From positions 3,710 through 67,709 of the forward strand of contig JACPQL010000049.1 in the NCBI GenBank assembly GCA_016190445.1: DNA of 64,000 nt, read 5' to 3'. Below, piece after piece: positions 1 through 64,000 of the stretch; positions within the stretch are counted from its first letter, which is position 1, and each line of letters opens with the position of its first letter. The DNA comes from Chloroflexota bacterium (lineage in GTDB: Bacteria; Chloroflexota; Dehalococcoidia; Lucifugimonadales; JACPQL01). The notes beneath the pieces were generated by a model. The model saw only the letters and a program-made list of their open reading frames with translations. It made no database searches and was not told where the DNA came from. A program made the position numbers and the translations under genes.

Positions 1-1263
1 GATCCGGCCACCCACCACCATGCCCATTACAAGGGTCTCCGCCAGAGAGTTGCCGCCCAGCCGGTTGAAGCCGTGCAGGTCCCAGCAGGCCGTCTCGCCG
101 ACGGCGTAGAGCCCTGCCAGGCCATACGCGCGGCCATTGATATCAGTGCGAATTCCTCCCATGCTGTAGTGCTGGGTCGGCCTCACAGGAATGAGCTGGC
201 GCACCGCGTCCAGGCCAAGGAAGTCGCGGCAGATATCAGCTACCTCCCGCAGGTTGGTCTCGATGTGCTTTTTCCCCAGGTGCCGGATGTCCAGCCAGAG
301 ATGAGGGCCGTAAGGGCTCTCCACGCCAAACCCCTTCCTTATGTGCTGGACCATTCGGCGGCTGACCACGTCTCTGGAGGCCAGCTCCTTCTTCTCAGGC
401 TCGTAGTCCGGCATGAAGCGGTGCTCGTCCTTGTCCAGCAGGTACCCTCCATCGCCGCGACAGGCCTCGCTCACCAGGATGTCGCCGGGGACAACGCCCG
501 TGGGGTGGAACTGGACCGCCTCCATGTTGCCCAGGGGCACCACCCCGGTGTCCTGAGCGATGGCCATTCCTGTCCCTTCATTGATTACAGCGTTGGTGGA
601 ATGTCCGTAGATACGGCCATGGCCGCCGGTGGCGACGACCGTAGCTTGGGCCACGTAGGTGCGTAGCTGTCCGGTGCGCAGGTCTCGCACCACGGCCCCA
701 TAGCAGCGCTGGCCGTCGTGGATCAGGGCCACCGCCTCCACCCGGTCATGCACCTCCACGCCTAGCTGGATCACCACGTTGTCCAGGGTATACACCAGGG
801 CGTGGCCGGTGCCGTCCGATGCGAAGCAGGCGCGCCACTTCTTGGTGCCGCCAAAGTTGCGGGCCGCGATCAGCCCCTCTTTCTCCTGCGTCTCCTCAAT
901 GACCTCGCCGTCGGGCAGTTGGCGCGACCCCGCCACCACCCGGGTCCAAGGCACGCCCCAGTAAGATGTTTGACGTACCGCCACCGGCGCCTGGGTGACA
1001 AACAGTCGGGCGACGTCTTGCTCACATCCCCAGTCGGAGCCCTTCACCGTGTCCTCGAAGTGGACGTCAGGGGAGTCTCCCTGGCTCTTGGTCATGTTGC
1101 CCAGGGCAGCCTGCATCCCACCCTGGGCCGCTGTGGAGTGGGAGCGCCGCGGCGGCACCAGAGAGAGTATGGTCACCTTGAACCCTCGGGAGGCCACCTC
1201 TATAGCCGCCCGCTCCCCGGCGAGGCCCGCCCCAATGACAAGGACATCGGTGTAAATAGTCAC
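1..1263 (-). CDS. sdhA: succinate dehydrogenase / fumarate reductase flavoprotein subunit (C-terminus runs off the window edge)
   Basis: Own translation of the minus strand; the frame is absent from the ORF track because it is open at position 1. GTG at 1263 gives [20 protein letters not shown] (FAD GxGxxG), followed by [28 protein letters not shown] and [11 protein letters not shown] blocks. GTGA start/stop overlap with the upstream cytochrome b gene. Confidence 0.92.
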
Positions 1264-1991
1264 AGCCTACCTCCAACCCGGTACAGAGTGACCAGGATGG
1301 CGGCCCCCAGGCTCAGCACCAGGGCCGTCCACACCAGGAGAATGGGGTGCGCCAGGCGGCGGGAGAGAAGGCCCCACTTGACCGCCACCCTGTACACCCC
1401 AATGGAGAGGTGGCTCTCCGCCAGCACCAGGAAGGGGACGTAGAACCACAGGTAGAGCTGGTAGACGCGGGCGCCGCTCTTGTCCGCCTGGATGGGCAGG
1501 TCTGTCAGGACCACCCATAGATGGATGGCTACCACAGCCAGCAGGGCGACGCCGCTGACAATCTGAAAGCCCCATGTCCAGGTGTCCAGGTGCTTCAGCG
1601 AGCGGATATGCCGCACTAGCGCCAACTGCTGGCCGAACCTGGCGGGGGTCTTCCTGGCTGACAGGAACACGTGGGATACGAAGAAGATGAGAAGGAAAGC
1701 CACTCCCACCTGTAGCAGATAGTACCGCTCCAGGAAGCCGGCCAGGGTGTTCATGGTAGTCGTCCCCAGCAACACGCTGAAGAGGAGTCCTAGGTGCATC
1801 ACCATGAAGGCGGCTAGCCCCAGGCCGCTCACGCTGAGGGCCATCTCCAGAAAGGCCGGGGCCCGTGCAGGGCGCACCAGGGCCGTCCAGGGCTTCGCCC
1901 GGGCCGACCATTGGGCTCCGGAGTCAACAGAGGATATCCGGGCTGCACGGGGCTGGGGTTGCGAATGGGACCCAGCATCAACTGGCATCAT
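1260..1991 (-). CDS. sdhC: succinate dehydrogenase / fumarate reductase cytochrome b subunit (multi-TM, b558-like)
   Basis: 243-aa ORF with about five hydrophobic helices carrying His residues (MVMHLG, FVSHVF, VAIHLW, LAESHLS). Directly upstream of and translationally coupled to sdhA. The first ~45 aa may be an over-extension. Confidence 0.7.
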
Positions 1992-2048
1992 GCAGCCTCC
2001 TTTCCCTTTGTTAAGGCATTGAAGAGAACCACACTCTCAGCCACGATG

Positions 2049-2558
2049 CTAGGAAGCCACCTTGCTAGGCTCAGTCGTGGACCCGGCCCCCTCTACCGAA
2101 GTCAGTTCCGCACCAGGCTCCTTCAGTGGAGGCGTCCCCTCATCTGAAGCCCGGAAGACCCTCTCTCCGGGCTTCAGGTCCAGGACGGCACTAGCATACT
2201 CGCTCACCCGCTGCACCACCAGTTGGGGATCGGTGACCTGACGGAGGTGGTAGTTGGGCGTGTCTACGTAGGCCTCAAGCTGGCGCGGGGGCAACGGGGC
2301 CCTCTGGCGGAACTCCTCCACCTCCAAGGCCAGGGTCCGCTGCGAGGCCTCGCCATAGAACAGAAGGAGGTAGCGCGCCACCTTCAGCCCAGCCACTCGC
2401 ACGCACCCGTATCGCGGCAGGGAGCACTGCCGGCGGTCGGTATGGTACGGGCAGAGCTCTGCTCCGTGCTCCTTCACATCTGGCAGCGTCTGGATCTTCG
2501 GGTCGTCCAGGCGCATGGTGCACGGGTCACCTTGATAGATAAGCAGCTTGTCCTTCAT
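2049..2558 (-). CDS. hypothetical Cys-containing protein
   Basis: Track ORF 2049-2627 trimmed to ATG 2558 (MKDKLLIYQGDPC...), which has a GAGGTG/AGGA upstream. No family recognised. Confidence 0.45.
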   Translation of the reverse strand: MKDKLLIYQGDPCTMRLDDPKIQTLPDVKEHGAELCPYHTDRRQCSLPRYGCVRVAGLKVARYLLLFYGEASQRTLALEVEEFRQRAPLPPRQLEAYVDTPNYHLRQVTDPQLVVQRVSEYASAVLDLKPGERVFRASDEGTPPLKEPGAELTSVEGAGSTTEPSKVAS

Positions 2559-2825
2559 GGTTCCTGCACCTCGCCCACTGGCGTTCCTGCCGGATACAGT
2601 GTGCCAGCGGCTCGGCACCGGAGGCATCAGTCCGGGGCTCCTTTCTCATCCTTCCTTCTGTGGGGGGGCGACTCCAACCTTGGTTCTAGTGCCAGAGGAC
2701 AGGCATCTGCCAAAAGTATGAATCTTCATACTATAGTTGGGGCCGGAGCTTGCGACTTTTTTCACCAGGTGCTAGGATAACATTGGCTGGGATATGCGAT
2801 TCTCGGTCAAAGGGTGGGGGGCAGG

Positions 2826-3587
2826 ATGGACGCAACCAGGGTACTTTTGGTGGATGACCACCCGCTGGTACGGGAGGGTCTCAGGAATCTTCTCCGGCAC
2901 GAGCCTGACATAGAGATTGTAGGTGAGGCTGGCGATGGCTTCGGGGCGTTGCGGCTGGTGGAAGCTCTGAAGCCGGACATCATTCTCATGGACGTGGTCA
3001 TGCCGGGCATGGGAGGCATCCAGGCCACCAAGCAGATCAAGAAGCTCAACCCTTCCAGTGCAGTGGTCATCCTCACCGCCTACGACGACGACCGCTACGT
3101 ATTGGGGCTGCTGGAGGCGGGGGCCGCAGGGTACCTCCTCAAGACCGCCTCGGCCCAGGAGGTGGTCCAGTCCCTGCGGGCCATCCGCGCCGGGGAGTCG
3201 GTGCTCCATCCATCCGTGGTGGCCAGGATCCTTAGCAAGGTCGCTAGAGCCCAGGCTGCGGCAGCCACGCCCGCCGGCGGCGAAGGCTTGACGGCGCGAG
3301 AGCTGGATGTGCTACGCCTTGCCGCCTGTGGGAAGAGCAACAAAGACATAGCCAGCCAGCTTTGTCTCAGCATTTCTACCGTGAAGTCCCACCTGGTCAG
3401 CATCTTTGCCAAGATGGGGGTTGCCTCCCGTACGGAGGCGGTCTTGCAGGCCGTGCGCCTGGGCTGGGTGGACATGGAGACGGCGCAGAAGTCACCCGGC
3501 AGCGATGCTGTGCCGCCTGGTAATGGCGCCCTCGCTGCCAGAGAGCACCATCAAGAGACTCTACAAGCCGATGCAAAGGGCGACTGA
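2826..3587 (+). CDS. NarL/FixJ-family response regulator (REC + LuxR/GerE HTH)
   Basis: MDATRVLLVDDHPLVREGL..., DVVMPGMGG, LTARELDVLRLAACGKSNKDIASQLCLSISTVKSHL. Trimmed from GTG 2814 to ATG 2826. Confidence 0.9.
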   Translation: MDATRVLLVDDHPLVREGLRNLLRHEPDIEIVGEAGDGFGALRLVEALKPDIILMDVVMPGMGGIQATKQIKKLNPSSAVVILTAYDDDRYVLGLLEAGAAGYLLKTASAQEVVQSLRAIRAGESVLHPSVVARILSKVARAQAAAATPAGGEGLTARELDVLRLAACGKSNKDIASQLCLSISTVKSHLVSIFAKMGVASRTEAVLQAVRLGWVDMETAQKSPGSDAVPPGNGALAAREHHQETLQADAKGD

Positions 3588-4770
3588 GCTGCGCCCAGGA
3601 GACTCAAGGCTGAAGGCCCGGCGCCGCATGAGGATACGTCTTGCCAGAGTCCTTCGGCTCTACCGCTCGCCTCTGGCCAGCAGCAAGGTGCACATCGGGC
3701 TCCTTGCGAGCATACTCGTAGTTGGCGCTCTCCTCCACTACGGCGACAGCCTGCCTCTTCTCTCAGCCGCCGCCTCTCACACGCCCATCGGCCTTGCCAA
3801 CAGACAGTCCCTGGAACGCATCCTTCTCTTGCTGCCCGTACTGTATGGAAGCGTCGTCTATGGCATAAGGGGCGGTCTCATCACCCTGGCCGTGGCCGAG
3901 GCCATAATGGTGCCCAGAGCCCTCATGGGGCCCGGCGACCTGGTCCAGACGCTACTTCAGGTGGCCGGTATTTCGGTGATCGGTGGACTTTTCGTCGCGC
4001 TGGTGGTCTCCGAGCGCAGGCGCGTGGAGCACGCCAAGGCACTGGCACAGAGGGTAATCGTGGCCCAGGAGGAGGAGCGGCGGCGCATAGCCCGAGAGCT
4101 GCACGACGAGACCGTCCAGTCCCTCTACGTCATCACGCAGCGCCTGGACCACCTGGCCTCGTGGGCCAAAGGAGGCTCCGATCAGGGAGTGGTGGAGGAG
4201 GTGCAAAGAGTCCGCACTCAGGCGGTCGAGGCGGCCACGGACCTACGACGGTTGCTGCAAGACCTGCGTCCGCGCATTCTGGACGACGTGGGCTTCATTC
4301 CTGCACTGGAGTGGCTCCTGGACGAGACCCTTAGGCAACACGGTGTCAAGGGGCAACTGGAGGTGCGCGGTGCCCCTGCGCTTCTCTCTCCTGATCACCA
4401 ACTGCTCCTCTGGCGGATCGCCCAGGAGTCGCTCTCCAACGTGGGCAAGCACGCCCAGGCCAGCGAAGTGGCCCTCACGCTGTACCAGGAGGACTACCGG
4501 GTCAGGATGGCCATCAGGGACAACGGAAGAGGGTTCGAGGCAAAGAGATTGGCGCGAGACCCCTCCCTTCAGGCCAAGTTGGGAATCCAGGGCATGCAGG
4601 AGAGGGCCAGGCTTCTGGGGGGCACCCTGACCGTGCGCTCAGAGGTGGGCAAGGGCACCACCGTGTCAGTGGATGTCCCCATCGCCGTCCGTGGTGGCAC
4701 CGCAGCCCGGCCCTGGGACCCGCCAAAGGGCTCGGACGAACGGCGGGCCTATGGCCTGGGGGGCGATTGA
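3571..4770 (+). CDS. membrane sensor histidine kinase, HisKA_3 / HATPase_c (NarX/LiaS-like)
   Basis: TM helices, then H-box RRRIARELHDETVQSL and the ATPase blocks SNVGKHAQAS, DNGRGF and GIQGMQERARLLGG. The track start 3406 overlaps the regulator gene; ATG 3571 or 3628 is more plausible. Confidence 0.85.
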   Translation: MQRATELRPGDSRLKARRRMRIRLARVLRLYRSPLASSKVHIGLLASILVVGALLHYGDSLPLLSAAASHTPIGLANRQSLERILLLLPVLYGSVVYGIRGGLITLAVAEAIMVPRALMGPGDLVQTLLQVAGISVIGGLFVALVVSERRRVEHAKALAQRVIVAQEEERRRIARELHDETVQSLYVITQRLDHLASWAKGGSDQGVVEEVQRVRTQAVEAATDLRRLLQDLRPRILDDVGFIPALEWLLDETLRQHGVKGQLEVRGAPALLSPDHQLLLWRIAQESLSNVGKHAQASEVALTLYQEDYRVRMAIRDNGRGFEAKRLARDPSLQAKLGIQGMQERARLLGGTLTVRSEVGKGTTVSVDVPIAVRGGTAARPWDPPKGSDERRAYGLGGD

Positions 4771-4784
4771 CTCCGGGGTGAGGG

Positions 4785-5240
4785 CTATCCCTCCATGCCC
4801 AGGGCCTCGAAGATGCCAAGGAACTGGGAGACATCTCCGGGCTGGTAGTAGGGTATGGAGTGCAGAATGGTCCCATCCTCCCCGATAACAAAGATGGCAC
4901 GACCGGCCCGCTTCAGGTCCTCCCTCATCACGCCGTAGAGTCGTGCCACCGCCAGGTCGGGGTCCGAGGCCAGGGGAAAGGGGAACTCTCCGGCCCTCTC
5001 CTGGAAAGCGCGGTGGGACTCCAGACTATCGGCGCTCACCGCCACCACCTGGGCCCCCAGGCCCTTCAGGGTCTCATGCTCCTCCCGCAGGGAGGAGACC
5101 TCCTGGGTTCAGGTGGGGGTGTTGTCCTCGGTGTAGAAGGCGAGCACCACCCTGCCCTGGGAGAGGAGCCGGCTGAGTGCCATCTCCCCGTGAGTGCTGG
5201 GGAGGGTGAAGTGAGGCGCCTTTTCGCCCTTCTGCGGCAT
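4785..5240 (-). CDS. Bcp/PrxQ-type peroxiredoxin with in-frame UGA (candidate selenocysteine) at the peroxidatic position
   Basis: Track ORFs 5109-5291 and 4785-5048 are in the same frame and are separated by a single TGA (5109-5111). Read-through gives MPQKGEKAPHFTL...GRVVLAFYTEDNTPT-U-TQEVSSLREEHETLKGLGAQVVAVSADS..., matching the FYPxDxTPxC Prx motif. Confidence 0.7.
5070..5100 (-). promoter_or_regulatory. SECIS-like stem-loop downstream of the peroxiredoxin UGA
   Basis: On the mRNA: UGA, 11 nt, then CUCCUCCC-UGC-GGGAGGAG (8-bp stem, plus coordinates 5079-5097). An alternative outer pairing is GGUCUC/GAGACC. Confidence 0.45.
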
Positions 5241-5250
5241 GGGAACGGCC

Positions 5251-8200
5251 CTATCCTCCGGCCTGCGTCCGGCTGGCGGCCAGCAGGGCATCGCGACGGG
5301 CCCTCTGCTGCTCGCGGGGTAGCGGAGGCGCCACGTGCGGCAGGGGCGCCACCTTCTTGAAGCGCGGCAGGTACTCGTCCCACCGGGCCAGGACCTCCCC
5401 CGCCATGGGGCTCTCTGTTAGCTGGTGGTGGCGCTGCACCAGCGAGCGCAGGTTCTCCACATCGTCCGGGTCATCCACAGGGCCAACGCCCACCATCTCC
5501 GGGTTGACGCGCCTCTGGAGCTGTCCGTCCTGGTCCAGCGCGTAGGCCATTCCCCCGGACATACCGGCGCCGAAGTTGCGCCCCGTGGGCCCTAGCACCA
5601 CCACCACTCCGCCGGTCATATACTCGCAGCAATGGTCTCCCGCGCCCTCCACCACCGTCCAGGCACCGGAGTTGCGCACCGCGAACCTCTCCCCTGCCTT
5701 GCCTGCGGCGAAGAGCCTGCCGCCAGTGGCCCCGTAGAGGACAGTGTTACCCATGATGACGCTTTCGTGGGGGAGGAAAGCGGCGTTCTCCGGAGGGCGC
5801 ACCACCACCTCACCGCCGTGCATCCCCTTGCAGACGTAGTCGTTGGCCTCTCCCACCAGCACCAAGCGCATCCCCTCTATGCAGAAGGCACCGAAGCTCT
5901 GGCCTGCGGAGCCCCTGAACCGGAGTTCAATGGAGCCCTCCGGCAGGCCAACGTCCCCGTAGCGGTAGGCGATCTCGCCCGCAATCCGTGCTCCCACCGC
6001 CCGGTGCACGTTGCGTATTCCCCGCTCCGGCACCACCGGGCCCTTGCCCTCCAGGGCTGGCCGTACCAGTGGCATAAGCTCGTCGTCCAGGGGCGGGTCT
6101 ACCGCCTGCCTGCCCCCTGGCTGGACACAGTACCTGGGGCGGTGGCCCTCCGGGTCTACCCGGCGCAGCACCCTGGAGAGGTCCACCGTGGCTGCCTTGG
6201 GGTGGTCTGGCACTGGCACCTGCTCCAGCAGGTCGGGGCGGCCTATGATCTCCTCCAGGGAGCGGGCGCCCATAGAGGCCAGAATCTGCCTCACCTCCTC
6301 TGCGACATAGAAGAGGAACCGGACGACCATCTCTGGCGTTCCCCAGAACTTCTTCCTCAGCTCAGGGTCTTGTGTTGCTACCCCTACGGGGCAGGTGTTC
6401 AGGTGTCACTGCCGTGCTATCTGGCACCCCACGGCCACCATGGCGGCCGTGCCAAAGGCGTACTCCTCTGCGCCCAGGAGGGCCGCCATCACCACGTCCC
6501 GTCCTGTGCGCAGCCCGCCGTCGGTGCTCAGCACCACCCGGCCCCGCAGGTCGTTGAGCACCAGCACCTGCTGGGTCTCAGCCAGCCCCGTCTCCCAGGG
6601 TGCGGCAGCGTTCTTGATGGAGCTGAGGGGTGAGGCCCCGGTGCCACCTTCGTGGCCGCTTATGTGGATGACGTCCGCCTTGGCCTTGGCCACCCCAGCG
6701 GCTATGGTGCCCACGCCCGCCTCAGCCACCAGCTTCACCTGCACCTGAGCCCTGGGGTTCACTGTCTTCAGGTCGTAGATTAGCTGGGCCAGGTCCTCGA
6801 TGCTGTAGATGTCGTGGTGCGGTGCGGGAGATATGAGCGGCACCCCAGGCTGGGTGTGGCGAATGCGGGCGATGATCTCCGTCACCTTGTGGCCTGGGAG
6901 CTGGCCGCCCTCGCCAGGCTTGGAGCCCTGGGCCATCTTGATCTCCAGGACGTCGGCCATGGCCAGGTATTCAGGAGTCACTCCGAAGCGGCCCGACGCC
7001 ACCTGTTTGATTCGGCTGTTGGAGCTATCGGAGCCATTGATACGGGCCCGATAGCGGCGTGGGTCCTCGCCACCCTCGCCGCTGCCACTCTTGCCGCCGA
7101 CCCGGTTGAAACCTATGGCGATGGCCTCGTGGGCCTCCATGCTCAGGGCGCCGAAGGACATGGAGCCGCTCTTGAACCTTTTCACTATCTGACTGGCCGG
7201 CTCCACCTCCTGTAGGGGCACGGGTGGCCCCAGGGGCTTCAGCCGCGTGAGGTGCCGCAGGGCCATGGGGTCCTCGGCCTCCACCTGGCCAACGTACTCC
7301 CTGTATGCATGGCCATCCCCATCTCGCAGGGCCTTGTGCAAGACACGCACCAACTGGGGCGCGAAGGCGTGGAGTTCGCCCCCTCTGCGGAAGCGGTAGT
7401 AGCCGTAGTCTTCCAGCCGCGCGATGCCGTCCTGCCCGACGCCGAAGGCAAGGCGGTGGTGCTCCAGCGCCTCCTGGGCCATCTCCTCAAACCCCAGTCC
7501 TCCCACTGCGGAGGGGGTACCAGTGAAGCACCGCTCAATCACATCGCTGTGGATACCCACCGCCTCGAAGACCTGGGCCCCGTGGTACGCGGTGATGGTG
7601 GATATGCCCATCTTGGACATGATCTTGAGGAGTTGTTTGTCCATGACCTTGCGGTAGGTAGCGACGGCCTTCTCCGGGCCAAGGCCCTCATCGTGCTCTT
7701 CTGTCGCCATCTGGCGCACCGTGGCCACGGCCAGATAAGGATTGATGGCGCTGGCGCCGTAGCCGATGAGGGCCGCCATCTGGTGCATCTCCCGGGCCTC
7801 GCCTGTCTCGGCGATGATGCTGACGGACATGCGCCTCCCCTGGCGAATGAGGTGGTGGTGGAGAGCGCCCACCGCCAGCAGCATGGGAATAGGGGCGTGC
7901 TCGGAGTCCACGCCGCGGTCGCTCACGATGAGGAGGGAGCATCCCTGTGCCACGGCCTCCTCGGCCCGGGCACACAGCTCTTTCAGGGCGGGCTCCAGCG
8001 CCGCAGTGCCGCCCTTTGCCCGGAACAGCGCCGGCAGGGTGGCACACCTGAAAGCGGGGTCCGGGTTGCACAGGATGGCCTCCATCTCGGCATCGCTCAG
8101 GATGGGGCTGGGTAGCCGCAGGAGGTGGGCGTGCTCCGGCGTCTCCTCCAGCAGGCTATGGCGCGGGCCCAGGTAGGTGTACAGGGACATGACGAGTTGC

Positions 8201-9846
8201 TCGCGCAGGGGGTCTATGGCGGGGTTAGTCACCTGGGCGAACCGTTGCTTGAAATAGCTGTACAGAAGGCGAGGCTTCTTGGCCAGCGCCGCCAGCGGCG
8301 TATCATCCCCCAGGGAGCCCACGGGCTCAACCCCCTGGGCGAACATGGGGCCCAACACCATGTGACACTCCTCGCTGGTGTATCCGAAGGCACGCTGTAG
8401 CTGGATGAGAGGGGGCTCCTTCTTCCCCGCGCTGGCGGGGCTTCCCCTGGACTGCGTCCTTCCTGGGGAGGACTGCGTGAGGCCGTCCAGGTGCACCAGA
8501 TGGTGTCGCAGCCACTCTCCATAGGGCCGGCGGTGAGCTACCTGGTCCTTTATCTCCTCGTTCCTCAGCAGCCGTCCCCTGGCAGTATCCACGGCGATCA
8601 TCTGGCCGGGGCCCAACCGCCCCTTCTCCACCACGTGGGCGTCGTCCAGGTCAACGGTACCCACCTCGGAGGCCATGACAATAATGCCGTCGTCGGTAAC
8701 CTTGTACCTGGCGGGGCGCAGGCCGTTGCGGTCCAGGGCCGCGGCCACCGTGACACCGTCGGTGAAGGCCAGGGCAGCGGGGCCGTCCCACGGCTCGGTC
8801 AGGCAGGCGTGGTACTCGTAGAAGTCCCGCCACGCCGGGGCCATGTCCGGCATGTTCTCCCACGCCTCGGGTACCAGCACCATCATGGAGTGCAGCAGGT
8901 CCCGTCCGGAGAGGACCAGGGCCTCCAGCACATTGTCCAGGCTGGCGGAGTCGCTGCCGCCCGGCTGGGAGAGCGGAGGGAGGTGGGCCACCTCCTTCCC
9001 CAGCAGGGCGGAGCGCAGCTCCGGCTCCCGCGCTCGCACCCAGTTCCTGTTCCCCTGGAGGGTGTTGATCTCGCCGTTGTGGGCCAGGAGGCGGAACGGC
9101 TGGGCCAGCACCCAGTTTGGGAAGGTGTTGGTGCTGTAGCGCTGATGGAACAGTGCCAGGGCTGTGGTGAAGTCAGGGCGCTGTAGGTCCAGGTAAAAGT
9201 CCCTGAGATGGGTGGCGGTGAGCAGCGCCTTGTAGACAATGGTGTGGGAGGAGAGAGAGGCAATGTACGCCGCCACTCGGTCCCGGACAAAGCGCGACTC
9301 CGCCTCCTTGCGCGCCAGATAGAGCGAGCGCTGGAAGGCCGCAGCGTCCATGCCCTCGGGCCGCAGCAGTAGCAGGTGGCGGATGGAGGGCAAGGTGGCC
9401 CGGGCGCTCTCCCCCAGCACCGATGGATCAACGGGGACATCCCTCCAGCCCACCACGGGGAGGCCCCGGCGGGCGGCTACCTCTTCAAGGACGTGGCAGC
9501 CGCGGGCAGCCTGCTCGGCGCCAGGGGGCAGGAAGACCACCCCCACCGCCAGGTCGCCGTCGGCGCTCACCCGGTGGCCGTGGCGCTCCGCCTCGGCGGC
9601 GAAGAGGTCAGCGGGTATCTGAGTCAGCACGCCGGCCCCGTCCCCGGTCCTGGCATCGGCGGAGACAGCGCCTCGATGGGTGACGTTGGCCACCGATGTC
9701 AGCGCTTTTTCGAGAATGGCATGGCTCCTGTGGCCTGATATGTCAGCCACAAAGCCCACGCCACAGGCGTCGTGTTCGAACTGAGGGTCGTACAGCGTTC
9801 CGTCATGTGATAAAGGTACCATCGCCGTTGGGTCCTCTCCAAACAC
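5251..9846 (-). CDS. gltB: glutamate synthase large chain, single 1531-codon polypeptide (Fd-GOGAT-like; no gltD adjacent), with in-frame UGA
   Basis: Track ORFs 6406-9846 and 5251-6330 share one frame and are split only by TGA 6406-6408. The product has EHDACGVGFVA (Ntn amidotransferase Cys), FMN-domain blocks and a C-terminal GXGXG domain (GMRLVLVGEANDYVCKGMHGGEVVV). Read-through gives [33 protein letters not shown]. Confidence 0.9.
6378..6394 (-). promoter_or_regulatory. SECIS-like stem-loop downstream of the gltB UGA
   Basis: On the mRNA: UGA, 11 nt (CACCUGAACAC), then CUGCCCC-GUA-GGGGUAG (7 bp including one G-U pair). Confidence 0.4.
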
Positions 9847-9900
9847 TCACGGGCCCCGTGGGGCCGGGGCCCGTGAAAAAAGTCATGGGGCTGTCCGGCC

Positions 9901-11247
9901 CTACAGAATAGGGAGGTACCGCTTTAGCTCGTAGTCCGTGACGGCGCTGCGGTACCGGTCCCATTCGATCTTCTTGTTGCGGATGAAGCTGGCGAACACG
10001 TGCTCACCCAGGGCCTTGCGCACCACATCGCTCTGCTCCGCCAGGCTTACGGCCTCGATGAGGCTCCCTGGCAGGGTGCCAATGCCCCTGGCCTGGCGCT
10101 GCTCCTCGCTCATCTCGTACACGTTCTCCTCCACCGGCGAAGGGGGCTCGTACCCTTTCTCGATGCCCTCCAGGCCGGCGGCGAGCATCACGGAGAAGGC
10201 CAGGTATGGGTTGCACGCCGGGTCAGGAGCCCGGTACTCGATGCGCACCGACTCCTCTTTGCCCTGCCTGTAGGCGGGCACCCGAATCAGGTCGGAGCGA
10301 TTGACGCTGGCCCAGGAGATGTACACGGGGGCCTCGTAGCCGGGGATCAGGCGCTTGTAGGAGTTCACCCACTGGTTGGTCACCGCCGTGATCTCAGGAG
10401 CGTGGCGCAGCAGCCCGCCTATGTAGCTCTTGGCCACCTTGGAAAGCTTCCAGGGGTCCTCGGCGTCGAAGAAGGCGTTGCGCCTGTTCTTGAACAGTGA
10501 CTGGTGGACGTGCATGCCGCTGCCATTTATGCCCGCCACTGGCTTGGGCATGAAGCTGGCGTACACCCCATGGCGCTGGGCGACCTCCTTCACCACCAGG
10601 CGATAGGTCATCACCGTGTCCGCCATGGTGAGGGCGTCGGTGTACCGCAGGTCTATCTCATGCTGGCTGGTAGCCACCTCGTGGTGGCTGTACTCCACTG
10701 GGATGCCCATCTCCTCCACAGTGAGCACCGTCTCCCGGCGCAGGTCGGTGGCCATGTCCAGAGGGGTCAGGTCAAAGTAACCCCCCTGGTCCAAGGGCTC
10801 GGTGCTGTTGGGCGTCTTGAAGTAGAAGAACTCCAGCTCCGGGCCCACGTAGAAGGTGTACCCTAGTTTGGCGGCCCGCTCCAGGTTCCGCTTCAACACG
10901 TAGCGGGGGTCCCCCTCAAAGGGGACGCCTGCTGGGGTCAGGACGTCACAGAACATGCGCGCCACGGCGTTCTGGCGAGGCCGCCAGGGGAGGATACGGA
11001 AGGTGGTGGGCTCGGGCATGGCCACCATATCGCTCTCATCTATGCGGGCGAACCCCTCGATGGAGGAGCCATCGAACCCCATCCCCTTCTCCAGCGCCGT
11101 CTCCAGCTCCGCCACCGTGATGGCGAACCCCTTCAAGGAGCCCAGGATGTCGGTGAACCATAGCCGGATGAAACGGACATCGTTTTCCTTGGCCATCCGG
11201 AGGACGTACTCTTTGGCCTCGTCGGGCCTGGCAGTACTGGTGGTCAT
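9901..11247 (-). CDS. glnA: glutamine synthetase type I (448 aa)
   Basis: VRFIRLWFTDILGSLKGF, GFDGSSIEGFARIDESDM, GSGMHVHQSLF, NSYKRL, RIEYRAPDPACNPYL. Confidence 0.95.
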   Translation of the reverse strand: MTTSTARPDEAKEYVLRMAKENDVRFIRLWFTDILGSLKGFAITVAELETALEKGMGFDGSSIEGFARIDESDMVAMPEPTTFRILPWRPRQNAVARMFCDVLTPAGVPFEGDPRYVLKRNLERAAKLGYTFYVGPELEFFYFKTPNSTEPLDQGGYFDLTPLDMATDLRRETVLTVEEMGIPVEYSHHEVATSQHEIDLRYTDALTMADTVMTYRLVVKEVAQRHGVYASFMPKPVAGINGSGMHVHQSLFKNRRNAFFDAEDPWKLSKVAKSYIGGLLRHAPEITAVTNQWVNSYKRLIPGYEAPVYISWASVNRSDLIRVPAYRQGKEESVRIEYRAPDPACNPYLAFSVMLAAGLEGIEKGYEPPSPVEENVYEMSEEQRQARGIGTLPGSLIEAVSLAEQSDVVRKALGEHVFASFIRNKKIEWDRYRSAVTDYELKRYLPIL

Positions 11248-11327
11248 GATGCCGCTCCTCGCTCTCCGTGGCCCACGCGGGGTCTGTCCTCGGCTAGAAG
11301 TTGGTGAGAAAGGCCACGAACCTCGCC

Positions 11328-11357
11328 ATTATACCCAATTTGCTCTGCATGCGTCAA
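11328..11357 (-). promoter_or_regulatory. candidate sigma70-type promoter of the 448-aa glnA
   Basis: Minus strand reads TTGACG (11357-11352), an 18-nt spacer, then TATAAT (11333-11328), about 80 nt upstream of the ATG at 11247. Confidence 0.45.
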
Positions 11358-11502
11358 TGTGCGAAAGCGACGATGGCACCTGCCTCTCTGACCTGTTCTT
11401 GCTGCGGAGGCGCCCAGTGCTGCGATAAGGTGCGCTACGGCTAAACATATGTGCGTCTTCCGTCGTGCGTAATCGAGAAGACGTGCCAGCAGCCAGGAAA
11501 GC

Positions 11503-11542
11503 TGAAAAAGGTAAGGCGCTCCGCAACGCGGAGCGCCTTACC
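11503..11542 (-). terminator. rho-independent terminator of the 488-aa glnA
   Basis: Perfect 15-bp stem GGTAAGGCGCTCCGC-AAC-GCGGAGCGCCTTACC (11510-11542), followed on the minus strand by TTTTTC. It lies 25 nt after the stop at 11567. Confidence 0.8.
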
Positions 11543-11566
11543 TCTAACGGCTCGTGGACCGCGGCC

Positions 11567-13033
11567 CTAGGCGTCCAGGTACAGGAAGAACTCGTAGGGG
11601 TGGGGGCGCAGCCGCACCGCGTCTACCTCGTGCTCCCGCTTGTACTTGATCCACGTCTGAATGACGTCGGGTGTGAAGACATCACCCCGCAGCAGGAACT
11701 CGTGGTCCTCTTCCAGGGCCTGGAGCACCTCTTGCAGGCTGCCGGGGCACTGGACGATCTTGGCCGCCTCCTCGGGTGTGAGGGAGTAGAGGTCCTTGTC
11801 CATGGGCTCACCCGGGTCAATGCGGTTCACAATGCCGTCTATCCCGGCCATGAGCATGGCGGCAAAAGCGAGGTACGGGTTGCAGGAGGGGTCAGGCAGC
11901 CGGTACTCTATCCGCTTGGCCTCAGCGTGTGGGAAGTACACCGGGATGCGGGCACAGGCGCTGCGGTTGCGCACGGAGTAGGCCACGTTTACCGGCGCCT
12001 CGTAGCCTGGCACCAGGCGGCGATAGGAGTTGGTGGTGGGGGCGCAGAAGGCCAGCAGCGCGGGCGTGTGTTTGAGCAGGCCGCCGATGTAGTAGAGGGC
12101 CATCTCGCTGAGCCCTGCGTACCCTTCCGGGTTGTAGAACAGGTTCTCGCCATCCTTCCACAGGCTCTGGTGGGTGTGCATGCCTGTGCCGTTGTCCCCA
12201 AAGAGTGGCTTGGGCATGAAGGTGGCCACTTTGTTGTGGGCCCTGGCCACGTTCTTCAGCACGTACTTGTATGCCATCACCTGGTCGGCCATCTTGGTCA
12301 GGGAGCCATAACGCATGTCTATCTCTCCCTGACCAGCGGTGGCCACCTCGTGGTGGTGTTTCTCAACCTGGATGCCGAAGGCTCCCATCTTCAGGACCGC
12401 CTCGGAGCGGAGGTCAGTTTGAGTGTCCGTGGGGGCGGTGGGGAAGTAGCCCTCCTTGTGCCTGGGCCGGTATGCCAGGTTGTTGTCTTGGCCGTCCCTG
12501 CCCGCGTTCCAGATCCCTTCCTCCGACTCGATGAAGTGGTAGGCGCTCTGGACATTCTGGTCGAAGCGGACGCCATCAAAGATGAAGAACTCCAACTCGG
12601 GGCCCCAGTAGCTGATGTCAGCAATGCCTGAGGACTTCTTGAGGAACGTCTCAGCCTTCTGGGCAATGTGGCGGGGGTCGCGGTTGTACTGCTGCCGGGT
12701 TATGGGGTCAACCACGTTGCACATGAAGCTGATAGTGGAGACTTCAAACACAGGGTCCACCGCCGCCGTGGCCGGGTCCGGCACCACCAGCATGTCGCTC
12801 TCGTCTATCGTCTGGAACCCCCGGATGCTGGAGCCGTCGAAACCCGTGCCCGCAACGAACAGCTTCTCGTCCAACTCGCCTATCGGCATAGTGAAGTGCT
12901 GTAGCGTTCCTGGCAGGTCCACGAACTTCACGTCCACCATCTGGGTCCCTTGCTCCCGGCAGAAGGCTATGATCTCCGCCGGAGTGGTGGGCGGCCTCCC
13001 GTTGTATCTCTCTCTTTTCGGCCTTTGCGCCAT
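11567..13033 (-). CDS. glnA: glutamine synthetase type I (488 aa, second paralogue)
   Basis: VDVKFVDLPGTLQHF, GFDGSSIRGFQTIDESDM, GTGMHTHQSLW, NSYRRLVPGYEAP, RIEYRLPDPSCNPYL. Confidence 0.95.
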   Translation of the reverse strand: MAQRPKRERYNGRPPTTPAEIIAFCREQGTQMVDVKFVDLPGTLQHFTMPIGELDEKLFVAGTGFDGSSIRGFQTIDESDMLVVPDPATAAVDPVFEVSTISFMCNVVDPITRQQYNRDPRHIAQKAETFLKKSSGIADISYWGPELEFFIFDGVRFDQNVQSAYHFIESEEGIWNAGRDGQDNNLAYRPRHKEGYFPTAPTDTQTDLRSEAVLKMGAFGIQVEKHHHEVATAGQGEIDMRYGSLTKMADQVMAYKYVLKNVARAHNKVATFMPKPLFGDNGTGMHTHQSLWKDGENLFYNPEGYAGLSEMALYYIGGLLKHTPALLAFCAPTTNSYRRLVPGYEAPVNVAYSVRNRSACARIPVYFPHAEAKRIEYRLPDPSCNPYLAFAAMLMAGIDGIVNRIDPGEPMDKDLYSLTPEEAAKIVQCPGSLQEVLQALEEDHEFLLRGDVFTPDVIQTWIKYKREHEVDAVRLRPHPYEFFLYLDA

Positions 13034-13098
13034 TCGTTTGCTCCTGTCCTAGAGATGGGGCGAGATTCTGGAGTTGTCCCGTGGAGTAGTCCGCGGGC

Positions 13099-13200
13099 CT
13101 ACTCGGACTTGTCGCGCTTCCGTAGCTTGCTGGGGAGCACCACCCACATGGCGAAGAAACCTGCGAACGCTCCTATTCCCAAGATAGCTTCCAGCGGCAT
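13099..13200 (-). CDS. 33-aa single-TM small protein (unannotated, below ORF-track cutoff)
   Basis: AGGAGGAG, a 7-nt spacer, then ATG at 13200. Product MPLEAILGIGAFAGFFAMWVVLPSKLRKRDKSE: one hydrophobic helix plus a basic tail. Sits between amtB and glnA on the same strand. Confidence 0.5.
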   Translation of the reverse strand: MPLEAILGIGAFAGFFAMWVVLPSKLRKRDKSE

Positions 13201-13240
13201 TGTCGGACTCCTCCTATCGTCGGTATTCTGCCAGTAATGT

Positions 13241-13284
13241 GTTTCCGAAGTTTTGCTCAAATGTTACAAAAGTGTTACACGCTG
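13241..13284 (-). promoter_or_regulatory. four pentamer boxes phased at 11 bp (GlnR-box-like)
   Basis: Plus-strand pentamers GTTTC (13241), TTTGC (13252), GTTAC (13263) and GTTAC (13274). On the coding strand they read GTAAC-n6-GTAAC-n6-GCAAA-n6-GAAAC, 41-84 nt upstream of the small-ORF ATG. Confidence 0.45.
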
Positions 13285-14699
13285 GCCTGCCGCACGCCTG
13301 GCCTGGACCCAGTGTGCGAGCCGTTGGTGGCAGTGTCATAGGCCACGGCGCCATGCTCTGGCAGGTCCAGCCCGCCTAGCTCCTCTTCCCTGCTGGCCCG
13401 CAAGCCCATGGTCTTTTTCAAAGCCCAGAACAGGAGCAGCCCCGCCCCCAACGCCCATGTGGTGACGGCGCCCATGCTGATGAGCTGGGCCAATAACTGC
13501 CCCGTCTCGCCAGCCACCAGACCGCTTACGCCGCCGTAGGTGCCGTCGGCAAAGATGCCCACCGCCAGCAGGCCCCAGAGCCCTGCGCCGGCGTGTACCG
13601 AAACAGCCCCTACGGGGTCATCTATCTTGAGCACGCGCTCCACAAGGGAGAGGCTGCCTATGACCACTAGGGCGGCCACAGCGCCGATGGCTACGGCGGC
13701 CCACGGGGCCACGTAGGCGGCAGGGGCGGTGATGCCCACCAGGCCGCCCAGGGCGCCGTTGCAGGCCATGGCCACGTCGGCCTTCCCTGTGCGGGCCAGG
13801 GTATAGTAGATGGCTACCACGGCTCCTGTTGCCCCGGCCAGCAGAGTGTTGGCCGCGATGACAGCAATGCGCAGGTCAGTGGCCGCCAGGGTGCTGCCCG
13901 CATTGAATCCGAACCAGCCGAAGAAGAGGATAAAGGTGCCTATGACCACATACACCATGTTGTGGCCAGGTATGGCATTGGGTGTGCCATCCAGGTTGAA
14001 CTTGCCAATTCGTGGGCCCACCACCGCGGCGCCAGCCAGTCCCACCAGCCCTCCAACCACGTGAACGACTCCAGAGCCGGCGAAGTCCTTGGCCCCCGCC
14101 CCGAAGGGCAGCGTGGCCAGCCAGCCGCCGCCCCACACCCAGTGGCCGTAGACGGGGTAGATGATGGCCCCCAGGATGAAGCTGTAGGCCAGGTATGCCT
14201 GCACTCGGGTGCGCTCGGCCACGCAGCCTGCCACGATGGTGCAGGCGGTGGCGGCGAACATCATCTGGAACACCCAGTTCATGATGGTGCTCACGTCATA
14301 GGCATCGCCGGTGAGGAAAAAGCCCGAGAAGCCCACGAGCGGGTTCCCCTGGGAGAGTCCCGAGGCCAGGGCCGAGCCGCCGAACATGATGGCGAAGCCA
14401 AAGGCCCAGAAGGACAGTGAGGCGATCATGAAGTCCATGAAGCTCTTGGTCATGTAGTTGACGGTGTTCTTGGCCCGGATGAGCCCTGCCCCCAGGAAGG
14501 CGAACCCCGCCTGCATGATGAACACCAGGAAGCCCGCCATGAGAGTCCAGGCGAAGTTGACCGCCGCGTTGGGGTCCTCTGTGAGGGTGTCCCCTCCAGC
14601 GGGGTCTGCCCCGTTGGCCCAGGCCACCCCGAAGCTGGCCAAGAATATGGTCAGCCCCAAAAACACCACCGCGACCACTCTGGTCCTTTGTGAAAGCAT
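13275..14699 (-). CDS. amtB: ammonium transporter
   Basis: Amt signature region FAWTLMAGFLVFIMQAGFAFLGAGLIRAKNTVN, DFAGSGVVHVVGG, and multi-TM throughout. Start trimmed to ATG 14699 (GGAGG, 6 nt, ATG). Confidence 0.95.
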   Translation of the reverse strand: MLSQRTRVVAVVFLGLTIFLASFGVAWANGADPAGGDTLTEDPNAAVNFAWTLMAGFLVFIMQAGFAFLGAGLIRAKNTVNYMTKSFMDFMIASLSFWAFGFAIMFGGSALASGLSQGNPLVGFSGFFLTGDAYDVSTIMNWVFQMMFAATACTIVAGCVAERTRVQAYLAYSFILGAIIYPVYGHWVWGGGWLATLPFGAGAKDFAGSGVVHVVGGLVGLAGAAVVGPRIGKFNLDGTPNAIPGHNMVYVVIGTFILFFGWFGFNAGSTLAATDLRIAVIAANTLLAGATGAVVAIYYTLARTGKADVAMACNGALGGLVGITAPAAYVAPWAAVAIGAVAALVVIGSLSLVERVLKIDDPVGAVSVHAGAGLWGLLAVGIFADGTYGGVSGLVAGETGQLLAQLISMGAVTTWALGAGLLLFWALKKTMGLRASREEELGGLDLPEHGAVAYDTATNGSHTGSRPGVRQASV

Positions 14700-14753
14700 C
14701 GGTCGCCTCCCCAGCGGAGTTTGTGAAACCTGACACAACCTTAGCTGGGGGTT

Positions 14754-14819
14754 GTTACGCTGGTATTGCGAGGCTGTTACGAGGGTGTTGCGAGGCCGTT
14801 ACAGTCTGATTACGTGCTG
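14754..14819 (-). promoter_or_regulatory. six tandem 11-bp repeats (RTTRC-N6) upstream of amtB
   Basis: Units gttacgctggt / attgcgaggct / gttacgagggt / gttgcgaggcc / gttacagtctg / attacgtgctg start at 14754, 14765, 14776, 14787, 14798 and 14809. The nearest box is 55 nt upstream of the amtB ATG. The last units overlap the MFS stop codon. Confidence 0.5.
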
Positions 14820-16030
14820 TAGGCCGCCGGAGCACGGGAGCCCGGCAGGTAGCGCAGGCCAATGAGGAGGGCGAGGGCGGCCAGCCCTGCGCCCAGCAGG
14901 AAGGGTGCCTGCGGGCCCACGGCGTCCCACAGAAGGCCCGCCGCCAGGCTGGCAAGCAGAACGCCAACCCCAAAAGCACCCTGGTACAGGCCCATTCCGG
15001 TGGCCCGCAAGTCTGCGGGGGTGCAGTCTGCCACTAGGGCGCGGCCTACCCCCTCGCCGATGGCCAGGTAGGCCCCGTACAGCGCTAGCAAGGGCCACAC
15101 GGCCCAGGCGCTATTGGCCAGGGCGAGGCCAAGGTAGGTGGCGGCATATATGGCGAAAGCAACCAGGATGAGCCTCCGCCGGCCCAGGAGGTCCGATAGC
15201 CTGCCAAATGGGTAGGCCAGGGCAGCATAGACGCTGTTGAAAAGCAGATAGGCCAGGACTACGGTGCTTATTCCCAGGCCCAGGTTCTTGGCCCTCAGCA
15301 GTATGAAGGCGTCGCTGGAATTGGCCAGTGCGAAGGTCACCATGACGGCCAGCACCACCCAGTATGCGCGAGGGAGACGCCTCCAGCCTGCCAGCCTCGG
15401 GCCGCGCTCCCGCTGGGCCACCGCGGGCAAGGGCATATCGCGGACGGCGAAGGTGAGGAGGACGGCGATGAAGGCAGGCACCACGGCTACCGCGAAGGCC
15501 AGGCGCAGGTTATTGGAGAAAAGGGAGACCACAAGGAAGGCGAGGAACGCACCCCCCAGCGCGCCAGCGGTGTCCATGGCGCGGTGCAGCCCAAAAGCGG
15601 CCCCCCGGATGTCTGGGGGTGCTGCCTGGGCGATCATGGCGTCCCTGGGAGCGCCACGGATGCCTTTCCCCATGCGGTCGCCGGTGCGGGCAGCCAGCAC
15701 TACGCCCCAGTGGGTTGCCAAGGCCAGGAGGACCTTCCCCAGGGCCGCCAGGCCGTAGCCCCAGGTGACCATCGGCATGCGGCGCCCCATGCGGTCAGAG
15801 AGCAGCCCGGAGCCCACCTTGAAGATGTTGCTGGCTCCATCGGCGAGGCCCTCCACCAGCCCCACCACCGCCACGGGTGCGCCGAGGGTTACGGTGAGAA
15901 ACAGCGGCACGAGGGGGTATACCAGGTCGCCGCTGACGTCGGCGAAGAAGCTGACCAGCCCCAGGAGGACCACCGTCCTGCCCAGGCGCTGGAGCGTGCC
16001 TGGCCTGGCGACAGCGGGCCTTGTCTCCAC
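14810..16030 (-). CDS. MFS transporter
   Basis: 12-TM-like hydrophobic profile with an MFS loop motif (LSDRMGRRMP, LSDLLGRRRL). Start moved to GTG 16030, just after the crotonase stop; the track start 16126 overlaps that gene. Confidence 0.8.
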   Translation of the reverse strand: METRPAVARPGTLQRLGRTVVLLGLVSFFADVSGDLVYPLVPLFLTVTLGAPVAVVGLVEGLADGASNIFKVGSGLLSDRMGRRMPMVTWGYGLAALGKVLLALATHWGVVLAARTGDRMGKGIRGAPRDAMIAQAAPPDIRGAAFGLHRAMDTAGALGGAFLAFLVVSLFSNNLRLAFAVAVVPAFIAVLLTFAVRDMPLPAVAQRERGPRLAGWRRLPRAYWVVLAVMVTFALANSSDAFILLRAKNLGLGISTVVLAYLLFNSVYAALAYPFGRLSDLLGRRRLILVAFAIYAATYLGLALANSAWAVWPLLALYGAYLAIGEGVGRALVADCTPADLRATGMGLYQGAFGVGVLLASLAAGLLWDAVGPQAPFLLGAGLAALALLIGLRYLPGSRAPAAYST

Positions 16031-16034
16031 GCTG

Positions 16035-16859
16035 TTAGTACCCCTTGAACTGAGGGGGCCGCCTCTCGGCGAATGCCCTCGGCCCCTCCTTGGAGTCCTC
16101 CGTGGTCTGGGCGATGAACTGGCCATACTGGCACAGGTCCAGTGCGTTGCTCAGGTCGGCGTCCATGCACTGGTAGACCAGCCGCTTGGCCACTTGAATG
16201 GAGGTGGCGGGCAGGCTGATGATCTGCTGGGCGTACTCCTTGACCCGCTCCATGAGCTTGTCGGCGGGGACCACCTCCTGGACGTAGCCCATGGCCATGG
16301 CCTCCTGGGCATCGAAGATGCGGCCCGTCCAGATCAGGTCCAGGGCCCTGCCCAGGCCCACGATGCGGGGCAGAAAGTAGCAGCCGCCATCGCCCGGGAC
16401 CAGGCCCATCTTGACGTAGGCCATGGTGAAGCGGGCGGTGTCCGAGGCGAAGCGGATATCGCACATGCTGGCCATGTCCATGCCTGCTCCTGCGGCGGGG
16501 CCGTTGATGGCGCCTATGTACGGCTTGTCCAGGGTGGCCAGTGCCCTGGGCACACGGTGCACGCTATAGCGCAGGTTGTTGCGGCGCTGGGGCAGCGGCA
16601 CATCCACCTCCAGGTTGGTGGACTCATGGCGCGCCGCCGCGGCCCTGGCATCCATGCCGGAGCAGAAGCCGCGGCCCGCTCCGGTCACCACCACCACCTT
16701 CACGTCGTTGTCCAGCTTGGCTTCCTCAATGCAGGACGCCCACGAGTCAATCATGTCGTGGGTGAAGGCGTTGAGGCGCTCCGGCCGGTTCAGGGTGATG
16801 ATGGCGATACCGCCTTCCTTGGTGTAGACAACCTCTTTGAGTTCCTTGATGGTCTGCAT
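16035..16859 (-). CDS. enoyl-CoA hydratase/isomerase (crotonase) family protein
   Basis: IAIITLNRPERLNAF, VVVVTGAGRGFCSGMD, KPYIGAINGPAAGAGMDMASMCDIRFA. Confidence 0.9.
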   Translation of the reverse strand: MQTIKELKEVVYTKEGGIAIITLNRPERLNAFTHDMIDSWASCIEEAKLDNDVKVVVVTGAGRGFCSGMDARAAAARHESTNLEVDVPLPQRRNNLRYSVHRVPRALATLDKPYIGAINGPAAGAGMDMASMCDIRFASDTARFTMAYVKMGLVPGDGGCYFLPRIVGLGRALDLIWTGRIFDAQEAMAMGYVQEVVPADKLMERVKEYAQQIISLPATSIQVAKRLVYQCMDADLSNALDLCQYGQFIAQTTEDSKEGPRAFAERRPPQFKGY

Positions 16860-17000
16860 GATGGCCCCCTATGGTTACAGCTTCAACTCCAGAATCAGCC
16901 CAACGCAGCACATAGAGGGCGACCCACAGCCTCAAACAGGTGGAACGTGTGCGCCCTCCGTCCTTCAGGCGAGAGTCACGTGGCGGGGGATGGGGTGCCC

Positions 17001-17204
17001 CTAAGCCTTGGGCAGGTAGGCCTCGGGGTTCCCCATGAACTTGGCCCGGCAGGCAAGGGTATCGAAGTAGTACCAACTCCCGTCGTGGAAGCGCTTGGTG
17101 CCCTTGGCGGGGTCCGTCTGAGGGGCGCCAGCGGCCACACTACCGACCGCCTGGTTCACCTCTCTTTCGTTGACCTCTAGTCCGCAGACTGGACACTTGG
17201 CCAT
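17001..17204 (-). CDS. YHS/TRASH-type metal-binding domain protein
   Basis: MAKCPVCGLEV...GSWYYFDTLACRAKF, 67 aa. Confidence 0.7.
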   Translation of the reverse strand: MAKCPVCGLEVNEREVNQAVGSVAAGAPQTDPAKGTKRFHDGSWYYFDTLACRAKFMGNPEAYLPKA

Positions 17205-17351
17205 AAGACACCTCCCTCAACGCATAGAGCTAAGAGTACACCCCCAGCGAGAGCCGGGAGCGTCCTATTTCTACGGGATTGCCCCAGGGTTGTCAACGCC
17301 CGGCACTGGTGCGCTTTGGGCCGTGGCTCCTCCCTGGTACGGTACAACCTG

Positions 17352-17381
17352 TTGACCCCTTCGGGTATCCCATGCTAGCAT
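17352..17381 (+). promoter_or_regulatory. candidate promoter of the IscA/HesB-like gene
   Basis: TTGACC (17352-17357), an 18-nt spacer, then TAGCAT (17376-17381), about 50 nt upstream of ATG 17432. Confidence 0.3.
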
Positions 17382-17431
17382 GGTTTTGTGACCATTGAAA
17401 CACGCTCCACTGTGGAGGAGAAAGAAGCCGG

Positions 17432-17767
17432 ATGATAACAGTAACGGCTCTGGCTGCCGAGAAGCTGAAGGGCGTGCTGGACGAGCAAGGGAAGCCTGGT
17501 AGCGCGCTTCGTATCATTGTCATGCCTGGCGACCACGGACTCCAGTATATGCTGACCCTGGAGGAGTCGCCCAGAGAGGACGACCTGGTGCTGGGCCAGG
17601 ATGGTGTCCAGATTGTGGTGGACTCGGACAGCGCCCCTCTGCTGGAGGGCGCTGAGCTAGACTACTCCGAGGAGTTGATGCGGAGCGGCTTTGTTATCAC
17701 CAACCCCAATGCCCCTGTCGGCGGGTGCGCATGTGGCGGTGGTGGGTGTGGCTGTAGGGGGGAATAA
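17432..17767 (+). CDS. HesB/IscA-family Fe-S cluster assembly accessory protein
   Basis: MITVTALAAEKLKGVLDEQG...LRIIV..GDHGLQYML...QIVVDSDSAPLLEGAELDY...GFVITNPNA, with a Cys-rich C-terminus (GGCACGGGGCGC). Confidence 0.8.
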   Translation: MITVTALAAEKLKGVLDEQGKPGSALRIIVMPGDHGLQYMLTLEESPREDDLVLGQDGVQIVVDSDSAPLLEGAELDYSEELMRSGFVITNPNAPVGGCACGGGGCGCRGE

Positions 17768-17792
17768 GCCACAGCGCAGCGCTGGGCTCTGA

Positions 17793-17832
17793 GTGGGGCG
17801 TCCTTCCGCCGAGGGACGTCCCACTTCTTTTT
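17793..17832 (+). terminator. rho-independent terminator after the IscA-like gene
   Basis: GTGGGGCGTCC-loop-GGACGTCCCAC (one mismatch), followed by TTCTTTTT. Confidence 0.6.
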
Positions 17833-17837
17833 CATCC

Positions 17838-18776
17838 CTAGCCAGGGGCCTGAAGAGGAATGTCCCTCTCATCCTGCAACAGCCCCATCAGCAGGCGGGC
17901 GTTGACTGGGCCCTGGTCCTCCCGGTTGGTGTTGAACAGCACGTGCACTTCGCGGGCGTTCTCCGAGAGGTAGCGCAGGCGAGGGACCCACTCCTGAAGC
18001 TCCTCCCGCGCATACCAGTAGTCGAAGCGCTCCGAGCTGACCCCTGTCCGTCTCTTCCAGGTATCGGCATTCCGCCCGTGGAAGCGCACATAGGCGCAGG
18101 GCGCGGTCACCAGGGCCAGGGGTGGCATGGAGGAGCGGAAGCCCTGGGGTGCGTCCACACAGACAAAGCTCAGCCCTTGCTCTTGCAGGAAGGCCACGGT
18201 CCGGTCCTGGTTCCGCTCGTTCACCCAGGAGGCGTTCCTGAACTCCACCGCCAAACGCTGTCCAGATAGCTGCTCCTGGCACCATGCAAGGTACTGGTGG
18301 CTCTCCCGGCCCGGCAGGAACCAGGGAGGAAACTGGAGGAGCACCGCCCCAAGCCTGTCTGCCTCCGCCAGAGGCTGGAGGGCTTGTAGGAACCGGCCCC
18401 ACAGATCACCCAGCACCTCCTCCGGCAGGTCCCGGGCGTACAGGTTGCCCTTTTCCAGGGTCTTAGAGGGCAGGACCTGAAGCAGCTCCCGCGGCAGCGA
18501 CTCCATGCGGGTGGGGTGGTGGGTGAACAGTGAGAAGGCCTTCACATGGAAGCGGAACCCGGGAGGCGTCCGCTCCGCCCAGAGGGCGCTATTGCGAACT
18601 GAGGGCATGGCATAGTAGGTGCTGTCCACCTCCACCACGGGGAACTGACTGGCGTAGAAGCGGAGCCGCCCCTCCGGCGTCTTGACCTGAGGAGGATAGA
18701 AGCGCCCGCACTCTATGAGGGAGCGGTCGGTCCAGGAGCATGTGCCCAGGGACACCGGGGCGCCAGTTTGGCCCAT
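17838..18776 (-). CDS. DUF72 (UPF0759) family protein
   Basis: GTCSWTDRSL...FYPPQ...RLRFYASQFPVVEVDSTYYAMP...LLQFPPWF...AVEFRNASW. Start set to ATG 18776; the 455-aa track ORF runs into the upstream MFS gene. Confidence 0.85.
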   Translation of the reverse strand: MGQTGAPVSLGTCSWTDRSLIECGRFYPPQVKTPEGRLRFYASQFPVVEVDSTYYAMPSVRNSALWAERTPPGFRFHVKAFSLFTHHPTRMESLPRELLQVLPSKTLEKGNLYARDLPEEVLGDLWGRFLQALQPLAEADRLGAVLLQFPPWFLPGRESHQYLAWCQEQLSGQRLAVEFRNASWVNERNQDRTVAFLQEQGLSFVCVDAPQGFRSSMPPLALVTAPCAYVRFHGRNADTWKRRTGVSSERFDYWYAREELQEWVPRLRYLSENAREVHVLFNTNREDQGPVNARLLMGLLQDERDIPLQAPG

Positions 18777-18784
18777 TCCAACCG

Positions 18785-20035
18785 CTACCTCCGCTTTTGT
18801 ACCTCGTATTGGGCGTAAGCCGGAGCAGCCACCGGCCTGCGTGCCAGGAACATGAGGAGCGAGGCGAAGGCAAAGAAGACCGCGAAAGTGACAAAAGCGC
18901 TTTCGTAGCTGTTCATCACGTCGTAGTAGATCCCGGCCACCAGTGGCCCCAGGGCAAGCCCGGATACCTTGACCATCTGAACGATGCCCTGGATGGAGCC
19001 CAGCGCGCTCCGACCGTAGTAGCTTGCCAGGAGCACGGTGAACAGGGGCATGGAGCTTCCCGCCAGGAAGCCAAAGAGGAAGGCGAAGACGAAGGCCGTG
19101 GTGGCCATGTGGACCGAAAGGAGCACCGCCATGGCACCCACGCCGCTCATGTACATCAGGACAATAAGGGCCCTGGCTGACACCCGGTCCGCCGCCCAAC
19201 CCCACACCACGCTGCCTGCGGCGGAGCCCAGGGCGAAGGTGCTGACCACGGCGGCCCCCACCGTGGCGCTTATGCCTCGGTCAAGGTAGTAGGGCATCTG
19301 GTGCAGGCCCACTCCCGCTACCACAATGCTGGCGAGAAACCCCGCGGCCATGATCAGCCAGAGGGCAGGGGTGCCAAGCGCCTGTCTGAGGGTCCACTCG
19401 ACCTGGACCTTTTTGACAAGGGAAGGTTTCGTGCCGGCCTTTTCACTCGTAACAGTCTTGACGGCGCCACCGTCCGGCAGCATCCCCACGTCCTCGGGAC
19501 GCCGCAGCATGAAGAGAAGTGGCGGCACCACGCCCAGGACCAAGGCCAGCACACCCAGGGCCACCCAAGCCGCTCGCCACCCCCACGTATTGATGACCGC
19601 CTGCACTCCCAGCGGCGTGAGCATGAGTCCAGCGGAGGAGCAGGCAAAGAGGGCCGCAAGGGCCGTACCCCTGCGCCGGACAAACCAGTTGGCCACGGCC
19701 ACGGGGGTGACTAGCAGCACTACGCCCTGGCCCATCATGCGGACCACGCTGTAGCCCACGATGAACATCAACGCTCCCTGGAGAAGGGAGAGGGAGAGGC
19801 ATCCCAGGCCCACCAGCCCGGCCCCCACGGCGATGACGAAGCGGGCCCCGTACCGGTCTACCAGGCGTCCCGCAATAGGGGCTGCGGCGGCGCCCAGCAG
19901 GCTCCCGACGGCTACCGAGGTGGAGATGAGTGTCCGGCTCCAGCCGAACTCCGCCACCAGGAGCGGCACGAACAGAGTGACGACCTCCACCGCGCTGGAG
20001 ACCCGCGAGATGTTGGCCACCGCGGCCACAGCCAC
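18785..20035 (-). CDS. MFS transporter
   Basis: 416 aa, 12-TM-like profile, GRLVDRYGARF loop motif. Confidence 0.85.
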   Translation of the reverse strand: MAVAAVANISRVSSAVEVVTLFVPLLVAEFGWSRTLISTSVAVGSLLGAAAAPIAGRLVDRYGARFVIAVGAGLVGLGCLSLSLLQGALMFIVGYSVVRMMGQGVVLLVTPVAVANWFVRRRGTALAALFACSSAGLMLTPLGVQAVINTWGWRAAWVALGVLALVLGVVPPLLFMLRRPEDVGMLPDGGAVKTVTSEKAGTKPSLVKKVQVEWTLRQALGTPALWLIMAAGFLASIVVAGVGLHQMPYYLDRGISATVGAAVVSTFALGSAAGSVVWGWAADRVSARALIVLMYMSGVGAMAVLLSVHMATTAFVFAFLFGFLAGSSMPLFTVLLASYYGRSALGSIQGIVQMVKVSGLALGPLVAGIYYDVMNSYESAFVTFAVFFAFASLLMFLARRPVAAPAYAQYEVQKRR

Positions 20036-20172
20036 AACTACCCATCCGTAGTAGAAGGGGAGAGACCGCGACAGGCGCTGGTTGAAGGTGAATACGGTTC
20101 CCTCCTGGCCGCGCTAACTGTACAACCCCAGCGACACTGTGTCCACGTGGGACCCCGGCGACCCGTGGGTGG

Positions 20173-20213
20173 AAAAAAGAGAGGGCGGAGGAGAGCGCCG
20201 CCCTCTCTTTTTG
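20173..20213 (-). terminator. rho-independent (bidirectional-looking) terminator after gyrA
   Basis: 12-bp stem AAGAGAGGGCGG-9 nt-CCGCCCTCTCTT, flanked by an A-run and a T-run. On the minus strand the hairpin is followed by TTTTTTCC, 17 nt after the gyrA stop. Confidence 0.7.
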
Positions 20214-20229
20214 GCCGGGGCACCAGGTG

Positions 20230-22815
20230 CTACTCGCTGTCCTTCTCTGGGGCCTCTTCCTCTTCTTCCTCGGCGGGAGGCTCCTCCAGAGAGAGCTGAA
20301 TGGCTTGTTCTGTCTTGCGGCCATCGCCCTGGGGCACTGGGGACGTTTCTGCCATGGCCCGGGTGGAGCTGCCGTTGCCCTGCTCGTTGAGGCAGGCCAC
20401 GGAGACCACACGGTCGCCTGGGGCCAGCTTCACCACCGACACACCTTTGGCCAGACGGCCCTGGGTCGAAATCTCGTCGAGCCTGGTGCGAAAGACCATC
20501 GCCTTCAGGGAGCCGATGATGAGGTCGGTGGCGGCGTCCACCACCACCTGGGCGGCGGCCAGCGGCCCTGTGGAGTCCTTGATCCTGAAGGCGCGCACAC
20601 CCATGCCTCCCCGCGACTGTCTCCTGAAGCGCTCCAAAGGTGTCAGCTTGCCGAAGCCCAGTTCGGTGAGCAGCAGGAGCTTGGCCCCGCGGACCACCAC
20701 GTCCATGGCTATGACCTGGTCTCCCTTGTCCAGCCGGATGCCCCGCACACCGCCCGCCTGCCGCGAGCGGACGGTGAGCTGGCGCACGGGGAACCGGACG
20801 CCCTGGCCCATTCGGGTGAGGATGATGAGGTCGTCGCTCTCCTGGCATAGGCGCGCCGAGACCAGCTCGTCGCCACCCGCCAGGTCCATGGCGTTGAGCC
20901 CGTTGCTGCGGATGTTGGCCAAATCGGAGAGGTTAAGGCGCTTCACCTCGCCGCGGCGCGTGGCCAGGGCCAGGTAGTAGCTTCCCGAAAGGGATGGCAC
21001 GGCCACCACGGCGTTGACCTGGTCTGTCTCCGGGATGTTGATTACGTTGATGAGAGGGGTCCCCCGGGTTGACTTGGAGGTGTCCGCTTGCAGGTGGAAG
21101 CACCGCTGGGCATAGACCCGGCCCCGGGTGGTGAAGAATAGGAGGGTGTCGTGAGTGTCAGCCAGAAGAAGCTGCCGGATGGCGTCCCCCTCGCGGGTCT
21201 CCTGGCCCCTGCTCCCCTTTCCTCCCCGGTGCTGGAGCCGATAGGTGGCAAAGGGGATCCGCTTCACGTAGCCCCGGTTGCTCAGCGTCACCACCACGTC
21301 CTCATGGGGCGTCCGCTCCTCCAGAGTGGGGTCAGTGGCCTCGTCCGCCACGATCTCAGTGCGCCGGTCGTCCCCGAAGTCCTCGCGCAGCTTCTGGGTC
21401 TCCTCCTTCACCACCGCCAGCACCTTCTGAGGGTCTGCCAGCAGCGCCTCCAGCCCGGCGATCTTTTCCCTCAGCTCCCTGTACTCCTCCTCGATCTTCT
21501 CGCGCTCCAGGGCTGCCAGGCGGCGTAGCTGCATGTCCAGGATGGCCTGGGCCTGGACCTCGGTGAGGCCGAACTGCTGCATGAGCCCCGTCCTGGCGGT
21601 CTCCACATCCCGGGCGTTGCGGATGAGTTGGACCACCGCGTCCAGGTTGGCCAGGGCCACTCGCAGGCCCTCCAGCACGTGGGCCCTCTCCTGGGCCTTT
21701 TTCAGGTCGTATTCAGAGCGACGCCGGACCACGGTGCGCCGGAAGTCTATGTAGTGGTTGAGGTAGCTCTTGAGACCCACTACCCGGGGCTGGCCGTCCA
21801 CCAGGGCCAGCATGTTTACGAAGAAGGTGGAGCGCATGGCGGTGTGCTTGAGCAGGTTGTTGACCACGTACTCTCCCTGGGCTCCCCTGGACAGCTCCAC
21901 CACCACGCGCAGCCCTTCCCGGTCCGACTCGTCCCTGACCTCGGCGATGCCTTGCACCACCTTGTCCTTGGCGAGCTGGGCTATCTTCTCCACCAGGGCC
22001 GACTTGATCACCTGGTACGGGATCTCGGTGATCACAATCCGCTGCCGCTCCCCGCGGCGGCCCTCCTGGATGTCGTAGCGGGCCTCCACAGTAAGCCGGC
22101 CACGCCCGGTGTAGTAGGCTTCCCGCACTCCACCCATGCCCCGGACGATGCCCGCCGTGGGGAAGTCCGGCCCCTTGATGAAGGCCATCAACTCCTCCAC
22201 CGTGGCCTCCGAGTGGTCTATGAGGTGGCAGGTGGCGTCGCACACCTCCCGCAGATTGTGGGGTGGAACGCTGGTGGTCATGCCCACGGCGATACCGGTA
22301 GCCCCATTCACCAGCAGGCTGGGCAGCCTCGCGGGTAGCACCGTGGGCTCCTGGAGCGAGTCGTCAAAGTTGGGGGTGAAGGCCACTGTCTCCCGCTCGA
22401 TGTCAACCAGCATCTCCTGAGAGATGCGGGCCAGCCTCGCCTCGGTGTACCGCATGGCTGCGGGCGGGTCGTCGTCCACACTGCCGAAGTTCCCCTGGCC
22501 GTCCACCAGGGGATAGCGCATGGAGAAGTGCTGGGCCATGCGCACCAGTGACTCGTAGACCGGCGCGTCGCCGTGGGGGTGGTACTTTCCCATCACCTCA
22601 CCGACGATACGCGCGCTCTTGCGGTAGGGGCTGTTGGGGCCGACCCCCATCTCATGCATGGCGTAGAGAATGCGCCGATGTACCGGCTTCAGCCCGTCCC
22701 GCACGTCGGGCAGGGCGCGGGAGACGATGACGCTCATGGCGTAGTCCAGATAGGAGCTACGCATCTCCTCTTCGATCTTGACCGGCCGGATGTTGCCGGG
22801 GCCGGCGATCACCAT
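20230..22815 (-). CDS. gyrA: DNA gyrase subunit A
   Basis: [42 protein letters not shown] (active-site Tyr), C-terminal beta-pinwheel repeats and an acidic tail. Confidence 0.97.
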
Positions 22816-23157
22816 GGGCTGCTCCTTTTAAGGCCTGGCTCCCAGCGACGAGGGGCACAGCGACCAGGCCCAGATAGCGCCGGAATCTAGTGAAAGTATA
22901 GCACACGCCGCTTCACCTGGGCGTCGTGGGAGTGACGGACCCCTCACTCGACCTGAGCAAAAGGGAGACCAGGACTGCTGATGACGAATTTCGATGCCCC
23001 AATACAAGACGCGCTGGCTTGGCGACGGCCCAGGGCTTTTGAGAATGATTTCACAAGCACAAAGCCTTGACAGGCGGCGTGAAAGTTGCCACACTTTACA
23101 CCATCTGTTGCCCGGGCGGGAGCTGAGGACTAGCGCCCCCTGGGGAGGAGGTCTGAG

Positions 23158-24944
23158 ATGCGACGGTTCTGTACCCCCAGGCGGCTGATGGTTGTAGCGC
23201 CTCTGCTGTTGCTCCTGGCGCTGGCGGTGGGCGCCTGCGCCGGGGCTGAGCCCACGGCCACGCCAACGGCCACACCCACACCACGGCCAGCGGCCACGGC
23301 TACCCCAACGCCCACTCTCGTGCCTGGCGCGGCGACGCCCACACCCACCATCAGGGTGGTGCTGGTGGCCACGCCAACGCCGACACCTACAGCCCCGCCG
23401 GTGGCCGTCAAGCCCAGTGGGACGCTGAAGTACGCCATGGATGCCATTCCCAGCACCTTCACGGTGGACCAGATTGAGGGGACCGCCGCCGCCCGCATAT
23501 ACATGGGCGGCCTGCTCTATGAGTTCCTCATTGGCACCGACCTCCAGGGCCAGTTGGTGCCTGAGCTGGCCACCAAGTGGGAGACCACGGATGGCAAGAC
23601 CTGGGACTTCACCATCCGCAAGGGTGTCACCTTCTCCAACGGCAAGGAGATGACCGCAAACGACGTCAAGGCCAGCATGGACATCATACTGAAGTACGGC
23701 AAGACCAGTGCGCCGAAGAACCTGGTGCGCCAGGTTGACCGCGTGGAGGTGCCGAACGCGGACACAGTGCGGATCGTGACCAAGGAGCCCAACTTCCTCT
23801 TCTACTTCGACATGGCCAAGGCCTCCTACAGGAACTACTGGGTCACATCCGCCGACTACTTCAACCAGGTAGGGGAGGCCAAGCTCCGGTCGGAGCCCAT
23901 GGGCACCGGCCCCTACGTGCTGACGGAGAAGGTCTCGGGCGACCACGTCACATTCCGAGTCCGCGACGACGTGGTCAAGAGCGGCCACTGGCGAGTCAAG
24001 CCTGTCTACTGGGAGCAGGTCCAGGCCTACAAGGTCCAGGAGGAGTCCACCCGCATCGCCATGCTCAAGACAGGCCGGCTGGACCTCATTGACATCGCCC
24101 TTGCCCTCAAGACCAACTGGCAGGCTGGCCCCTGGTCCGCAACGAGGCCGTCACCGCTGGCTCCATCGGCATGTGCTGCATCGGCACTGCCCCCTCCCTC
24201 TTCAACGACATCAAGGTCCGCAAGGCCCTCAACCTGGCCGCCGACATGGACACCATCGCCAAGACCATCTTCAAGGACGAGATTGTCCGCCAGGCCGTCT
24301 TCAACTACACCAAGGACGTCTGGGGGTTTGACCCAAGCCTCAAGCCCTATCCCTACGACCCAACTGAGGCCCAGCGCTTGGCCAAGGAGGCGGGCTTCCC
24401 ACCCCCAGGCTACAAGATGACCATGTACCTGCGGACCGACGCCATCGGCATCCCGGACATCGTGGCGGCGGGTGAGGCCGTGGGCACCTACTGGAAGCGC
24501 AACCTCGGGGTGGACGTAAACTACCAGCTCATAGAGCAGGCCCGTCTGGACCCCCTGCTCACCCTCGTGGAGCCCCCCGACAAGTTCCAGGCTGCGGGTA
24601 TCTGGAACAACACGTGGACGCCGCGCTCCAGCGTGGTGCCCGACCCCGGCCAGGCCTTCAACGCCACTATGGGGTGCAAGCAGATCTTCAATGCCAGCCA
24701 CTCCTCCCGCGCCACCTGCTCCGAGGTGGACGACTGGATGCTGGAGTACTTCAAGACGGCAGACCCCAAGGCCCGTGACGCCCTGTCCCTCAAGATCCAG
24801 AAGTGGTACCACGAGAACTACATCCCTGTGCCTCTAGGGGCGGCCAACCAGATCTTCGCTCTTGGGCCCAAGGTGGGGGCCTACCACCCGCACCCTGGCT
24901 TCCCCTACGCGGAGTACATCGAGTACGTGGAGCCCAAGAGGTAG
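23158..24944 (+). pseudogene. ABC-transporter substrate-binding lipoprotein (family 5, peptide/nickel type) interrupted by a -1 frameshift
   Basis: Track ORF 23158-24420 is SBP-like up to ...DLIDIALALKTNWQAGP and then becomes P/S/R-rich. The SBP sequence continues in another frame (LVRNEAVTAGSIGMCCIGTAPSLFNDIKVRKA..., track ORF 24171-24944). The switch point is a C4 run at 24129-24132. Lipobox LAVGAC followed by a Thr/Pro linker. Confidence 0.65.
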
Positions 24945-24962
24945 CAGTCCATCTTCTACAAG

Positions 24963-25019
24963 CAGCCTCCGCCCCGGGTGGCGCTGACAACAGCGTCCAC
25001 GGGGCGGAGGCTGTTTCTC
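24963..25019 (+). terminator. stem-loop/terminator after the first SBP gene
   Basis: 14-bp stem CAGCCTCCGCCCCG...CGGGGCGGAGGCTG with a 23-nt loop, followed by TTTCTC. Confidence 0.5.
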
Positions 25020-25186
25020 ATGCGGTGGCGACGGCCAGCGGCGGCCCATTGGCCTGTAGCTGAAGAAGGGGTAACTTCGCCGGACACTGGGATTCGTCAC
25101 CAGGTGGTAGCAATCCGTCACCAGAGATATGTCTTGGAAACGAAAGGAGTTTATGTTTGGCTGCGTTGCCCCAAAAGCTTGCGGGC

Positions 25187-25215
25187 TTGACAGACAGGGC
25201 AGAACCTTCCATACT
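25187..25215 (+). promoter_or_regulatory. candidate promoter of the second SBP gene
   Basis: TTGACA (25187-25192), a 17-nt spacer, then CATACT (25210-25215). A paralogous arrangement (TTGACA...CACACT) lies upstream of the first SBP gene near 23066. Confidence 0.35.
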
Positions 25216-25273
25216 TTCATCACCTTGCGCTCGGATGGCGCGGGATATGTGTTATTGCTGACGGAGGTGTCGG

Positions 25274-26938
25274 ATGAGACGGTTCTCTACCCCCAGGCGG
25301 CTACTGATTGTAGCGCCCCTTCTGTTGCTCCTGGCGCTGGCGGTGGGCGCCTGCGCTGGCGCCGAGCCCACGGCCACTCCCACGCCGACGCCAACCAAGG
25401 CTCCAGCGGTGGTGGCCACGCCCACACCGACGGCTACACCCACTCCCACCGGGCCCAAGACCGGCGGTGTGCTCAAGATGAGCTGGCGAACCGGCACCGA
25501 CGTTGTGGGCCTGGACCCGCTGAAGACGGCTGGTGGCACTGACCGGGGCTGGATTTTCGCCATGTGCGACACCATCTACGCCTTCGACAAGCAGATGAAG
25601 TACGATCCGGCCAACTCCCTGGCCGAGTCCTTTGATATTAGCGCCGACGGCAAGACCTACACCTTCCGCCTGCGCGAGGCCAAGTTCCCGGACGGCCGCG
25701 TGATGACCGCCGACGACGTGGTCAAGAACTTCCAGCGGTACAAGGACCCCGCCAACAAGTTCCGCTACGCGGATACGTTGGCGGCTATTGAGACCTATAC
25801 TGCGGTAGACGCCCGCACCCTGAAAGTAGTCACCAAGCAGCCGGAGGCCTCCTTCATCACCAACCTGGCGGAGCGGGGCGGCTGTGTCCAGCAGCCAGAG
25901 AAGTGGGCGGAGAAGGGGGACAAGTACATTGGCGAGCCCACCATGATAGGCGCCTTCCAGGGCTCCAACTGGCAGCCCGATGTGGGCTGGAAGATGACCA
26001 AGTCCGCCAACTACTACCAGCAGGGCCGCCCCTATCTGGATGCCATTGACATGCGGATAGTGCAGGAGACCAGGGTGCGCCTGGCGGCTGTGCAGACCGG
26101 GGAGTTGCACGGCGCGTACCTTGAGGGCGAGATGATCCCCATGTCGCTGAAGGACACGAACCTCAACACGGTGAAGTTCGTGGGTGAGTCCTTCTCAGGC
26201 TACCTGTTCAACGTCACGAAGCCTCCTATGGACAACATCAACCTGCGGAAGGCCATCATCGCGGCCCTGGACCGGGATGCACTCACCCAGTTCTGGGAGG
26301 GTCTGTACGACCCACCCAAGGGCCACGGTCTCATCGGGCCCTCCATCCCCTGGGCCTATTTCGACATGTCGGACGTGGACATACCCTACAGCGAGGCCAA
26401 GGCAAGGGAGTACCTCCAGAAGTCGGGCCTGACCCTGCCCGTCAAGCTGGACGGCGGGTCAGCCTCCTCCACCCTGGAGGCACAGCACAACGAGCTGATC
26501 CAGGGCTACCTGAAGAAGGTGGGCATCGAATGGAGCTTTGTCACGGGCAAGACGGCAGACATGAACCCCAGGCAGTACGGCTTTGCGCCCAACCCCAGCG
26601 AGTTCCACTTCAACGGTATGGCTGCCATCGTGCTGCGGGTTGACCCTGAGGCGTGGCTGCGGGTCGCGCTGTACCCCGAAGCGTTCTACAACCCTTCCAA
26701 GAAGCTGCCCGACGGGGTGCTGGAGCTCTTCCAGAAGGCGGCCACCACCTTTGACGTGAACGAACGGGCCCGGCTGTATAAGGAGGCCCAGCGTATCCTG
26801 ATGGACCAGGCGTGGGCGCGGTTCCCGTATGGCTATCGGAATGCCTTCGCCACTTTCAGGCTGAATATTGGGGGCACGGAGAACTTCTGGGGTGGTGACG
26901 GCCAGTGGCGGCTCAAGAACCTTTGGCTGAAGGGCTAG
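25274..26938 (+). CDS. ABC-transporter substrate-binding lipoprotein (family 5, peptide/nickel type)
   Basis: 554 aa. The signal peptide and lipobox are almost identical to those of the upstream paralogue (MRRFSTPRRLLIVAPLLLLLALAVGACAG), followed by a Thr/Pro linker and an SBP_bac_5-like body. Confidence 0.9.
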   Translation: MRRFSTPRRLLIVAPLLLLLALAVGACAGAEPTATPTPTPTKAPAVVATPTPTATPTPTGPKTGGVLKMSWRTGTDVVGLDPLKTAGGTDRGWIFAMCDTIYAFDKQMKYDPANSLAESFDISADGKTYTFRLREAKFPDGRVMTADDVVKNFQRYKDPANKFRYADTLAAIETYTAVDARTLKVVTKQPEASFITNLAERGGCVQQPEKWAEKGDKYIGEPTMIGAFQGSNWQPDVGWKMTKSANYYQQGRPYLDAIDMRIVQETRVRLAAVQTGELHGAYLEGEMIPMSLKDTNLNTVKFVGESFSGYLFNVTKPPMDNINLRKAIIAALDRDALTQFWEGLYDPPKGHGLIGPSIPWAYFDMSDVDIPYSEAKAREYLQKSGLTLPVKLDGGSASSTLEAQHNELIQGYLKKVGIEWSFVTGKTADMNPRQYGFAPNPSEFHFNGMAAIVLRVDPEAWLRVALYPEAFYNPSKKLPDGVLELFQKAATTFDVNERARLYKEAQRILMDQAWARFPYGYRNAFATFRLNIGGTENFWGGDGQWRLKNLWLKG

Positions 26939-26959
26939 TGCCCTTGGCAGATACCGACA

Positions 26960-26995
26960 GGCCTGGTGGGGGAAGCATCCTCCCCCCACCAGGCC
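26960..26995 (+). other. intercistronic GC-rich stem-loop between the SBP and permease genes
   Basis: 13-bp perfect stem GGCCTGGTGGGGG-10 nt-CCCCCACCAGGCC with no U-tract. Confidence 0.55.
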
Positions 26996-27008
26996 CGGGG
27001 ATAGGGGA

Positions 27009-27962
27009 ATGGGTAAGTACATAGTGCGCCGGCTCATCAATATGGTGCCGGTGCTCTTCATCCTCAGCATCTTCATCTTTGCGCTCATCCGGCTCCTGCC
27101 CGGCGATCCCATCTTTGCCATTATCGGGCAGGAGGCGGGGAACATGGATGCGGAGACAATAGCCCGGTGGCGCCATGACCTTGGCCTGGACAAGCCCATA
27201 CCCGTCCAGTACCTGGACTGGCTGAGCGATGTGGTGCGGGGGGACTGGGGCAAGTCCAGCCTCAGGGAACTCCCCGTCATTGACGAAGTCAAGCAGCGGT
27301 TCCCGATCACCTTTCAGCTCAGCGTGGTCGCCTGGATCATGTCCCTGGTTATCGCCATACCAATCGGGATAATTGCGGCGGTAAAGCGGAACTCCAAGCT
27401 GGACGTGATCTCCACCGGGACGGCCCTCACCTTCGTCGCGTTGCCCCACTTCTGGCTGGCCATAATGCTCATCCTTCTCTTTGGGGTGGTCCTGGATATT
27501 CTGCCCACCTTCGGCTGGGTAGACCTGTGGGACAATCCCTGGGAGTGGTTCCGGCACATGATCCTGCCCGCCTTCACCCTCGCCTCCGGGCTGGCGGCCC
27601 AGAACCTGCGCCAGACCCGCTCTGCCATGCTGGAGGTTATGGCGGAGGACTACATCCGGACGGCCCGGGCCAAGGGGCTCCGCAACACCTCCATCGTCTG
27701 GCTCCACGCGCTGAAGAACGCCTTGCTGCCCGTGGTGACAGTTGCCGGGATGCAGATAGGCCGTATCATGGGAGGCACCATCATTACGGAGACCATTTTC
27801 AGCGTCCCTGGTATGGGGATGCTGGCAGTCAACTCGGTGCTCTTGCGAGACTACACGGTGGTGCAGATGGTGGTGCTGCTCCTGGGACTGACGGTGCTTG
27901 TGGCCAACCTGGTCACTGACCTGTTGTACGCCTACCTGGACCCGCGCATCCGGTATGCGTAA
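27009..27962 (+). CDS. ABC transporter permease (DppB/OppB-like)
   Basis: MGKYIVRRLINMVPVLFILSIFIFALIRLLPGDP and the EAA-loop region EDYIRTARAKGL. Confidence 0.92.
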   Translation: MGKYIVRRLINMVPVLFILSIFIFALIRLLPGDPIFAIIGQEAGNMDAETIARWRHDLGLDKPIPVQYLDWLSDVVRGDWGKSSLRELPVIDEVKQRFPITFQLSVVAWIMSLVIAIPIGIIAAVKRNSKLDVISTGTALTFVALPHFWLAIMLILLFGVVLDILPTFGWVDLWDNPWEWFRHMILPAFTLASGLAAQNLRQTRSAMLEVMAEDYIRTARAKGLRNTSIVWLHALKNALLPVVTVAGMQIGRIMGGTIITETIFSVPGMGMLAVNSVLLRDYTVVQMVVLLLGLTVLVANLVTDLLYAYLDPRIRYA

Positions 27963-27989
27963 ACGTAAAGGGCTGAAAGGGTAAAGCCG

Positions 27990-28895
27990 ATGGCTGAGCA
28001 GACCACCGGGGCATCCGTTGAGATAGTGCGACTACCGCTCAGGGACCGCATCCCCGGGTTGCGGTTCTGGATGCGAGTGATGTCGGTGCGGTTGGCAGTG
28101 CCGTCTCTGGTGATCGTCCTGCTGACCACGTTTACGGCCCTGTTCGCACCTCTCCTGGCTCCCAGGGACCCCAACGACGTGATCTACTCCGATGCCTTCA
28201 GCAAGCCTTCCACCGAGTACTGGCTGGGGACGGACCGCCTGGGGAGAGACCAGTTGAGCAGGCTTATCTACGGGGCGCGCATCTCCATGCTGGTGGGCGT
28301 GGGGGCGGTGGGCTTCGCCGTGGTGATAGGCGTGGCCATCGGGCTCAGCGCGGCCTACTTCGGAGGGTGGGTTGACGAGGTGCTGATGCGCGTCCAGGAC
28401 GCGCTGATGGCCTTCCCCAGTCTACTGCTGGCCCTGGCGCTGGTTGCCGCATTAGGTACCGGACTGCACAGCATAATGGTGGCTATCGGGCTGGGGTTTG
28501 TCCCATGGGTGGCGCGGCTTATCCGAAGCCAGGCCCTCTCAGTCCGGGAGAGGGACTATGTGCTGGCGGCCCGCTCCATAGGCGCAGGCCATCTTCGCGT
28601 GCTCAGCCTGTACATGCTGCCCAACAGCATCGCGCCGGTCATTGTTCAGGCCACCCTGACCATAGGGTACTCCATCATCATCGAGGCATCCCTCAGCTTC
28701 CTGGGGGTGGGAGTCCAGCCCCCCACGCCCACGTGGGGAGGTATGCTCAGAGTCGCCTTTGATATAATGGAGCGGGCACCGTGGCTCACCATCGCCCCCG
28801 GGGTTGCCATATGGCTGGTGGTGACGGCCTTTAACTTCCTTGGGGATGCCCTGCGGGACACCCTGGACCCCCGGCTGCGGGGTGTACTGAAGTAG
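27990..28895 (+). CDS. ABC transporter permease (DppC/OppC-like)
   Basis: GTDRLGRDQLSRLIYGARISM, RERDYVLAARSIGAG, 6-TM profile. Confidence 0.92.
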   Translation: MAEQTTGASVEIVRLPLRDRIPGLRFWMRVMSVRLAVPSLVIVLLTTFTALFAPLLAPRDPNDVIYSDAFSKPSTEYWLGTDRLGRDQLSRLIYGARISMLVGVGAVGFAVVIGVAIGLSAAYFGGWVDEVLMRVQDALMAFPSLLLALALVAALGTGLHSIMVAIGLGFVPWVARLIRSQALSVRERDYVLAARSIGAGHLRVLSLYMLPNSIAPVIVQATLTIGYSIIIEASLSFLGVGVQPPTPTWGGMLRVAFDIMERAPWLTIAPGVAIWLVVTAFNFLGDALRDTLDPRLRGVLK

Positions 28896-28983
28896 GGCAG
28901 GGGAGGTTCCTGGGCGCTCTGAGGAGGTCGCTGAAAAGCTCCGTTTTCCAGTGATGGCTCCCTTCCCCACCAGGGGCGGCCTG

Positions 28984-29469
28984 TTATCGGGCTGCGGGCC
29001 GGTATACGGCTACGACGGTCTTCGTGTAGCGCATGAACTCAAAGAGGTATGTCTGCCCCGTGCGGAGGGCCCGGAAGGCGTCATCGGATATGCCGAACCG
29101 ACGTCCTCCCACACGAACGGCGGCATCTTTCCCAGAGAAGAAGAGACCCCAGCCCCGTTGCCGTGCCAGGGACGTGACCTCACCCACCAGGGTGGCGTGA
29201 GGCCGCAGAAAGTCCAGGACGGACTGCACCACCCGCATCAGGAAGTAGCCCAGGATGATTACATACAGGTAAGTGATGGCGGAGCCTTCGGCAAAGGCAC
29301 CACCCCACAGTCCCATCCCCAGCATGGCCCCCGCAAAAACCAGGGATGCCACCAACGGAACGTAGCGGACGCCCCGCATCTCTACCCAGACTCTGGTGAA
29401 TGCAGCCCCACACCGAGAGCAGCGGTGGTCGAGGCCCAACTGCGGGTGCTGGCAGGGAGTGCCGACCAT
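28984..29469 (-). CDS. hypothetical membrane protein with an N-terminal Cys pair
   Basis: 161 aa, CxxC-like N-terminus (HRCSRCG), two hydrophobic helices. Starts 7 nt after the upstream TPR gene. Confidence 0.45.
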   Translation of the reverse strand: MVGTPCQHPQLGLDHRCSRCGAAFTRVWVEMRGVRYVPLVASLVFAGAMLGMGLWGGAFAEGSAITYLYVIILGYFLMRVVQSVLDFLRPHATLVGEVTSLARQRGWGLFFSGKDAAVRVGGRRFGISDDAFRALRTGQTYLFEFMRYTKTVVAVYRPAAR

Positions 29470-29475
29470 GTCTGT

Positions 29476-30312
29476 CTACTCTGCCTCCCTCTCTTCATCC
29501 TCGTAGTTGTCCTGAGACTCTTGCTCGGCCAGAGGGGTGGGAGCCATAGCGGTCTCCCCTTCTTCCTCCTCTGTCCAGGCGACGGGGAGTTCTCTCTCCG
29601 TCTCCTCCCCGTCCTCCTCCTCCAGGTCATACGAGAGGGTCGGCTCGCTTACTGCGGGCCCCTTCTCGCTGGCCGGGAAGGAGGGGATGCCCTGAAGCAC
29701 GGGGTGGCGATACGTCTCGTGGATGATGATAGTCACCTGGCGCCCGCCAACGCTGCCGATGGCGGCTTCGTACTGGTTGCCGCCCATGATGAGCCGCACA
29801 AGGCGGGAGGCCAGCTTTGGCTCCACTGTGCCCAACTCGCGCCCGTCTGCGTCCTGCACCACCAGGGTGCTTCCGGAGACCTTCAAGGCCACGGGGTCAC
29901 CGGCGGAGAGAGAGGCCAGCACCTGCGCGGGGGCGTCACTCTGGAGGACGGTCACGCCGCTCTTGCTGCCCTCCTTGATGAAAAGCTGAGGGGCCAGCTT
30001 GCGGCTCTCCTTGGGCCGGCGAGGGGTCTCCTTCAACTGCTCCAGTCTATCCAGGTTCTTCCTGGCTATGGCATTGGCTGGGGAGAGGTTCAGGGCCGTC
30101 CCGAAGGCCTCCCTGGCCTCGGCGTACCGGCCCAACTCGGAGAGCGCCTTCCCCAAGCGATTGTACGCCTCCACATCGTCGGGGAAATGCTCCACGATAA
30201 GGCGGTTGACTGCGGCCGCCTCTTCCCACCTACTATCTATGGCCAGACTGATGGCTTCCTTTGCCTTCTCCCGATGGAGCTTTGCCAGGTCCTCTCCTTG
30301 TTGGATCACCAT
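29476..30312 (-). CDS. TPR-repeat protein with an acidic C-terminal tail
   Basis: VEAYNRLGKALSELGRYAEAREAFGTALNLSPANAIARKNL (TPR-like), with a Glu/Asp-rich C-terminus. Confidence 0.6.
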   Translation of the reverse strand: MVIQQGEDLAKLHREKAKEAISLAIDSRWEEAAAVNRLIVEHFPDDVEAYNRLGKALSELGRYAEAREAFGTALNLSPANAIARKNLDRLEQLKETPRRPKESRKLAPQLFIKEGSKSGVTVLQSDAPAQVLASLSAGDPVALKVSGSTLVVQDADGRELGTVEPKLASRLVRLIMGGNQYEAAIGSVGGRQVTIIIHETYRHPVLQGIPSFPASEKGPAVSEPTLSYDLEEEDGEETERELPVAWTEEEEGETAMAPTPLAEQESQDNYEDEEREAE

Positions 30313-30404
30313 ATCTCTCCCTCCTGGGTGAGGGTTCTAAAGGGCGGGATGTGCGGCTTCAGGACGTTGCCTTGCCGCCAGCCCGCGCTTCGAGCCGTAC
30401 TCTC

Positions 30405-30812
30405 TCACTTGGACTCACCGCTCACAAGTGCCTGGTGCTCAGTCTTGATGCACCGGTCCATCACCACGTCCATACCGCGGCCCCGGGCCTCATCTGCTGC
30501 CTCCTGGCTCACAATGCCCAGTTGCATCCACACGACGGTGGCGCCTGTATCCGCCGCCTGCTCCACGATTGCCGGCACCTCCTCCGCCCTGCGGAATATG
30601 TCCACCACGTCCACCTGCACGGGGATGGACCTGAGGTCTGGGTAGCACCTCTCTCCCAGTACCTCGGCCACAGCCGGGTTCACCGGAATGACTCGGTACC
30701 CGTGCTCTTTCAAGTAGGCTCCCACCTGGTAGCTATCACGCCACGGCCTGGGCGAAAGTCCCACTATGGCGATGATCTTACTTTCCCTGAGGATCTGCTC
30801 GATGGTCCTCAT
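30405..30812 (-). CDS. CoA-binding domain protein (YccU/YneT-like)
   Basis: MRTIEQILRESKIIAIVGLSPRPWRDSYQVGAYLKEHGYRVIPVNP...VDVVDIFR...VVWMQLG. Start trimmed to ATG 30812. Confidence 0.8.
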   Translation of the reverse strand: MRTIEQILRESKIIAIVGLSPRPWRDSYQVGAYLKEHGYRVIPVNPAVAEVLGERCYPDLRSIPVQVDVVDIFRRAEEVPAIVEQAADTGATVVWMQLGIVSQEAADEARGRGMDVVMDRCIKTEHQALVSGESK

Positions 30813-30924
30813 GGCAGCATCTTGGTCACCTGGCGATGGCGAGTGCGGAAACCTTCCGCACCTAGATTGAACGAATGTCTCCGCCACGTCAAGGGGGTAG
30901 AGTCGCTATCTTTGGGAGAGTTGC

Positions 30925-31656
30925 TCAAGAGTCCTGGTACTGCCGGCTGAGGTGCCACCACCTGACCAGGACGAGGTCTCGCACCATGCGGGGGCCGTCC
31001 CGGAGCATGCGGACCCGGCTCTCCTGGCGGAAATACCAGTCTATGGGGACCTCTACCACTCGCAGCCCCATCTTGCGGGCCAGAAACAGGACCTCGGCGT
31101 CAAAAGAGAAGCCGCGCAGCCGCTGGACCGAGAATAGGCGCTCCGCCACCGGGCTGCGGAAACTCTTGAAGCCGCACTGGCTGTCCGATATGCCAGGCAC
31201 CGCCAGCAGGCGCACCAATAGGTTGAACAGGCGTCCCCAGAGGTGCCTGTACGCCGGTTCGCCGATGCGCTTGGCCCCCGGCGCCTCCCTGGAGCCGATG
31301 GCTATGTCATAGTCCTGGCACTGAGGGGGCAGGAACCGCTCCACCTCGGAGATGGGCATAGAGAGGTCAGCGTCACACAGGAACCGGAACTGGCCCAGAG
31401 CAGCCAGCATACCGTGGCGCACCGCCCACCCTTTGCCGCCATGCGGCACCCGTACCAGCCGGATGGCACCGGCAGACTCCTGTGCAAAGCCCTCCACCAG
31501 GGCGGCGGTGTCGTCGGTGCTGCCGTCGTCCACCACCAGCACCTCCCAGGAGAAGGGGCGGGTCTTCAGGAAGTCCAGCACCTCCCTGAGGGTGCCGCCA
31601 ATGCGCTTCGACTCATTGAAGGCCGGGATCACCACGGAGAGGGTCGGTTCGTTCAC
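30925..31656 (-). CDS. family 2 glycosyltransferase (polyprenyl-phosphate glycosyltransferase-like)
   Basis: LSVVIPAFNESKRI, VLVVDDGSTDDT, CDADLSMP. Confidence 0.85.
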   Translation of the reverse strand: MNEPTLSVVIPAFNESKRIGGTLREVLDFLKTRPFSWEVLVVDDGSTDDTAALVEGFAQESAGAIRLVRVPHGGKGWAVRHGMLAALGQFRFLCDADLSMPISEVERFLPPQCQDYDIAIGSREAPGAKRIGEPAYRHLWGRLFNLLVRLLAVPGISDSQCGFKSFRSPVAERLFSVQRLRGFSFDAEVLFLARKMGLRVVEVPIDWYFRQESRVRMLRDGPRMVRDLVLVRWWHLSRQYQDS

Positions 31657-31672
31657 GGCACACCACAGCCGC

Positions 31673-32896
31673 TTATAGCTGGTCCAGCTCGAAGGCCCGG
31701 TGCAGGGCGCGGACCGCGTCCTGGAGCCGCTCCTCCGCCACGATGCAGGTGATGCGTATTTCGGATGTGGTGATCATCTCTATGTTGATACCTGCCTCAT
31801 GGAGGGTCCGGAACATGCGGGCGGCGTAGCCGGGTGCGTTCTGCATCCCCGTGCCCACGATGCTCACCTTACCGAGCTTGTCGTCGCTGACCACCCCCGT
31901 GGCGCCAATGGAGCTGGCCACGGGCTTCACCACCTCCAATGCCTGGCGCACGTCACGGCGGGCGACGGTGAAGGTGAGGTCGGTCAGCCGCTCCATGCTG
32001 GCGTTCTGCACTATGGTATCCACGCTGACCCCAGCATCCGCCAGCGGCTGAAAGAGGTGGGCGGCGATCCCTGGCCGGTCGGGTACTCCTCGAACGGTGA
32101 TCTTGGCCACGTCCCGATCGTAGGCCACACCTCGTACCTTGTTCCGTACCTCCATGGAAGCGCCTCCGTGAATCAGGGTGCCCGTGGCCTCGGACATGCT
32201 GGAGGCCACCAGGATGGGGACGTTGTACACCGCCCCCAGCTCAATGGAGCGGGGGTGCATCTTGGCACCGTAGCTGGCCAGCTCCAGCATCTCCTCATAG
32301 CCTATCTCGTCCAGCTTCCTGGCCCCCGGCACCACCCGGGGGTCGGCGGTGAAGATGCCCTCCACGTCGGTGTATATCTCACACCGCGAGGCCTTCAGCG
32401 CTGCGGCCAGGGCCACCGCTGTGGTATCGGAGCCGCCCCGGCCCAGGGTGGTCACGTCCATCTCCCCGGTCACGCCCTGGAATCCAGCCACGATCACAAT
32501 CCTGTCCGAGTCCAGCTCCTGGTGGATGCGCGACGGGTCGAGGGAGGCGATGCGGGCCTTGCCGTGGGTGGCATCGGTGACGATGCCCGCCTGGCTGCCG
32601 CTCAGGCTGATGGCGTCGTATCCCTGGCTCCGCAGGGCCATGGCCATGAGGGTGCACGATACCAGCTCACCTGTGGAGAGCAGCATGTCCAGCTCGCGGG
32701 GGTCTGGGGCGGGTGTGATCTGGCGGGCCAGGGCGAGCAGGTCGTCGGTGGTGTTGCCCATAGCAGACACCACCACCACCATCTGGTTGGCTTGCTCGTA
32801 GCCTCGAATGATGCGACGGGCTACGTTGCGGATGCGCTCCGCATCCGCAACCGAGGTGCCGCCATACTTTTGGACTATGATAGCCACTGTACGCAC
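31673..32896 (-). CDS. lysC: aspartate kinase
   Basis: IVQKYGGTSVADAERI, VVVVSAMGNTTDDLL, GRGGSDTTAVALAAAL, tandem C-terminal ACT-like domains. Confidence 0.95.
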   Translation of the reverse strand: MRTVAIIVQKYGGTSVADAERIRNVARRIIRGYEQANQMVVVVSAMGNTTDDLLALARQITPAPDPRELDMLLSTGELVSCTLMAMALRSQGYDAISLSGSQAGIVTDATHGKARIASLDPSRIHQELDSDRIVIVAGFQGVTGEMDVTTLGRGGSDTTAVALAAALKASRCEIYTDVEGIFTADPRVVPGARKLDEIGYEEMLELASYGAKMHPRSIELGAVYNVPILVASSMSEATGTLIHGGASMEVRNKVRGVAYDRDVAKITVRGVPDRPGIAAHLFQPLADAGVSVDTIVQNASMERLTDLTFTVARRDVRQALEVVKPVASSIGATGVVSDDKLGKVSIVGTGMQNAPGYAARMFRTLHEAGINIEMITTSEIRITCIVAEERLQDAVRALHRAFELDQL

Positions 32897-32917
32897 TACC
32901 TCCCGGTTGGGCCAACC

Positions 32918-33862
32918 CTATTCTATCGCAATCACGTGGGCCCCCTGGGCGCTGGGACACATGACCTTGAAGGTGCCGGGGGCGTTGGCCTTGCTGGCGG
33001 CGTCCGCCATTTCGTAGCCGATGGTCATCTCCCGGTCCTTTGTGAGGGCCAGCACCGAGGAGCCGCTCCCTGACAGGAAGGCCCCCAGGGCGCCCGCCTC
33101 CATGGCCGCCCGGATGATGTGCTTCATGGCGGGGAAGACCTCCTGCCGCGCTGGCTGGTGGAGCCTGTCCTGCGTGGCGACAGCCAGCAGGCCCAGGTCT
33201 CCCGTGGCCAGTGCGTTCACCAGGAGTGCCACCCGGCCCATGTTGAACACCGCCTCTTCCCTGGTGACCTCTCTCGCCAGCACCCTCCGCATCTCGTCCG
33301 TGGAGAGAGGCTGGTCCGGCACGTACACCACGCACCGCAGGTCTGCTGGCAGGGGCACAGCCGCGGCTATCAGGCGGTCCCCGTCGCGCACCACAATGCG
33401 GCATCCCCCCAGCAGGGCCGGGGCCACGTTGTCCGGGTGGCCCTCCATCTCCGTGGCCAGCAAAAGCAGCCGCTCCTGGGGAAGAGGCTCCCCCAGGAGG
33501 GCATTGGCAGCCACAAGCCCTCCCACCACGGCGGCGGCGCTGCTCCCCAGGCCGCGCGCCAGGGGTATAGCGTTCTTGCAGGCGATGGAGAGCTCTGGTT
33601 CAGACTGGCCCACCTCGGCGAAGAGGCGACAGGCGGCCCGGTACACCAGGTTGTCCCTGCTCCGGCTCAGCTTCTCCACGCCCTCGCCGCACACAGAGAC
33701 GCCCGCTGGGCCGCCCATGCGGATACCCACCTGGTTCCAGGTGTCCAGGGCCATGCCCAGGACATCGAAGCCGGGGCCCAGGTTGGCGGTGGTGGCGGGA
33801 ACCTGTACGGTGACGGAGCGGCGCCTCATGGTATGCATTTCAAGTCCACGCGAGTATACCAA
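32918..33862 (-). CDS. thrB: homoserine kinase
   Basis: VQVPATTANLGPGFDVLGMAL, PLARGLGSSAAAVVGG (GHMP kinase motif). The exact start is uncertain. Confidence 0.9.
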   Translation of the reverse strand: MVYSRGLEMHTMRRRSVTVQVPATTANLGPGFDVLGMALDTWNQVGIRMGGPAGVSVCGEGVEKLSRSRDNLVYRAACRLFAEVGQSEPELSIACKNAIPLARGLGSSAAAVVGGLVAANALLGEPLPQERLLLLATEMEGHPDNVAPALLGGCRIVVRDGDRLIAAAVPLPADLRCVVYVPDQPLSTDEMRRVLAREVTREEAVFNMGRVALLVNALATGDLGLLAVATQDRLHQPARQEVFPAMKHIIRAAMEAGALGAFLSGSGSSVLALTKDREMTIGYEMADAASKANAPGTFKVMCPSAQGAHVIAIE

Positions 33863-33932
33863 TGGGACAGACAGGCTTCAAGGAAAGGACGCTTTGCTAT
33901 AATGGCACGGCAACTGAAGGAAGGAGGGTGGG

Positions 33933-34238
33933 ATGTCAGAACCTTTTGATGCCTATGTGGACCAATTCACGCTCTCTGTCGGCCCCTATGGAGTGGCACT
34001 GAACTTCGCACGGAGCAGTCCCAAGCCGACTGCAGCAGGCAGCGTTCCTCAAGCGGAGGATGTAGGAGCTGTCCGCATGAGTTTGGAACACTTCAAACTG
34101 ATGGCCTTTCTCATGGCACGGCAGGTTCGAGAAATCGAGGGGCAGCTCGGTATCGAGATCCCCGTTCCCGTCCAGATTATGAACGCACTGAGAATCGCAC
34201 CTGAAGACTGGCAAAAGTTTTGGCGTGAGGGACAATAA
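33933..34238 (+). CDS. DUF3467-like small protein
   Basis: YVDQFTLSVGPYGVALNFAR...VRMSLEHFKLMAFLMARQVREIE. Lies in a lower-GC islet. Confidence 0.55.
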   Translation: MSEPFDAYVDQFTLSVGPYGVALNFARSSPKPTAAGSVPQAEDVGAVRMSLEHFKLMAFLMARQVREIEGQLGIEIPVPVQIMNALRIAPEDWQKFWREGQ

Positions 34239-34240
34239 GC

Positions 34241-34573
34241 GTGCAAGAGCCAGAGATACTATCAAACCCTCTTCCCGTCATCCAGAAGTTGAAACATGAG
34301 TCCAGGCTTTTATACAATGGACATGCTCTGGTCCGGATGTTTCAGCGAGAACTTACCACGGAGCAAGTGGAGGCGGCTCTGAACTCTCGGGAAGCGGAGG
34401 TCATCCGAAACTACCCGGCGAGCGGTCGCCCCTCGGCCGAGTGTCTCATATTGGGGCAAGACCAGGCAGGTAAACGCCTGCACATTCTTGTTGCCTACCC
34501 AAAGGCTGAAGTAGTCACAGTCTACGAACCTACTCCACCAAGGTGGGCAACTCCCAGAGAAAGGGGGCGCTAG
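34241..34573 (+). CDS. DUF4258-like protein (putative toxin component)
   Basis: 110 aa, ...GHALVRMFQRELTTEQVEAAL...ECLILGQDQAGKRLHILVAY. Stop lies 2 nt before the next gene. Confidence 0.55.
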   Translation: MQEPEILSNPLPVIQKLKHESRLLYNGHALVRMFQRELTTEQVEAALNSREAEVIRNYPASGRPSAECLILGQDQAGKRLHILVAYPKAEVVTVYEPTPPRWATPRERGR

Positions 34574-34574
34574 C

Positions 34575-34892
34575 GTGAACTGTTCGTTCTGCGGACAGCA
34601 GATGGCAGACAGCTATACGACCTTTGTTGTCTGCAAAGGTAGTGCCGTCTACGTGGTAGAGCACGTCCCTTGCCTCTTGTGCCCTGCCTGTGACCACACT
34701 GTGTTTCGGCAGGAAGTGGCAAAACAGTTGGAGCGGTATACTTCAGGGCGAGTCGTTCCTCAGCGAAAAGCGCCGAGCGCATGGGCCTTCAGATGGGATG
34801 ATCCCATCATCGAGGTCACCAAGGATGGCGTGAGATTCGCCACACAGAACTCCCCTGTTTCTGTACGCGTAAGAGGAACGGCACCGGTATGA
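34575..34892 (+). CDS. YgiT/MqsA-type zinc-finger protein (putative antitoxin component)
   Basis: MNCSFCGQQM...VPCLLCPACDHTVF (CxxC...CxxC zinc ribbon). Confidence 0.55.
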   Translation: MNCSFCGQQMADSYTTFVVCKGSAVYVVEHVPCLLCPACDHTVFRQEVAKQLERYTSGRVVPQRKAPSAWAFRWDDPIIEVTKDGVRFATQNSPVSVRVRGTAPV

Positions 34893-34989
34893 CAAAGTTT
34901 CGCAAAGCGGTGCGTCACCAAGACACAATGGTGTTGCTGGCACCGCTTACTTGTGGTGGTTACCGATGCAGTCCCGCAATGAGGTGACA

Positions 34990-35937
34990 ATGCAAGCCCC
35001 GGCCCAGCCACAGCGCCGCCTTCCCCCCTGGCTCAAGGTGCCCATGCCCGGCGGGCCCAACTTCATGCAGGTCCGCCACCTGCTCCGCAGCGCGGAGCTG
35101 AACACCGTCTGCCAGGAGGCCCACTGCCCCAACATAGGCGAGTGCTGGGAGCGACGCACCGCCACCTTTATGATACTGGGAGACATCTGCACTCGCGCCT
35201 GCCGCTACTGCGCCGTGACCAGCGGCAGGCCCAGGGGGCTGGACCTGGAGGAGCCGGAGCGGCTGGCCAGGACGGTGCAGCACCTGGGGCTAAAATACTG
35301 CGTCATCACCTCAGTGAACCGGGACGACCTGTCAGACGGCGGTGCATACATCTTTGCCCAGTGCATCCAGAAGGTCCGGGAGTATGAGCCTGAATGCCGG
35401 GTTGAGGTGCTCATTCCCGACTTCGCCGGCGCCTGGTGGGCGCTCCGGGGTGTGACGGAGGCCCGCCCGGATGTGCTGAACCACAACATCGAGACGGTCC
35501 GCCGGGTGTTCCCCTATGTGCGCGCCAAGGGCAGGTACGACCGCTCTCTGGAGCTTCTGGCAAGGGCCAGGGCTATGGCCCCGGACATACTCACCAAGTC
35601 GGGCATGATGGTGGGCCTGGGGGAGAGCGTGGACGAGGTGGTGGATACGATGCGGGACCTCAGGGATGTGGGATGCGACCTGCTGACGGTGGGGCAGTAC
35701 CTTCGTCCTTCGCCCAGGCACGCCCCGGTGGAGCGGTTCTACCGTCCCGAGGAGTTTGACGCGCTGTGCGAGGTGGGGCTGGAGATGGGGTTCAGGAGCG
35801 TGGCTTCTGGGCCCCTGGTGCGCTCCTCCTACCACGCCGACCGTCAGGCGGCGGGGCTCGCTCCGCACCCGCGCGCGAAGTCGCTCTCGGAGGTCCCCTT
35901 CGAGGCCCCTTCAAGCCCAGGCCGCGACCCCAGGTAG
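34990..35937 (+). CDS. lipA: lipoyl synthase
   Basis: LNTVCQEAHCPNIGECW, TFMILGDICTRACRYCAV (radical SAM CxxxCxxC), SGMMVGLGE. Start set to ATG 34990 (GAGGTG upstream). Confidence 0.93.
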   Translation: MQAPAQPQRRLPPWLKVPMPGGPNFMQVRHLLRSAELNTVCQEAHCPNIGECWERRTATFMILGDICTRACRYCAVTSGRPRGLDLEEPERLARTVQHLGLKYCVITSVNRDDLSDGGAYIFAQCIQKVREYEPECRVEVLIPDFAGAWWALRGVTEARPDVLNHNIETVRRVFPYVRAKGRYDRSLELLARARAMAPDILTKSGMMVGLGESVDEVVDTMRDLRDVGCDLLTVGQYLRPSPRHAPVERFYRPEEFDALCEVGLEMGFRSVASGPLVRSSYHADRQAAGLAPHPRAKSLSEVPFEAPSSPGRDPR

Positions 35938-35944
35938 CCGAAGG

Positions 35945-36589
35945 TCAGCGGCGCAGCCCAGCAAAGAAGGCGGTGGCATCGGCCACCGTGTGCCAAACGT
36001 AGTCTGGCGCCATGTCCAGCGCCTTCTCTGGGTGGAGGGAGCCCCACAGGGCGGCGGCACAGGGCACCTCCGCTCGGCGGGCAACCTCTACGTCCACCGC
36101 CCCGTCACCTGCCAGCAGCGTCTCTTCTGGAGGTATGCCCAGGGCCCGCAGAATGGAGTGGACGCCCGCCGGGTCGGGCTTCAGGATACCCAGGTCGTCC
36201 CGGAACACCGCGTGGTCAAAGGCCGAGTCCAGCCCGGTGTGCGCCAGCTCGGCCACGGCGACGCTGCGCGACTTGTTGGAGAGCAGCGCCAGGCCATAGC
36301 CGTCTCTCCGCAGGTCACGGAGCATCTCTGCAACCCCGGGAAACGCCCGGCTACCGGTCAGATGGTGCTGGCGGTAGTAGTGACCGTAGTGGGGCAACAC
36401 GCCGTCCACCCCGCCAAAGAGCAACTCAAGCTGCTCATGCAGGGAGCCAGCAAAGGTCCGCACTATCTCTTCCTCGGTGGGCACCGGCAGCCCCAGGCAG
36501 TGGGCGGCGTAGCGCAGGGCATCGCGGTGGACCGCAAAGGAGTCCAGCAGAGTCTGGTCCCAGTCGAAAACCAGCAGCTTGATCGCCAC
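35945..36589 (-). CDS. HAD-family hydrolase (phosphoglycolate phosphatase-like)
   Basis: KLLVFDWDQTLLDS (DxD motif), LLSNKSR, GDGAVDVE. Confidence 0.8.
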   Translation of the reverse strand: MAIKLLVFDWDQTLLDSFAVHRDALRYAAHCLGLPVPTEEEIVRTFAGSLHEQLELLFGGVDGVLPHYGHYYRQHHLTGSRAFPGVAEMLRDLRRDGYGLALLSNKSRSVAVAELAHTGLDSAFDHAVFRDDLGILKPDPAGVHSILRALGIPPEETLLAGDGAVDVEVARRAEVPCAAALWGSLHPEKALDMAPDYVWHTVADATAFFAGLRR

Positions 36590-36592
36590 GGC

Positions 36593-37363
36593 CTAGTCCT
36601 GGGCCTCCGGGAGGACCCAGCCTGGGCGCACTGGAGGCTGGGGATAGACCAGCACCCTGAAGCCACCTCTGTCCTCCCCCATCAGCCCCGAGATCTCGAT
36701 GCTGGCGGGGGCATCGCTGAGGTACTGGGGCCGGCCATTCACCAGGCGGAATGGCCGGTCGTGGCCGGGGTAGACCACCTGAGACAAGTCCAGCATCCGC
36801 CTTATGCTCTCCTTGGACTGGCGAACACTCCAGAAGACCAGGGCGGGCTGTCCGCGGGTGAGGCAGCCGGCGTCGGAGAAGGCGTCCCCTGCCAAGACGA
36901 CCGGCCCCTCATGCGTCTCCACCAGAACGCTTATGTGGCCCTTGGTGTGCCCCGGCGTGTCCACAATGCGCACGCCCGGCGCGACCTCCATCCCCTCCTT
37001 CACCTCCACCACTTTCAGGCCCTGCATAATAGCTGTGAAGTATCTGGGGGTAGCCCAGTCCCCCTTGCGAGGGTCCCGGGCGTACTCCATCTCGGCGGGA
37101 TGGATGAAGAAGCGCGCCTTGGGGAATAGGTCAATGTTGGTGGCATGGTCCCAGTGGGAGTGGGTCAGCACCACTATGTGGATATCCTCGGGAGCGATAT
37201 GGTGGGACTCCAGAGCGGCCAGCAGGTTCTCCCGGCGACCCATGTGGGCTACATCCACCAGTATGTTCTGGGTGCCGCGAATAAGGGCCACTGTGGAGAG
37301 TCCCAGCCTCGTCTGGTCAGTGCCGACTGACAGACCCGAAAGCAACACCTCAATGTTGGGCAT
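36593..37363 (-). CDS. MBL-fold metallo-hydrolase
   Basis: VVLTHSHWDH (HxHxDH), TPGHTKGH. Start trimmed to ATG 37363 (AGGAGG upstream). Confidence 0.85.
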   Translation of the reverse strand: MPNIEVLLSGLSVGTDQTRLGLSTVALIRGTQNILVDVAHMGRRENLLAALESHHIAPEDIHIVVLTHSHWDHATNIDLFPKARFFIHPAEMEYARDPRKGDWATPRYFTAIMQGLKVVEVKEGMEVAPGVRIVDTPGHTKGHISVLVETHEGPVVLAGDAFSDAGCLTRGQPALVFWSVRQSKESIRRMLDLSQVVYPGHDRPFRLVNGRPQYLSDAPASIEISGLMGEDRGGFRVLVYPQPPVRPGWVLPEAQD

Positions 37364-37392
37364 ACCAGCCTCCTGCCCCAGAGTGGCCCCTA

Positions 37393-38139
37393 TTATACCC
37401 GTTTCTGCAACAGCACCAGGAACTCCCTGTTCCCTGCGTCGCCCGTAATGGGAGAGGAGATCACCCCGCGCACCCGGAGGCCTTGCTCGATGGCCCACCG
37501 GACGAAGCGTGCCAGCACCGCCGCGTGCATGTTGGGGTCACGGACCACGCCGCCCCGGCCCACCTCCTTTCGCCCCGCCTCAAACTGGGGCTTCACGAGG
37601 GCGACGACGTGGCCGCCTGGGCGCAGGTGCTCCAGGGACGGTGGCAGCACCAGGGTGAGGGAGATGAAGGAGACGTCCGCGGTCACCAAGTCCACCTGCT
37701 CGGTCAGTGGGAAGGGGTAGCGGGCATTGACGCGCTCCATCACCACCACCCGGGGATCGGTGCGAAGGGTGGAGGCCATCTGGCCGTACCCCACGTCCAC
37801 GGCGTAGACGCGGCGGGCGCCGTGTTGCAGCAGGCAGTCGGTGAACCCGCCGGTGGATGCTCCCACATCCAAGGCTACCCGCCCGGCGACGTCCAGGGCG
37901 AAGTGGCGCAGGGCGGCCTCCAGCTTGAGCCCGCCCCTGCTCACGTAGCGGGCCCCCTCTGTCACCCGCAGCGGTGCTCCGGCGGGTAGCAGGCTGCTGG
38001 GTTTGGGCACGGGCTGCTCCCCGCAGTACACCCGCCCCTCTAGAATGAGCGCCTGTGCCCGCACGCGGGTGGGGGCCAAGCCAAGTTCTACCAGGAGGAT
38101 GTCGGCGCGGCGCCTGGGCCTGTTTGACACCGGATTCAC
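37393..38139 (-). CDS. tlyA: TlyA-family rRNA 2'-O-methyltransferase
   Basis: [29 protein letters not shown] (S4 domain), [39 protein letters not shown] start near 38139 or 38130; the long track N-extension was rejected. Confidence 0.85.
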
Positions 38140-38153
38140 AGCTAAATTATAAT
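38124..38153 (+). promoter_or_regulatory. consensus sigma70-type promoter of rpmH
   Basis: TTGACA (38124-38129), an 18-nt spacer, then TATAAT (38148-38153), followed by GGGGGAGAGG and ATG 38181. Confidence 0.6.
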
Positions 38154-38180
38154 CGGCGCACCGGGGGAGAGGATTGTGTA

Positions 38181-38318
38181 ATGCCCAAGCGGACCTGGCA
38201 GCCCAAGAAGCGTCGGCGGCAGAGAGTGCATGGCTTTCGCGCCCGGATGAGTGACCGTGCGGGGCGAGCTGTGCTGAAGCGGCGTCGCCTGAAGGGGCGT
38301 CTGCGCTTGGCGGTATAG
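38181..38318 (+). CDS. rpmH: 50S ribosomal protein L34
   Basis: [45 protein letters not shown] (45 aa). Confidence 0.95.
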
Positions 38319-38340
38319 GGTATGGCCCGCAATAGGGCGG

Positions 38341-38700
38341 GTGGGGCAGTGTTGGCTCGTGCAGCGCCACTTGCGACTCCGCACGCGGAGTGAATTTCAG
38401 GCGGTACAGCGTGCTGGTATCACCCGTGCCCACCCTCTGGTGGTCCTGCGGGCAGCACCCAGCAACGATGGTCAGTCCACTCGCTTTGGCTTCGTGGTGG
38501 GACGCCACGTGGCCAAGCAGGCGGTGGTGCGCAACCGGGTGAGGCGGCGGATGCGCGAAGTGGTCCGGCTAGTCCCTGTACAGCCTGGGTGGGACATTGT
38601 CCTTATCGCTCACCGGGAGGCGGCCACGGCGGACTTCCAGGCCATCCGACAGGCGGTGGTGGATGTGCTGCGGCGCGCCAGGTTACTGGCCGAAACCTAG
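38341..38700 (+). CDS. rnpA: ribonuclease P protein component
   Basis: LRTRSEFQAVQRAG...FGFVVGRHVAKQAVVRNRVRRRMRE, immediately after rpmH. The start may be GTG 38359. Confidence 0.85.
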   Translation: MGQCWLVQRHLRLRTRSEFQAVQRAGITRAHPLVVLRAAPSNDGQSTRFGFVVGRHVAKQAVVRNRVRRRMREVVRLVPVQPGWDIVLIAHREAATADFQAIRQAVVDVLRRARLLAET

Positions 38701-38712
38701 CGAGGAGTAGGG

Positions 38713-38922
38713 ATGCAGACCGGGGTCCTGCTGCTTATCAGATTGTACCGACGCGCCATATCGCCCTACATGCCGTCGGCGTGCAGGTACCAGCCTACCT
38801 GCTCCCTCTATGCCCAGGAGGCCATCGCCAGACTGGGGGTTCGCCGCGGGACATGGCTTGCGCTGAAGCGGCTGGCCCGGTGTCATCCCCTGGGTCGGAT
38901 AGGCTATGACCCTGTTCCTTAG
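38713..38922 (+). CDS. yidD: membrane protein insertion efficiency factor YidD
   Basis: [31 protein letters not shown]...[10 protein letters not shown]. Confidence 0.9.
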
Positions 38923-38973
38923 TAATTACAGTCAACAGCTCAAGCGCTCCAGCGCCAAGATTCTGAGACGATC

Positions 38974-40083
38974 GTGACGATCCCGCGCAAGGTCTTTGTC
39001 CTGCTACTTCTGGCATTCGTCCTGGCGTTGGCCAGCGGGTGCACCGGTAGAAACCTCACAGCCGCTACCGGGTGGTCAGGGGCCACCCTGTCGGGCGACC
39101 TTCTGTACCTGGGGACCATGGAAGGCAGGGTGTTGGCCCTGGAGGTCGCCAGCCTCGGAAGTGAGCGCTGGCGTTTCCCGAAGGGTGACAAAGACGAGAG
39201 GCTGGAGCCTGTCTATGGCCCTCCTGCCGTGACCGACGGGCGGGTATATGTGGGTACCTACGGTGGCAAGGTGTACGCGCTGGATGCCGCCAGTGGCAAC
39301 AAGGTCTGGGAGTTCGATACCGGCGGGCAGATCGTGGGGGGGCCGGCTGTGGCCGACGGCCTGGTTGCCATCGGCTATGCCGACGGCCTCTATGTGATAG
39401 ACGCCCAGGATGGTGGCCGCCGCTGTCGCTTCCCCGCCCAGGGGAAAATAGGTAAGGTGTGGTCCACCCCCGCTATAGCCCAGGGGGTGGTGTACTTCGG
39501 TTCCCTAGACTACAACGTGTACGCAGTCAATCTTGCAGACTGCCAAGAGCGCTGGCGTTTCCCCACCAAGGGGGCAGTGGCCGCAACGCCATTGGTGCAC
39601 CAGGGCGTAGTCTACGTAGGCTCCTTTGATCGCACCTTCTACGCTCTGGATGACACGGCTCTTGCAGAGGACAGGGAGCGCAAGGTGCTGTGGACGTTCC
39701 AGGGTGCCAAGAACTGGTTCTGGAGCGGCGTGGTCACTGACGGGGAGCTAGTGTTCGTGCCGTCCATGGACTGGAGGCTGTACGCTCTCCGTATCCGGGA
39801 TGGCACCCTGGCGTGGGGGTCGGCTTTCGATGCCGGTGGTCCCATTCTCTCAACCCCCACCATTGCTGGCAGTCGAGTGACCGTGGCGTCTGATGCGGGT
39901 AGGGTCCACGTGCTGGACCGGAGGAGCGGCGCCGAGGAGTGGTCATATAAGGTGGACGCCAAGGTGCGCGCGCCTCTGGTGGCGGCGGGGGACCGGGTCT
40001 ACCTGAGCGCCCTGGACCATAGTGTCCGGGCTGTGAACGTGGAGCGTGGGCGCCAGGAGTGGCAGGTCAGCACCAAGCAGTAG
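38974..40083 (+). CDS. PQQ-like beta-propeller repeat lipoprotein (BamB-like fold)
   Basis: Signal peptide and lipobox LALASGC, followed by repeated GxVYAxD/...G...W motifs (GKVYALDAASGNKVWEF, NVYAVNLADCQERWRF, RLYALRIRDGTLAW, RVHVLDRRSGAEEW). Confidence 0.8.
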   Translation: MTIPRKVFVLLLLAFVLALASGCTGRNLTAATGWSGATLSGDLLYLGTMEGRVLALEVASLGSERWRFPKGDKDERLEPVYGPPAVTDGRVYVGTYGGKVYALDAASGNKVWEFDTGGQIVGGPAVADGLVAIGYADGLYVIDAQDGGRRCRFPAQGKIGKVWSTPAIAQGVVYFGSLDYNVYAVNLADCQERWRFPTKGAVAATPLVHQGVVYVGSFDRTFYALDDTALAEDRERKVLWTFQGAKNWFWSGVVTDGELVFVPSMDWRLYALRIRDGTLAWGSAFDAGGPILSTPTIAGSRVTVASDAGRVHVLDRRSGAEEWSYKVDAKVRAPLVAAGDRVYLSALDHSVRAVNVERGRQEWQVSTKQ

Positions 40084-40085
40084 GA

Positions 40086-40120
40086 GCTGTTGCAAAAGTC
40101 CTTGGGACTTTTGCAACAGC
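40086..40120 (+). terminator. strong stem-loop after the propeller gene (no U-tract)
   Basis: 16-bp perfect stem GCTGTTGCAAAAGTCC-TTG-GGACTTTTGCAACAGC, starting 3 nt after the stop. Confidence 0.45.
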
Positions 40121-40174
40121 CTGTAACAACAAGGGGAGCTGGCCACTAGCCGGCCCCTGATAGACGGAGAGCCG

Positions 40175-41071
40175 TTGGAACTCATAGGGCTTCTGTGGAA
40201 CGAAATCATCATCAGGCCGATGATCAACAGCCTGTTGCTATTGTATGTCCTTCTCTTCAGCAACTTTGGCCTGGCGATCATTGCCTTTACCTTGGTTGTC
40301 CGCGTGGTGACTCTTCCTCTATCCCTGCGGCAGGCCCACCAGATGAAGGCAATGTCGGGCCTGCAACCCAAGCTCAAAGATATCCAGGAACGCTACCGCA
40401 ACGACAGAGCCAAGGTCTCCCAGGAGACCATGCGCCTGTACCGGCAGGCCGGGGTCAGCCCCCTGGGCTGCCTGGGGCCAATGGTCATCCAGTTCCCGGT
40501 GTGGATCGGCCTCTTCTATGCCATAGTCCAGACGCTGCCCACCACGCCGGAGAACCTGGCGGGCCTCTCCCAGAAGCTGTACTCATGGCTTCCCCTGGTG
40601 CATACCCTGCCGCCGGTGAATGGGCGGTTCCTCTGGCTGGACCTGGCGTTGCCAGATCCGACTCCCCTGGTGTTACCCATACTCTCCGGTGCCAGCATGT
40701 GGGTGCAGCAGAAGATGAGTACCATGCCCTCCGTAGACCCGCGGCAGCGTGCCCAGAACACCATGATGCTCTGGATGATGCCTATATTCTTCGTAATTCT
40801 CAGCCTACAATTCCCTAGCGGGCTGGTGCTCTACTGGGTGGTCTCTAATGTCATTGGCATTGTAATCCAGTACTTTGTCACTGGCTGGGGAAGCCTCTTT
40901 GGCGCCGCCGCTCCTGTGACGGTGCCCGCCACTCCCCAGCCGGCGAAGGAGACAGCAGGCGATGGAGAGCAAAAACCTGGAGGTGACAGCCAAGACGGTG
41001 GAGGAGGCCGTCGAGCTCGCGCTAAGGCAGCTCGACGCAAGTCGCGAGGAGGTAGAGGTAGAGGTCGTTAG
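40175..41071 (+). CDS. yidC: membrane protein insertase YidC (short, Oxa1-like)
   Basis: NFGLAIIAFTLVVRVVTLPL, MKAMSGLQPKLKDIQERYRND, ETMRLYRQAGVSPLGC, PSGLVLYWVVSN, basic C-terminal tail. Confidence 0.9.
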   Translation: MELIGLLWNEIIIRPMINSLLLLYVLLFSNFGLAIIAFTLVVRVVTLPLSLRQAHQMKAMSGLQPKLKDIQERYRNDRAKVSQETMRLYRQAGVSPLGCLGPMVIQFPVWIGLFYAIVQTLPTTPENLAGLSQKLYSWLPLVHTLPPVNGRFLWLDLALPDPTPLVLPILSGASMWVQQKMSTMPSVDPRQRAQNTMMLWMMPIFFVILSLQFPSGLVLYWVVSNVIGIVIQYFVTGWGSLFGAAAPVTVPATPQPAKETAGDGEQKPGGDSQDGGGGRRARAKAARRKSRGGRGRGR

Positions 41072-41621
41072 CCGGGGCCGCGCTGGCATCCTGGGCATCG
41101 GCTCCGAGCCCGCCCGGGTGCGCGTCAGCCGCCTCCAGCCTGGCAGCAATGTGGCCTCCCAGGGCATGGAGGTGCTGAACAAACTGCTGAGCCTCATGGG
41201 CGTCTCCGCCATCGCCACAATCCGTCACGCCGGCGATGAGGTAGCGGGCGAGCCTCCCACCATTGACATCACCGGGGAGGACTCGGGGCTGCTCATCGGG
41301 CGCAGGGGGGAGACGCTTCGCACTCTCCAGTTCATGGTCAGCTTTCTGCTCAGCCGCCAATTGGGGAGCCGAGCTTACGTGGCGGTGGATGTGGAGCAGT
41401 ACCGGGAGAAGCGTTACAACTCGCTGCGGGCCCTGGCCCGCCGAGTGGCGGAGCGGGTGGTGGCCACCGGTCGCCCCGCCACTCTGGAGCCGATGCCCGC
41501 CGCAGAGCGGCGCATCATCCACATGGCCCTGGCAGACCACCCTCGGGTGACCACCCAGAGCGTGGGCGAAGGCGATAGCCGCCAGGTGTCCATACGCCCC
41601 CGCGACAAAGAGGCTTCATGA
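40962..41621 (+). CDS. jag: Jag/KhpB RNA-binding protein (Jag_N, KH, R3H)
   Basis: MESKNLEVTAKTVEEAVELALRQL (Jag_N), LLIGRRGETLRTLQ (KH), LEPMPAAERRIIHMAL (R3H). GAAGGAGA lies upstream of ATG 40962. Confidence 0.85.
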   Translation: MESKNLEVTAKTVEEAVELALRQLDASREEVEVEVVSRGRAGILGIGSEPARVRVSRLQPGSNVASQGMEVLNKLLSLMGVSAIATIRHAGDEVAGEPPTIDITGEDSGLLIGRRGETLRTLQFMVSFLLSRQLGSRAYVAVDVEQYREKRYNSLRALARRVAERVVATGRPATLEPMPAAERRIIHMALADHPRVTTQSVGEGDSRQVSIRPRDKEAS

Positions 41622-42580
41622 CAGGACCCGCTGGCGCTGCCAGCTACCTGGACGGCTTCTCCCAGGCCATCAGCGCCGTTGCGCGTCTGGTGAGCCCTGC
41701 CGTGGTGAGCATAAGGGTCCACGGCTCCCGGGGCCGTGGTGGGCCCGGCACCGAAGGGGCTGGCTCTGGGGTCCTGATAGCCCCCGACGGCTATCTGCTG
41801 ACCAACAGCCACGTGGTCCAGGGCGCGGACCATCTGCACGTTATCCTGGCGGATGCCCGCGAGTCGGACGCCGAGCTTGTCGGCGAGGACTCGGACACCG
41901 ACCTGGCAGTGCTGCGGTTGCCCCTCTCCGGGTTACCTGCGGCCAAGCTGGGGGACTCCGACGGCCTTCAGCCTGGGCAACTGGTTATCGCCATTGGAAA
42001 CCCCTTCGGCCTCCAGACCACCGTCACCATGGGCGTGGTCAGCGCTCTGGGGCGCTCCCTCCGCAGCCGCACCGGTCGCCTCATTGACAACATCATCCAG
42101 ACGGACGCCGCCCTCAATCCTGGCAACAGCGGTGGCCCTCTGGTGGATACTCGCTCTGACGTGGTGGGCATCAACACCGCCATTATCCAGTACGCCCAGG
42201 GCATCTGCTTCGCCATACCGGTGAACACCGCCAAGTGGGTCACCGGCGAACTCATCCGGCAGGGGCGGGTGTACCGGGGCTATCTGGGCATTGCCGCCCA
42301 GAGCATGGAGTTCGGTGAGTCCCTGCGGGCCTTGGGCCTCTCCCAGGGGTCCGGGGTGCTGGTGACCAACGTCGCCCCCGGTGGCCCGGCGGCACGGGGC
42401 GGACTCCGCCCTCGTGACGTCATCGTGGCACTGATGGAGAAGACCGTCGCCACCACCGACGACCTCCATCGCCTCCTCACCGGGGACACCATCGGCCAGT
42501 CGCTCCCCCTGGATGTGGTGAGGGAGGGGGTGCTGCTGCGCGCCACGGTGGTCCCGGCGGCGGATCTGCCCAGGTTCTAG
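41618..42580 (+). CDS. HtrA/DegP-like S1C serine protease with PDZ domain
   Basis: GSGVLIAPDGYLLTNSHVV, DTDLAVLRL, TDAALNPGNSGGPLVD, and a PDZ-like C-terminus. Confidence 0.9.
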   Translation: MTGPAGAASYLDGFSQAISAVARLVSPAVVSIRVHGSRGRGGPGTEGAGSGVLIAPDGYLLTNSHVVQGADHLHVILADARESDAELVGEDSDTDLAVLRLPLSGLPAAKLGDSDGLQPGQLVIAIGNPFGLQTTVTMGVVSALGRSLRSRTGRLIDNIIQTDAALNPGNSGGPLVDTRSDVVGINTAIIQYAQGICFAIPVNTAKWVTGELIRQGRVYRGYLGIAAQSMEFGESLRALGLSQGSGVLVTNVAPGGPAARGGLRPRDVIVALMEKTVATTDDLHRLLTGDTIGQSLPLDVVREGVLLRATVVPAADLPRF

Positions 42581-42760
42581 AGCTGGTTGCAAAAGCCAGT
42601 TTCGATGGACGCCTTTTTTGCCCTGAAGAGCAGACCTGATTGTTCCCACCCACCCGCCCTTGGTGTGGTTTTGAGTTTGAGGGGATACCCCTCAAACTCC
42701 CCGGCGGGGGCAAAGCCCCCTGCACCCCCTGGAGGGTACCCGCGACTTTTGCGATAGCTT

Positions 42761-42828
42761 GGCTTTGTTGACATCCCCGCTTGCCTATGGCCGTGGCAGA
42801 GGAGTAGGAGGGTGCAGGGAGCCTGGGT
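42761..42828 (+). repeat. intergenic repeat module L (copy 1 of 2)
   Basis: ggctttgttgaca...gtaggagggtgcagggagcctgggt. A second copy lies at 53684-53753, and its last 25 nt differ at one position. Confidence 0.6.
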
Positions 42829-42835
42829 TCCCTAC

Positions 42836-42922
42836 CGGGGGTCTGGGGGTGTCCCCCAGATTCATTCTTCTCTCCCTCTCCCTTGCCAAGGGAGAGGGAG
42901 ACACAGGGGGGTGAGGGATTTC
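42836..42922 (+). repeat. hairpin-rich intergenic repeat, copy A (partial)
   Basis: cgggggtctgggggtgtcccccag...ccctctcccttgccaagggagaggg...ggggggtgaggg. Shares the 3' two-thirds of the element at 58996-59115 and (inverted) 54985-55095. Confidence 0.7.
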
Positions 42923-42932
42923 CGAATAGCCG

Positions 42933-44048
42933 CTAGGCGAGGTACCCGATGGTGCCTCCCGAAGAGGGTGGGGCCTCCCCTTCGCCCCACCACACACCGG
43001 GGATGCGGGTGCCGCAGCCGGGGCATGTCCCGGCCCCCGTGATGGCGTAGCGGAGCACCTGGAAGCCGTAACGCTCCACCAGAAGGGTGTTGCAGTGGGG
43101 GCAGTAGGTGTTCTCCATGTCCCTGAGGGCGCCGGGCACGTTCCCCGCATACGCGAAGCGCAGCCCCTCCTCTCGCCCGATGGCGGCAGCCCGCGCAAGG
43201 ATGTCCGGTGCGGTGTTCTCTCTATCCTGCATCTTGTAGTCGCTGTGGAAGGCCGTCACGTGCCACGGGATGTCCCGGGAGACCGATACCAGGAAGCGGG
43301 CCGTCTCCCGTAGCTCCTGGTCCGAGTCGTTGAATCCAGGGACCACCAGAGTTACCACCTCTGTCCAGAAGTCCAGGGCGTGCACCATGCGTATGGTGTC
43401 CAGGACGTGTGCAAGGACACCACCCAGCTTCCGGTACTGCCGGTCCGACATGGACTTCAGGTCTATCTTGTAGGCGTCCACCCAGGGGCGCAGGTACTCC
43501 AGGACCTCAGGCGTGGCGTTGCCGTTGGACACGTAGCATGTCCTCAACCCGCGCTCTCTGGCCTGCCGGAACACCTCCACCGCCCACTCGGAGGTGATGA
43601 GCGGCTCGTTGTAAGAGCTGCCCACCAGGCTGGCACCGGAGCGCGTTGCCAGGGCCGCGATCTGCTCGGCCTCCATCGGCTGCGGGAAGTACCCCGCCTC
43701 CGAGTCCCTGAGGGCCTGGGAGGTGAGCCAGTTCTGGCAGTAGGGGCAGTGGAAGTCGCAGCCCAGCATCCCGAAGGTCATGGTGAGCGAGCCGGGCAGC
43801 ACGTGGAAGAAGGGCTTCTTCTCCGTGGGGTCGCACTGGAGGGCGGCCACGTAGCCCCAGGGCACCTGGAGCTTCCCATCTTTGTTGAAACGGACCTTGC
43901 AGATACCCCTGAGCCCGTCCCTAGCAACGCACCGGTGGCCGCAGGCGTAGCAGAGCACCGCGTTGTTCTCCAGCCGCTGGTACAACTCTCCTTCTCGCGT
44001 GTGACGGTCCAGCATCTCGCCCAGTGCGACGGTCTCCTGGCGAAGCAT
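42933..44048 (-). CDS. amrS: AmmeMemoRadiSam-system radical SAM enzyme
   Basis: VLCYACGHRCV...GICKVR, FGMLGCDFHCPYCQNW (radical SAM CxxxCxxC), PWHVTAFHSDYKM, YCPHC...CPGCG. Start trimmed to ATG 44048 (GAGGTGG upstream). Confidence 0.85.
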   Translation of the reverse strand: MLRQETVALGEMLDRHTREGELYQRLENNAVLCYACGHRCVARDGLRGICKVRFNKDGKLQVPWGYVAALQCDPTEKKPFFHVLPGSLTMTFGMLGCDFHCPYCQNWLTSQALRDSEAGYFPQPMEAEQIAALATRSGASLVGSSYNEPLITSEWAVEVFRQARERGLRTCYVSNGNATPEVLEYLRPWVDAYKIDLKSMSDRQYRKLGGVLAHVLDTIRMVHALDFWTEVVTLVVPGFNDSDQELRETARFLVSVSRDIPWHVTAFHSDYKMQDRENTAPDILARAAAIGREEGLRFAYAGNVPGALRDMENTYCPHCNTLLVERYGFQVLRYAITGAGTCPGCGTRIPGVWWGEGEAPPSSGGTIGYLA

Positions 44049-44061
44049 CTTCCACCTCTCG

Positions 44062-44853
44062 CTAGCCCTCTTCGGTGATGACGGCAGCAATCAGGCGGGC
44101 GGGGACCAACTGGAAGCCGGGCTCCAGGGCCTGGGGCGCTCCTTCGCTGTCCAGCTTGAAGGAGTCCGCCACCACGTAGAAGGGCACCGAGGCGCCCCGG
44201 CAGGCCAGGGCCAGCTCCAGGCTGGGCGCACCGTTGACCACGTCGCCGCCAGGGAGCACACGGTCTGCCCCCACCAGCGCCAAGTCCGCGACCTTCACCA
44301 CCTTACCCATGTCCCTGTCCGCCACCACTCTCGCATCCAGGCCAGCTTTGGCCAGCTCACTCGCCAGCCGCCTCCCGTGGGCTGTATGGCCTGAGCCCGA
44401 CTCCAGCACCAGCACAGAGAGGGCCTTGCACGAGCGGTGCGCCTCCACCAGCGCCCGCGCCACGGTGCTGCTGTAGCTGCACGTCAGTACCCTTGAGCCG
44501 TCCCTGATCATGGCCGCTGCCCTGGCAGCCGCCTGCACCACGGCGTGCTCCAGCAGCCCCTCCACCTCTCGCCCCACCCTGGCTGCGGCCTCTGAGTCCC
44601 AGCAGCCGGTGGCCTCCATCTGCTCCAGGAAGCGCGCTACCGCGTTGCGGATGGGCACCATGGTGGGCCGCGCCCTGGCCAACTCTCTGGCCAGACCCCG
44701 GAGATAGTCCTCCACACCAGCACCGGCGGGCACGCTCCGGGCCGCCATAACCATTGTACGCACCGCCTTCCTGGCCAGGAAGCTGGCCCCGTGCTCCCGG
44801 TCCTCCCGGATGGCGGCTATGCTGCTGCCGATTTGGGCGCTACTCGCTGCCAC
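44062..44853 (-). CDS. eIF-2B alpha/beta/delta-like (IF-2B family) sugar-phosphate isomerase homologue
   Basis: C-terminal two-thirds of the 393-aa track ORF: RDGSRVLTCSYSSTV, VLVLESGSG.., ADLALVGADRVLPGGDVVNGAPS, FYVVADSFK. GTG 44853 is assumed as the start; the upstream part is P/G/R-rich and overlaps the NUDIX gene. Confidence 0.6.
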   Translation of the reverse strand: MAASSAQIGSSIAAIREDREHGASFLARKAVRTMVMAARSVPAGAGVEDYLRGLARELARARPTMVPIRNAVARFLEQMEATGCWDSEAAARVGREVEGLLEHAVVQAAARAAAMIRDGSRVLTCSYSSTVARALVEAHRSCKALSVLVLESGSGHTAHGRRLASELAKAGLDARVVADRDMGKVVKVADLALVGADRVLPGGDVVNGAPSLELALACRGASVPFYVVADSFKLDSEGAPQALEPGFQLVPARLIAAVITEEG

Positions 44854-45257
44854 GTCTCCCTCAGCCTGGGGACGGTCTCCAGCTTGGCCAGCTCTTCGGG
44901 GCGGACCCACCGGGACTCCACGTGCTCCCAGTCCGTGCGCAGCTTGGTGAGGTCCAGCACCTGCCACAGAAAAGGGAACACCCGCCAGCGGGTGTCGTAC
45001 TGGGGGTCCTCCGCCTCCAGGGGCTGTCCCTCGGCCAGAAGCCGCACGTCCCAAGGGGCCAGGCCCGTCTCCTCCTCTATCTCGCGCAGTGCCTGCTGGC
45101 GCGGGGTAGCGGTCTCCTCCAGGTAGCCGCTGACGCCCGCCCACCGGCCCTGGTGGGTGGCCACCTGCTGGCTGCGGCGGAGCACGAGAATTCGGCCCCG
45201 ATGGGTCAGGAAGGATGTCACCACCCTGCGCTCTTGCACACATTCACTGTAATGCAA
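44817..45257 (-). CDS. NUDIX hydrolase
   Basis: Nudix box GVSGYLEETATPRQQALREIEEETGL. The start is ambiguous (TTG 45257 or GTG 45239). Confidence 0.8.
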   Translation of the reverse strand: MHYSECVQERRVVTSFLTHRGRILVLRRSQQVATHQGRWAGVSGYLEETATPRQQALREIEEETGLAPWDVRLLAEGQPLEAEDPQYDTRWRVFPFLWQVLDLTKLRTDWEHVESRWVRPEELAKLETVPRLRETWQRVAPKSAAA

Positions 45258-45520
45258 ACACTAGGCGTGCGCCAACGGGGTGGCAAGGGGCTTGGGAGCT
45301 TTCCTTCGTGGCGAAGGTGTCAGCAAGCGTAGCTACGGTGCAGTGGTGCACCAGGCCCATGGATTTGGCGGTGCCGCGGTGCTCTATGGGCCTGTGATTA
45401 GCTACAACTCGGCGTACTGGACACACCGAACTACGGTGACGCGCCTCCATGCCAGGCAGGTCAACTCTGAGGACGCGATGCGGCCCTACAAGCCGAGGAC
45501 GCCGCCAGGCGGCGGGCCGA

Positions 45521-45700
45521 CTAGCGAATGCGTTCCCCACACTGGGTACACTTGAGCCCAGTTATCTTGGTGGGGTTGGCCGTGTCCTCATGCAGCGTTA
45601 CCTGGTGGCTCATGGGGTGTGCGCACGAGGGGCGCGCAGGCGCCTCCTTCTCCTGAGCCTCTTCCTTGCCCCTGCGGAAGATACCTAGCAGCTTTACCAC
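45521..45700 (-). CDS. 59-aa hypothetical protein with a C-terminal CxxC (below ORF-track cutoff)
   Basis: GGAGGT, a 6-nt spacer, then GTG 45700. Product VVKLLGIFRRGKEEAQEKEAPARPSCAHPMSHQVTLHEDTANPTKITGLKCTQCGERIR. Confidence 0.3.
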   Translation of the reverse strand: MVKLLGIFRRGKEEAQEKEAPARPSCAHPMSHQVTLHEDTANPTKITGLKCTQCGERIR

Positions 45701-45834
45701 GGCTCTACCTCCTGCTTAGGCTCAGGTATCGAGCAAGCCGGTGGCTTGCGCTACGGCCCTCCAACCGAGAGGCGGGCTGGTGTACTTTGATTGTACACAT
45801 GCACCGGACAGGCGCAAGAGGGGGCACTCATTCC

Positions 45835-45863
45835 TTGACCCGCTCCCACCCGCGTCCTATGAT
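45835..45863 (+). promoter_or_regulatory. candidate promoter of tRNA-Pro
   Basis: TTGACC (45835-45840), a 17-nt spacer, then TATGAT (45858-45863), 8 nt before the tRNA 5' end. Confidence 0.55.
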
Positions 45864-45871
45864 GGGCATGG

Positions 45872-45943
45872 CGGGGCGTGGCCCAGCGGTAGGGCACCTG
45901 GTTTGGGACCAGGAGGTCGCCAGTTCGATCCTGGCCGCCCCGA
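45872..45943 (+). tRNA. tRNA-Pro (anticodon UGG)
   Basis: Folded by hand: acceptor CGGGGCG/CGCCCCG, D arm GCCC-AGCGGTA-GGGC, anticodon arm CCTGG-TTTGGGA-CCAGG, variable loop AGGTC, T arm GCCAG-TTCGATC-CTGGC, discriminator A. No encoded CCA. Confidence 0.9.
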
Positions 45944-45978
45944 CTCCAGCGTATAATGGCTAAGTGAAAGAGGACAAG

Positions 45979-46191
45979 ATGGGACCCAGTGAGATCATAT
46001 TCACTGTACAGGAGTCCCCCGAAGGCGGGTATGAGGCCAGGGCTCTCGGCTACTCCATTTACACGCAGGCGGAGTCCTTCGAGGAGCTAAAGGGGATGGT
46101 CCAAGAAGCCGTCCGCTGTCACTTTGACGAAGAGGCCAGGCCCCGAGTCATTCGGCTGCACATCGTCAAGGAAGAGGTCATCCCTGCTTGA
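45979..46191 (+). CDS. hicB: HicB-like antitoxin (UPF0150 fold, no DNA-binding extension)
   Basis: IIFTVQESPEGGYEARALGYSIYTQAESFEELKGMVQEAVRCHF. TTGA overlap with the next gene. The start is ATG 45979 (GAGGA upstream) or GTG 45964. Confidence 0.65.
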   Translation: MGPSEIIFTVQESPEGGYEARALGYSIYTQAESFEELKGMVQEAVRCHFDEEARPRVIRLHIVKEEVIPA

Positions 46192-46436
46192 GGCTGCCAC
46201 GCGACCTATCGGGGACTGAATTTGCCCACCTGCTCCGCCGCTACGGGTATGAAGTTACCAGACAGACCGGCAGCCACCTGCGGTTGACCTCGACGATCAA
46301 GGGCCGAGAACACCACATAACCATTCCTCGGCACAGAGTTTTGAAGGTCGGGACGTTGAGCAGCATCCTCAGCGACATCGCTGCCCGCCTGGAGATCGAG
46401 CGGGAAAGGCTGTCGGAAGAACTTTTCCAGCCGTAG
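46188..46436 (+). CDS. hicA: HicA-like mRNA interferase toxin
   Basis: GTEFAHLLRRYGYEVTRQTGSHLRL...HHITIPRHRVLKVGTLSSIL. Confidence 0.65.
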   Translation: MRLPRDLSGTEFAHLLRRYGYEVTRQTGSHLRLTSTIKGREHHITIPRHRVLKVGTLSSILSDIAARLEIERERLSEELFQP

Positions 46437-46444
46437 CACCTCTC

Positions 46445-46927
46445 CTACCGGGGCGCCGACCTCTGGCTGAACTCGAAGATGACCCCGCCTGTCCGGGCGC
46501 TGTCCATATAGACGTGGCCTCCGTCCTCCCTGACGCCGCTCTGGAGGATGTCCACACCCCTCTCCTGCAACCTGGCCGCCACGGCTTTCATGTCCGGCAC
46601 GCGAAAGCCGATGTGGTGCAGCCCCTCTCCGTGGGTCTCCAGGAAGCGGGCGTGAGTGGTGTTGCCCTCCAGCACTTCGATGAGTTCCATCTCGATGGGC
46701 CCCAGGGAGGCGAAGGCCACCCGGAAGGAGAAGGGGCCCTCCCCCACAGTCACCTGCTCTCGGGAGTAGTGACGCTCCCATGTCCGCCACGGCCCGATAC
46801 CGAGGTTGGACTGGAGGAACTGGATGGTGCTGTCCATGTCCTTGACCACCACGCCTACGTGAATGGGCCCTGAGAATGTAGACAGCTCTACCGCCGGTCC
46901 CACCGTGCACCTCCTTGTGACCTTCAT
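46445..46927 (-). CDS. VOC (glyoxalase/dioxygenase/epimerase) family protein
   Basis: IHVGVVVKDMDSTIQF...GPIEMELIE...GEGLHHIGFRVPDMKAV. Confidence 0.8.
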   Translation of the reverse strand: MKVTRRCTVGPAVELSTFSGPIHVGVVVKDMDSTIQFLQSNLGIGPWRTWERHYSREQVTVGEGPFSFRVAFASLGPIEMELIEVLEGNTTHARFLETHGEGLHHIGFRVPDMKAVAARLQERGVDILQSGVREDGGHVYMDSARTGGVIFEFSQRSAPR

Positions 46928-46981
46928 GGTTTCGTGGGTGTCTGGAATCGGCCTTCGGCACTCAGGGTGAGCAGGCAGGCT

Positions 46982-47887
46982 CTAGCCCCTGGGTGTACGG
47001 GAGCGGACCTCCACCTTGGCCAGGTCCTCGATGAAGGTGCAGATGGCGGAGTGGTCGTTCTCTCCCTTGCCCTGGTTGATGAGGGCCCCAAGCATCTGCT
47101 GCACCAGGCTGGTGACGGGCAGTGGCACGCCCAGCTCCTTGGCCGTGAGCAGCGCGTTGTGCAGGTCCTTCTGGTGGAGCCGGATGCGAAAGCCTGCCTT
47201 GAAGTTGCGCGCCATTATCATGGGGGCCTTGGCCTCCAGGGCGTTACTGCCCGCCAGGCCGCCGCGCACCGCCTGGAACACAACCTGGGGGTCCAGACCC
47301 GCCTTGGTGGCCAGGACCAGCGCCTCGGATAGGGCTTCAATGTTCGCCGCCACCATGATCTGGTTGGCCAGCTTGGTGAAGCCGCCCGCTCCGATGTCCC
47401 CCACGTGGACCACGCTCTTGCCCATCACCTTCAGCATGTCCAGGTGCCGGTCGAAGACCTCCTTCTTGCCTCCCACCATGATGGCCAGGGTACCTGCGAT
47501 GGCGCCCGGCTCGCCACCGCTCACCGGTGCGTCCAGCATCTCCACCCCCTGGCGGGCGGCGAAGGAGGCGATCTTCTGCGACACCAGTGGGGCGATGGAG
47601 CTCATGTCAATGATGACCGAGCCCTTGCGGGCTCCCTCCAGCACGCCGTTGGGCCCCAGTATCGCCTGCTCCGAGTCGGCGGAGTCGGGCAGCATTGTGA
47701 TCACCACGTCGGTCCGCTCCGCCACCTCCCTGCCGGAAGAGGCGGGCGCGGCTCCCTCCGATGCCAACTCTTCCACCGGCTCGGCGCGAACGTCGTGCAC
47801 CGTCAGTGAGTAGCCTGCCTTCATCAGGTTCCTTGCCATGGGCTTCCCCATGATCCCCAGCCCAACGAAACCGATCTTTGGTGGCAT
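46982..47887 (-). CDS. NAD(P)-dependent 2-hydroxy-3-oxopropionate / 3-hydroxyisobutyrate dehydrogenase family reductase
   Basis: KIGFVGLGIMGKPMARNL, DAPVSGGEPGA, GAGGFTKLANQ, KDLHNAL. Confidence 0.9.
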   Translation of the reverse strand: MPPKIGFVGLGIMGKPMARNLMKAGYSLTVHDVRAEPVEELASEGAAPASSGREVAERTDVVITMLPDSADSEQAILGPNGVLEGARKGSVIIDMSSIAPLVSQKIASFAARQGVEMLDAPVSGGEPGAIAGTLAIMVGGKKEVFDRHLDMLKVMGKSVVHVGDIGAGGFTKLANQIMVAANIEALSEALVLATKAGLDPQVVFQAVRGGLAGSNALEAKAPMIMARNFKAGFRIRLHQKDLHNALLTAKELGVPLPVTSLVQQMLGALINQGKGENDHSAICTFIEDLAKVEVRSRTPRG

Positions 47888-47904
47888 CGCTCTCCTCCTT
47901 GCTT

Positions 47905-49227
47905 CTACAGTACGTCCGGACTTTGCGCCGGCGCCTGCCGTGGGCGGTAGTCCAGGCCGGGTACCTCGGCGGCCCAGCGTGGGACATCTTCGACTACCCC
48001 TTCGGCCTCCAGCGACTTGACCTCCGCCTCAGGCAGGCCCAGCAACTCCCCCAGGATGAGGCGGTTGTGCTCGCCGAAGCGTGGCGCGGGGGAGCGCGTC
48101 ACTGCTGGCGTGCGGCTCAGCAGGAAGGGCGGTCGCATGTGGCGCCTGACCCCGCCGCTGCGCTGCTGCACCCTTTCCCAGAAGTCCCTGGCCACCAGGT
48201 GGGGGTCCTCCAGGACATTCTTGCCGTCCAGCGCCGCTCCCGCAGGGACCCCCTCCTGCTGGAGGACCTGCATCGCATGGTGCGCATCCTGGGTGGCGGC
48301 CCAGTCTCCGATGAGCCGGTCCAGCTCGTCGTGGTGGGCCTGGCGCCCTTCCGCCGAGGCGTACCTGGGGTCGGCGGCCAGCTCCAGCCGCCCAATCACC
48401 CGGCAGAGGGCGGCCCACTGCTCGTCGGTCTGGACCGTTATGGCCAGCCAGCGGTCATCACCCCGGCAGCGGTAGCACCCCTGGGGAGCAGCGTACCGGT
48501 CGCGGTTGCCCATGGGCTCCCAGATGCGGCGGTTCATGGAGTAGTCCATGAAGGCCTCGCCGATGGAGTACGTGGTGAGCTCTCGCTGGGAGAGGTCAAT
48601 GTAGAGCCCCTTGCCGGTGTGCCGCCGGTAGCGCAGGGCTGCCATGACCAGCCCTGGAGCGATGCCCCCTGCCAGGGGATCGGGGAACTGGACGCCCAGG
48701 GAGAGGGGATCACCTCCCCGATACCCTGTGAAGGAGGCCAGGCCGCCGCTCTGCTCCAGGTTGTTTCCAAAGGAGCCGTAGCTTTTCTCTGGCCCGGTCA
48801 TCCCCTGGCTGCTCATGGAGATCATGATGATGTCCGGTCGCATTTGGCGCAGGGAGTCATACCCTATGCCCAGGCGGTCCACCACACCGGCCCTGAAGTT
48901 CTCCACCACCACGTCGCACACCTTGGCCAACGCCTTTACCACTTGCACGCCGCGCTGGTCTCTCAGGTCAACGACAAGACTGAGCTTGTTGCGGTTGCGC
49001 TCCAGGTACAGGCTGGTGCGGTTCCAGGGGTCTGTCCCAGGGTCATCGTCGGCGTACACGATGCGGGCGGTAGGTGGCCAGGAGCCGCGGGTCGAATCGG
49101 GGTGGGAGCCGCCCTCCACCTTGACCACCTCGGCCCCCAGGTCAGCCAGGAACTTGGAGGCCATTGCCCCGGCCCAGACCATGCCCAGGTCCAGCACCCG
49201 CACGCCTGTGAGAGGGAGCCGCTTCAT
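47905..49227 (-). CDS. family III CoA-transferase (CaiB/BaiF)
   Basis: PLTGVRVLDLGMVWAGAMASKFLADLGAEVVKVE, VVVENFRAGV. Confidence 0.9.
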   Translation of the reverse strand: MKRLPLTGVRVLDLGMVWAGAMASKFLADLGAEVVKVEGGSHPDSTRGSWPPTARIVYADDDPGTDPWNRTSLYLERNRNKLSLVVDLRDQRGVQVVKALAKVCDVVVENFRAGVVDRLGIGYDSLRQMRPDIIMISMSSQGMTGPEKSYGSFGNNLEQSGGLASFTGYRGGDPLSLGVQFPDPLAGGIAPGLVMAALRYRRHTGKGLYIDLSQRELTTYSIGEAFMDYSMNRRIWEPMGNRDRYAAPQGCYRCRGDDRWLAITVQTDEQWAALCRVIGRLELAADPRYASAEGRQAHHDELDRLIGDWAATQDAHHAMQVLQQEGVPAGAALDGKNVLEDPHLVARDFWERVQQRSGGVRRHMRPPFLLSRTPAVTRSPAPRFGEHNRLILGELLGLPEAEVKSLEAEGVVEDVPRWAAEVPGLDYRPRQAPAQSPDVL

Positions 49228-49249
49228 GCTAGAAGTCCAGATGGAAAGT

Positions 49250-49353
49250 TGTCATTCTGAGCCCGCCCGTGGCGGGCGAAGAATCTGGGACGGGGCCCCA
49301 CCCCAGACCCTTCGTCGTCCCGATGCAATCGGGACTCCTCAGGGTGACAGAAT
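49250..49353. repeat. MITE/REP-like palindromic element between the two CoA-transferase genes
   Basis: Imperfect terminal inverted repeats TGTCATTCTGAG (49250-49261) and CTCAGGGTGACA (49338-49349), enclosing hairpins GCCCGCC-CGT-GGCGGGC and GTCCCGAT-GCA-ATCGGGAC. Confidence 0.5.
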
Positions 49354-49378
49354 CGAACGTTCTTTCTCGGACTGACCA

Positions 49379-50566
49379 CTAGATTGTGCCTCGCTCCTGC
49401 AACTGCTTGAGCTGTGCCCGATCTACTCCCAACTCCCCGCAGTAGACATCCTCGTTATGCTCACCGAGGAGGGGAGCCCGACCCAGCACCAGGGGGAGGT
49501 CGTTCATCTTCCAGGGTATGCCGGGGTAGGTGAGCGGGCCGGTGTAGGGGTGGTCCAGTTCGTGGAAGAAGCCGCGCTCCTTGTACTGGGGCGACTCCAG
49601 CAGGTCCGGCGCGGTGCAGACGTAGCCGATGGTCACCCCTGACCGCTGTCCCCGGTGGTAGAGGTCCGCCTTCTCCATGTCGCGTACATGCTCGGCCACA
49701 ATGCAGTTCAGCTCAGGGAGGTTCGTGTACCGGGTGCGGGCGTCGGCGAAGCGGGGGTCGCGCTCCAGCTCCTCCATGCCCAGCAAACGGCACAGGCGCG
49801 GCCACACTTCTGGGCGGTAGATGAGACCTATGTAGCCGTCTCTCACCCTGAACACCGGCGTGATGTCTGCCATGCGCGGCAACACCTTGCCCGTAAAGTC
49901 GTAGCTCAGGTGAGAGAAGAGAGAGTTCATAGCTGTGCACTCGACGAGGGCGATGTCCAGGTGCTGGCCTACTCCCGTCTCCTCGGCGTACAGGAGGGCA
50001 CCCATGATACCCGTAAAGGCATGGATCGCCGCCAGGTAATAGGCTGGGTTGCCTCCGATCTTCAGGGGCTCCCTCTCCGGGCTTCCGGCGACGTAGAGGA
50101 GGCCGCTCAGGGCCTCCAGCACGAGGTCTGAGTCTGCCAGGTCCCGGTACGGCCCGGTCTGGCCGAAAGGGGTAATGGAGGCCAACACCAGGGACGGATT
50201 GGCGGCCTCCATGGCTGCGTAGCCCAGGCCCCATCTCTCCATAGTGCCCGGCGCAAAGGACTCCACCACCACCTGGACGCTCCTGGCGAGCTGGGCCAGA
50301 AGGCGGCGGCCCTCCTCGTCCTCAATGTCCAGGGTAATGCCCCGCTTGCCCGTGTTCAGGTACAGGAAGAGGGCGCTGCCCTCCCTATGGGGGCGGTCCT
50401 GATAAAACGGCGGCATACTCCTGGCCCTGTCGCCCAGGGCCGGGCGCTCCACCTTGATGACATCAGCGCCCAGGTGGACCATCAGCTTGGTGCAGCAGGG
50501 CCCCGCTATGCCCTCGCTGAGGTCCAGCACCCGTACCTCGCTCAGGGGCAGTCCAGGCTCAGTCAC
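49379..50566 (-). CDS. family III CoA-transferase (CaiB/BaiF), second paralogue
   Basis: PLSEVRVLDLSEGIAGPCCTKLMVHLGADVIKVE, VVVESFAPGT. Confidence 0.9.
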   Translation of the reverse strand: MTEPGLPLSEVRVLDLSEGIAGPCCTKLMVHLGADVIKVERPALGDRARSMPPFYQDRPHREGSALFLYLNTGKRGITLDIEDEEGRRLLAQLARSVQVVVESFAPGTMERWGLGYAAMEAANPSLVLASITPFGQTGPYRDLADSDLVLEALSGLLYVAGSPEREPLKIGGNPAYYLAAIHAFTGIMGALLYAEETGVGQHLDIALVECTAMNSLFSHLSYDFTGKVLPRMADITPVFRVRDGYIGLIYRPEVWPRLCRLLGMEELERDPRFADARTRYTNLPELNCIVAEHVRDMEKADLYHRGQRSGVTIGYVCTAPDLLESPQYKERGFFHELDHPYTGPLTYPGIPWKMNDLPLVLGRAPLLGEHNEDVYCGELGVDRAQLKQLQERGTI

Positions 50567-50640
50567 GATGGCGTTCTACCTGCCGTGCGAAGAGGTGATG
50601 GTCGGAGTATGGTGCAGGCGCGGCAAAGCCGTCAAGGGCC

Positions 50641-51702
50641 CTATCGCCTCGTCCCTTCAGCCATCTTGATGGCCCTTTCTACGTTGGCGGGGCTGGCCTT
50701 GCGCCGCTTCTCCTCCACATCCTTGAGCGTGGCCACGGTGGCGGCGTTGTAAGGAGTGGCAATGCCCAACTCCCGTCCCTTGCGGACCACGTGGCCGTTC
50801 ATCAGGTCTATCTCGGTCTTGCGCCCCTTCTTCAGGTCCTGGTACATGGATGGGAACCACTCCTGGACCCCATGCCGTCCCTGGGCCAGCTTCGCGTCCA
50901 GTTCCTCGAACTTGGCACCGTCGTCTGCGTCTGCCCAGACATCCTGGTCAATTCCGCTGATGGGCTCCACGCTGGCCCCCGCGGCCTGTGCTACGCGCAC
51001 CACCTCCTTGCCCGCGTGGATGCGGAGGTACCGGGCGCGCGGGTCCTGAGTGAGCCCTATGTTACCGAGAGTGCTCATGCCGCTCATGGCGTTGCTCATG
51101 CAGTTGGTGGCCAGCTTGGACCATCGCTCGCCCCACAGGTTGGTGGTAGCCTTGGCGCCCTCCGCATGGTCGAGGATGCGCACGATCTCCCGCACCCGGT
51201 CGGTTATCCTGCCGTGGTGCTCACCCACCCGGAAGACGATGTGGTCCCTGTAGGAGCTGGGGTCGCCCCCGCGGGTGACGTGCCCCGGCTCCCAGAGGGC
51301 CACGGTTATGCCGGAGACCACGCATCCCACGGCGCGCTGTTGCCCCACGATGGATGCAAGGAGATCGTCGTTCATGCAGTTCTGGGCCGAGACCACGCAC
51401 CCCGATGGCTTCACGTAGGGAGCGATGAAGGTGGCTGCCCAGGTGGTGTCGTAGGACTTCACGCTGAGAAAGACCACGTCAAAGGGGTCCTGGACCAGCC
51501 GCTGCACCTCGTTCAGGTGGATCGCCCTCACCGGCGTCGTGAAGTCGCCGTGGCTCCCGCTGGCCCGCAGGCCGTTGCGTTTCATGTGCTCCACGTGCTC
51601 GGGCCACATGTCTATGAGCGTGATGTCCTCACCGGCCTTGGCGGCGAAGGCGCCATAGTAGCTTCCCACTGCGCCAACTCCCAACACGCCTATCTTGGTC
51701 AC
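50641..51702 (-). CDS. ketopantoate reductase (PanE/ApbA) family oxidoreductase
   Basis: KIGVLGVGAVGSYYGAFAAKAG (Rossmann fold), KSYD, MYQDLKKGRKTEID. GTG 51702 is preceded by AAGGAGGTGA. Confidence 0.8.
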   Translation of the reverse strand: MTKIGVLGVGAVGSYYGAFAAKAGEDITLIDMWPEHVEHMKRNGLRASGSHGDFTTPVRAIHLNEVQRLVQDPFDVVFLSVKSYDTTWAATFIAPYVKPSGCVVSAQNCMNDDLLASIVGQQRAVGCVVSGITVALWEPGHVTRGGDPSSYRDHIVFRVGEHHGRITDRVREIVRILDHAEGAKATTNLWGERWSKLATNCMSNAMSGMSTLGNIGLTQDPRARYLRIHAGKEVVRVAQAAGASVEPISGIDQDVWADADDGAKFEELDAKLAQGRHGVQEWFPSMYQDLKKGRKTEIDLMNGHVVRKGRELGIATPYNAATVATLKDVEEKRRKASPANVERAIKMAEGTRR

Positions 51703-51865
51703 CGAGGTCACCTCCTTACTTTCCAAACGCTGCGCGTGCCATAATACCACCTTCGGGAGAACAGGACAGCATCTAGGCACGGTCTACGAGCTGCCATGCC
51801 TGGGCACTGTTCATCCCCGCAGCTTGGCGAAGAAGCGAGTGCCTTCCACTGTCCTGCCGCGAGGC

Positions 51866-52576
51866 CTATCCTTGGCAACCGACCCCGTCTTTGTTGGCGT
51901 CTAACCTGTGGGGGTCGGGCGGCAAGACGCGGAACCGCCGGTATGGGATGTCTGCGCAGTCCAGGTCTGGCGGCGGTGATGGTATGCACACATCGGGGTA
52001 TGCAGGGTCACACCGACCTGCCACCGGGGTTTCAGAGCCCGGTGCTGCCAGGCCCCACATGCCCATGCCTTGCTCGTGCGCTCGCCTTTGCAGGCTCAGG
52101 AACAGTTGGCTGTACTTCACGTCGGGGGGGTAGGTGGTGACCTGAGCATAGCCTTCAGCAACCAAAGTGGCGTTGGCCATCGTGCCGTTCTCCAGCCAGA
52201 CGTACCGTAGCAGGCGCCCATATTGGTCGGTCTCGCTCATGTCCTTCTCCAGACAGACAGCCTTGCCAAGAACAAGCTGGTGATTGCGGGCAGATGCTTC
52301 TCTGCCGTAGGGCTGCTCGCCCACTGTGGGGTGCACCGTCTCTGGAGCGTCGATGCCTATGTAGCGCACGCGGTAGTCTTGGGTGTCAATTAACACGTGG
52401 ATAGTGTCACCATCCACGATCTTGACCACCAGCGCTGGCGTCATGCTGGGACACGGGTTGCTGGGGGTGGCAGTTGTCGTAGGAGCAGGCGTTGGCGTGG
52501 CGGTGGGGGCCAAGGTAGGTGTGCAGGCAAGGACGAGGCTGAGAACACTCAAGAGCGTCACCACGACCTGTCTCAT
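51866..52576 (-). CDS. secreted thermonuclease (SNase) lipoprotein with a C-terminal Excalibur Ca-binding domain
   Basis: Lipobox LVLAC plus a Thr/Pro linker, VVKIVDGDTIHV, VRYIGIDAPE, YGRLLRYVW, and a C-terminal DANKDGVGCQ. Confidence 0.85.
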   Translation of the reverse strand: MRQVVVTLLSVLSLVLACTPTLAPTATPTPAPTTTATPSNPCPSMTPALVVKIVDGDTIHVLIDTQDYRVRYIGIDAPETVHPTVGEQPYGREASARNHQLVLGKAVCLEKDMSETDQYGRLLRYVWLENGTMANATLVAEGYAQVTTYPPDVKYSQLFLSLQRRAHEQGMGMWGLAAPGSETPVAGRCDPAYPDVCIPSPPPDLDCADIPYRRFRVLPPDPHRLDANKDGVGCQG

Positions 52577-52666
52577 CGCCTACCTCCGCGTGGTGCTAGG
52601 CTCTGCGGGGCAATGATACCACTCCCGCCAGTGGCCTGGGTGCCAGATGGCCCACGACGCAGTAGA

Positions 52667-53674
52667 ATGGCGGAGCAAGCCACCCTGCTGGCACAGAGGA
52701 GAGCCATGAGCCTCAGACGAAATGACCTGCTCCACGCCTACCGCCGCATGCTGCTCATACGCCGCTTCGACGAACGGGCAGCCTCGGAGTACGCAGCCAA
52801 AGCCATCCCAGGCATCGTCCACTGCTACATAGGCCAGGAGGCCATAGCCGTGGGGGTGTGCTCGGCCCTTCGCCCTGATGACCGCATCGTCAGCACCCAT
52901 AGAGGCCACGGCCACATGATAGCCAAGGGCGCGGATGTCAATCGCATGATGGCGGAGCTGTTTGGGCGCAGCAACGGCTACTGCAAGGGCAAAGGAGGCT
53001 CAATGCACGTGGCCGACTTCGGCCTGGGTGTGCTGGGGGCCAACGGCATCGTGGGCGCCAGCATGCCCATCGCCACGGGTGCCGCCCTGGCCTGCCATCT
53101 GGAGGGGCAGGGACGGGTGGCGGTGGCCTTCTTCGGCGACGGCGCCTCCAACGAGGGCACCTTCCACGAGTCCCTGAACCTGGCCGCCATCTGGAAGCTC
53201 CCCGCTGTTTTCGTCTGTGAGAACAATCTGTGGGCTGTGGAGGTCCCCGCCGCCTACGCCCTCTCCGTCCCCAACGTGGCTGAGCGGGCACAGGGGTACG
53301 GGATCCCGGGCGTGGTAGCGGATGGAAATGACCTGGAGGCCGTCCATGAGGCGGCCCTTGAGGCGGTGGAGCGGGCCCGCTCCGGCGGCGGTCCTACCCT
53401 TCTGGAGTGCAAGACCTACCGCCACCGGACACACGCCGAGAGCGGCGCTGGCCAGCCCGATAGGCGCCCCAGGGAGGAGATGGAGTACTGGCTAGCGAGA
53501 GACCCGCTCTCTCTTATGGCAAGGCAGCTCCTGGAGTTGGGCGTGGCCACCGGCGAGACCCTGGAGGAGATGGACCAGGAGGCACAGGAGCAGGTGGAGC
53601 GGGCTGTAGCCTTCGCCAGGGCCAGTCCCCTGCCCCGCCCCGAAGACGCCCTGGAGGACGTCTTTGCCAGGTAG
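52667..53674 (+). CDS. TPP-dependent 2-oxoacid dehydrogenase E1 component alpha subunit
   Basis: YRRMLLIRRFDE, GQEAIAVGV, HRGHGH, GKGGSMH, FFGDGASNEGTFHESLNLAAIWKLPAVFVCENN. Start set to ATG 52667; the track N-extension overlaps the nuclease gene. Confidence 0.9.
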   Translation: MAEQATLLAQRRAMSLRRNDLLHAYRRMLLIRRFDERAASEYAAKAIPGIVHCYIGQEAIAVGVCSALRPDDRIVSTHRGHGHMIAKGADVNRMMAELFGRSNGYCKGKGGSMHVADFGLGVLGANGIVGASMPIATGAALACHLEGQGRVAVAFFGDGASNEGTFHESLNLAAIWKLPAVFVCENNLWAVEVPAAYALSVPNVAERAQGYGIPGVVADGNDLEAVHEAALEAVERARSGGGPTLLECKTYRHRTHAESGAGQPDRRPREEMEYWLARDPLSLMARQLLELGVATGETLEEMDQEAQEQVERAVAFARASPLPRPEDALEDVFAR

Positions 53675-53683
53675 GAGCCGCCA

Positions 53684-53753
53684 GGCTTTGTTCACACACC
53701 CCTGTTTGCCCTGGAACGCTTTGGCGACGTAGGAGGGTGCAGGGAACCTGGGT
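53684..53753 (+). repeat. intergenic repeat module L (copy 2 of 2)
   Basis: ggctttgttcaca...gtaggagggtgcagggaacctgggt, starting 10 nt after the E1-alpha stop. Compare 42761-42828. Confidence 0.6.
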
Positions 53754-54229
53754 CTGGTGCGCACCGTTCGTTGTCATACCCGGTACGGCTTGCAGTGCCT
53801 GTCCCCGTGTAAGATTCTACTACCAGGAATAGGAAGGTGTCTGCTGCATCCTGTGCAGGGTTCGAATCCATTCAGGTGGGCCACGGCAAACACAGGGACG
53901 TTTATGTCCAGGGGTGGTGTAGAGTCAAGAGCCCCGGCGACGCAAGATGGGAACCCTCGAGTCAGACCGGGCCATTTGGCGAAAGGGGAGAGGGCATCTT
54001 GTCACAAAGGTGAGGTATGAAGGACTCACCGGACAGATGCCAACGACGCCGTGGGGTACATTGACTCGGCCATGCGTGCGGACGCTGCAAGGTTGGCGGA
54101 GTCAAGCCAGGTTGAGCCGGAGGATACCTGTCATACTCGGGACGGAACCGTTCACCGGTCTCCGAGTGGCGCTATCTTCTCGACGTCTCTTCTAGCAGCC
54201 CTCGCTCTCGACCGCCTCGCGCGCTGGGC

Positions 54230-54880
54230 TCACTTGATCAGCCCCCTCTCCACAGCGACTCGGACCGCCTCAGTCCTGCTCCCAGCCCCCAGTTTGGACA
54301 TGATACTGGCGACGTGGCTCTCGACGGTCTTTGCTGAGATCGAAAGGTGCTGGGCTATCTCCATGTTTCGGAGCCCCTGTGACATCAGTTCGACCACGTC
54401 AATCTCCCGCAAAGTGAGTTCGTCCGGCTGCGAGCGCCCGATGGCCGGGCGCTCTTGGGAGTAGCTACGTATTACCTTGGATGCTATCGGGGACGGCAGT
54501 ACGGCTCCGCCCTCCGCAACCTCGCGGACGGCTTGCACCAGTGTCTCCTGCGGCGCGTCTTTCAGGAGATACCCGTCAATCCCAAGCCTGACGGCCGCCC
54601 TTACATACTGGTCGAAGTCGTATCCCGTAAGCACGAGAAGTTTCAGGTGCGGGTGTTGCTGGCGCAGCAAGCGAACCAGCTCGAGCCCTGACATCCCGCG
54701 CAATCGGATATCCACAATCGCAACCGACGGCTGCACTTGTGCCAGCAGCCCGAGAGCCTCCTCTGCCGAAGCTGCCTCTCCCACCACCAGGATGTCAGAC
54801 TCCTGCTCCAAGCGGTTCCGTATGCCCTCGCGGAACATGCGCTGGTCTTCGACAATGAGGACTTTGATAGGCAGCTTCAC
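54230..54880 (-). CDS. NarL/LuxR-family response regulator (ComA-like position in the cassette)
   Basis: KVLIVEDQRMFREGI, AIVDIRLRGMSG, LTLREIDVVELMSQGLRNMEIAQHLSISAKTVESHV. GTG start, 216 aa. Confidence 0.9.
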   Translation of the reverse strand: MKLPIKVLIVEDQRMFREGIRNRLEQESDILVVGEAASAEEALGLLAQVQPSVAIVDIRLRGMSGLELVRLLRQQHPHLKLLVLTGYDFDQYVRAAVRLGIDGYLLKDAPQETLVQAVREVAEGGAVLPSPIASKVIRSYSQERPAIGRSQPDELTLREIDVVELMSQGLRNMEIAQHLSISAKTVESHVASIMSKLGAGSRTEAVRVAVERGLIK

Positions 54881-54984
54881 CAGGCGCCCTTTCTACCTGT
54901 CGCGTGCACTAGTACTTGCTTTCTGAAGTCAGCGTTATCATGCGCAAGCCTTCTCCCTCACGCTCGCGCCTCATTCGCCCAATG

Positions 54985-55095
54985 ACCCATCCCCCTCGAT
55001 CCCCCTTCCTTTTCTGGAAGGGGGAAGAAGAAGGGAGCTGGGAGACACCCCCAGACCCCCGCCAGAGGGGGCCGCGCCCCCTCTGGACACCCCCG
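54985..55095 (-). repeat. hairpin-rich intergenic repeat, copy B (inverted relative to copy C)
   Basis: The reverse complement reads gggggtgtccagagggggcgcggccccctctggcgggggtctgggggtgtctcccagctcccttcttcttcccccttcc...ggaagggggatcgaggggga and aligns along its length with 58996-59115. Confidence 0.7.
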
Positions 55096-55131
55096 TAAAC
55101 GAATTTTGGGAGACTTCACCTGTCGTGTGCA

Positions 55132-57453
55132 CTATGGGAGGGGCACGGCGGCAACCACCGTGGTCCCCACTCCAGGCGCAGACCGAATCTCAAAAGAACC
55201 GTTCACCTGTACAATCCTCTCGCGCATCCCGGAGAGCCCGAACCCCTCTTTGCTGTCAAAGTCTGGGCTGAACCCGACCCCGTCGTCCCGCACCTCAATG
55301 CCCACCCGCCTGGCCTGCCGTGACAGGGACACGTCTATGCGAGTGCCGTGGGAGTGCTTCATCGCGTTGTTGGTGGCCTCCTGGGTTACACGGAACAGGG
55401 CCAGCTCCGTATCTGCCGGAAACCTCTCATCTTCATCCACGTCATGCAGCGACAGTCGAGTTACCATGCTGGATTGTCGTGATACTCCCTCCAGGAGCCA
55501 CTCAAGGGCCGCAGCAAGCCCCAAGTCGTCAAGGACTGCGGGCCTGAGGCGCGAGCAGATCTCTCGGAGCTCAGACGCAAGCTGGCGGGCCATGCTGGCT
55601 CGGCCTTCTGCGCCCTTCGGAAGGTCGAGCATGAGCGCCATTGCCTTCTGAAGAGGCCCATCGTGGATATCACCGGCCATGCGCGCCCGCTCGTCTTCTG
55701 CTGCTCTGACTAGCCGCTGGTTCAGCGCTCGCAGCTCCTCCGCAAGTTGGCTCTTATCAATCGCCAGGGCTAGCAGGGGCGACAGGGTGGCGACGAATCC
55801 TTTCTCCTCCGCCAGGAACACCTCTCCGCCCTCTTTCGGGCCCAGCAGAATGCGGCCAAGGCATCGCCCCGATAGTTCCAGGTTTACCAGTAGGAAGGAA
55901 TCAGACTCCCATCTGAGGTCAATGACTCCCCGACTGTCTGGCGCTCTGGCGGAGGCTTCAAGCTGGGGAGAGAGGCGCTGAAGTACATCGTCGGCCCGAG
56001 GCCCAGCCTTCGCTATTGGCTGACGTGCTCCGTCACCGGTCCCTGGGAGAACAATTGCTGACTCGAGGCGAAGCACCTGCGCAAGCTGCTTCGCAATTGT
56101 CTCCCCTACCATGATGGTACGATCGGAGACGAGGATGTTCCGATGGACGGTCTCCAGGGCAGTCTGGTAGTCCACTACGTCTCTGTAAATGAGGTTGTCC
56201 ACCAGCCACCACGCTCCGCGACGCAAAGGGAGAAACAGGGCTATGCCGCCAACCAAGATTGCGACGTTGAGAAGCCTCAGGTTTCCGCTGCGACCCGCCC
56301 TGCCAGCCAGTGGTTCAATCACCACCATGCTGATTGCGAGTAAGACGAGCAAGGCCAGAGTTGCCACGCCGTAGACCATGCCACGGTGGACCAGTCGTCG
56401 GATTCCCAGCAACTGATGCTGGAGAATAGCATAGGCGAAGGAGGCAGGCATGACTCCGAGGGCGAGCACTGTGATGTGGTCAGGAAGTAGGGATGAGCGC
56501 CCCAAGACTTTGGGCATGAGGGAAAGACCCGCAAAAGGCACTATACTCAAGGCTGTTCCCCACAACAGCAGTCGGGCTTGGATTTGGCCGAGCGCCGACC
56601 GGCGCCGCACTGCCTCGACCAAAAGCACTGTGAATCCACCTAGAACTGAGGCCGACACGAAGAGCAGGACCGCTGGCCTCACCACCGCGTAGAGAGACGG
56701 GGTGGCCAGGAGGGAGACCCCATAAGAGGCCCCAAGGAAGAGCCCCACGCCTGCGAACATGAAGGTGAGGGAAGGGTGTCGTGAGTCTGTAGGACCACGG
56801 GTGATGGCGGACACAAACGGAAGGAAAGACTGGCCAATGCCGATGAGGCTAATGCCCTGAAGGATACGTGCCCAGTAGGGCGCGGGTCCCCCGGCGCTGG
56901 GCCCCACCGCCAGGGCTACTGCCACGAAGCCTGCAAAAACCCAGAACATCCTGGCTGCGGCGAGGTCGGGCCGACGCAGGACGACGGCCGAGCCCAGCAA
57001 GGCGAACATTGCGCCGATGGCCCACAGCGAGAACTTCATCGGGCTGCGGGACATCGCTGGGTAGGTCATCTCCATGCGGAGTATGTTTCCACCAGACCCC
57101 ATCATCTCAATCTGCACAACGGGCCCTCGGGGAGCAGCGTCAATGTCGCCTGCTGTCACGCTCCGCCCGTTCACAGACAGGACTGGCATCCCTGGCCTGG
57201 CGCCGTAGAACCAGCCCAGGCCCCCTGGCACGGCTCTCGAAATGCAAGGTGCCTCTCCGCAAAGCCCTACCTCGAGACCCAGGGAGCCTGACTGCAACGT
57301 GGACCCGTAGGAGGCCACGGCCAGAGCCGAGTAGACGGCGACCAGGAAGAACGCCGCGAGTCTGGGAAAGAGAGAGCTATAGGCGGACAGAGGCCCGCTA
57401 AACCGCGACAGCCACCGCTGGTTGGTCAACCACGGAACCGAGGAAGTCTTCAA
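55132..57453 (-). CDS. polytopic (~10 TM) sensor histidine kinase, HisKA_3 + HATPase_c (ComP-like architecture)
   Basis: 773 aa. One N-terminal TM, a ~100-aa extracytoplasmic segment, about nine further hydrophobic helices and a cytoplasmic linker, then H-box ERARMAGDIHDGPLQKA and ATPase blocks EATNNAMKHS, DDGVGF and GFGLSGMRERI. TTG start with GGAGGTGAGG upstream. Overlaps the upstream gene by 56 nt. Confidence 0.85.
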   Translation of the reverse strand: MKTSSVPWLTNQRWLSRFSGPLSAYSSLFPRLAAFFLVAVYSALAVASYGSTLQSGSLGLEVGLCGEAPCISRAVPGGLGWFYGARPGMPVLSVNGRSVTAGDIDAAPRGPVVQIEMMGSGGNILRMEMTYPAMSRSPMKFSLWAIGAMFALLGSAVVLRRPDLAAARMFWVFAGFVAVALAVGPSAGGPAPYWARILQGISLIGIGQSFLPFVSAITRGPTDSRHPSLTFMFAGVGLFLGASYGVSLLATPSLYAVVRPAVLLFVSASVLGGFTVLLVEAVRRRSALGQIQARLLLWGTALSIVPFAGLSLMPKVLGRSSLLPDHITVLALGVMPASFAYAILQHQLLGIRRLVHRGMVYGVATLALLVLLAISMVVIEPLAGRAGRSGNLRLLNVAILVGGIALFLPLRRGAWWLVDNLIYRDVVDYQTALETVHRNILVSDRTIMVGETIAKQLAQVLRLESAIVLPGTGDGARQPIAKAGPRADDVLQRLSPQLEASARAPDSRGVIDLRWESDSFLLVNLELSGRCLGRILLGPKEGGEVFLAEEKGFVATLSPLLALAIDKSQLAEELRALNQRLVRAAEDERARMAGDIHDGPLQKAMALMLDLPKGAEGRASMARQLASELREICSRLRPAVLDDLGLAAALEWLLEGVSRQSSMVTRLSLHDVDEDERFPADTELALFRVTQEATNNAMKHSHGTRIDVSLSRQARRVGIEVRDDGVGFSPDFDSKEGFGLSGMRERIVQVNGSFEIRSAPGVGTTVVAAVPLP

Positions 57454-58402
57454 GGCGCCTCACCTCCACGCCGCGGGCCCCGAGGCCAAGCAGGCTGGCC
57501 TTTGCCCTGTTGAGGAACACCTCGGCCACCACGGCGCAGAAAACCCTGGCACCGGAAGCCTCGAACTGGCGGCCCGTGCTGGCACGGTCCCGCTCTAGTT
57601 CGGCGTGGTGCCGCACACCGCCACTCTTGACGGGTGATTGTAGCAGGGAGCGACAGAAAAAGACTACGGGCACGGTCTGTTTGTGCCGTGCCAGGTCTCC
57701 CGGCAGACCCCGTTCTGGGCACACGTCCCTCATGTCGTCCACCAACTGGGCATACGTGAACAGATTGAGGCCGAAATCGCCCAGGACCCTGATGGTCGTG
57801 GACCCAGCCCCTGCGAGCGAGGCACCGAACTCCGCCGCCAGCCTGCCCAGCGAGCCTGCTTTGAGCGAGGTCATTGAGAGGGCCTGGTCCATGCGGGTGA
57901 GGGGGCTCCTCTCCAGGGAGGCGTCCATGAATTGTCCTGCGCAGGACTGGAGCGAAGTCCGGAACAGTCTGTTCAGAGCTTTGAAAGCGCGATTTCGTGG
58001 GCCTTGCTGTTGCGCCGCTTCGCTGGCGGCTGCAAAGGCACAGACCATTAGGGACACGGCCAGAGACAGCTCCTCCGCATCGGTACTGGCCAGCTCAATG
58101 CCAACGTCCTGATCGGCCAGGTGGTCGAACATGTAGGCTGAGTCCATCAGTAGCTCAACTGCGGCTGCCCCGCGGACCGCCTGCCTCGTAGGCGGCCCAG
58201 AGACGGCCTCAAAGGCGTGCAGGCAGAGGGCGCCGGTGTGGCAAGGGGCCTCCGGATGCAGGACAAGACCCGGCCGGCCCAGGGCGCGCAGCATGGCATC
58301 CCGGTGGGCCGGCTTCTGGCAGTGCCGGGTAACGCTTAGCCTGGCCTCTTGTCTTAGTGCGTCCAACACTGGACCGGCACCCCCTTCCTGAGCCGTCTTC
58401 AA
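57398..58402 (-). CDS. polyprenyl-diphosphate-synthase-fold protein with a degenerate first Asp-rich motif (ComQ-like candidate peptide prenyltransferase)
   Basis: AAAVELLMDSAYMFDHLADQD (FARM position, no DDxxD and no RRG), AGQFMDASLE...SLKAGSLGRLAAEFGASLAG, FTYAQLVDDMRDV (SARM), GLPGDLARHKQTVP. TTG start 3 nt after the peptide ORF stop. Confidence 0.6.
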   Translation of the reverse strand: MKTAQEGGAGPVLDALRQEARLSVTRHCQKPAHRDAMLRALGRPGLVLHPEAPCHTGALCLHAFEAVSGPPTRQAVRGAAAVELLMDSAYMFDHLADQDVGIELASTDAEELSLAVSLMVCAFAAASEAAQQQGPRNRAFKALNRLFRTSLQSCAGQFMDASLERSPLTRMDQALSMTSLKAGSLGRLAAEFGASLAGAGSTTIRVLGDFGLNLFTYAQLVDDMRDVCPERGLPGDLARHKQTVPVVFFCRSLLQSPVKSGGVRHHAELERDRASTGRQFEASGARVFCAVVAEVFLNRAKASLLGLGARGVEVRRLEDFLGSVVDQPAVAVAV

Positions 58403-58405
58403 GAC

Positions 58406-58615
58406 TTAGAACCACTCGCTCGTAGCTGGCTGCCCAATCCCGCCAGTGTCCGGTTTTGCTTGCAGCCGCTTCAGCAGGCTTCTTGCCGCGCTGGCAAACT
58501 CGTTGGTTGGCGACGCGCCACCGTCTTCGCCAGCGGCTAGACCCGCCAATGCGGGTCGCATGGGGCTGGTGCGGGTGGCCCTCGATAGGGCCTTCTCCAA
58601 TTCACTAAGTTTCAT
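58406..58615 (-). CDS. 69-aa candidate pheromone precursor (ComX-like) ending ...GQPATSEWF
   Basis: GGAAGGAGG, a 5-nt spacer, then ATG 58615. Product MKLSELEKALSRATRTSPMRPALAGLAAGEDGGASPTNEFASAARSLLKRLQAKPDTGGIGQPATSEWF. The 91-aa track ORF start at 58681 lacks an RBS. Confidence 0.5.
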   Translation of the reverse strand: MKLSELEKALSRATRTSPMRPALAGLAAGEDGGASPTNEFASAARSLLKRLQAKPDTGGIGQPATSEWF

Positions 58616-58663
58616 ATGGGCCTCCTTCCTGTACTTGTACTTGGCTGCGCGCCCGACGGCGGG

Positions 58664-58692
58664 AGAGTATGCCCTGCACAAGCGGAGTGCAA
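58664..58692 (-). promoter_or_regulatory. candidate promoter of the peptide-transferase-kinase operon
   Basis: Minus strand reads TTGCAC (58692-58687), a 17-nt spacer, then TACTCT (58669-58664). It is overlapped by the inverted repeat TGCAC-7 nt-GTGCA (58675-58691). Confidence 0.3.
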
Positions 58693-58702
58693 CCGTGCCT
58701 TA

Positions 58703-58728
58703 GGGGCTTTCACTTAGGTGAAAACCCT
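58703..58728. promoter_or_regulatory. palindromic candidate operator TTTCAC-N4-GTGAAA
   Basis: GGGGCTTTCAC-TTAG-GTGAAAACCCT, with a perfect 6-4-6 core at 58708-58723, about 93 nt upstream of the peptide ATG and just upstream of the candidate -35. Confidence 0.4.
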
Positions 58729-58995
58729 GAGTGTCCAGGTGAGCAGATGGCTGGTGGGTACGCCCTGCAAATGCTCAGAGGCCGCCTCGCCTTTGCCTTT
58801 CAAACGGACCTTGTGATTTTCGGGACACTCTGGAAGCTAGGACCGGCCGCGCTGGCTATCTGGCATGTGCATCAACGGGGACCTCTCTCACCTGGCGGGA
58901 GTCGGGGGTTTCACGGAGGGGCATACCCCGGCCCCACGGATGTGCCAGGTGAGCCGCCAATCTACCATACAAGGAAGTCATCTGAAAACTCGGTC

Positions 58996-59115
58996 CTGGG
59001 GGGAGTCCAGAGGGGGTTCCACCCCCTCTGGCGGGGTTCTAGGGGTGTCCCCTAGCTTCTCTCTTCTTTCCCCCTCTCCCTTCAGGGAGAGGGGGATCAA
59101 GGGGGTGAGGGTTTT
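58996..59115 (+). repeat. hairpin-rich intergenic repeat, copy C (full length)
   Basis: Hairpin 1 is CCAGAGGGGG-TTCCA-CCCCCTCTGG and hairpin 2 is CCCTCTCCCTT-C-AGGGAGAGGG, followed by GGGGGTGAGGG. Ends at the start of the next regulator ORF. Confidence 0.7.
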
Positions 59116-59193
59116 CAGATGAGTTCAAGTTGTGCCAGGGTGCAGTGGCTTGCAGGACCGGCAACCTGGCAAGAATCGCCTAAGGAGAGGAAC

Positions 59194-59874
59194 TTGAGCA
59201 CGGCCACGACTGCACGCCCGATCACCGTCCTAGTAGTTGACGACCACGAACTGGCCCGCCAGGGAGTTAGGCAATTCCTCAAGCCAAGCAGGCACATCAA
59301 GGTCGTAGGCGAAGCAGCGAACACCTCTGAGGCCATCCGTCTCATGAGCCAACTCCAACCGAGCGTCGTCCTGCTCGATATCCGGCTCGGCCAGGGCAGC
59401 GGCCTGGATGTTGCCCGGGCTGCCAAGGCGAGTGCCCCAGACACCAAGGTGCTGGTCCTCAGTGCCTACGACGATCGGCAGTACGTCAGCAGATCGAAAA
59501 GGCTGGGCGTCGCGGGGTACTTGATGAAAGGTCTCTCCCCGGAAGAACTCTCCAGGGCCGTCGAGGATACGGTCCATGGCAGACCCACATCTGCTCGCGA
59601 AGTGGCAGACAAAGTGTCCGGCCATGCCACACCGCACTGGGGGACCACCCAGAGGGTCCCACAAAGAAGGGAACTGACGGTGCGCGAATCGGAAGTGCTG
59701 GAACTCATGCTACAAGGCCTGCGAAATCGCGCCATCGCTGCTGCTTTGGGCATCTCCGTAAAGACCGTGGAAACCCATGTTGAGCACATACTTTTGAAGC
59801 TGGAGGCGGCTAGCCGAACGGAGGCCGTGCTTGCTGCCATCAAAGGCGGCTGGTTGGAAGAGGCTGTGTCTTGA
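59194..59874 (+). CDS. NarL/LuxR-family response regulator
   Basis: ITVLVVDDHELARQGV, VLLDIRLGQGSG, LTVRESEVLELMLQGLRNRAIAAALGISVKTVETHV. TTG 59194 is preceded by TAAGGAGAGG; the track start 59119 lies inside the repeat. Confidence 0.85.
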   Translation: MSTATTARPITVLVVDDHELARQGVRQFLKPSRHIKVVGEAANTSEAIRLMSQLQPSVVLLDIRLGQGSGLDVARAAKASAPDTKVLVLSAYDDRQYVSRSKRLGVAGYLMKGLSPEELSRAVEDTVHGRPTSAREVADKVSGHATPHWGTTQRVPQRRELTVRESEVLELMLQGLRNRAIAAALGISVKTVETHVEHILLKLEAASRTEAVLAAIKGGWLEEAVS

Positions 59875-60000
59875 CTCGCGGACTGGTGACCTTACCAGCG
59901 GAGGGCAACAATCGAAGGACACACCGCGGGTAATGAGGCCGCGAGGTCCGGGAATTGCCAGAGAGCGCAGCAAGTGCGGTATGCGTTCTAGAAAAGTAAC

Positions 60001-60855
60001 TTGGCCGTTATGAACAGCATGGAAGGCGCCATAAGGGTGCTCTTGGTGGATGACCATCACATGGCCCGAGAGAGCCTGCGCCGCGTGCTTGCCGTGGAAC
60101 GAGACATACAGGTCGTCGCCGAGGCGTCGGATGGGCTAGAGGCGCTGGCAAAAATTCAGTCACTCGGGCCGGACGTTGTTCTCATGGACCTCCGAATGCC
60201 GAATATGGGCGGGCTGGATGCCCTGCAAGCCCTGAAAAGGATGAACCTCACGCGGAAGGTCATTGTCTTCAGTTTCTACGAGGAGTATCTGGCACGGGCG
60301 ATTGACGCTGGCGTGGGCGGTTATCTGCTCAAGGACGTGCCGCGTGGGGAGGTGCCCAACGCCATCCGGCGGGTGTACCGTGGCGAGTTGGTGCTCGGAA
60401 GCACTATCCGTTCCGGCCCTCAGGCGACTGCAAGCGTACTTCAACGTCTACAGGGAATAGGGCGCGTGAGGCCCGTGTCTCCTGAACACCGGGTAGAAGC
60501 AGAGCTGCTGATACAAGCGCCGGTGGAACCCACTCAGTTGCTTGAATTTATGGCTGGACTAAGACGCGACTTGGAGGCGGAGATTGCGGAGATGGCGCCT
60601 TTGCCGGGTGATCGAGGGATACGCCTCCGACTGATGCTACCTCTACGTGCCCCAGTGAAAGACACCTTGTCGGAATTGCCGCAGGTAGAGTCGCTGCTGG
60701 AAGAGCAGCCGACGGGAGGATTTCACCAGGAAGGGTACGGCGCCCTTGGCCGGGATGCCGGTCTTCGATTTCGTGTCGCTCTCAAGTGCTCGTCCGCTGA
60801 CACAGGCCGGAGGGATGCCGGGCCGCTCGCGGGTCAACCGGGCGCCAGCGGCTAG
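60001..60855 (+). CDS. REC-domain protein with an unrecognised ~140-aa C-terminal domain (no HTH seen)
   Basis: IRVLLVDDHHMARESL, VLMDLRMPNMGG, GVGGYLLKD, then EAELLIQAPVEPTQLLEFMAGLRRDLEAEIAEM... with no family recognised. The start is TTG 60001, ATG 60010 or ATG 60019. Confidence 0.7.
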   Translation: MAVMNSMEGAIRVLLVDDHHMARESLRRVLAVERDIQVVAEASDGLEALAKIQSLGPDVVLMDLRMPNMGGLDALQALKRMNLTRKVIVFSFYEEYLARAIDAGVGGYLLKDVPRGEVPNAIRRVYRGELVLGSTIRSGPQATASVLQRLQGIGRVRPVSPEHRVEAELLIQAPVEPTQLLEFMAGLRRDLEAEIAEMAPLPGDRGIRLRLMLPLRAPVKDTLSELPQVESLLEEQPTGGFHQEGYGALGRDAGLRFRVALKCSSADTGRRDAGPLAGQPGASG

Positions 60856-61030
60856 CTGGGCAGTCCGTGCGAGGGAACCCAGCAGTTCGGGACGTGCTTG
60901 AGGACTGCATTGGGAATGAGGAAGGCAGGGAATGCGTGAGCGAACTGTCACTGCTGCCGCTCGTCCGGGTAGACGCCATGAATCAGTGCGTCGGCAATCT
61001 CGTGAGTCGAACGGTTCAGGGTCCAACCGA

Positions 61031-63232
61031 ATGCAAACAGAGGAGGAAGCTGAGGCGTTCCTGGAATTGCTGCCGGACGCTGTGGTGATCGTTGACCGTG
61101 AAGGGCACATAACATATATCAACGGCGAGACGGAAAGGATGTTCGGCTACAGCCGTGCTGAAGTGCGCGGAGTGGCCGTGGAAATCTTGATGCCCGAGCG
61201 CTTCAGGAAGCGACATAGTGAACAACATGCGAAGTACTTCTCGGACCCGCGAGTCGAGCCGATGGGGATCGGCTTGGAGAAATACGGCAGACGCCGTGAC
61301 GGTAGTGAGTTCCCTGTTGACATCATGGTCAGCCCCTTCAGGACAAGAGCTGGCTCCGCGTTCATTGCTGTTGCTCGTGACGTCAGTGACCGGAAGCGCA
61401 TGGAGGAGGACCTGCTCAAGGCAAACCGCGGGCTCAGGATGCTGAGCCGCTGTAACGAAGTGTTGGTGCACGCCACTGAGGAGTCAGACCTACTTCAGAA
61501 TATATGCCGAATCGTCGTGGAGATCGGTGGATACAGACTGGCGTGGGTCGGGTTTGCCGAGCACGACAACAGGAAGAGGGTGCGCCCCGTAGCGCAAGCG
61601 GGGTGCGAGCAAGAATACCTTGACGGGCTGGATACCAGATGGTCGAATGCCAAACAGGGTCGCGGCCCCACCGGGCAAGCTATCCGCCTGGGCAAACCGT
61701 CAATAATGCGTGATATCTTGCGGGACCCCAACTACGAACCCTGGCGCGCTCAAGCAGCCGAGCGAGGCTTCGCATCGTCCATCGCCCTGCCTCTCACCGC
61801 CGGTGGCAGTACGTTCGGAGCACTGAACGTCTACTCAGCGAGGCCGGACGCTTTTGACGGCGACGAGGTGAAGCTGTTGATGGAACTCGCAGCCGACTTG
61901 GCTTATGGCATCATGGTCATCCGCACTCGTGCACAGCACAAGCGCACGGATGAGGCGCTGCGTTCCAGCGAACACCTGCTGGCCAACGTCTTGCGCCTGG
62001 CACCAGACGCCGTCATATCAGTTGATGAAATGCAACACATCCGCCTTTTTAATCGGGCAGCCGAGGTGATTTTCGGCTACTCTGCGGAAGAGGTAGAAGG
62101 GAAGCCGCTGGACGTCCTGTTGCCCGAGCGATTCGTTGAACTGCATCACGCACATGTGCAGGAGTTCAGCCAGTCGCCGGCGGCAGTGCGTTACATGAAC
62201 CAACGAGGTCCTGCGCACGGTCGGCGCAGGAATGGGACAGAGTTTCCCGCCGAGTGCGCCATATCCAAGGTGGAAAGCGATGGCCAGAAAACCTTCGTTG
62301 CGGTGGTGCGTGATATTACCGAACGCGTGCAAGCAGAAGAGACACTACAGGAGAGTAACCACCGGTTGGAGAAGGCGCTAGGAGACCTGAAAGCAGCGGA
62401 ATCGCAACTCGTCCGGCAGGAACGCCTGAACGCCCTGGCGCAGATGGCCGGAGGCATTGCTCACGACTTCAACAACGCACTGACGGGGATTATTGGCTTC
62501 AGCGACCTGCTGCTCAGTCGCCGAACGATCCTGAACGATAGGGAGCAGGTGACACGCTACTTGCGCCTGATAAACACAACCGCCATGGGCGCAGCGAGCA
62601 CGGTCCACCGGATGCGCGAGTTCTACCGAACTCGCCAGGATACCGATGTCTACGCGCCAGTCAACATCAACCAGGTGGTGGAGCAAGCCATCTCCCTCAC
62701 TCAGCCCAAGTGGAAGAATGAGGCGGAAGGAAGCGGCAGTGCTATCAGCATCCACACCGAGCTGGAGCAAGTGCCTCGCGTCGAGGGAAATGAGGGTGAA
62801 CTCCGGGACGCACTGGTCAACCTGATATTCAATGCGGTGGACGCGCTCGCTCCTCCGCATCGGGGTGAGGGGCCATCGAAACAAGGAATAATAGGTCTCC
62901 GCACTCGGGACCTGGGGGACCATGTGATTGTCGAGGTGACGGATACCGGCGTTGGGATGACCGAGGAGGTCCGGCGACGTTGCCTGGAGCCGTTCTTCAC
63001 CACCAAGGGCCAGGTAGGGACAGGCCTGGGCCTGGCGATGGTCCACGGCACCGTTCAGCGGCACAATGGGTCAATTGACATCGCGAGCGCACTGGGTGAG
63101 GGGACCACCGTCAGCATCCGCCTCCCCGTCCACGGCGCGCAGAAGGGAGAGGGAAGTTGGACAGCAACACCAGCCGCGTCGCGCCCGCCGATGGAGGCGT
63201 GGGGGCCGCCCGCGGGGCTACAAGTGTCATGA
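61031..63232 (+). CDS. cytoplasmic PAS-GAF-PAS sensor histidine kinase (HisKA + HATPase_c)
   Basis: LLPDAVVIVDREGHITYING (PAS), GYRLAWVGFAEHD...GFASSIALPL (GAF), LAPDAVISVDEMQHIRLFN (PAS), MAGGIAHDFNNAL (H-box), DTGVGM, GTGLGLAMV. The Arg-rich track N-extension from 60932 was dropped. Confidence 0.88.
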   Translation: MQTEEEAEAFLELLPDAVVIVDREGHITYINGETERMFGYSRAEVRGVAVEILMPERFRKRHSEQHAKYFSDPRVEPMGIGLEKYGRRRDGSEFPVDIMVSPFRTRAGSAFIAVARDVSDRKRMEEDLLKANRGLRMLSRCNEVLVHATEESDLLQNICRIVVEIGGYRLAWVGFAEHDNRKRVRPVAQAGCEQEYLDGLDTRWSNAKQGRGPTGQAIRLGKPSIMRDILRDPNYEPWRAQAAERGFASSIALPLTAGGSTFGALNVYSARPDAFDGDEVKLLMELAADLAYGIMVIRTRAQHKRTDEALRSSEHLLANVLRLAPDAVISVDEMQHIRLFNRAAEVIFGYSAEEVEGKPLDVLLPERFVELHHAHVQEFSQSPAAVRYMNQRGPAHGRRRNGTEFPAECAISKVESDGQKTFVAVVRDITERVQAEETLQESNHRLEKALGDLKAAESQLVRQERLNALAQMAGGIAHDFNNALTGIIGFSDLLLSRRTILNDREQVTRYLRLINTTAMGAASTVHRMREFYRTRQDTDVYAPVNINQVVEQAISLTQPKWKNEAEGSGSAISIHTELEQVPRVEGNEGELRDALVNLIFNAVDALAPPHRGEGPSKQGIIGLRTRDLGDHVIVEVTDTGVGMTEEVRRRCLEPFFTTKGQVGTGLGLAMVHGTVQRHNGSIDIASALGEGTTVSIRLPVHGAQKGEGSWTATPAASRPPMEAWGPPAGLQVS

Positions 63233-63411
63233 CCTTGCCGACCGCGTGGCATGGTGAGGTCAAGCAATGACAGGCCCGTCATGCATTGTGGGCAACGTGT
63301 TCCCGGCAGGTTGCCCCGGCGGGAGGGCTATACGGACTGGACAAAACGGCGGTAGAATCGGCTCGTCAAAATAGGTGTGCCAAAAGGATTTGGTTCCCGC
63401 CTCGCGCCACC

Positions 63412-63441
63412 TTGACAATGGAACAGTTGTTCCAAGACAAT
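63412..63441 (+). promoter_or_regulatory. candidate cas promoter with an embedded palindrome
   Basis: TTGACA (63412-63417), an 18-nt spacer, then GACAAT (63436-63441). The spacer contains GGAACA-GT-TGTTCC (63420-63433). Confidence 0.3.
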
Positions 63442-63505
63442 GTGCCTCAGCGAAGCCCTGACTTCTTCACGCCTTCCGGGAATTGGCTGACCGTGGAGGA
63501 GTATC

Positions 63506-63841
63506 GTGGATGGCTCATTCACTGGTGGCTCCAATCTTGTACTATGGGCGAAGCTAGAGAAGCAGCCGAACCCTCCTCCTGACTACCATCCTCTGATTTG
63601 CCACCTGTTAGATGTCGCTTGTGTAACCAGGGCTCTGTGGAATACCGCCCTTTCACCAGCAGGCAAAGCACGGCTGAGTTCGGCTTTGGGACTCTCCACG
63701 CAAGAGGACGCTGCCGGACAATGGATTGCTTTCATCGCTGGCCTTCCTGCGCTAGATGTCCTGGCCGAGGAGATCGCGGAAGACCTACGGGCGGCCCTGG
63801 AGCAGTTCGAGGAGATAGGGACGGACCTCAAAGGCTCTTGA
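63506..63841 (+). pseudogene. cas3: cas3 remnant: first ~75 aa of the HD domain fused to an unrelated ~35-aa tail
   Basis: LWAKLEKQP...YHPLICHLLDVACVTRALW...WIAFIAGL matches the Cas3 N-terminus (wGKs...HpLl.HllDVaav). The HDxGK motif expected right after ...AGL is missing and the ORF stops at 111 aa. GGAGGAG RBS before GTG 63506. Confidence 0.5.
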
Positions 63842-63869
63842 GGTTGCAGAAATCGGAGAGGAGGGAACG

Positions 63870-64000
63870 ATGACAAGCCAGCAGAAGGAGGCCCATATGC
63901 AGTTCAACCTCCTCAATGAACCGTGGATACCGTGCCTGGGCAATGACGGGAAGCTCCGTCGAGTCGGCGTCAGAGAGGCGCTTACGCAAGCGGGCACAAT
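63870..64000 (+). CDS. cas8e: type I-E Cascade large subunit Cas8e/Cse1 (N-terminus only; continues beyond the window)
   Basis: MQFNLLNEPWIPCLGNDGKLRRVGVREALTQAG resembles the FNLxDEPWIPV Cse1 N-terminus. The start is ATG 63870 or, more likely, ATG 63897 (AAGGAGG, 5 nt, ATG). Confidence 0.6.
   Translation, partial: MTSQQKEAHMQFNLLNEPWIPCLGNDGKLRRVGVREALTQAGT

Follow-up and report, generated by a model that had tools for sequence, protein, structure and literature searches.

Most bacterial selenoproteins known to date are formate dehydrogenases or enzymes of redox or thiol chemistry. In E. coli fdhF and other bacterial selenoprotein genes, an in-frame UGA stands at a catalytic or metal-binding Cys and a hairpin follows it directly inside the open reading frame, and both features are shared by the locus described here. 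A bulged U in the upper stem of the E. coli fdhF SECIS and the sequence of its loop are recognised by E. coli SelB. The minimal E. coli SECIS is 17 nt long, and 11 nt separate it from the UGA (PMC11431864). The bSECIS consensus allows a loop of 3-9 nt with a G within its first two positions, an upper stem of 4-16 bp, a distance of 16-37 nt from the UGA to the loop and a minimum free energy of -7.5 kcal/mol or lower (PMC13188914).

Sec may also replace a Cys that ligates a metal, as in the [NiFeSe] hydrogenases (Ni) and the formate dehydrogenases (Mo/W), where Sec and Cys forms coexist. Selenoproteins with Sec at cluster-associated Cys positions have been found computationally by means of Sec/Cys pairs and bSECIS elements, and none of these is a glutamate synthase or concerns a 3Fe-4S site (PMC9312934, PMC12013277). 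The gene considered here is a glutamate synthase gene with an in-frame UGA at a predicted 3Fe-4S ligand.

The gltB gene and its in-frame UGA

The window (the whole 64-kb stretch of DNA that was analysed, from a metagenome-assembled genome, or MAG) carries on its reverse strand, at 5251..9846, a gltB gene for the large subunit of an Fd-GOGAT-type glutamate synthase, which is complete when one UGA is read through. Translation from 9846 to 5251 gives 1531 codons in one frame with a single internal stop, the TGA at 6408..6406, and so upholds the preliminary description, according to which the two halves of the gene share one frame and are parted by one TGA. The longest open reading frame starts from a GTG at 9846, the NCBI-annotated start is an ATG at 9822, and the gene stops at a TAG (5253..5251). 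The NCBI record of the product, MBI2873112.1, ends prematurely at the TGA; a look-up of the exact 1146-aa and 1138-aa gltB proteins matched no contig. Homologues are about 1500-1540 aa long with GATase_2, Glu_syn_central, Glu_synthase (FMN) and GXGXG domains. The Pfam domains of record are those of the window's identical N-terminal part (P0001) and of the C-terminal part in an identical contig (L097), and the HDACGVGF sequence, with the N-terminal catalytic Cys, is found near the N-terminus.

The surroundings are those of nitrogen assimilation. Directly upstream of gltB, also on the reverse strand, is glnA (9901..11250), and a second glnA (11567..13033) and amt (13275..14738) lie beyond. A glnA gene precedes gltB in L090, L091, L092 and L094 as well, so that this context is kept in relatives. 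Elsewhere in the window, the gene at 23134..24944 looks frameshifted.

The three Cys of the C-x5-C-x4-C motif of GltB are reportedly established as the ligands of the [3Fe-4S] cluster, through work of Binda and colleagues published in 2000. The UGA (6406..6408, reverse strand), the proposed selenocysteine codon, aligns with Cys1108 of Azospirillum brasilense GltB (PDB 1ea0_A), the middle ligand, as had been claimed from the sequence at the outset. The Cys on either side of it align with residues 1102 and 1113, and both the spacing and the flanks are kept.

The downstream hairpin and its conservation

Following the UGA, and separated from it by an 11-nt spacer (CACCUGAACAC, 6395..6405, reverse strand), is a 17-nt SECIS-like hairpin, CUGCCCC-GUA-GGGGUAG (6378..6394, reverse strand), identified by its fold and by the conservation of its synonymous sites. 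Element and spacer lie at 6394..6378 and 6405..6395, with the sequence and the 11-nt distance given in the preliminary description, whose comparison with the 11-nt geometry of the minimal fdhF SECIS agrees with the published rule (PMC11431864). The spacer consists of codons for His-Leu-Asn and two nucleotides of Thr. Its length is set by the protein motif, and its synonymous sites differ among lineages (CTG/CTC, AAC/AAT, CAC/CAT). The hairpin has a 7-bp stem, including one G.U pair, and a 3-nt loop that begins G-U, with a folding energy of -10.1 kcal/mol. Its codons specify Thr-Cys-Pro-Val-Gly-Val-(Ala) and thus include the third cluster ligand.

Taken by itself, the 17-mer is more stable than its dinucleotide shuffles (z = -3.9), and a null of synonymous codons that follows the codon usage of the window gives P = 0.004. 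The Cys-Pro-Val-Gly codons supply some of the hairpin in any case, and a version of 5-6 bp is frequent in Cys forms. The significance of the element derives from comparative data and not from the fold of a single sequence, since the stability of the whole 49-nt stretch is ordinary (z = -0.41) and, the bSECIS consensus being permissive, 47 of the 1602 TGAs in the GC-rich window precede a loose bSECIS-like hairpin. The loop of 3 nt (GUA or GUU), the 7-bp stem, the 18 nt from UGA to loop and the energy of -10.1 kcal/mol all lie within the bSECIS consensus; the Rfam models found neither a SECIS nor any other RNA family at the gltB site or at the peroxiredoxin site described below, at the gathering cut-off or at E <= 10. 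Inspection of the sequence around the gltB hairpin revealed neither a lower stem nor a conserved structure of greater length. Because the stem is invariant it shows no covariation, and the structural evidence is confined to synonymous-site conservation.

All 68 distant gltB homologues have TGC (46) or TGT (22) at this codon. A scan of GTDB species representatives returned relatives of at most 58% identity, all Cys forms and used as the Cys background, and neither a close relative nor a TGA form. Cys is present in the motif of 137 of 141 fetched GltB proteins, and most close relatives are likewise Cys forms. A pattern scan of metagenomes yielded eight contigs with TGA at this codon; five of them belong to the window's subfamily, as do two found by protein search (P0122/L089 and P0124/L090). 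There are seven further hairpin-bearing TGA genes, from at least six datasets. They fall in three lineages other than that of the window's gene and with it make up four divergent lineages, the nearest relatives of each being Cys forms. The alignment of orthologues for Cys/Sec pairs, recommended as a check in the preliminary description, thus came out in its favour. The frames are intact on both sides of the TGA in L082, L083, L086, L087, L089 and L090. The TGA contigs L081, L084 and L088 are without the hairpin.

Every one of the eight hairpin-bearing TGA forms has CUGCCCC-GUW-GGGGUAG 11 nt after the TGA, with an identical stem and the same energy of -10.1 kcal/mol. The hairpin occurs in none of the 68 distant Cys-type genes, in which the corresponding energy averages -3.7 and is at best -7.7. 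The four lineages share five of five stem codons (ACC TGC CCC .. GGG GTA) without a difference, against a background of 23 in 114 (20%) for degenerate gltB codons of invariant residues. Cys forms seldom have GGG (9/68) or GTA (2/68) there, and the third loop base and the flanking codons vary among the TGA lineages. The gltB UGA and its hairpin exist, are reproducible and have been kept as a pair in all four of the divergent lineages.

In the cluster of L083, dN/dS on the 3' side of the TGA is 0.09-0.28 at dS of 0.06-0.35, which signifies purifying selection, and on the 5' side it is somewhat lower (0.02-0.12). Judged by sequence comparison, the part of gltB after the UGA is translated in frame. 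L091, the nearest Cys sister of the window's gene, has TGT and a relic hairpin (CUGCCCCGUAGGGGUGG, -8.8 kcal/mol), which would fit a recent interconversion of Sec and Cys. Logan assemblies of three other runs (SRR12113390, SRR12113385 and SRR12113401) match the window at 100% identity; the peroxiredoxin TGA is covered by all three of them and the gltB TGA by one, and L097 spans both.

The adjacent peroxiredoxin gene and the genomic context

A Bcp/PrxQ-type peroxiredoxin gene, prx (4785..5240, reverse strand), starts 10 nt downstream of gltB, with which it is probably co-transcribed. It runs from an ATG (5240..5238) to a TAG (4787..4785), and its AhpC-TSA domain (E = 5e-33) spans an in-frame TGA. 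Alignment of homologues places this UGA (5109..5111, reverse strand) at the peroxidatic Cys, within NTPT-U-TQE, a TxxU motif. The column is occupied by Cys in 87 motif-matching homologues, and the best-scoring 119 relatives, the gene's own C-terminal fragment aside, are all Cys forms. Again 11 nt after the UGA there is a hairpin, of 19 nt (CUCCUCCC-UGC-GGGAGGAG, 5079..5097, reverse strand), with an energy of -13.5 kcal/mol, a z of -3.4 and P = 0.010 under the synonymous-codon null. A 3-nt loop (UGC), an 8-bp stem, 19 nt from UGA to loop and the energy of -13.5 place it within the bSECIS consensus. The two hairpins are alike in architecture, each having an 11-nt spacer and a triloop.

Prx (COG1225 Bcp, TxxU) is listed among the known selenoprotein families (PMC9312934). 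The window's gene shares with this Sec-peroxiredoxin, as exemplified by PrxU of Eubacterium acidaminophilum, the UGA at the peroxidatic Cys, the T-P-T-U sequence and the downstream hairpin; it differs in adjoining another putative selenoprotein gene, 10 nt away, and in that its best relatives are Cys forms. A TGA at the peroxidatic Cys and a hairpin of like build suggest that the organism decodes Sec. The prx UGA was absent from the first reading of the sequence, yet it is the strongest local support for Sec.

TGA is otherwise a stop in the window. With window genes called by GC3, TGA is a minority stop codon (9 of 42 genes) and an ordinary stop in at least five. The profiles of sdhC, jag/eloR, a HAD phosphatase and a response regulator (54230..54892) end within a few residues of their TGA, and a histidine kinase has a TGA stop about 25 residues past the end of its profile. 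A genome-wide reassignment of TGA was ruled out, as at least five well-supported genes stop at TGA and two only have it internally, in keeping with the site-specific recoding argued for earlier from sdhC and other genes. A search for in-frame stops that interrupt long open stretches told little, because of the many spurious antisense open reading frames in GC-rich DNA.

The 64-kb window and the flanks fetched for the remaining TGA-form loci yielded no selA, selB, selD or tRNA(Sec), in a search that comprised NCBIfam annotation of about 50 window open reading frames and 10 from the other loci, and ARAGORN for tRNA(Sec). An AIRS-domain gene beside a rhodanese gene in L091 resembles selD at first sight and is purM. 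An IscA/HesB gene (17399..17767) weakly matches the HesB selenoprotein model, is a Cys form and ends in TAA. A tRNA(Sec) is known in Chloroflexi (PMC5389517).

Proposed decoding of the UGA and relation to known systems

Since several environmental bacteria of unrelated lineages have conserved the UGA and the hairpin as a pair, the UGA very probably encodes selenocysteine. Those predictions of this reading that sequence analysis could address were all borne out. We put at roughly three in four (0.74) the probability that gltB is a selenoprotein gene whose UGA is decoded as Sec by way of the hairpin, and prx likewise. A ribosome arriving at the UGA (6408..6406) would then meet, 11 nt downstream, a hairpin that binds SelB carrying Sec-tRNA(Sec), and the insertion of Sec by SelB would compete with release factor 2. 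After Sec, 384 more codons would be translated, and the product would be a glutamate synthase of the Fd-GOGAT type, full-length at about 1530 aa. In this enzyme a selenolate would take the place of the middle thiolate (the Cys1108 equivalent) in the [3Fe-4S] cluster from which FMN receives electrons, and the UGA of prx, 10 nt downstream of gltB, would be decoded in the same manner at the peroxidatic residue. We infer SelB and tRNA(Sec) as the decoding agents and Sec as the residue inserted. This Sec presumably ligates the cluster, and the selenolate may tune its redox potential or its oxidative robustness.

The hairpin might instead serve SECIS-dependent insertion of Cys by a tRNA(Sec)-like opal-suppressor tRNA(Cys) (selC*) and a SelB paralogue, leaving GltB ordinarily Cys-ligated. 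A UGA at a Cys position, a hairpin and downstream translation fit this equally well. Systems of selC* tRNA(Cys), SelB* and CysRS* are known in Deltaproteobacteria and other phyla (PMC5389517), and the nearest relatives of L082 include Thermodesulfobacteriota MAGs. In that publication, however, the selC* systems occurred in genomes with a full Sec apparatus, so that Sec insertion would still be expected there. Moreover, no selC* or selB* was seen in the window, and the TxxU family of the neighbouring prx is known with Sec (PMC9312934). We consider insertion of Cys unlikely.

A second alternative dispenses with a dedicated factor: the UGA would be leaky, a near-cognate tRNA for Trp, Cys or Arg would read through it, and the hairpin would do no more than slow termination. 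UGA-C is commonly held to be a weak terminator, and the codon after the gltB UGA is always C-initial (CAC or CAT); the minority status of TGA as a stop in the window points the same way. Low-level leakage, however, would produce mostly truncated, inactive enzyme of a central pathway, and Trp or Arg is implausible as an invariant cluster ligand. A geometry that fits the rules for SelB-type SECIS elements and recurs in an adjacent, known selenoprotein family also argues against leakage, which we hold to be quite improbable.

Still less probable is a split gene, in which the UGA ends translation, re-initiation at the ATG at 6330 yields the C-terminal GXGXG part, and the two halves assemble. Two open reading frames do appear in the output of gene callers and in the NCBI annotation, and domain-split glutamate synthases exist in archaea. 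The break, however, lies inside the C-x5-C-x4-C motif and off any domain border. The third ligand, in the conserved HLNTCPVG, precedes any in-frame start codon after the UGA; the 25 codons from the UGA to the first such start, this Cys among them, are conserved as protein and variable at synonymous sites, and neither a start codon nor a ribosome-binding site is conserved after the UGA.

A sequencing or assembly error, or a recent inactivating nonsense mutation (a pseudogene) in a single MAG, is barely credible: the source is a MAG in which at least one other gene seems frameshifted, most relatives have Cys and the hairpin-less L081, L084 and L088 may be such errors, but the sequence is identical in the assemblies of three other runs, the TGA recurs with intact frames in four divergent lineages and at least six datasets, downstream dN/dS is well below 1 and the hairpin is conserved with the TGA.

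On the comparative sequence data, Sec-containing GltB is a probable new selenoprotein family. None was found in the literature searched, in keeping with the preliminary description, which knew of no such protein; the word 'glutamate' is absent from the text of a 2022 review, its family table included, and from the main text of a 2026 review. With somewhat less confidence than we have in the decoding itself, we think it likely that glutamate synthase is an unrecognised selenoenzyme, with Sec as a [3Fe-4S] ligand, in Chloroflexota and possibly in a second phylum related to Thermodesulfobacteriota. As the hairpin is built from the codons of the cluster motif (Thr-Cys-Pro-Val-Gly-Val), the motif is pre-adapted and a few synonymous changes suffice. 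This could explain why the Sec forms are scattered, whether through repeated gain or through many losses of an old Sec state.

The consequences, if the reading of UGA as Sec is true, would be several. A core enzyme of ammonium assimilation would enter the selenoproteome, and in some bacteria of groundwater and soil nitrogen assimilation would be linked to the supply of selenium. No natural [3Fe-4S] cluster characterised so far is known to us to have a Sec ligand. To our knowledge, therefore, this selenolate-ligated 3Fe-4S centre would be the first in nature, and it would offer a natural Sec/Cys pair for studying the effect of a selenolate ligand on such a cluster. The gene would be an example of a protein motif that carries its own SECIS in its codons. 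Public records misannotate genes of this kind as truncated or split (e.g. MBI2873112.1 and MBI2873109.1).

Like the minimal SECIS of E. coli (PMC11431864), the gltB hairpin measures 17 nt and is separated from the UGA by 11 nt. It departs from the fdhF SECIS in its 3-nt loop (GUA or GUU), its perfect 7-bp stem and its want of an extended lower stem; the bulged U and the loop sequence of E. coli are not present. By analogy, therefore, it would work like the fdhF SECIS and would not be a member of that type at the level of sequence. The host protein is also different, being a glutamate synthase and not a molybdopterin enzyme. With the Cys-type GltB and Fd-GOGAT proteins (A. brasilense, PDB 1ea0/2vdc; Synechocystis, 1ofd/1llw) the window's protein shares the same four domains, HDACGVGF and the spacing and flanks of C-x5-C-x4-C, the motif region matching these structures with E values of 7.5e-56 to 4e-54. 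It is set apart from them by a middle ligand codon that is UGA instead of UGC or UGU, and by third-ligand codons fixed as a hairpin-forming set. Replacement of a metal-ligating Cys by Sec, with Sec and Cys forms side by side among relatives, would be common to gltB, the [NiFeSe] hydrogenases and the formate dehydrogenases, but the predicted partner of the selenolate in gltB is the Fe of a [3Fe-4S] electron-transfer cluster and not a catalytic Ni, Mo or W.

The UGA codon in gltB and in the gene beside it

The glutamate synthase large-subunit gene gltB (9846..5251, minus strand) is a single frame of 1531 codons closed by TAG at 5253..5251, and on translation its sole internal stop is the TGA at 6408..6406. 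Alignment to GltB of A. brasilense (1ea0_A) puts the three Cys positions of the motif at residues 1102, 1108 and 1113, with the TGA at 1108. These three residues are established as the ligands of the [3Fe-4S] cluster, reportedly by Binda et al. 2000. A spacer of 11 nt (6405..6395, minus strand) leads from the TGA to the hairpin CUGCCCC-GUA-GGGGUAG (6394..6378, minus strand), whose stem of 7 bp, one of them G.U, closes a loop of 3 nt. The preliminary description, which saw a UGA at the middle Cys of the motif and a SECIS-like hairpin 11 nt further on, is borne out in both respects. The window corresponds to part of a 75-kb contig of a Chloroflexota MAG, and the N-terminal part of gltB is held at NCBI as a 1138-aa protein, MBI2873112.1. 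Close GltB homologues are named ferredoxin-dependent by JGI, and no gltD (small-subunit) gene adjoins gltB in the window. gltB belongs to a nitrogen-assimilation cluster (amt, glnA, glnA, gltB), the other genes of which lie at 9901-14738 on the minus strand; glnA immediately 5' of gltB is conserved in relatives with putative selenocysteine (Sec) and with Cys forms of the gene (contigs L090, L091, L092 and L094).

Ten nucleotides past the gltB stop begins a Bcp/PrxQ-type peroxiredoxin gene, prx (5240..4785, minus strand; ATG 5240..5238, stop 4787..4785). It too has an in-frame TGA, at 5111..5109 on the minus strand (...VVLAFYTEDNTPT-*-TQEVSSL...), at the peroxidatic Cys position, and 11 nt past it a hairpin of 8 bp with a triloop, CUCCUCCC-UGC-GGGAGGAG (5097..5079, minus strand; -13.5 kcal/mol, P = 0.010 against a synonymous-codon null). 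The AhpC-TSA domain runs across this TGA (E = 5e-33). In NCBI this gene too is annotated as a truncated product, of 101 aa (MBI2873109.1). Cys occupies the column in 87/87 motif-matching homologues among the best 120 listed. PMC9312934 lists Prx (COG1225 Bcp) as a known selenoprotein family with the motif TxxU, and this is the context of the prx UGA; prx is a probable second selenoprotein gene of the window. An IscA/HesB-family gene (17399-17767, plus strand) weakly matches the NCBIfam model of a HesB-like selenoprotein; it is a Cys form (...GGCACGGGGCGCRGE) ending in TAA, and was rejected as a selenoprotein.

Recurrence and conservation of the UGA and hairpin

Taken alone, the UGA and hairpin of the window are weak evidence, because the full 49-nt stretch does not exceed its shuffles in stability (z = -0.41; the 17-mer against its own shuffles gives -3.9) and because loose bacterial SECIS rules find a hairpin after 47 of the 1602 TGA trinucleotides of this window of 64% GC. 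The case is carried by other gltB genes. A metagenome scan for the motif with TGA in place of the middle Cys codon (GGN TGY N9 MGN NNN TGA CAY NNN RAY NNN TGY CCN NNN GG) gave eight contigs, five of which (L082, L083, L085, L086 and L087) belong to the GltB subfamily of the window and have frames open on both sides to the contig limits, in L082 for 1287 codons upstream of the TGA and 390 downstream. A protein search with the N-terminal part of GltB added two products ending ...ARQ (P0122 and P0124), whose contigs, L089 and L090, have TGA at that codon. In all eight sequences, the window included, CTGCCCC-GTW-GGGGTAG stands exactly 11 nt past the TGA. The other three scan contigs (L081, L084 and L088) are of other gltB subfamilies, with TGA at the same Cys codon and without the conserved hairpin; between L084 and L088 identity is 84% over 62 aa. 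The three may reflect errors or pseudogenes, or be Sec forms that use a different SECIS.

The eight TGA forms, which stem from the MAG and at least six further datasets, make up four lineages: the window, L082, the cluster of L083, L085, L086, L087 and L090, and L089. In the region flanking the motif, identity is 74-78% between each lineage and the Cys forms closest to it, and at most ~71% between one TGA lineage and another. In a neighbour-joining tree of 138 sequences the four do not group together, each having Cys forms as its sisters. Among the proteins of the L083 cluster is one named Chloroflexota, and the sister cluster of L082 includes proteins named Thermodesulfobacteriota. The comparison of orthologues that the preliminary description proposed yields Cys/UGA pairs: the codon is TGC or TGT in 68/68 distant homologues (GTDB species representatives), and seven further sequences have TGA and hairpin.

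The codons for Cys-Pro-Val-Gly tend to a weak palindrome in Cys forms, and the hairpin might have been a by-product of the protein sequence. The 68 Cys forms average -3.7 kcal/mol at this site, the best being -7.7, and none reaches the -10.1 kcal/mol of the TGA forms; when synonymous codons are sampled with the window's own usage, a hairpin as stable as this has P = 0.004. Across the four TGA lineages 23 of 114 degenerate codons for invariant residues are identical (20%), as against 5/5 stem codons (ACC, TGC, CCC, GGG, GTA). Outside the stem there is variation: in the loop codon, whose third base is A or T, in the spacer (CTG/CTC, AAC/AAT) and in the codons that directly follow the stem (GCA/GCC/GCG, ACA/ACG, CAA/CAG). 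At the stem positions few Cys forms have GGG (9/68) or GTA (2/68), and GTA accounts for 7% of the window's Val codons. Codon conservation of this kind argues that the hairpin is itself under selection. The nearest Cys sister of the window (L091:6001-10536, ENA ERZ26167216) has TGT and, at the same position, a near-intact hairpin, CUGCCCCGUAGGGGUGG, of -8.8 kcal/mol, which has the look of a SECIS relic or a SECIS precursor; three further Cys sisters range from -1.1 to -6.3. This suggests recent interconversion of Sec and Cys in the window's lineage, with the hairpin decaying afterwards.

The residue inserted and other accounts of the UGA

The analysis supports the reading of the UGA given in the preliminary description. 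We put the probability that the gltB UGA is a site of programmed, hairpin-associated recoding at about 0.9; that the residue is Sec is somewhat less secure, though probable on the sequence evidence. The main rival is SECIS-dependent insertion of Cys, in which a selC*-type tRNA(Cys) would act together with a SelB paralogue; at the DNA level the picture would be the same. Neither the 64-kb window nor the flanks fetched for the other TGA-form loci gave a selA, selB, selD or tRNA(Sec) gene; tRNA(Sec) is known in Chloroflexi (PMC5389517). The best evidence available that the organism decodes Sec is the pair of adjacent genes, each with UGA at a functional Cys and the same design of spacer and hairpin, one of them from an established selenoprotein family.

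An error in the MAG or a pseudogene seemed likeliest at first, as full-length Cys forms head the protein matches, at identities of up to 72%; the recurrence of TGA and hairpin in metagenomes reversed this. Within the L083 cluster dN/dS is 0.09-0.28 past the TGA (at dS 0.06-0.35), somewhat higher than the 0.02-0.12 upstream. The first in-frame start codon comes 25 codons past the TGA, beyond the third ligand Cys, and the stretch before it is conserved as protein and variable at synonymous sites. These two observations argue against a pseudogene and also against a split gene with re-initiation, and indicate that the part past the TGA is translated in frame. A solute-binding protein gene of family 5 (23134-24944, plus strand) does look frameshifted: one ORF, 23134-24420, fits nikA/opp profiles over their N-terminal half, and a second, 24093-24944, which overlaps it in a different frame, fits SBP_bac_5 over its C-terminal part. 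It appears to be a pseudogene or an assembly indel, and an intact paralogue follows at 25262-26938.

Against a sequencing error, three further runs assembled in Logan match the window at 100% identity, over 5725 nt (L097, which covers the TGAs of both gltB and prx), 5213 nt and 1325 nt. A changed genetic code is dismissed since TGA interrupts only two window genes and ends at least five: sdhC, jag/eloR, a HAD phosphatase and a response regulator (54230..54892), within a few residues of the family-profile end, and a histidine kinase, ~25 residues past it. The earlier claims that TGA is an ordinary stop elsewhere and that recoding in gltB would be site-specific accordingly stand. Stops of the 42 family-supported ORFs are 26 TAG, 9 TGA and 7 TAA, TAG dominating despite 64% GC, a tendency common to other TGA-form contigs (L083, L086 and L089).

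Proposed mechanism and known systems

With the UGA in the A site, SelB carrying Sec-tRNA(Sec) would bind the 17-nt hairpin and deliver Sec in competition with RF2; the ribosome would then melt the hairpin, which codes Thr-Cys-Pro-Val-Gly-Val, and finish a glutamate synthase of ~1530 aa. In the [3Fe-4S] cluster, which passes electrons to FMN, Sec would stand in for the middle thiolate ligand. Its selenolate might, speculatively, tune the cluster potential or resist oxidative damage, and the putative Sec-peroxiredoxin, probably co-transcribed with gltB, hints at the latter. The GltB motif itself sets the spacing and most of the stem, and a few synonymous choices (CCC, GGG, GUA) suffice for a SECIS, which can explain the scattered distribution of Sec forms by repeated gain or easy retention.

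We rate gltB as a probable new selenoprotein family on a known bacterial recoding mechanism. A full-text literature search gave no description of a Sec-containing GltB; a prior listing in supplementary tables or subscription papers, outside its scope, is possible. The word 'glutamate' is absent from the text of a 2022 review, family table included, from the deep-Sep paper, from a 2022 preprint on eight new families and from the main texts of a 2026 review and the BSepDB paper. HdrL of Desulfobacterium, an 'HdrA/glutamate synthase fusion', was rejected as a precedent: its domain is small-subunit-like, not GltB.

By the consensus for bacterial SECIS elements (PMC13188914) the loop has 3-9 nt and the upper stem 4-16 bp, the distance from UGA to loop is 16-37 nt, one of the first two bases of the loop is G (mostly G with G or U after it), and the minimum free energy is -7.5 kcal/mol or below. 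Both hairpins fall within it, gltB with 3 nt, 7 bp, G-U, 18 nt and -10.1, prx with 3 nt, 8 bp, G second, 19 nt and -13.5. The E. coli SECIS has a bulged U and a loop sequence of its own, both absent from the gltB element. The latter has the exact size and position of the minimal E. coli SECIS, a 17-nt upper stem-loop required 11 nt from the UGA (PMC11431864). Because size and position match but bulged U and loop sequence do not, the gltB element is best seen as a putative functional analogue, which would work like the E. coli SECIS while lying outside that type at the sequence level.

Follow-up and report, generated by a model that had tools for sequence, protein, structure and literature searches.

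In Bacillus, ComQ isoprenylates a Trp of ComX, ComP senses the product, and ComA acts as the regulator (PMC4008528). A census in 2014 found no ComQXPA outside Firmicutes (Dogsa 2014, PMC4008528). The sequence-only reading that we followed up considered this chemistry to be characterized only in Bacillus-group Firmicutes; however, this view is outdated, as PalQ of Paenibacillus (PMC10853753) and StheQ of Sphaerobacter have been described. StheQ, which is from the Chloroflexi, attaches a farnesyl group to the penultimate residue, a Trp, of a 69-aa peptide (bioRxiv 10.64898/2026.08.29.745113, a preprint of August 2026). In the same preprint, the leader of StheX is predicted to be structured, and the N-to-D mutants of ComQ and StheQ (N186D and N215D) lose ~90-98% of their activity. 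PalQ, ChrPC, and Ord1 use Asp at the first position of the second motif (PMC13290415).

In the present study, we analyzed a 64-kb window (the whole stretch of 64,000 nucleotides) of a Chloroflexota genome. An ORF check recovered all four co-directional genes of the cassette on the minus strand, exactly where the sequence-only reading had placed them (Table 1). Comparative evidence, namely, synteny, an invariant Trp, the motifs and StheQ-type relatives of Q, a kinase with a PDZ domain and ~10 TM segments, and a conserved palindromic operator upstream of X, supports its ComQXPA-like reading. We infer that the cassette is probably a ComQXPA-type peptide-pheromone circuit with the order X-Q-P-A, in which a peptide signal modified with a lipid is most likely both produced and perceived. 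This would extend a quorum-sensing circuit of the Bacillus type to a phylum that is unrelated and uncultured.

Table 1. Features of the cassette and its surroundings (positions in the window)
Feature	Coordinates	Strand	Basis
A, 216-aa NarL/ComA-class response regulator, REC (D57) and GerE HTH	54230..54880	-	Pfam
78-nt GC-rich repeat with hairpin, in the P-A spacer	55017..55094	.	
P, 773-aa ComP-like sensor histidine kinase	55132..57453	-	Pfam, homology, hydrophobicity
Q, trans-IPPS-fold protein, putative peptide Trp prenyltransferase	57398..58402	-	polyprenyl_synt, model, motifs
X, 69-aa precursor peptide	58406..58615	-	ORF and RBS
Palindromic operator-like site AGGGTTTTCAC-CTAA-GTGAAAGCCC	58704..58728	.	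Phylogenetic footprint
Second, weaker operator-like site (3 mismatches), towards the divergent regulator gene	58904..58928	+	
Other 78-nt repeat arm, between X and the divergent regulator gene	58999..59076	.	
Second REC-GerE regulator, divergently transcribed	59119..59874	+	Pfam

The X-Q-P-A order was found again in nearly every related locus of sufficient length among ~30 fetched Chloroflexota/Dehalococcoidia contigs, and the arrangement thus goes far beyond coincidence. Consistent with the co-occurrence on which the sequence-only reading depended, the four genes stand together in many related genomes. Placement of the peptide gene before the transferase was correctly described for this locus; however, it is not unique: this order is usual among the Chloroflexota relatives examined and is also seen in palP-palX-palQ. 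The 56-nt overlap between Q and P was confirmed, and the corresponding overlaps span 32-59 nt across the fetched loci. Among related loci, A is the most conserved member (87-97% identity), followed by the C-terminal part of P (74-90%); the N-terminal part of P (65-84%) is roughly equal to Q (70-83%) and the X tail (47-87%). This gradient runs in the same direction as in Bacillus pherotype loci, where the peptide, transferase, and sensor part are likewise more variable than the regulator, although the values are between-species comparisons and the gradient is partly expected for any membrane sensor relative to a response regulator.

The small ORF is present as described, with GGAGG, 5 nt, and ATG, and its product ends in ...GGIGQPATSEWF, with EWF (SEWF) as the last residues. 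It is also conserved: the X family comprises 69 distinct members, all of which end in W-x-stop with Trp at -2 (69/69), and in 65 of these the Trp is the only one in the last 45 residues. The leader is helical and conserved, the tail varies, and Trp68 is the penultimate residue. E7, E39, A43, R50, and W68 are invariant, while column identity is 0.19 at positions 51-60 and the last six residues occur in 41 distinct sequences. No Pfam or NCBIfam model matched X, and neither a signal peptide nor a TM segment was found in it. Homology to ComX was not detectable, which counts against the ComQXPA-type reading, and only a weak collinear profile match (probability 30%) links X to the StheX-type leader.

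Q comprises 334 aa when read from its TTG start and matches Pfam polyprenyl_synt (E 1e-13). The 3-nt gap previously noted between X and Q holds for this most upstream TTG, but not for the likelier start at codons 12/13 (GTG/TTG, 58369/58366), which is preceded by GGAAGGGGG and fits the NCBI call of 322 aa as well as the N-terminus of every homologue. The true start is likely to be this one, giving a predicted protein of 322-323 aa and a gap of ~36 nt, comparable to the 13-55 nt in related loci. The AF2 model (pLDDT 83) resembles trans-IPPS structures (Foldseek TM ~0.72-0.75), and the key residues are D93/D97/D99 (FARM-like), D160, K181, Q219, and D222-D223-x-x-D226. In a motif alignment with StheQ-type and canonical enzymes, the IPP-binding GKRxR and the post-FARM RR(G) motifs were absent from Q, with an 8-residue insertion at the GKRxR site; this loss is common to Q and StheQ-type enzymes. 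Position 2 of the FARM is non-acidic (H94), which counts against the ComQXPA-type reading. The second motif is a canonical DDxxD with an invariant D at its first position. Since this is not the N-D pseudo-SARM of ComQ/StheQ, we regard Q, on the basis of its motifs, as a distinct subfamily, and its mechanism may differ because ComQ and StheQ carry N at this position and their N-to-D mutants lose activity.

The nearest relatives of Q outside its own family are StheQ-type proteins adjoining Trp-tailed peptides. In a profile search, matches beyond the close family were largely of the N-D type and almost none had GKRxR. Q is homologous to the Sphaerobacter StheQ orthologue (E 1e-12) and to an N-D-type Q (E 7e-27). 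Every N-D-type locus opened had an upstream Trp(-2) peptide. P and A were complete in two of these loci (L036/L037 and L040), and a P-like gene in L038 was cut off by the contig end.

The ~10 TM helices, HisKA_3 H-box, and HATPase_c domain originally proposed for P were recognized: TM1 spans approximately residues 28-46, nine more TM segments follow up to residue ~410, the H-box is GDIHDGPLQ (H597), and HATPase_c covers residues 683-772 (1.6e-16). The Pfam match to HisKA_3 is weak (4e-3); homology to NarQ/UhpB/LiaS-class kinases is strong. Residues 451-566 are weakly GAF-like. Profile matches place a putative extracytoplasmic PDZ-like domain between TM1 and TM2 (residues ~47-140, DNA ~57034-57315): the profile of loop 1 matched PDZ domains in the PDB (best 9.7e-7), and full-length P shows 31% identity to a kinase in which Pfam detects PDZ_6. 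A has the expected REC (6.8e-26) and GerE (3.3e-19) domains. The second regulator is a paralogue of A (46% identity); a divergent REC-GerE gene also lies upstream of X in L001, L003, L004, and L006 and is a conserved cassette neighbor in the subfamily of the window.

The palindromic site precedes the X start codon by ~90-113 nt and is followed by a conserved CGGTTG (-35-like element). In 17 of 25 distinct loci, its footprint recurs between -101 and -120, and several related loci have a second copy at ~-250 to -300. Within the window, the pattern occurs only in the intergenic region upstream of X (chance expectation 0.03). This operator-like position suggests autoinduction. The two 78-nt repeat arms are 82% complementary, and the inverted pair brackets X-Q-P. 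The 251-nt spacer between P and A, reported correctly before, is attributable to this repeat, since the spacer is ~26-32 nt in related loci.

We propose the following model. X would be translated as a 69-aa precursor, the conserved helical leader of which docks on Q. Q, having apparently lost the IPP site, would hold an allylic diphosphate (probably C10-C15) with D93/D97/D99 and Mg2+ and prenylate the indole of Trp68, as shown for StheQ on StheX and ComQ on ComX. A protease and an export route would then free a short C-terminal lipopeptide, the sequence of which, especially the last residue, would be lineage-specific. PDZ domains classically bind C-terminal tails, and that of P may sense the lipopeptide outside the cell. 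P would autophosphorylate on H597 and transfer the phosphate to D57 of A, which, perhaps with the divergent paralogue, may bind the palindrome ~110 nt upstream of X, leading to autoinduction and the control of further targets.

Q may instead be an ordinary short-chain prenyl diphosphate synthase (GGPPS-like) beside a small ORF that is conserved but functionally unrelated. DDxxD is canonical, Q-x-x-D-D is a canonical synthase pattern too, the best Pfam, NCBIfam, and PDB matches of Q are polyprenyl or GGPP synthases, and the JGI name of its homologues is geranylgeranyl pyrophosphate synthase. However, the Sphaerobacter orthologue of the proven peptide prenyltransferase StheQ also gives GGPPS-like best structure matches and, thus, these do not discriminate. 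The NCBIfam scores of Q (66-75 bits) are far under the equivalog cut-offs (450-475). Q does not fall among chain-elongating synthases, the placement that would have spoken against the sequence-only reading: it is without GKRxR and the post-FARM RR, and H94 is also unlike a synthase. Moreover, the Q gene overlaps that of a sensor kinase translationally, and it is strictly syntenic both with this kinase gene and with that of a peptide whose sole invariant tail residue is Trp. We consider an ordinary synthase to be very improbable.

Two other readings accept prenylation of X, and we regard both as unlikely, the second slightly more so. X may be a prenylated RiPP, such as a membrane-active antimicrobial or surfactant lipopeptide, with a main role other than density signaling and with P-A for producer regulation or as an immunity sensor. 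NisRK-type systems serve lantibiotics as such sensors. Peptides with a prenylated Trp can act on membranes (PMC13290415), the preprint describes the biological role of StheX as unknown (bioRxiv 10.64898/2026.08.29.745113), and the context of the Sphaerobacter StheX/StheQ-type locus is natural-product-like, comprising methyltransferases and three B12-radical-SAM enzymes but neither a kinase nor a regulator. However, only X, Q, P, A, and the second regulator are conserved in the subfamily of the window, with no further tailoring, transporter, or immunity genes conserved in its loci; P has the ComP-specific PDZ and 10-TM architecture (PMC9620489); the operator suggests autoinduction; and sensing of its own peptide by a two-component system would be quorum-sensing-like anyway. 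Alternatively, prenylated X may stay cell-associated as a membrane-anchored co-sensor or modulator of P in cis or contact-dependent signaling. The cassette contains no protease or exporter gene, which also counts against the ComQXPA-type reading; the leader is well conserved, and that of the related StheX is predicted to be structured; a prenyl group two residues from the C-terminal end is reminiscent of a lipid anchor; and the tail of a tethered protein is a conceivable ligand of a PDZ domain. However, X lacks both a signal peptide and a TM segment, while the putative PDZ domain of P is extracytoplasmic. ComX is secreted although its operon has no dedicated exporter or protease (PMC4008528, PMC10853753), and a hypervariable tail behind a conserved leader is the pattern expected of a leader/core RiPP.

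The ComQXPA-type circuit that we favor has the same four components as that of Bacillus subtilis, with similar sizes, as noted from the outset. The transferase shares the polyprenyl_synt fold, ComX precursors are 52-73 aa long and carry a Trp close to the C-terminus, and ComA is a REC-GerE protein. Bacillus ComP, as modeled, has ~10 TM segments, a PDZ domain between TM1 and TM2, and HisKA_3 and HATPase_c (PMC9620489, PMC4008528), and the Bacillus genes overlap as in the cassette. However, the Bacillus order is Q-X-P-A, the Trp of ComX is at -3 to -5 rather than fixed at -2, X is not similar to the ComX Pfam family, ComQ has the N-D pseudo-SARM instead of DDxxD with a non-acidic FARM position 2, the divergent paralogous regulator is additional, and the host belongs to the Chloroflexota rather than the Firmicutes.

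PalP-PalX-PalQ of Paenibacillus alvei is similar in that the genes for a trans-IDS-like Trp prenyltransferase, a precursor peptide, and a histidine kinase are clustered, with that of the precursor ahead of that of the transferase, and in that neither Asp-rich motif has been lost (PMC10853753). However, PalQ belongs to a remote cluster annotated as terpene synthase, the leader of PalX is of the NHLP type and its acceptor Trp is the very last residue of the peptide, with a C-terminal extension abolishing activity, and no response regulator is described for the three-gene cluster (PMC10853753). Canonical trans-IDS (GGPPS and FPPS) and Ord1 (PDB 9V4G/9V4J) are the structures whose fold Q shares, together with GQxxD, K(T/A/S), and Q-x-x-D-D-x-x-D; however, canonical enzymes have the IPP-binding GKRxR and RR, and Q is far below their equivalog cut-offs, while Ord1 is an indole prenyltransferase acting on free tryptophan, not a peptide. 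StheQ/StheX share the host phylum, the 69-aa length, and the penultimate acceptor Trp. Q is homologous to StheQ (25% identity, E 1e-12 with the orthologue of a Sphaerobacter sp.) and nearly collinear with it, D85/D89/D91, D153, K174, and Q212 have equivalents in Q, and both are without GKRxR and the post-FARM RR. In contrast, the essential N215 corresponds to D222 and E86 to H94 in Q, and StheX has a Frankia_peptide (PF14407) leader, whereas that of X is of another family, absent from Pfam. The Sphaerobacter-type locus examined has radical-SAM and methyltransferase neighbors, whereas the window has a complete sensing half.

The four minus-strand ORFs claimed in the sequence-only reading were all found and are listed in the table below: X (a Trp-tailed putative precursor peptide), Q (a putative peptide Trp prenyltransferase), P (a ComP-like sensor kinase), and A (a ComA-class response regulator of 216 aa). 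The Pfam profiles named in that reading matched the products (polyprenyl_synt, HATPase_c, REC, and GerE). The match of HisKA_3 to P was weak (4e-3), and P showed clear homology to the HisKA_3-class kinases NarQ, UhpB, and LiaS. The gap between X and Q had been read as 3 nt; approximately 36 nt is likelier. Q probably starts at a GTG or TTG at codons 12/13 (58369/58366), behind GGAAGGGGG, because this start fits both the 322-aa NCBI model and the N-termini of homologues.

Features of the X-Q-P-A cassette and its neighborhood (positions in the window)
Feature	Position	Strand	Remarks
X	58615-58406	-	69 aa; GGAGG, 5 nt, ATG; C-terminus ...GGIGQPATSEWF
Q	58402-57398	-	Pfam polyprenyl_synt (PF00348) 1e-13
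P	57453-55132	-	773 aa; 56-nt overlap with Q; HATPase_c 1.6e-16
A	54880-54230	-	REC 6.8e-26 and GerE 3.3e-19
Divergent REC-GerE	59119-59874	+	46%-identical paralogue of A
REC protein, unassigned C-terminal domain of ~160 aa	60001-60855		second signalling set beside the cassette
766-aa kinase, PAS/GAF-like by eye	60932-63232		second signalling set (the set spans 59119-63232)
78-nt GC-rich repeat	55017-55094 and 58999-59076; partial copy 42836-42859		arms inverted, bracketing X-Q-P

The window belongs to a MAG of an uncultured member of the Chloroflexi. Approximately 40 relatives of Q, at 40-55% identity, were all from Chloroflexota, Dehalococcoidia, or metagenomes, and their locus contexts were collected by exact look-ups and pattern scans in reference genomes and metagenomes. 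The order X-Q-P-A was present in essentially every related locus long enough for it to be visible: a 61-71-aa ORF came first, Q followed after 13-55 nt, a kinase of ~770 aa overlapped the end of Q, and a REC-GerE regulator of 216-223 aa began ~26-32 nt past the kinase. The order comQ-comX-comP-comA was absent from the window and from all related loci. Upstream of X, the window and the loci L001, L003, L004, and L006 have a divergent second REC-GerE gene. The kinase frame downstream of Q was split or shortened in two related loci (105 and 509 aa at L003:7188-9242; fragments in L011). Such frames point to assembly errors or to receptors in decay, and the loci are possibly signal producers that have lost sensing. 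The PADLOC library returned nothing relevant in the window.

A single-sequence database search with X yielded no match except X itself, and homologues were reached with a profile built from the X ORFs of the related loci. These ORFs aligned well with one another, with the leader pattern M-E-I-x-E-[FL]-E-K-A-x-R ... RPALA ... LPxEF..A..TL..R, and their profile recovered 51 database proteins. The resulting family comprises 69 distinct sequences, with homologues of 61-71 aa. A Trp was present at position -2 in 69/69 sequences (W68 of 69 aa in the window), exactly one residue followed it in every case, and in 65 of the 69 no other Trp occurred among the last 45 residues. Column identity was lowest in the tail (0.19 at positions 51-60 vs 0.5 in the leader), and 41 distinct last-six sequences occurred among the 69 members. 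The final residue was variable (S, A, M, T, V, W, I, L, or F), even between near-identical peptides. The X peptides P0043, P0044, P0046, and that of L021 differ mainly in this residue (...AAQWS, ...AAQWM, ...AAQWA, and ...AAQWW). The residue after the Trp may be a specificity determinant because it lies where a PDZ domain would recognize the peptide. The X family matched no Pfam or NCBIfam model; ComX (PF05952), Frankia_peptide, and NHLP had no Pfam match to the window X and 22 family members at E values up to 10. A comparison of the family with three StheX-type peptides (see below) using hhalign was collinear over 51 columns at a probability of only 30%. We regard X as a genuine family of precursor peptides in which the penultimate Trp never varies.

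Q is a protein of 322-334 aa, depending on the start, and its single-domain PF00348 match spans residues 58-251. The AF2 model of Q was confident (pLDDT 83, pTM 0.84), adopted a trans-IPPS fold, and matched GGPP and polyprenyl synthases in a Foldseek search of the PDB (TM ~0.72-0.75). The best solved-structure matches of a Sphaerobacter StheQ-type orthologue were also GGPPS-like (3nf2 and 1wy0). The modeled fold is therefore a generic trans-IPPS fold only, without power to discriminate the function of Q. The motifs of Q were decisive. The canonical synthases P0040 and P0041 contained both GKRLR and DDxxD...RR in a shared alignment, whereas the family of Q has RPG[FL]xLHP and an insertion of ~8 residues in place of GKRxR. 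The first Asp-rich motif (FARM) of Q, F-D93-x-x-A-D97-x-[DE]99 (FDH-LADQD in the window), is not followed by RR. The IPP-binding elements are thus gone. Q retains GQxxD (D160), K181, and Q219-x-x-D222-D223-x-x-D226. Its second Asp-rich motif (SARM) reads QLVDDMRD, and D222, D223, and D226 were invariant in 17 family members. Therefore, Q lacks the pseudo-SARM N-D-x-x-x of ComQ and agrees with canonical synthases in having DDxxD with a preceding Gln. Its best NCBIfam scores, 74.8 and 66 bits, were far below the curated equivalog cut-offs of 450 and 475. A profile of Q searched against 1.84 billion representatives gave 78 matches at E<=1e-30 and 1300 at E<=1e-10. The close family was all Q-x-x-D-D, many members of the next tier (100-135 bits) had Q-x-x-N-D-x-x-D, and GKRxR occurred in 1/150 among the matches listed.

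Residues 28-410 of the kinase P include approximately ten hydrophobic segments. Loop 1, between TM1 and TM2 (residues ~47-140), aligned with a stretch of the kinase of the related locus L036 that matches Pfam PDZ_6 (3.3e-8); the two kinases share 31% identity over their full length (E 6e-81). A loop-1 profile from 12 family members, searched against PDB sequences, matched almost only PDZ domains, including those of Scribble (9.7e-7, the best match), PSD-95, SNX27, site-2 protease, and DegQ. These profile searches suggest a PDZ-like domain between TM1 and TM2 of P. A model of Bacillus amyloliquefaciens ComP has ten TM helices, a PDZ domain between TM1 and TM2, and then HisKA and HATPase_c, and the PDZ domain was proposed as the ComX-binding site (PMC9620489). 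Ten TM helices were predicted for most ComP proteins in a 2014 census (PMC4008528). Measured against these published descriptions, P resembles ComP in its ~10 TM segments, its PDZ-like loop, and its HisKA_3 and HATPase_c domains. The likeness accordingly extends to a specific sensor design, beyond that of a generic multi-TM kinase.

A palindrome, AGGGTTTTCAC-CTAA-GTGAAAGCCC, at 58704-58728 precedes the start codon of X by ~110 nt, and a conserved CGGTTG follows it. Of the 25 distinct loci, 17 had the corresponding motif, GGGnTTTYCAC-nTAn-GnGnAnGCCC, between -101 and -120. Across 225 kb of locus sequence, 24 of its 27 matches were within 330 nt upstream of X. Within the 64-kb window, matches to the motif were confined to 58704-58728 and 58904-58928, which share one intergenic region; 0.03 matches were expected by chance. 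When an inverted repeat keeps a constant spacing from a -35-like element, it has the look of a site for a dimeric activator of the NarL/LuxR class. We infer that A or its paralogue binds the palindrome, which is a putative operator. A scan for consensus promoters and terminators gave counts at the level of shuffled sequence. The paralogue belongs to a second signalling set beside the cassette. In L003, L004, and L006, too, the divergent regulator has PAS-type kinases as neighbors. Since these kinases recur beside the regulator, a second two-component system may be connected to the pheromone circuit.

The arms of the 78-nt repeat are 82% complementary, and the repeat includes a 10-bp hairpin without mismatches (CCAGAGGGGG...CCCCCTCTGG). 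The spacer between P and A is filled by one arm and measures 251 nt in the window vs the much shorter spacer of related loci. The repeat could be an insertion of the REP or MITE type; alternatively, it could act as a terminator, uncoupling A from X-Q-P. We considered the cassette as a mobile element bounded by the repeats and rejected this idea because the related loci lack the repeat and only two full copies exist. Elsewhere in the window, a lipoprotein-like ORF at 51866-52576 (minus strand) resembles, by eye, a staphylococcal-nuclease-type domain with a Cys-rich C-terminal tail. The only Rfam match was a tRNA gene at 45872-45943 (plus strand), far from the cassette.

Identities between related loci were 87-97% for A, 74-90% for the C-terminal part of P, 65-84% for its N-terminal part, 70-83% for Q, and 47-87% for the X tail. 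This gradient, with X, Q, and the N-terminal part of P diverging more than the C-terminal part of P and A, runs in the same direction as in Bacillus pherotype loci; as a between-lineage comparison with no housekeeping baseline, it appears consistent with pherotype variation, but is not conclusive. The contigs L021 and L026 are 100% identical in X and in residues 1-430 of P, yet only 94% identical in Q. Localized divergence, recombination, or an artefact of assembly, restricted to the Q gene, could account for this difference.

Taken together, we consider it likely that X-Q-P-A is a prenyl-peptide signalling circuit. In the mechanism that we propose, Q would prenylate W68 of X, and a short C-terminal lipopeptide would then be set free from X. 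The PDZ domain of P would read the C-terminal tail, and phosphate would pass from H597 of P to D57 of A. A, possibly together with its paralogue, would then switch on the X promoter via the palindrome.

Other explanations were also weighed. A place for P and A would also be found if X were a non-signalling RiPP, the production of which is controlled by the two-component system. Set beside the ComP-like sensor design of P, we regard this explanation as unlikely. A circuit in which lipidated X stays with the cell and acts as a co-sensor would retain the modification of the peptide and differ from our proposal at the release of a lipopeptide; we give it only a slim chance. The explanation to which we attach the least credence is that Q is an ordinary prenyl diphosphate synthase and the small gene beside it is unrelated. 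Like a canonical chain-elongating synthase, Q has a SARM DDxxD with its Gln, but it has neither GGKRxR nor the RRG of the FARM, and the small gene accompanies Q across the related loci with its Trp in place. This explanation is very improbable.

A bolder claim is that the signalling circuit represents the first complete ComQXPA-type circuit outside Firmicutes, comprising signal, enzyme, receptor, regulator, and autoinduction operator, that it extends widely among uncultured Chloroflexota, Dehalococcoidia included, and that it has a new precursor family, a Q with full DDxxD, and C-terminal pherotypes read by a PDZ domain. We consider the chances that all of this holds to be evenly balanced. If it does, the lineage-specific C-terminal residues of X would be pherotypes for a PDZ sensor. 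Chloroflexota are abundant and mostly uncultured, and Dehalococcoidia occur in groundwater and sediments. The kinase, regulator, and operator of this family make peptide quorum sensing in Chloroflexota a directly testable hypothesis. The X family of 69 members, outside Pfam and NCBIfam, also defines a new family of precursor peptides. The searchable literature yielded no description of a complete sensing circuit in Chloroflexota, and none of this precursor family, the DD-type Q subfamily, or the conserved operator.

This kind of system is already known from ComQXPA, palP-palX-palQ, and StheQ/StheX. Using the criteria of Dogsa et al. 2014, ComQ is a single-domain polyprenyl_synt protein of ~300 aa with the pseudo-SARM N-D-x-x-x in place of a true SARM, and ComX is a precursor of 52-73 aa with a Trp within its last 5-10 residues (PMC4008528). 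The cassette is similar to ComQXPA in the domain and length of Q, the size and Trp tail of X, the architecture of P, and the REC-GerE organization of A. However, Q has no pseudo-SARM, X falls outside PF05952, and the order is not Q-X-P-A. The sequence-only reading had held that searches for comQ-comX synteny miss such loci, and this is borne out: X precedes Q, searches for Q followed by X overlook such systems, and the 2014 census found no ComQXPA outside Firmicutes (PMC4008528). Its view that the chemistry is characterized only in the Bacillus group is outdated, given palP-palX-palQ of Paenibacillus (PMC10853753) and StheQ/StheX in Chloroflexi. The placement of the peptide before the transferase is also not unique to the window, since it is seen in all related Chloroflexota loci examined and palX likewise precedes palQ (PMC10853753). 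PalX differs in having an NHLP leader and its acceptor Trp as the last residue, whereas the window X has no NHLP match and one residue after the Trp.

The closest comparison is with StheQ and StheX of Sphaerobacter thermophilus (Chloroflexi), described in a preprint of 31 August 2026 (bioRxiv 10.64898/2026.08.29.745113). In the 69-residue StheX, positions -3 and -2 are both Trp; the one at -2 is farnesylated by StheQ, and the authors left the biological role of StheX open (bioRxiv 10.64898/2026.08.29.745113). The window X is likewise ~69 aa, adjoins a Q-type gene, and has its candidate acceptor Trp second from the C-terminus. In crystal structures of StheQ, one Mg2+ is bound at FARM D85, D89, and D91, and K174 and Q212 touch the diphosphate; its pseudo-SARM is N215/D216/D219, N215D loses 98% of activity, and mutagenesis showed the pseudo-SARM Asn to be critical in both ComQ and StheQ (bioRxiv 10.64898/2026.08.29.745113). 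We selected StheQ-type proteins by this published residue fingerprint and used as the StheQ stand-in a Sphaerobacter sp. MAG orthologue with 11/13 published residues. Q shares 25% identity with it (E 1e-12) and is closer to another Q of the N-D type, which has Asn at the first SARM position (27% over 312 residues, E 7e-27). The correspondence is near-collinear (D93/D97/D99 to D85/D89/D91, D160 to D153, K181 to K174, and Q219 to Q212), and these residues of Q, with D or E at 99, are conserved in its family. However, Q differs at two published positions, with H94 for E86 at FARM position 2 and D222 for N215. The latter substitution is the main caveat against placing Q in the ComQ/StheQ family. 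A conserved Gln and the first SARM Asp lie near the indole N-H in PalQ, ChrPC, and Ord1 (2026 review, PMC13290415), and D222 is thus compatible with Trp prenylation. Since Q keeps the full DDxxD, a two-site metal mechanism or a prenylation outcome other than that of ComQ/StheQ may be possible. Q, a natural D-for-N variant at a critical position, can inform studies of enzyme mechanism as well as peptide-lipidation biocatalysis.

The X-Q-P-A layout is shared by loci with DD- and N-D-type Q. Among N-D-type loci, which are on other Chloroflexota contigs and have an X with Trp at -2, L036/L037 encode a 66-aa X (...LDWWV), Q, a 783-aa kinase, and REC-GerE; L040 encodes a 65-aa X (...EAWG), Q, a 768-aa kinase, REC-GerE, and REC; and L038/L039 encode a 69-aa X (...NYWA), Q, and a P-like gene cut at the contig end. 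The peptide gene is upstream of Q in all of these and in the Sphaerobacter sp. MAG locus (GCA_029961075.1, L035:6710-7852), where a 69-aa peptide gene (...SLGWWS, Pfam Frankia_peptide, PF14407) adjoins the StheQ-like gene. This order is at odds with the preprint, the text of which places stheX "immediately downstream" of stheQ (bioRxiv 10.64898/2026.08.29.745113); L035 is from a MAG, not from the type strain. Three B12-binding radical-SAM and two methyltransferase genes surround the L035 locus, which has no kinase or regulator, and these neighbors suggest further tailoring of its peptide. The StheQ/StheX work already showed Trp-prenylating ComQ relatives in Chloroflexi. In contrast to the Sphaerobacter-type locus without a receptor, the window cassette has a kinase of ComP architecture, a ComA-class regulator, and a conserved putative operator, and its family thereby adds the putative sensing half.

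Follow-up and report, generated by a model that had tools for sequence, protein, structure and literature searches.

The window, i.e. the whole stretch of Chloroflexota DNA that was analysed (64,000 nucleotides), contains four genes, X, Q, P and A, that follow each other on the minus strand, preceded by a promoter-like element, two copies of a palindrome and a divergent second regulator gene (Table 1). The same X-Q-P-A order on a single strand was observed in about 30 loci of Chloroflexota, Verrucomicrobiota, Acidobacteriota and Alphaproteobacteria, with one precursor gene per locus. A preliminary description of the DNA had placed a ComQ-like gene next to X, and the neighbourhood indeed comprises the domain set of ComQ, ComP and ComA, as X is followed by an enzyme with PF00348, a polytopic kinase of the HisKA_3 type and a regulator that combines REC and GerE. 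Sequencing runs of groundwater, among them SRR12113390, SRR12113401 and SRR12113433, contain the contig.

Table 1. Genes and sequence elements of the locus (positions are those of the window)
Feature	Position	Strand	Remarks
X gene, putative ComX-like precursor, 69 aa	58406..58615 (stop included)	-	MKLSELEKALSR...QPATSEWF
Trp68 codon TGG, predicted prenyl acceptor	58412..58414	-	second residue from the C-terminus
Shine-Dalgarno site GGAAGGAGG	58621..58629	-	5 nt ahead of the X ATG
Promoter-like element	58664..58692	-	-35 TTGCAC (58692-58687), 17-nt spacer, -10 TACTCT (58669-58664)
24-bp imperfect palindrome GGGTTTTCACCTAAGTGAAAGCCC, candidate regulator-binding site	58704..58727	-	~11 nt ahead of the -35 hexamer
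Second, weaker palindrome copy GGGGTTTCACGGAGGGGCATACCC	58905..58928	+	faces the divergent regulator; 19.7 bits
Q gene, ComQ-like trans-prenyltransferase-fold enzyme, 323 aa	57398..58369	-	GTG 58369 start
P gene, ComP-like sensor kinase, 773 aa	55132..57453	-	overlaps Q by 56 nt
A gene, ComA-like response regulator, 216 aa	54230..54880	-	REC and GerE/LuxR helix-turn-helix
Divergent second NarL/LuxR-type response regulator	59119..59874	+	start codon uncertain

Gene X and its upstream region

The 69-codon open reading frame X is a genuine, conserved gene. Read on the minus strand, it starts with ATG at 58615-58613 and ends with TTC (58411-58409) and a TAA stop (58408-58406), which bears out the SEWF-TAA ending given in the preliminary description. 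The strong ribosome-binding site claimed there is also present: GGAAGGAGG is found at 58629-58621, separated from the ATG by the 5-nt spacer CCCAT. In all homologous loci that have upstream sequence (31/31) an AGGAGG-type site lies a few nucleotides ahead of the aligned start, and frame and start are the same as in X, whereas conservation of a different frame had been named as a result that would speak against the gene. The 76 distinct homologues measure 61-98 aa as called (mode 69) and adjoin, on its 5' side, a homologous polyprenyl-synthase-like gene. Values of dN/dS are 0.15-0.6, and independent gene calls yield the identical 69 aa. The gene had been considered unannotated, but the identical protein is in GenBank as 'hypothetical protein HYY00_08275 [Chloroflexi bacterium]'. 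Ala, Gly, Ser and Pro make up 45% of X and any hydrophobic stretch is absent, in line with the composition and the lack of a transmembrane helix that had been reported.

A mechanical list of open reading frames gave a frame of 91 aa from TTG 58681 instead. As had been noted before, a purine-rich site is absent before this TTG, and the aligned starts of the homologues correspond to ATG 58615. Since the palindrome and the promoter-like element are fixed in position and the -10 hexamer falls within the 91-aa extension, the 69-aa start is the correct one. We also discarded a non-coding RNA as an explanation of X, because dN/dS is below 1 and the Rfam matches are sub-threshold and outside the open reading frame (solely at 59004-59105). 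Searches for a known family gave no match, neither for X against Pfam at E<=0.1 (PF05952, i.e. ComX, included), nor for 26 members of the X family against Pfam at E<=1, nor for X in an NCBIfam scan, NHLP included.

The most telling property of the X family is its tryptophan. It was proposed before that conservation of the C-terminal Trp be checked in homologous loci, and the residue occupies position -2 in 74 of the 76 distinct homologues and position -3 in the remaining two, while only 1 Trp is found elsewhere in 5040 residues; the penultimate Trp of X is thus far beyond chance. Its column is invariant in two alignments of the X family, and two subfamilies that have little else in common both keep it (in an hhalign comparison of the two, the C-terminal half alone matches, E=6e-5). 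The expectation that conservation would be limited to the Trp and its surroundings held for the Trp itself but not for the rest, as the helical leader is also conserved, with E7, E39, A43 and R50 being invariant. In the structure model of X, residues 3-16, 20-28 and 38-52 form helices, and the tail (56-69) is modelled with low confidence. Within clades the tail is fairly conserved, unlike the hypervariable pherotypes of Bacillus.

Upstream of X, a TTGnnn-N17-TAnnAT element is conserved in 20 loci, always at the same position; in the window, transcription would be expected to start near 58657. The hexamers in the window are weak compared to the consensus and a simple sigma-70 scan of 54000-59300 called no promoter, so the assignment of a promoter to X is based entirely on conservation across loci. 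The 24-bp palindrome, to which a NarL/LuxR-type regulator may bind, is found 107-126 nt ahead of the X start in 20 loci (107-114 nt in 18 of them), and a position weight matrix scan of the 64 kb and a further 306 kb showed it to be essentially confined to these intergenic regions. It was found by alignment and weight matrix, perfect 6-N-6 inverted repeats being too strict for most loci. Copies on the opposite strand precede the homologue of the divergent regulator by 110-170 nt in six loci (L004, L013, L015, L017, L022 and L032). The presence of a palindrome by the X promoter and of a second copy facing the divergent regulator suggests that the cassette activates itself.

The enzyme, the kinase and the regulators

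The longest open reading frame for Q starts at TTG 58402 (334 aa), and for this start the reported gap of 3 nt to X is true. However, alignment of homologues and independent gene calls favour GTG 58369, which makes the gap 36 nt. Q is a single-domain PF00348 protein (E=1e-13) and its best matches, in sequence as well as in fold, are geranylgeranyl diphosphate (GGPP) synthases; for the AlphaFold model (pLDDT 84) the top folds are GGPP synthases and Ord1, with TM scores of 0.72-0.76. The family retains D93, D97, D99, D160, K181, Q219 and D222-D223-x-x-D226. The first Asp-rich motif reads D93-H-L-A-D97-Q-D99, i.e. D-x-x-x-D, in which neither D93 nor D97 varies across 28 sequences, while position 2 does (E in some). 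Both metal-ligand positions are thus retained, and a strict DDxxD is absent. The second motif, D222-D223-M-R-D226, is a canonical DDxxD, with D222 invariant in 28/28 aligned members. When aligned with two canonical synthases, Q showed APC[RH]xG at the position of GKRLRP, and its FDxxADxD is not followed by RR. Since the family has neither GKRxRP nor an RR behind the first motif, chain elongation is unlikely. Canonical synthases match Q only at E ~1e-6, compared to < 1e-28 for members of the family.

The kinase P has about 9-10 transmembrane helices (residues 28-410) with a loop of about 95 residues after the first, and it also has a GAF-like region, HisKA_3 and HATPase_c (E=1.6e-16). The HisKA_3 match is weak (18.1 bits, under the cut-off of 24), and the NCBIfam matches of the core are all HisKA_3-type kinases (MctS, UhpB, LiaS and NarQ, among others). 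Full-length homologues of P (39-51% identity) directly follow Q wherever sequence suffices, except in locus L006, which has X-Q and no kinase within 6 kb. The regulator A combines REC (PF00072, E=6.8e-26) with GerE/LuxR (PF00196, E=3.3e-19), and in the other loci its homologues (54-65% identity) come immediately after the kinase. Homologues of the divergent regulator (41-58% identity) are located upstream of X, in divergent orientation, in loci of the Chloroflexi type. On three annotated contigs we found no exporter, protease, immunity gene or ABC transporter by the cassette.

A probable prenylated signal peptide and the alternatives

The preliminary description interpreted X as a ComX-like precursor, and this is supported by the conserved frame, the Trp, the neighbouring genes and the precedent of StheX, a 69-aa peptide of Sphaerobacter thermophilus of which the penultimate Trp (W68) is farnesylated by StheQ (bioRxiv 10.64898/2026.08.29.745113). 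We infer the prenylation of the product, its cleavage and export, the sensing and the autoregulation of the cassette. We consider it fairly probable that X is the precursor of a signal peptide prenylated at Trp68, with the adjacent kinase as its sensor. X would be translated from ATG 58615 into a cytoplasmic peptide of 69 aa with a helical leader (residues ~1-52) and a flexible tail. Q, which lacks the residues that bind isopentenyl diphosphate, would bind the leader and prenylate Trp68 with a geranyl, farnesyl or comparable group taken from a prenyl diphosphate, presumably using the retained Mg-binding D93, D97 and D99 and the Q219/D222 region in catalysis. The tail would then be cleaved and released by factors encoded outside the cassette, as in Bacillus, and the lipopeptide detected by P, a polytopic kinase of the NarL type, which would phosphorylate the LuxR-type regulator A. 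Finally, the cassette may activate itself via the palindrome upstream of the X promoter.

Q could also act on X for another purpose, and the evidence for Q acting on X also fits X being a prenylated ribosomal peptide of a chiefly non-signalling kind (an antimicrobial, a surfactant or a lipopeptide anchored in the membrane), of which the two-component system would regulate no more than production or immunity. Prenylated Trp peptides can be membrane-active (PMC13290415), the preprint on StheQ calls the biological role unknown (bioRxiv 10.64898/2026.08.29.745113), and L006 has X-Q without kinase and regulator. Nevertheless, we regard this explanation as unlikely, as nearly all loci of four phyla have kinase and regulator in one operon with X and Q, with genes that often overlap, the polytopic kinase is similar to the peptide-sensing ComP, each locus has a single precursor gene, and the cassette lacks an immunity gene, an ABC transporter and a protease.

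Clearly improbable, in our opinion, is that X acts as a small cytoplasmic protein without modification, the helical body of which binds and regulates Q or the kinase while the C-terminal Trp docks. The N-terminal two thirds of X are conserved and predicted to be helical, and the StheX-StheQ complex is stable (bioRxiv 10.64898/2026.08.29.745113), but conserved leaders are usual in precursors that are recognised by an enzyme, and the combination of an invariant penultimate Trp, a disordered tail and a prenyltransferase without an IPP site is the substrate signature of ComX, PalX and StheX. The strict co-occurrence of Q with X, the kinase and the regulator would be left unexplained if Q were an ordinary short-chain prenyl diphosphate synthase and X an unrelated small gene. 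Although databases name Q 'geranylgeranyl pyrophosphate synthase', in agreement with its top sequence and fold matches and with the canonical DDxxD as second Asp-rich motif, the lack of GKRxRP and of RR after the first motif, the D-x-x-x-D of that motif and the E-value of only ~1e-6 to canonical synthases (< 1e-28 within the family) make this highly improbable. As regards the reading of X as the precursor of a prenylated signal peptide, D-x-x-x-D as first motif of Q and DDxxD in place of NDxxx, the absence of a family match for X, its fairly conserved tail, the weak promoter hexamers, the absence of a protease and an exporter, and locus L006 count against it.

Trp-prenylated peptide pheromones had been regarded as limited to Bacillus and its relatives, and we know of no such cassette described in the three Gram-negative phyla; in Chloroflexi, a survey of 2022 reportedly found only a kinase-regulator pair. 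The odds seem even to us that the loci represent a complete X-Q-P-A quorum-sensing cassette based on a prenylated peptide, far beyond the Firmicutes, with its own precursor family, a DDxxD-type branch of Trp prenyltransferases and a self-activating operator, in uncultured Chloroflexota and in the diderm Verrucomicrobiota, Acidobacteriota and Alphaproteobacteria. The genes for the putative precursor, the transferase, the polytopic kinase and the regulator share an operon and a conserved candidate operator across several phyla, the members of which are mostly uncultured environmental bacteria. If the cassette does work in this way, lipidated-peptide signalling of the 'Gram-positive' kind is used by Gram-negative lineages too. 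The StheQ/StheX preprint provided the first enzyme-peptide pair in Chloroflexi, with no receptor or role, and the ~30 loci found here could supply the missing link. The locus makes cell-cell signalling in these groups directly testable, and likewise the question whether a canonical DDxxD is compatible with indole prenylation. Also open to direct test is a new group of putative Trp prenyltransferases acting on a penultimate Trp, which could be of use for peptide lipidation.

Comparison with known systems

The locus criteria for ComQXPA, including a precursor of 52-73 aa with a Trp among its last 5-10 residues, stem from a census of 2014, in which no comQXPA locus was found outside the Firmicutes (PMC4008528). 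The locus described here resembles ComQXPA of B. subtilis in having four adjacent genes on the same strand, a precursor within that size range (69 aa, no signal peptide, Trp near the C-terminus), a single-domain PF00348 enzyme like ComQ, a polytopic kinase of ~770 aa with HisKA_3 and HATPase_c like ComP and a REC+GerE regulator like ComA, and also in the absence of exporter and protease from the locus. It differs in gene order (X-Q-P-A, shared by all homologous loci, instead of Q-X-P-A) and in its distribution, which covers Chloroflexota and three Gram-negative phyla. Unlike ComX, X does not match PF05952, has its Trp fixed at -2 and has a well-conserved leader, and where ComQ has DDxxD and NDxxx (N186), Q has D-x-x-x-D and DDxxD. 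Further differences are the divergent second regulator and the conserved palindrome ahead of the promoter of X, which suggest feedback, whereas signal production in B. subtilis was reported to be without feedback (PMC7794433).

With short-chain trans-prenyl diphosphate synthases such as 1WY0, 3NF2 and 6KD7 and the indole prenyltransferase Ord1 (9V4G-J), Q shares the all-alpha trans-IPPS fold (TM 0.72-0.76), the second Asp-rich motif, a Gln three residues before it and a conserved Lys and Asp. In contrast to these enzymes (15-22% identity), it lacks the basic residues for IPP binding and is encoded in the context of a peptide gene and a two-component system. In other Trp prenyltransferases the first Asp of the second motif and the upstream Gln are used (PMC13290415).

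A further parallel is PalP/PalX/PalQ of Paenibacillus alvei, in which kinase, precursor and Trp prenyltransferase are clustered, the precursor is listed before the transferase and both the leader and the Trp at the C-terminal end are conserved (PMC10853753). Unlike X, PalX has a leader of the NHLP type and carries its Trp as the very last residue, and extension of its C-terminus abolishes PalQ activity (PMC13290415). Within the isoprenoid-synthase superfamily, PalQ makes up a distant cluster by itself, and the system is confined to Firmicutes.

StheQ, like Q, is from the phylum Chloroflexota and is a trans-IPPS-fold enzyme encoded beside a peptide gene, and StheX, by its published description, shares with X the length of 69 aa, Trp68, an ordered N-terminal part and disordered last ~10 residues. 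D85, D89, D91, D153, A167, K174 and Q212 of StheQ correspond to D93, D97, D99, D160, A174, K181 and Q219 of Q with a constant offset of +7/+8, and in its first motif, D85-E86-x-x-D89, D85 and D89 bind metal (bioRxiv 10.64898/2026.08.29.745113). The second motif of StheQ is NDxxx (N215), where the Q family has the invariant D222; an N-to-D exchange at this motif lowered the activity of ComQ by ~90% and that of StheQ by 98% (bioRxiv 10.64898/2026.08.29.745113). Sphaerobacter and StheQ were absent from the genome scan and from the protein matches (best 120 of 206), and StheQ probably represents a branch separate from the Q family. Furthermore, StheX has two Trp (WW-x) where X has a single penultimate one, and stheX was reported downstream of stheQ while X is upstream of Q. 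A kinase or regulator linked to the pair is not described in the preprint, which assigns no role to it, whereas in the loci described here a kinase and a regulator are part of the cassette.

The peptide gene and its family

The 69-aa ORF (X, a candidate ComX-like precursor) encodes the peptide MKLSELEKALSRATRTSPMRPALAGLAAGEDGGASPTNEFASAARSLLKRLQAKPDTGGIGQPATSEWF, of which 45% is Ala, Gly, Ser or Pro (composition count) and in which no hydrophobic segment was found. In these respects, and in the Shine-Dalgarno sequence before the ATG and the Trp68-Phe-stop ending, the preliminary description was accurate. The ORF is not unannotated, as had been stated, since an identical protein is present in GenBank (hypothetical protein HYY00_08275 [Chloroflexi bacterium]) and the 69-aa form was predicted by gene callers in several assemblies. 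The mechanical ORF list starts at TTG 58681 and gives 91 aa; no ribosome-binding-site-like sequence was found upstream of this TTG, and the 69-aa start is favoured independently because the transcript start of the inferred promoter falls downstream of that TTG. The 3-nt gap described between X and the gene for the ComQ-like enzyme (Q) holds for the longest ORF of Q only (from TTG 58402); gene callers leave 36 nt and start Q at GTG 58369, which aligns with the MLxxLR beginning of the homologues.

Homologues were sought with the neighbouring enzyme as query, since a direct search for small variable peptides is difficult; this yielded about 40 proteins (41-55% identity), and an enzyme profile yielded 206. 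The DNA around these relatives comprised 9 genome loci and 32 metagenome loci, of which 39 had usable sequence upstream. In 37 of these 39 the enzyme gene is immediately preceded by an ORF of 61-71 aa ending in Trp-x-stop; the ORF in the remaining two ends in Pro-Trp-Ile-Ile. All 31 ORFs having sequence upstream of the start carry an AGGAGG-type site a few nt 5' of it, their starts align with the ATG in the window, and pairwise dN/dS values (69-aa members) are 0.15-0.6, so that the same frame and start are conserved. The X peptide alone, as full HMMER query, retrieved homologues ending in DWM, EWF, DWI and DWW, and an X profile retrieved 46 proteins, every one ending in W-x. Among 76 distinct pooled peptides the Trp is found at position -2 (74) or -3 (2), no peptide ends in a charged residue (the last is S, M, A, T, V, W, I, F or L), and a single other Trp occurs in 5040 residues, within a mis-called N-terminal extension. 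X is a real, conserved gene.

Conservation had been expected in the Trp region only, yet it extends to the leader. The first subfamily has the consensus MEIxE[LF]EKAxR...LPxEFxxAAxSLAxR, and E7, E39, A43, R50 and W68 are invariant in the X alignments. A second subfamily (MDAIALAQxLD...GxISL...ELAxAVxSLAGR...PWF) matches the first in the C-terminal half only (hhalign E=6e-5, probability 65%), and neither subfamily matched a Pfam or NCBIfam model. An AlphaFold model of X, of low confidence (pLDDT 58), predicts helices at 3-16, 20-28 and 38-52, with residues 56-69 as an unstructured tail.

The residue after the invariant Trp (last codon, 58409-58411) varies between near-identical homologues (...TTARWA/WL/WV/WS/WT/WI; ...AAQWS/WM/WT/WW/WA) and is never charged, Gly or Pro. 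It could be a pherotype-like specificity position, or simply be unconstrained.

Features of the X-Q-P-A locus in the window
Feature	Position	Strand	Details
X start region	ATG 58615-58613	minus	AGGAAGGAGG-CCCAT-ATG in window sequence
X end	Trp68 58414-58412; stop 58408-58406	minus	TGG-TTC-TAA in window sequence
Q	57398-58369	minus	PF00348, E=1e-13; 323 aa (gene callers)
P (ComP-like kinase)	55132-57453	minus	773 aa; ~9-10 hydrophobic segments, residues 28-410
A (ComA-like regulator)	54230-54880	minus	REC+GerE regulator
Palindrome, window copy	58727-58704	minus	GGGTTTTCACCTAAGTGAAAGCCC; 10-4-10 with one mismatch
-35-like hexamer	58692-58687	minus	TTGCAC
-10-like hexamer	58669-58664	minus	TACTCT
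Second palindrome site	58905-58928	plus	only further weight-matrix match in the 64-kb window; faces divergent regulator
Divergent second NarL/LuxR regulator	59119-59874	plus	conserved in Chloroflexi-type loci

Cassette organization and distribution

Q, P and A all follow X on the same strand. P has a loop of ~95 residues after its first hydrophobic segment and, C-terminal to the hydrophobic part, a weak GAF-like region, HisKA_3 and HATPase_c. In tblastn searches against all loci, the X-Q-P-A order on one strand was found wherever sequence suffices, with a sole exception (L006), and with kinase homologues 39-51% identical over their full length and regulator homologues 54-65% identical. The loci come from Chloroflexota and Dehalococcoidia MAGs, a Verrucomicrobiia MAG (106-kb contig), a Dongiaceae MAG (Alphaproteobacteria) and Candidatus Polarisedimenticolia (Acidobacteriota), so that the cassette is spread over Chloroflexota and three Gram-negative phyla, Verrucomicrobiota, Alphaproteobacteria and Acidobacteriota. 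No exporter or protease was found within the cassette in three annotated contigs. X belongs to a conserved, rearranged and probably self-activating ComQXPA-like cassette that has a precursor family of its own, and it is this whole cassette, rather than the single small ORF, that is of larger interest.

Several loci show peculiarities. In the acidobacterial locus (L047) the X gene (4802-4996; 64 aa, ending HPWF, 4 nt before Q) is absent from the public annotation; X goes unannotated in at least some public records. L006 (Dehalococcoidia, 376-kb contig, 5732-6966) is an X-Q-only version, with no kinase or regulator homologue within 6 kb downstream and the upstream palindrome also missing. In L009 (Dehalococcoidia, 1.9-Mb contig, ~5800-9500) the match to Q begins only at residue 156, the homologue being apparently frameshifted upstream, and no X ORF was seen; kinase (two tblastn pieces) and regulator still follow, and this may be a decayed, 'receiver-only' cassette. 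In L045 (Verrucomicrobiia, 11947-13095) genes for a stand-alone receiver protein and an EAL protein (c-di-GMP phosphodiesterase) come directly after X-Q-P-A, possibly as output of the system. Just past the divergent regulator in the window (60001-63232, plus strand), a 284-aa receiver-domain protein without recognised output domain and a 766-aa cytoplasmic sensor kinase form another signalling pair adjoining the cassette; in locus L002, too, the cassette has a homologue of the receiver protein nearby.

The upstream region

When the 200-nt regions preceding X were aligned for 21 Chloroflexi-type loci, all but L006 proved to have a 24-bp imperfect palindrome (consensus GGGTTTyCACGTArGGGTArrCCC). 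Its distance to the X start codon is 107-126 nt, and in 18 of these 20 loci 107-114 nt; ~10 nt further toward X follow TTGnnn, 17 nt and TAnnAT. In the window the corresponding hexamers, TTGCAC-N17-TACTCT, are weak and were not called as a promoter by a simple scan; their conservation suggests that they are the X promoter. A weight matrix built from the X-upstream palindromes gave, at 17 bits or more in 306 kb of loci, these palindromes themselves; in six other loci, copies on the opposite strand 110-170 nt before the homologous divergent regulator; and two weak sites (17.5-18.2 bits), in L003/L025 and L005, shortly beyond that regulator. Self-activation of the cassette via the palindrome is probable, because the palindrome abuts the -35 of a weak promoter, the usual layout for activation by a dimeric LuxR-type regulator.

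Inverted copies of a 78-nt repeat (82% complementary) flank X-Q-P: one (55017-55094) in the kinase-regulator intergenic region, which measures 250 nt here versus ~40 nt in homologous loci, the other (58999-59076) in the stretch from the X promoter to the divergent regulator. At a distance of 12 kb there is a third, partial copy (42836-42881). Rfam gave only sub-threshold matches, and the repeat looks like a dispersed REP/MITE-like intergenic element.

Function of the enzyme and relation to known systems

The model of Q (pLDDT 84) has the all-alpha trans-prenyltransferase fold, with GGPP synthases and the indole prenyltransferase Ord1 as closest structures (TM 0.72-0.76); in sequence Q is nearest to short-chain GGPP synthases. 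Invariant in 28 diverse family members are F92, D93, D97, G156, Q157, K181, Q219, D222, D223, D226, D236 and K241, and the family has APC[RH]xG and FDxxADxD where two aligned canonical synthases have GKRLRP and DDxxDxxxxRR. To judge from these alignments, the allylic-diphosphate/metal-binding residues are kept and the isopentenyl-diphosphate (IPP)-binding residues are gone. In this superfamily such a combination argues against chain elongation and for another acceptor, and for that reason transfer to another acceptor is favoured for Q. That Q is an ordinary prenyl diphosphate synthase and X an unrelated neighbour, as its nearest relatives might suggest, is therefore very improbable.

We consider a ComX-type mechanism likely: the helical leader of X would be recognised by Q, Trp68 in the flexible tail prenylated, the tail released and exported by unlinked functions, and the lipopeptide sensed by P, with the signal passed through A. 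The analysis itself shows that X is a conserved gene with an invariant Trp, that Q has lost its IPP site, that the genes are organized as an operon and that the operator-like palindrome is conserved. Prenylation (with its chain length) and the cleavage site, as well as export, sensing and feedback, we infer. The main rival, in which X is likewise prenylated and has a non-signalling role, the two-component system merely controlling production, accommodates the invariant Trp equally and appears unlikely. Less likely still, and rather improbable, is an unmodified regulatory mini-protein, for which the conserved leader might speak and to which the invariant Trp is opposed. The ComX-like interpretation of the preliminary description is supported by a real conserved gene, its Trp and its enzyme, kinase and regulator neighbours.

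A census of ComQXPA, which defined the system by its domain set and four adjacent same-strand genes, reported none outside Firmicutes (PMC4008528), and for Chloroflexi a 2022 survey recorded the kinase-regulator pair alone (PMC8895600). A preprint dated 31 August 2026 describes StheX of Sphaerobacter thermophilus as a 69-aa peptide, ordered in its body and disordered over the last ten residues, whose penultimate Trp StheQ farnesylates; in StheQ, D85 and D89 bind the metal, D91, K174 and Q212 make further contacts, and N215-D216-x-x-D219 is a pseudo-second motif (bioRxiv 10.64898/2026.08.29.745113). Residues D93, D97, D99, D160, A174, K181 and Q219 of Q lie at a constant +7/+8 offset from matching residues of StheQ, which is no proof of close kinship since this spacing is common to the whole superfamily. 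However, stheX is reported downstream of stheQ while X precedes Q, and the preprint describes no linked receptor while the cassette in the window has P and A. The position occupied by Asn in ComQ and StheQ is an invariant Asp in the Q family, and N-to-D mutants of the first two lose 90-98% of their activity (bioRxiv 10.64898/2026.08.29.745113). Nevertheless, a DDxxD enzyme can plausibly prenylate indole, since a 2026 review describes the Trp prenyltransferases PalQ, ChrPC and Ord1 as presumably employing the first Asp of the second motif jointly with the Gln that precedes this motif (PMC13290415). The clustering of kinase, precursor and transferase is shared with PalP/PalX/PalQ of Paenibacillus, in which, however, PalX carries a leader of the NHLP type and has Trp strictly as its last residue (PMC10853753). 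As Q lacks NDxxx, one defining motif of the ComQ family, we describe X-Q-P-A as a locus that probably works like ComQXPA, a variant rather than a plain member, in a comparison based on motifs and published residues.
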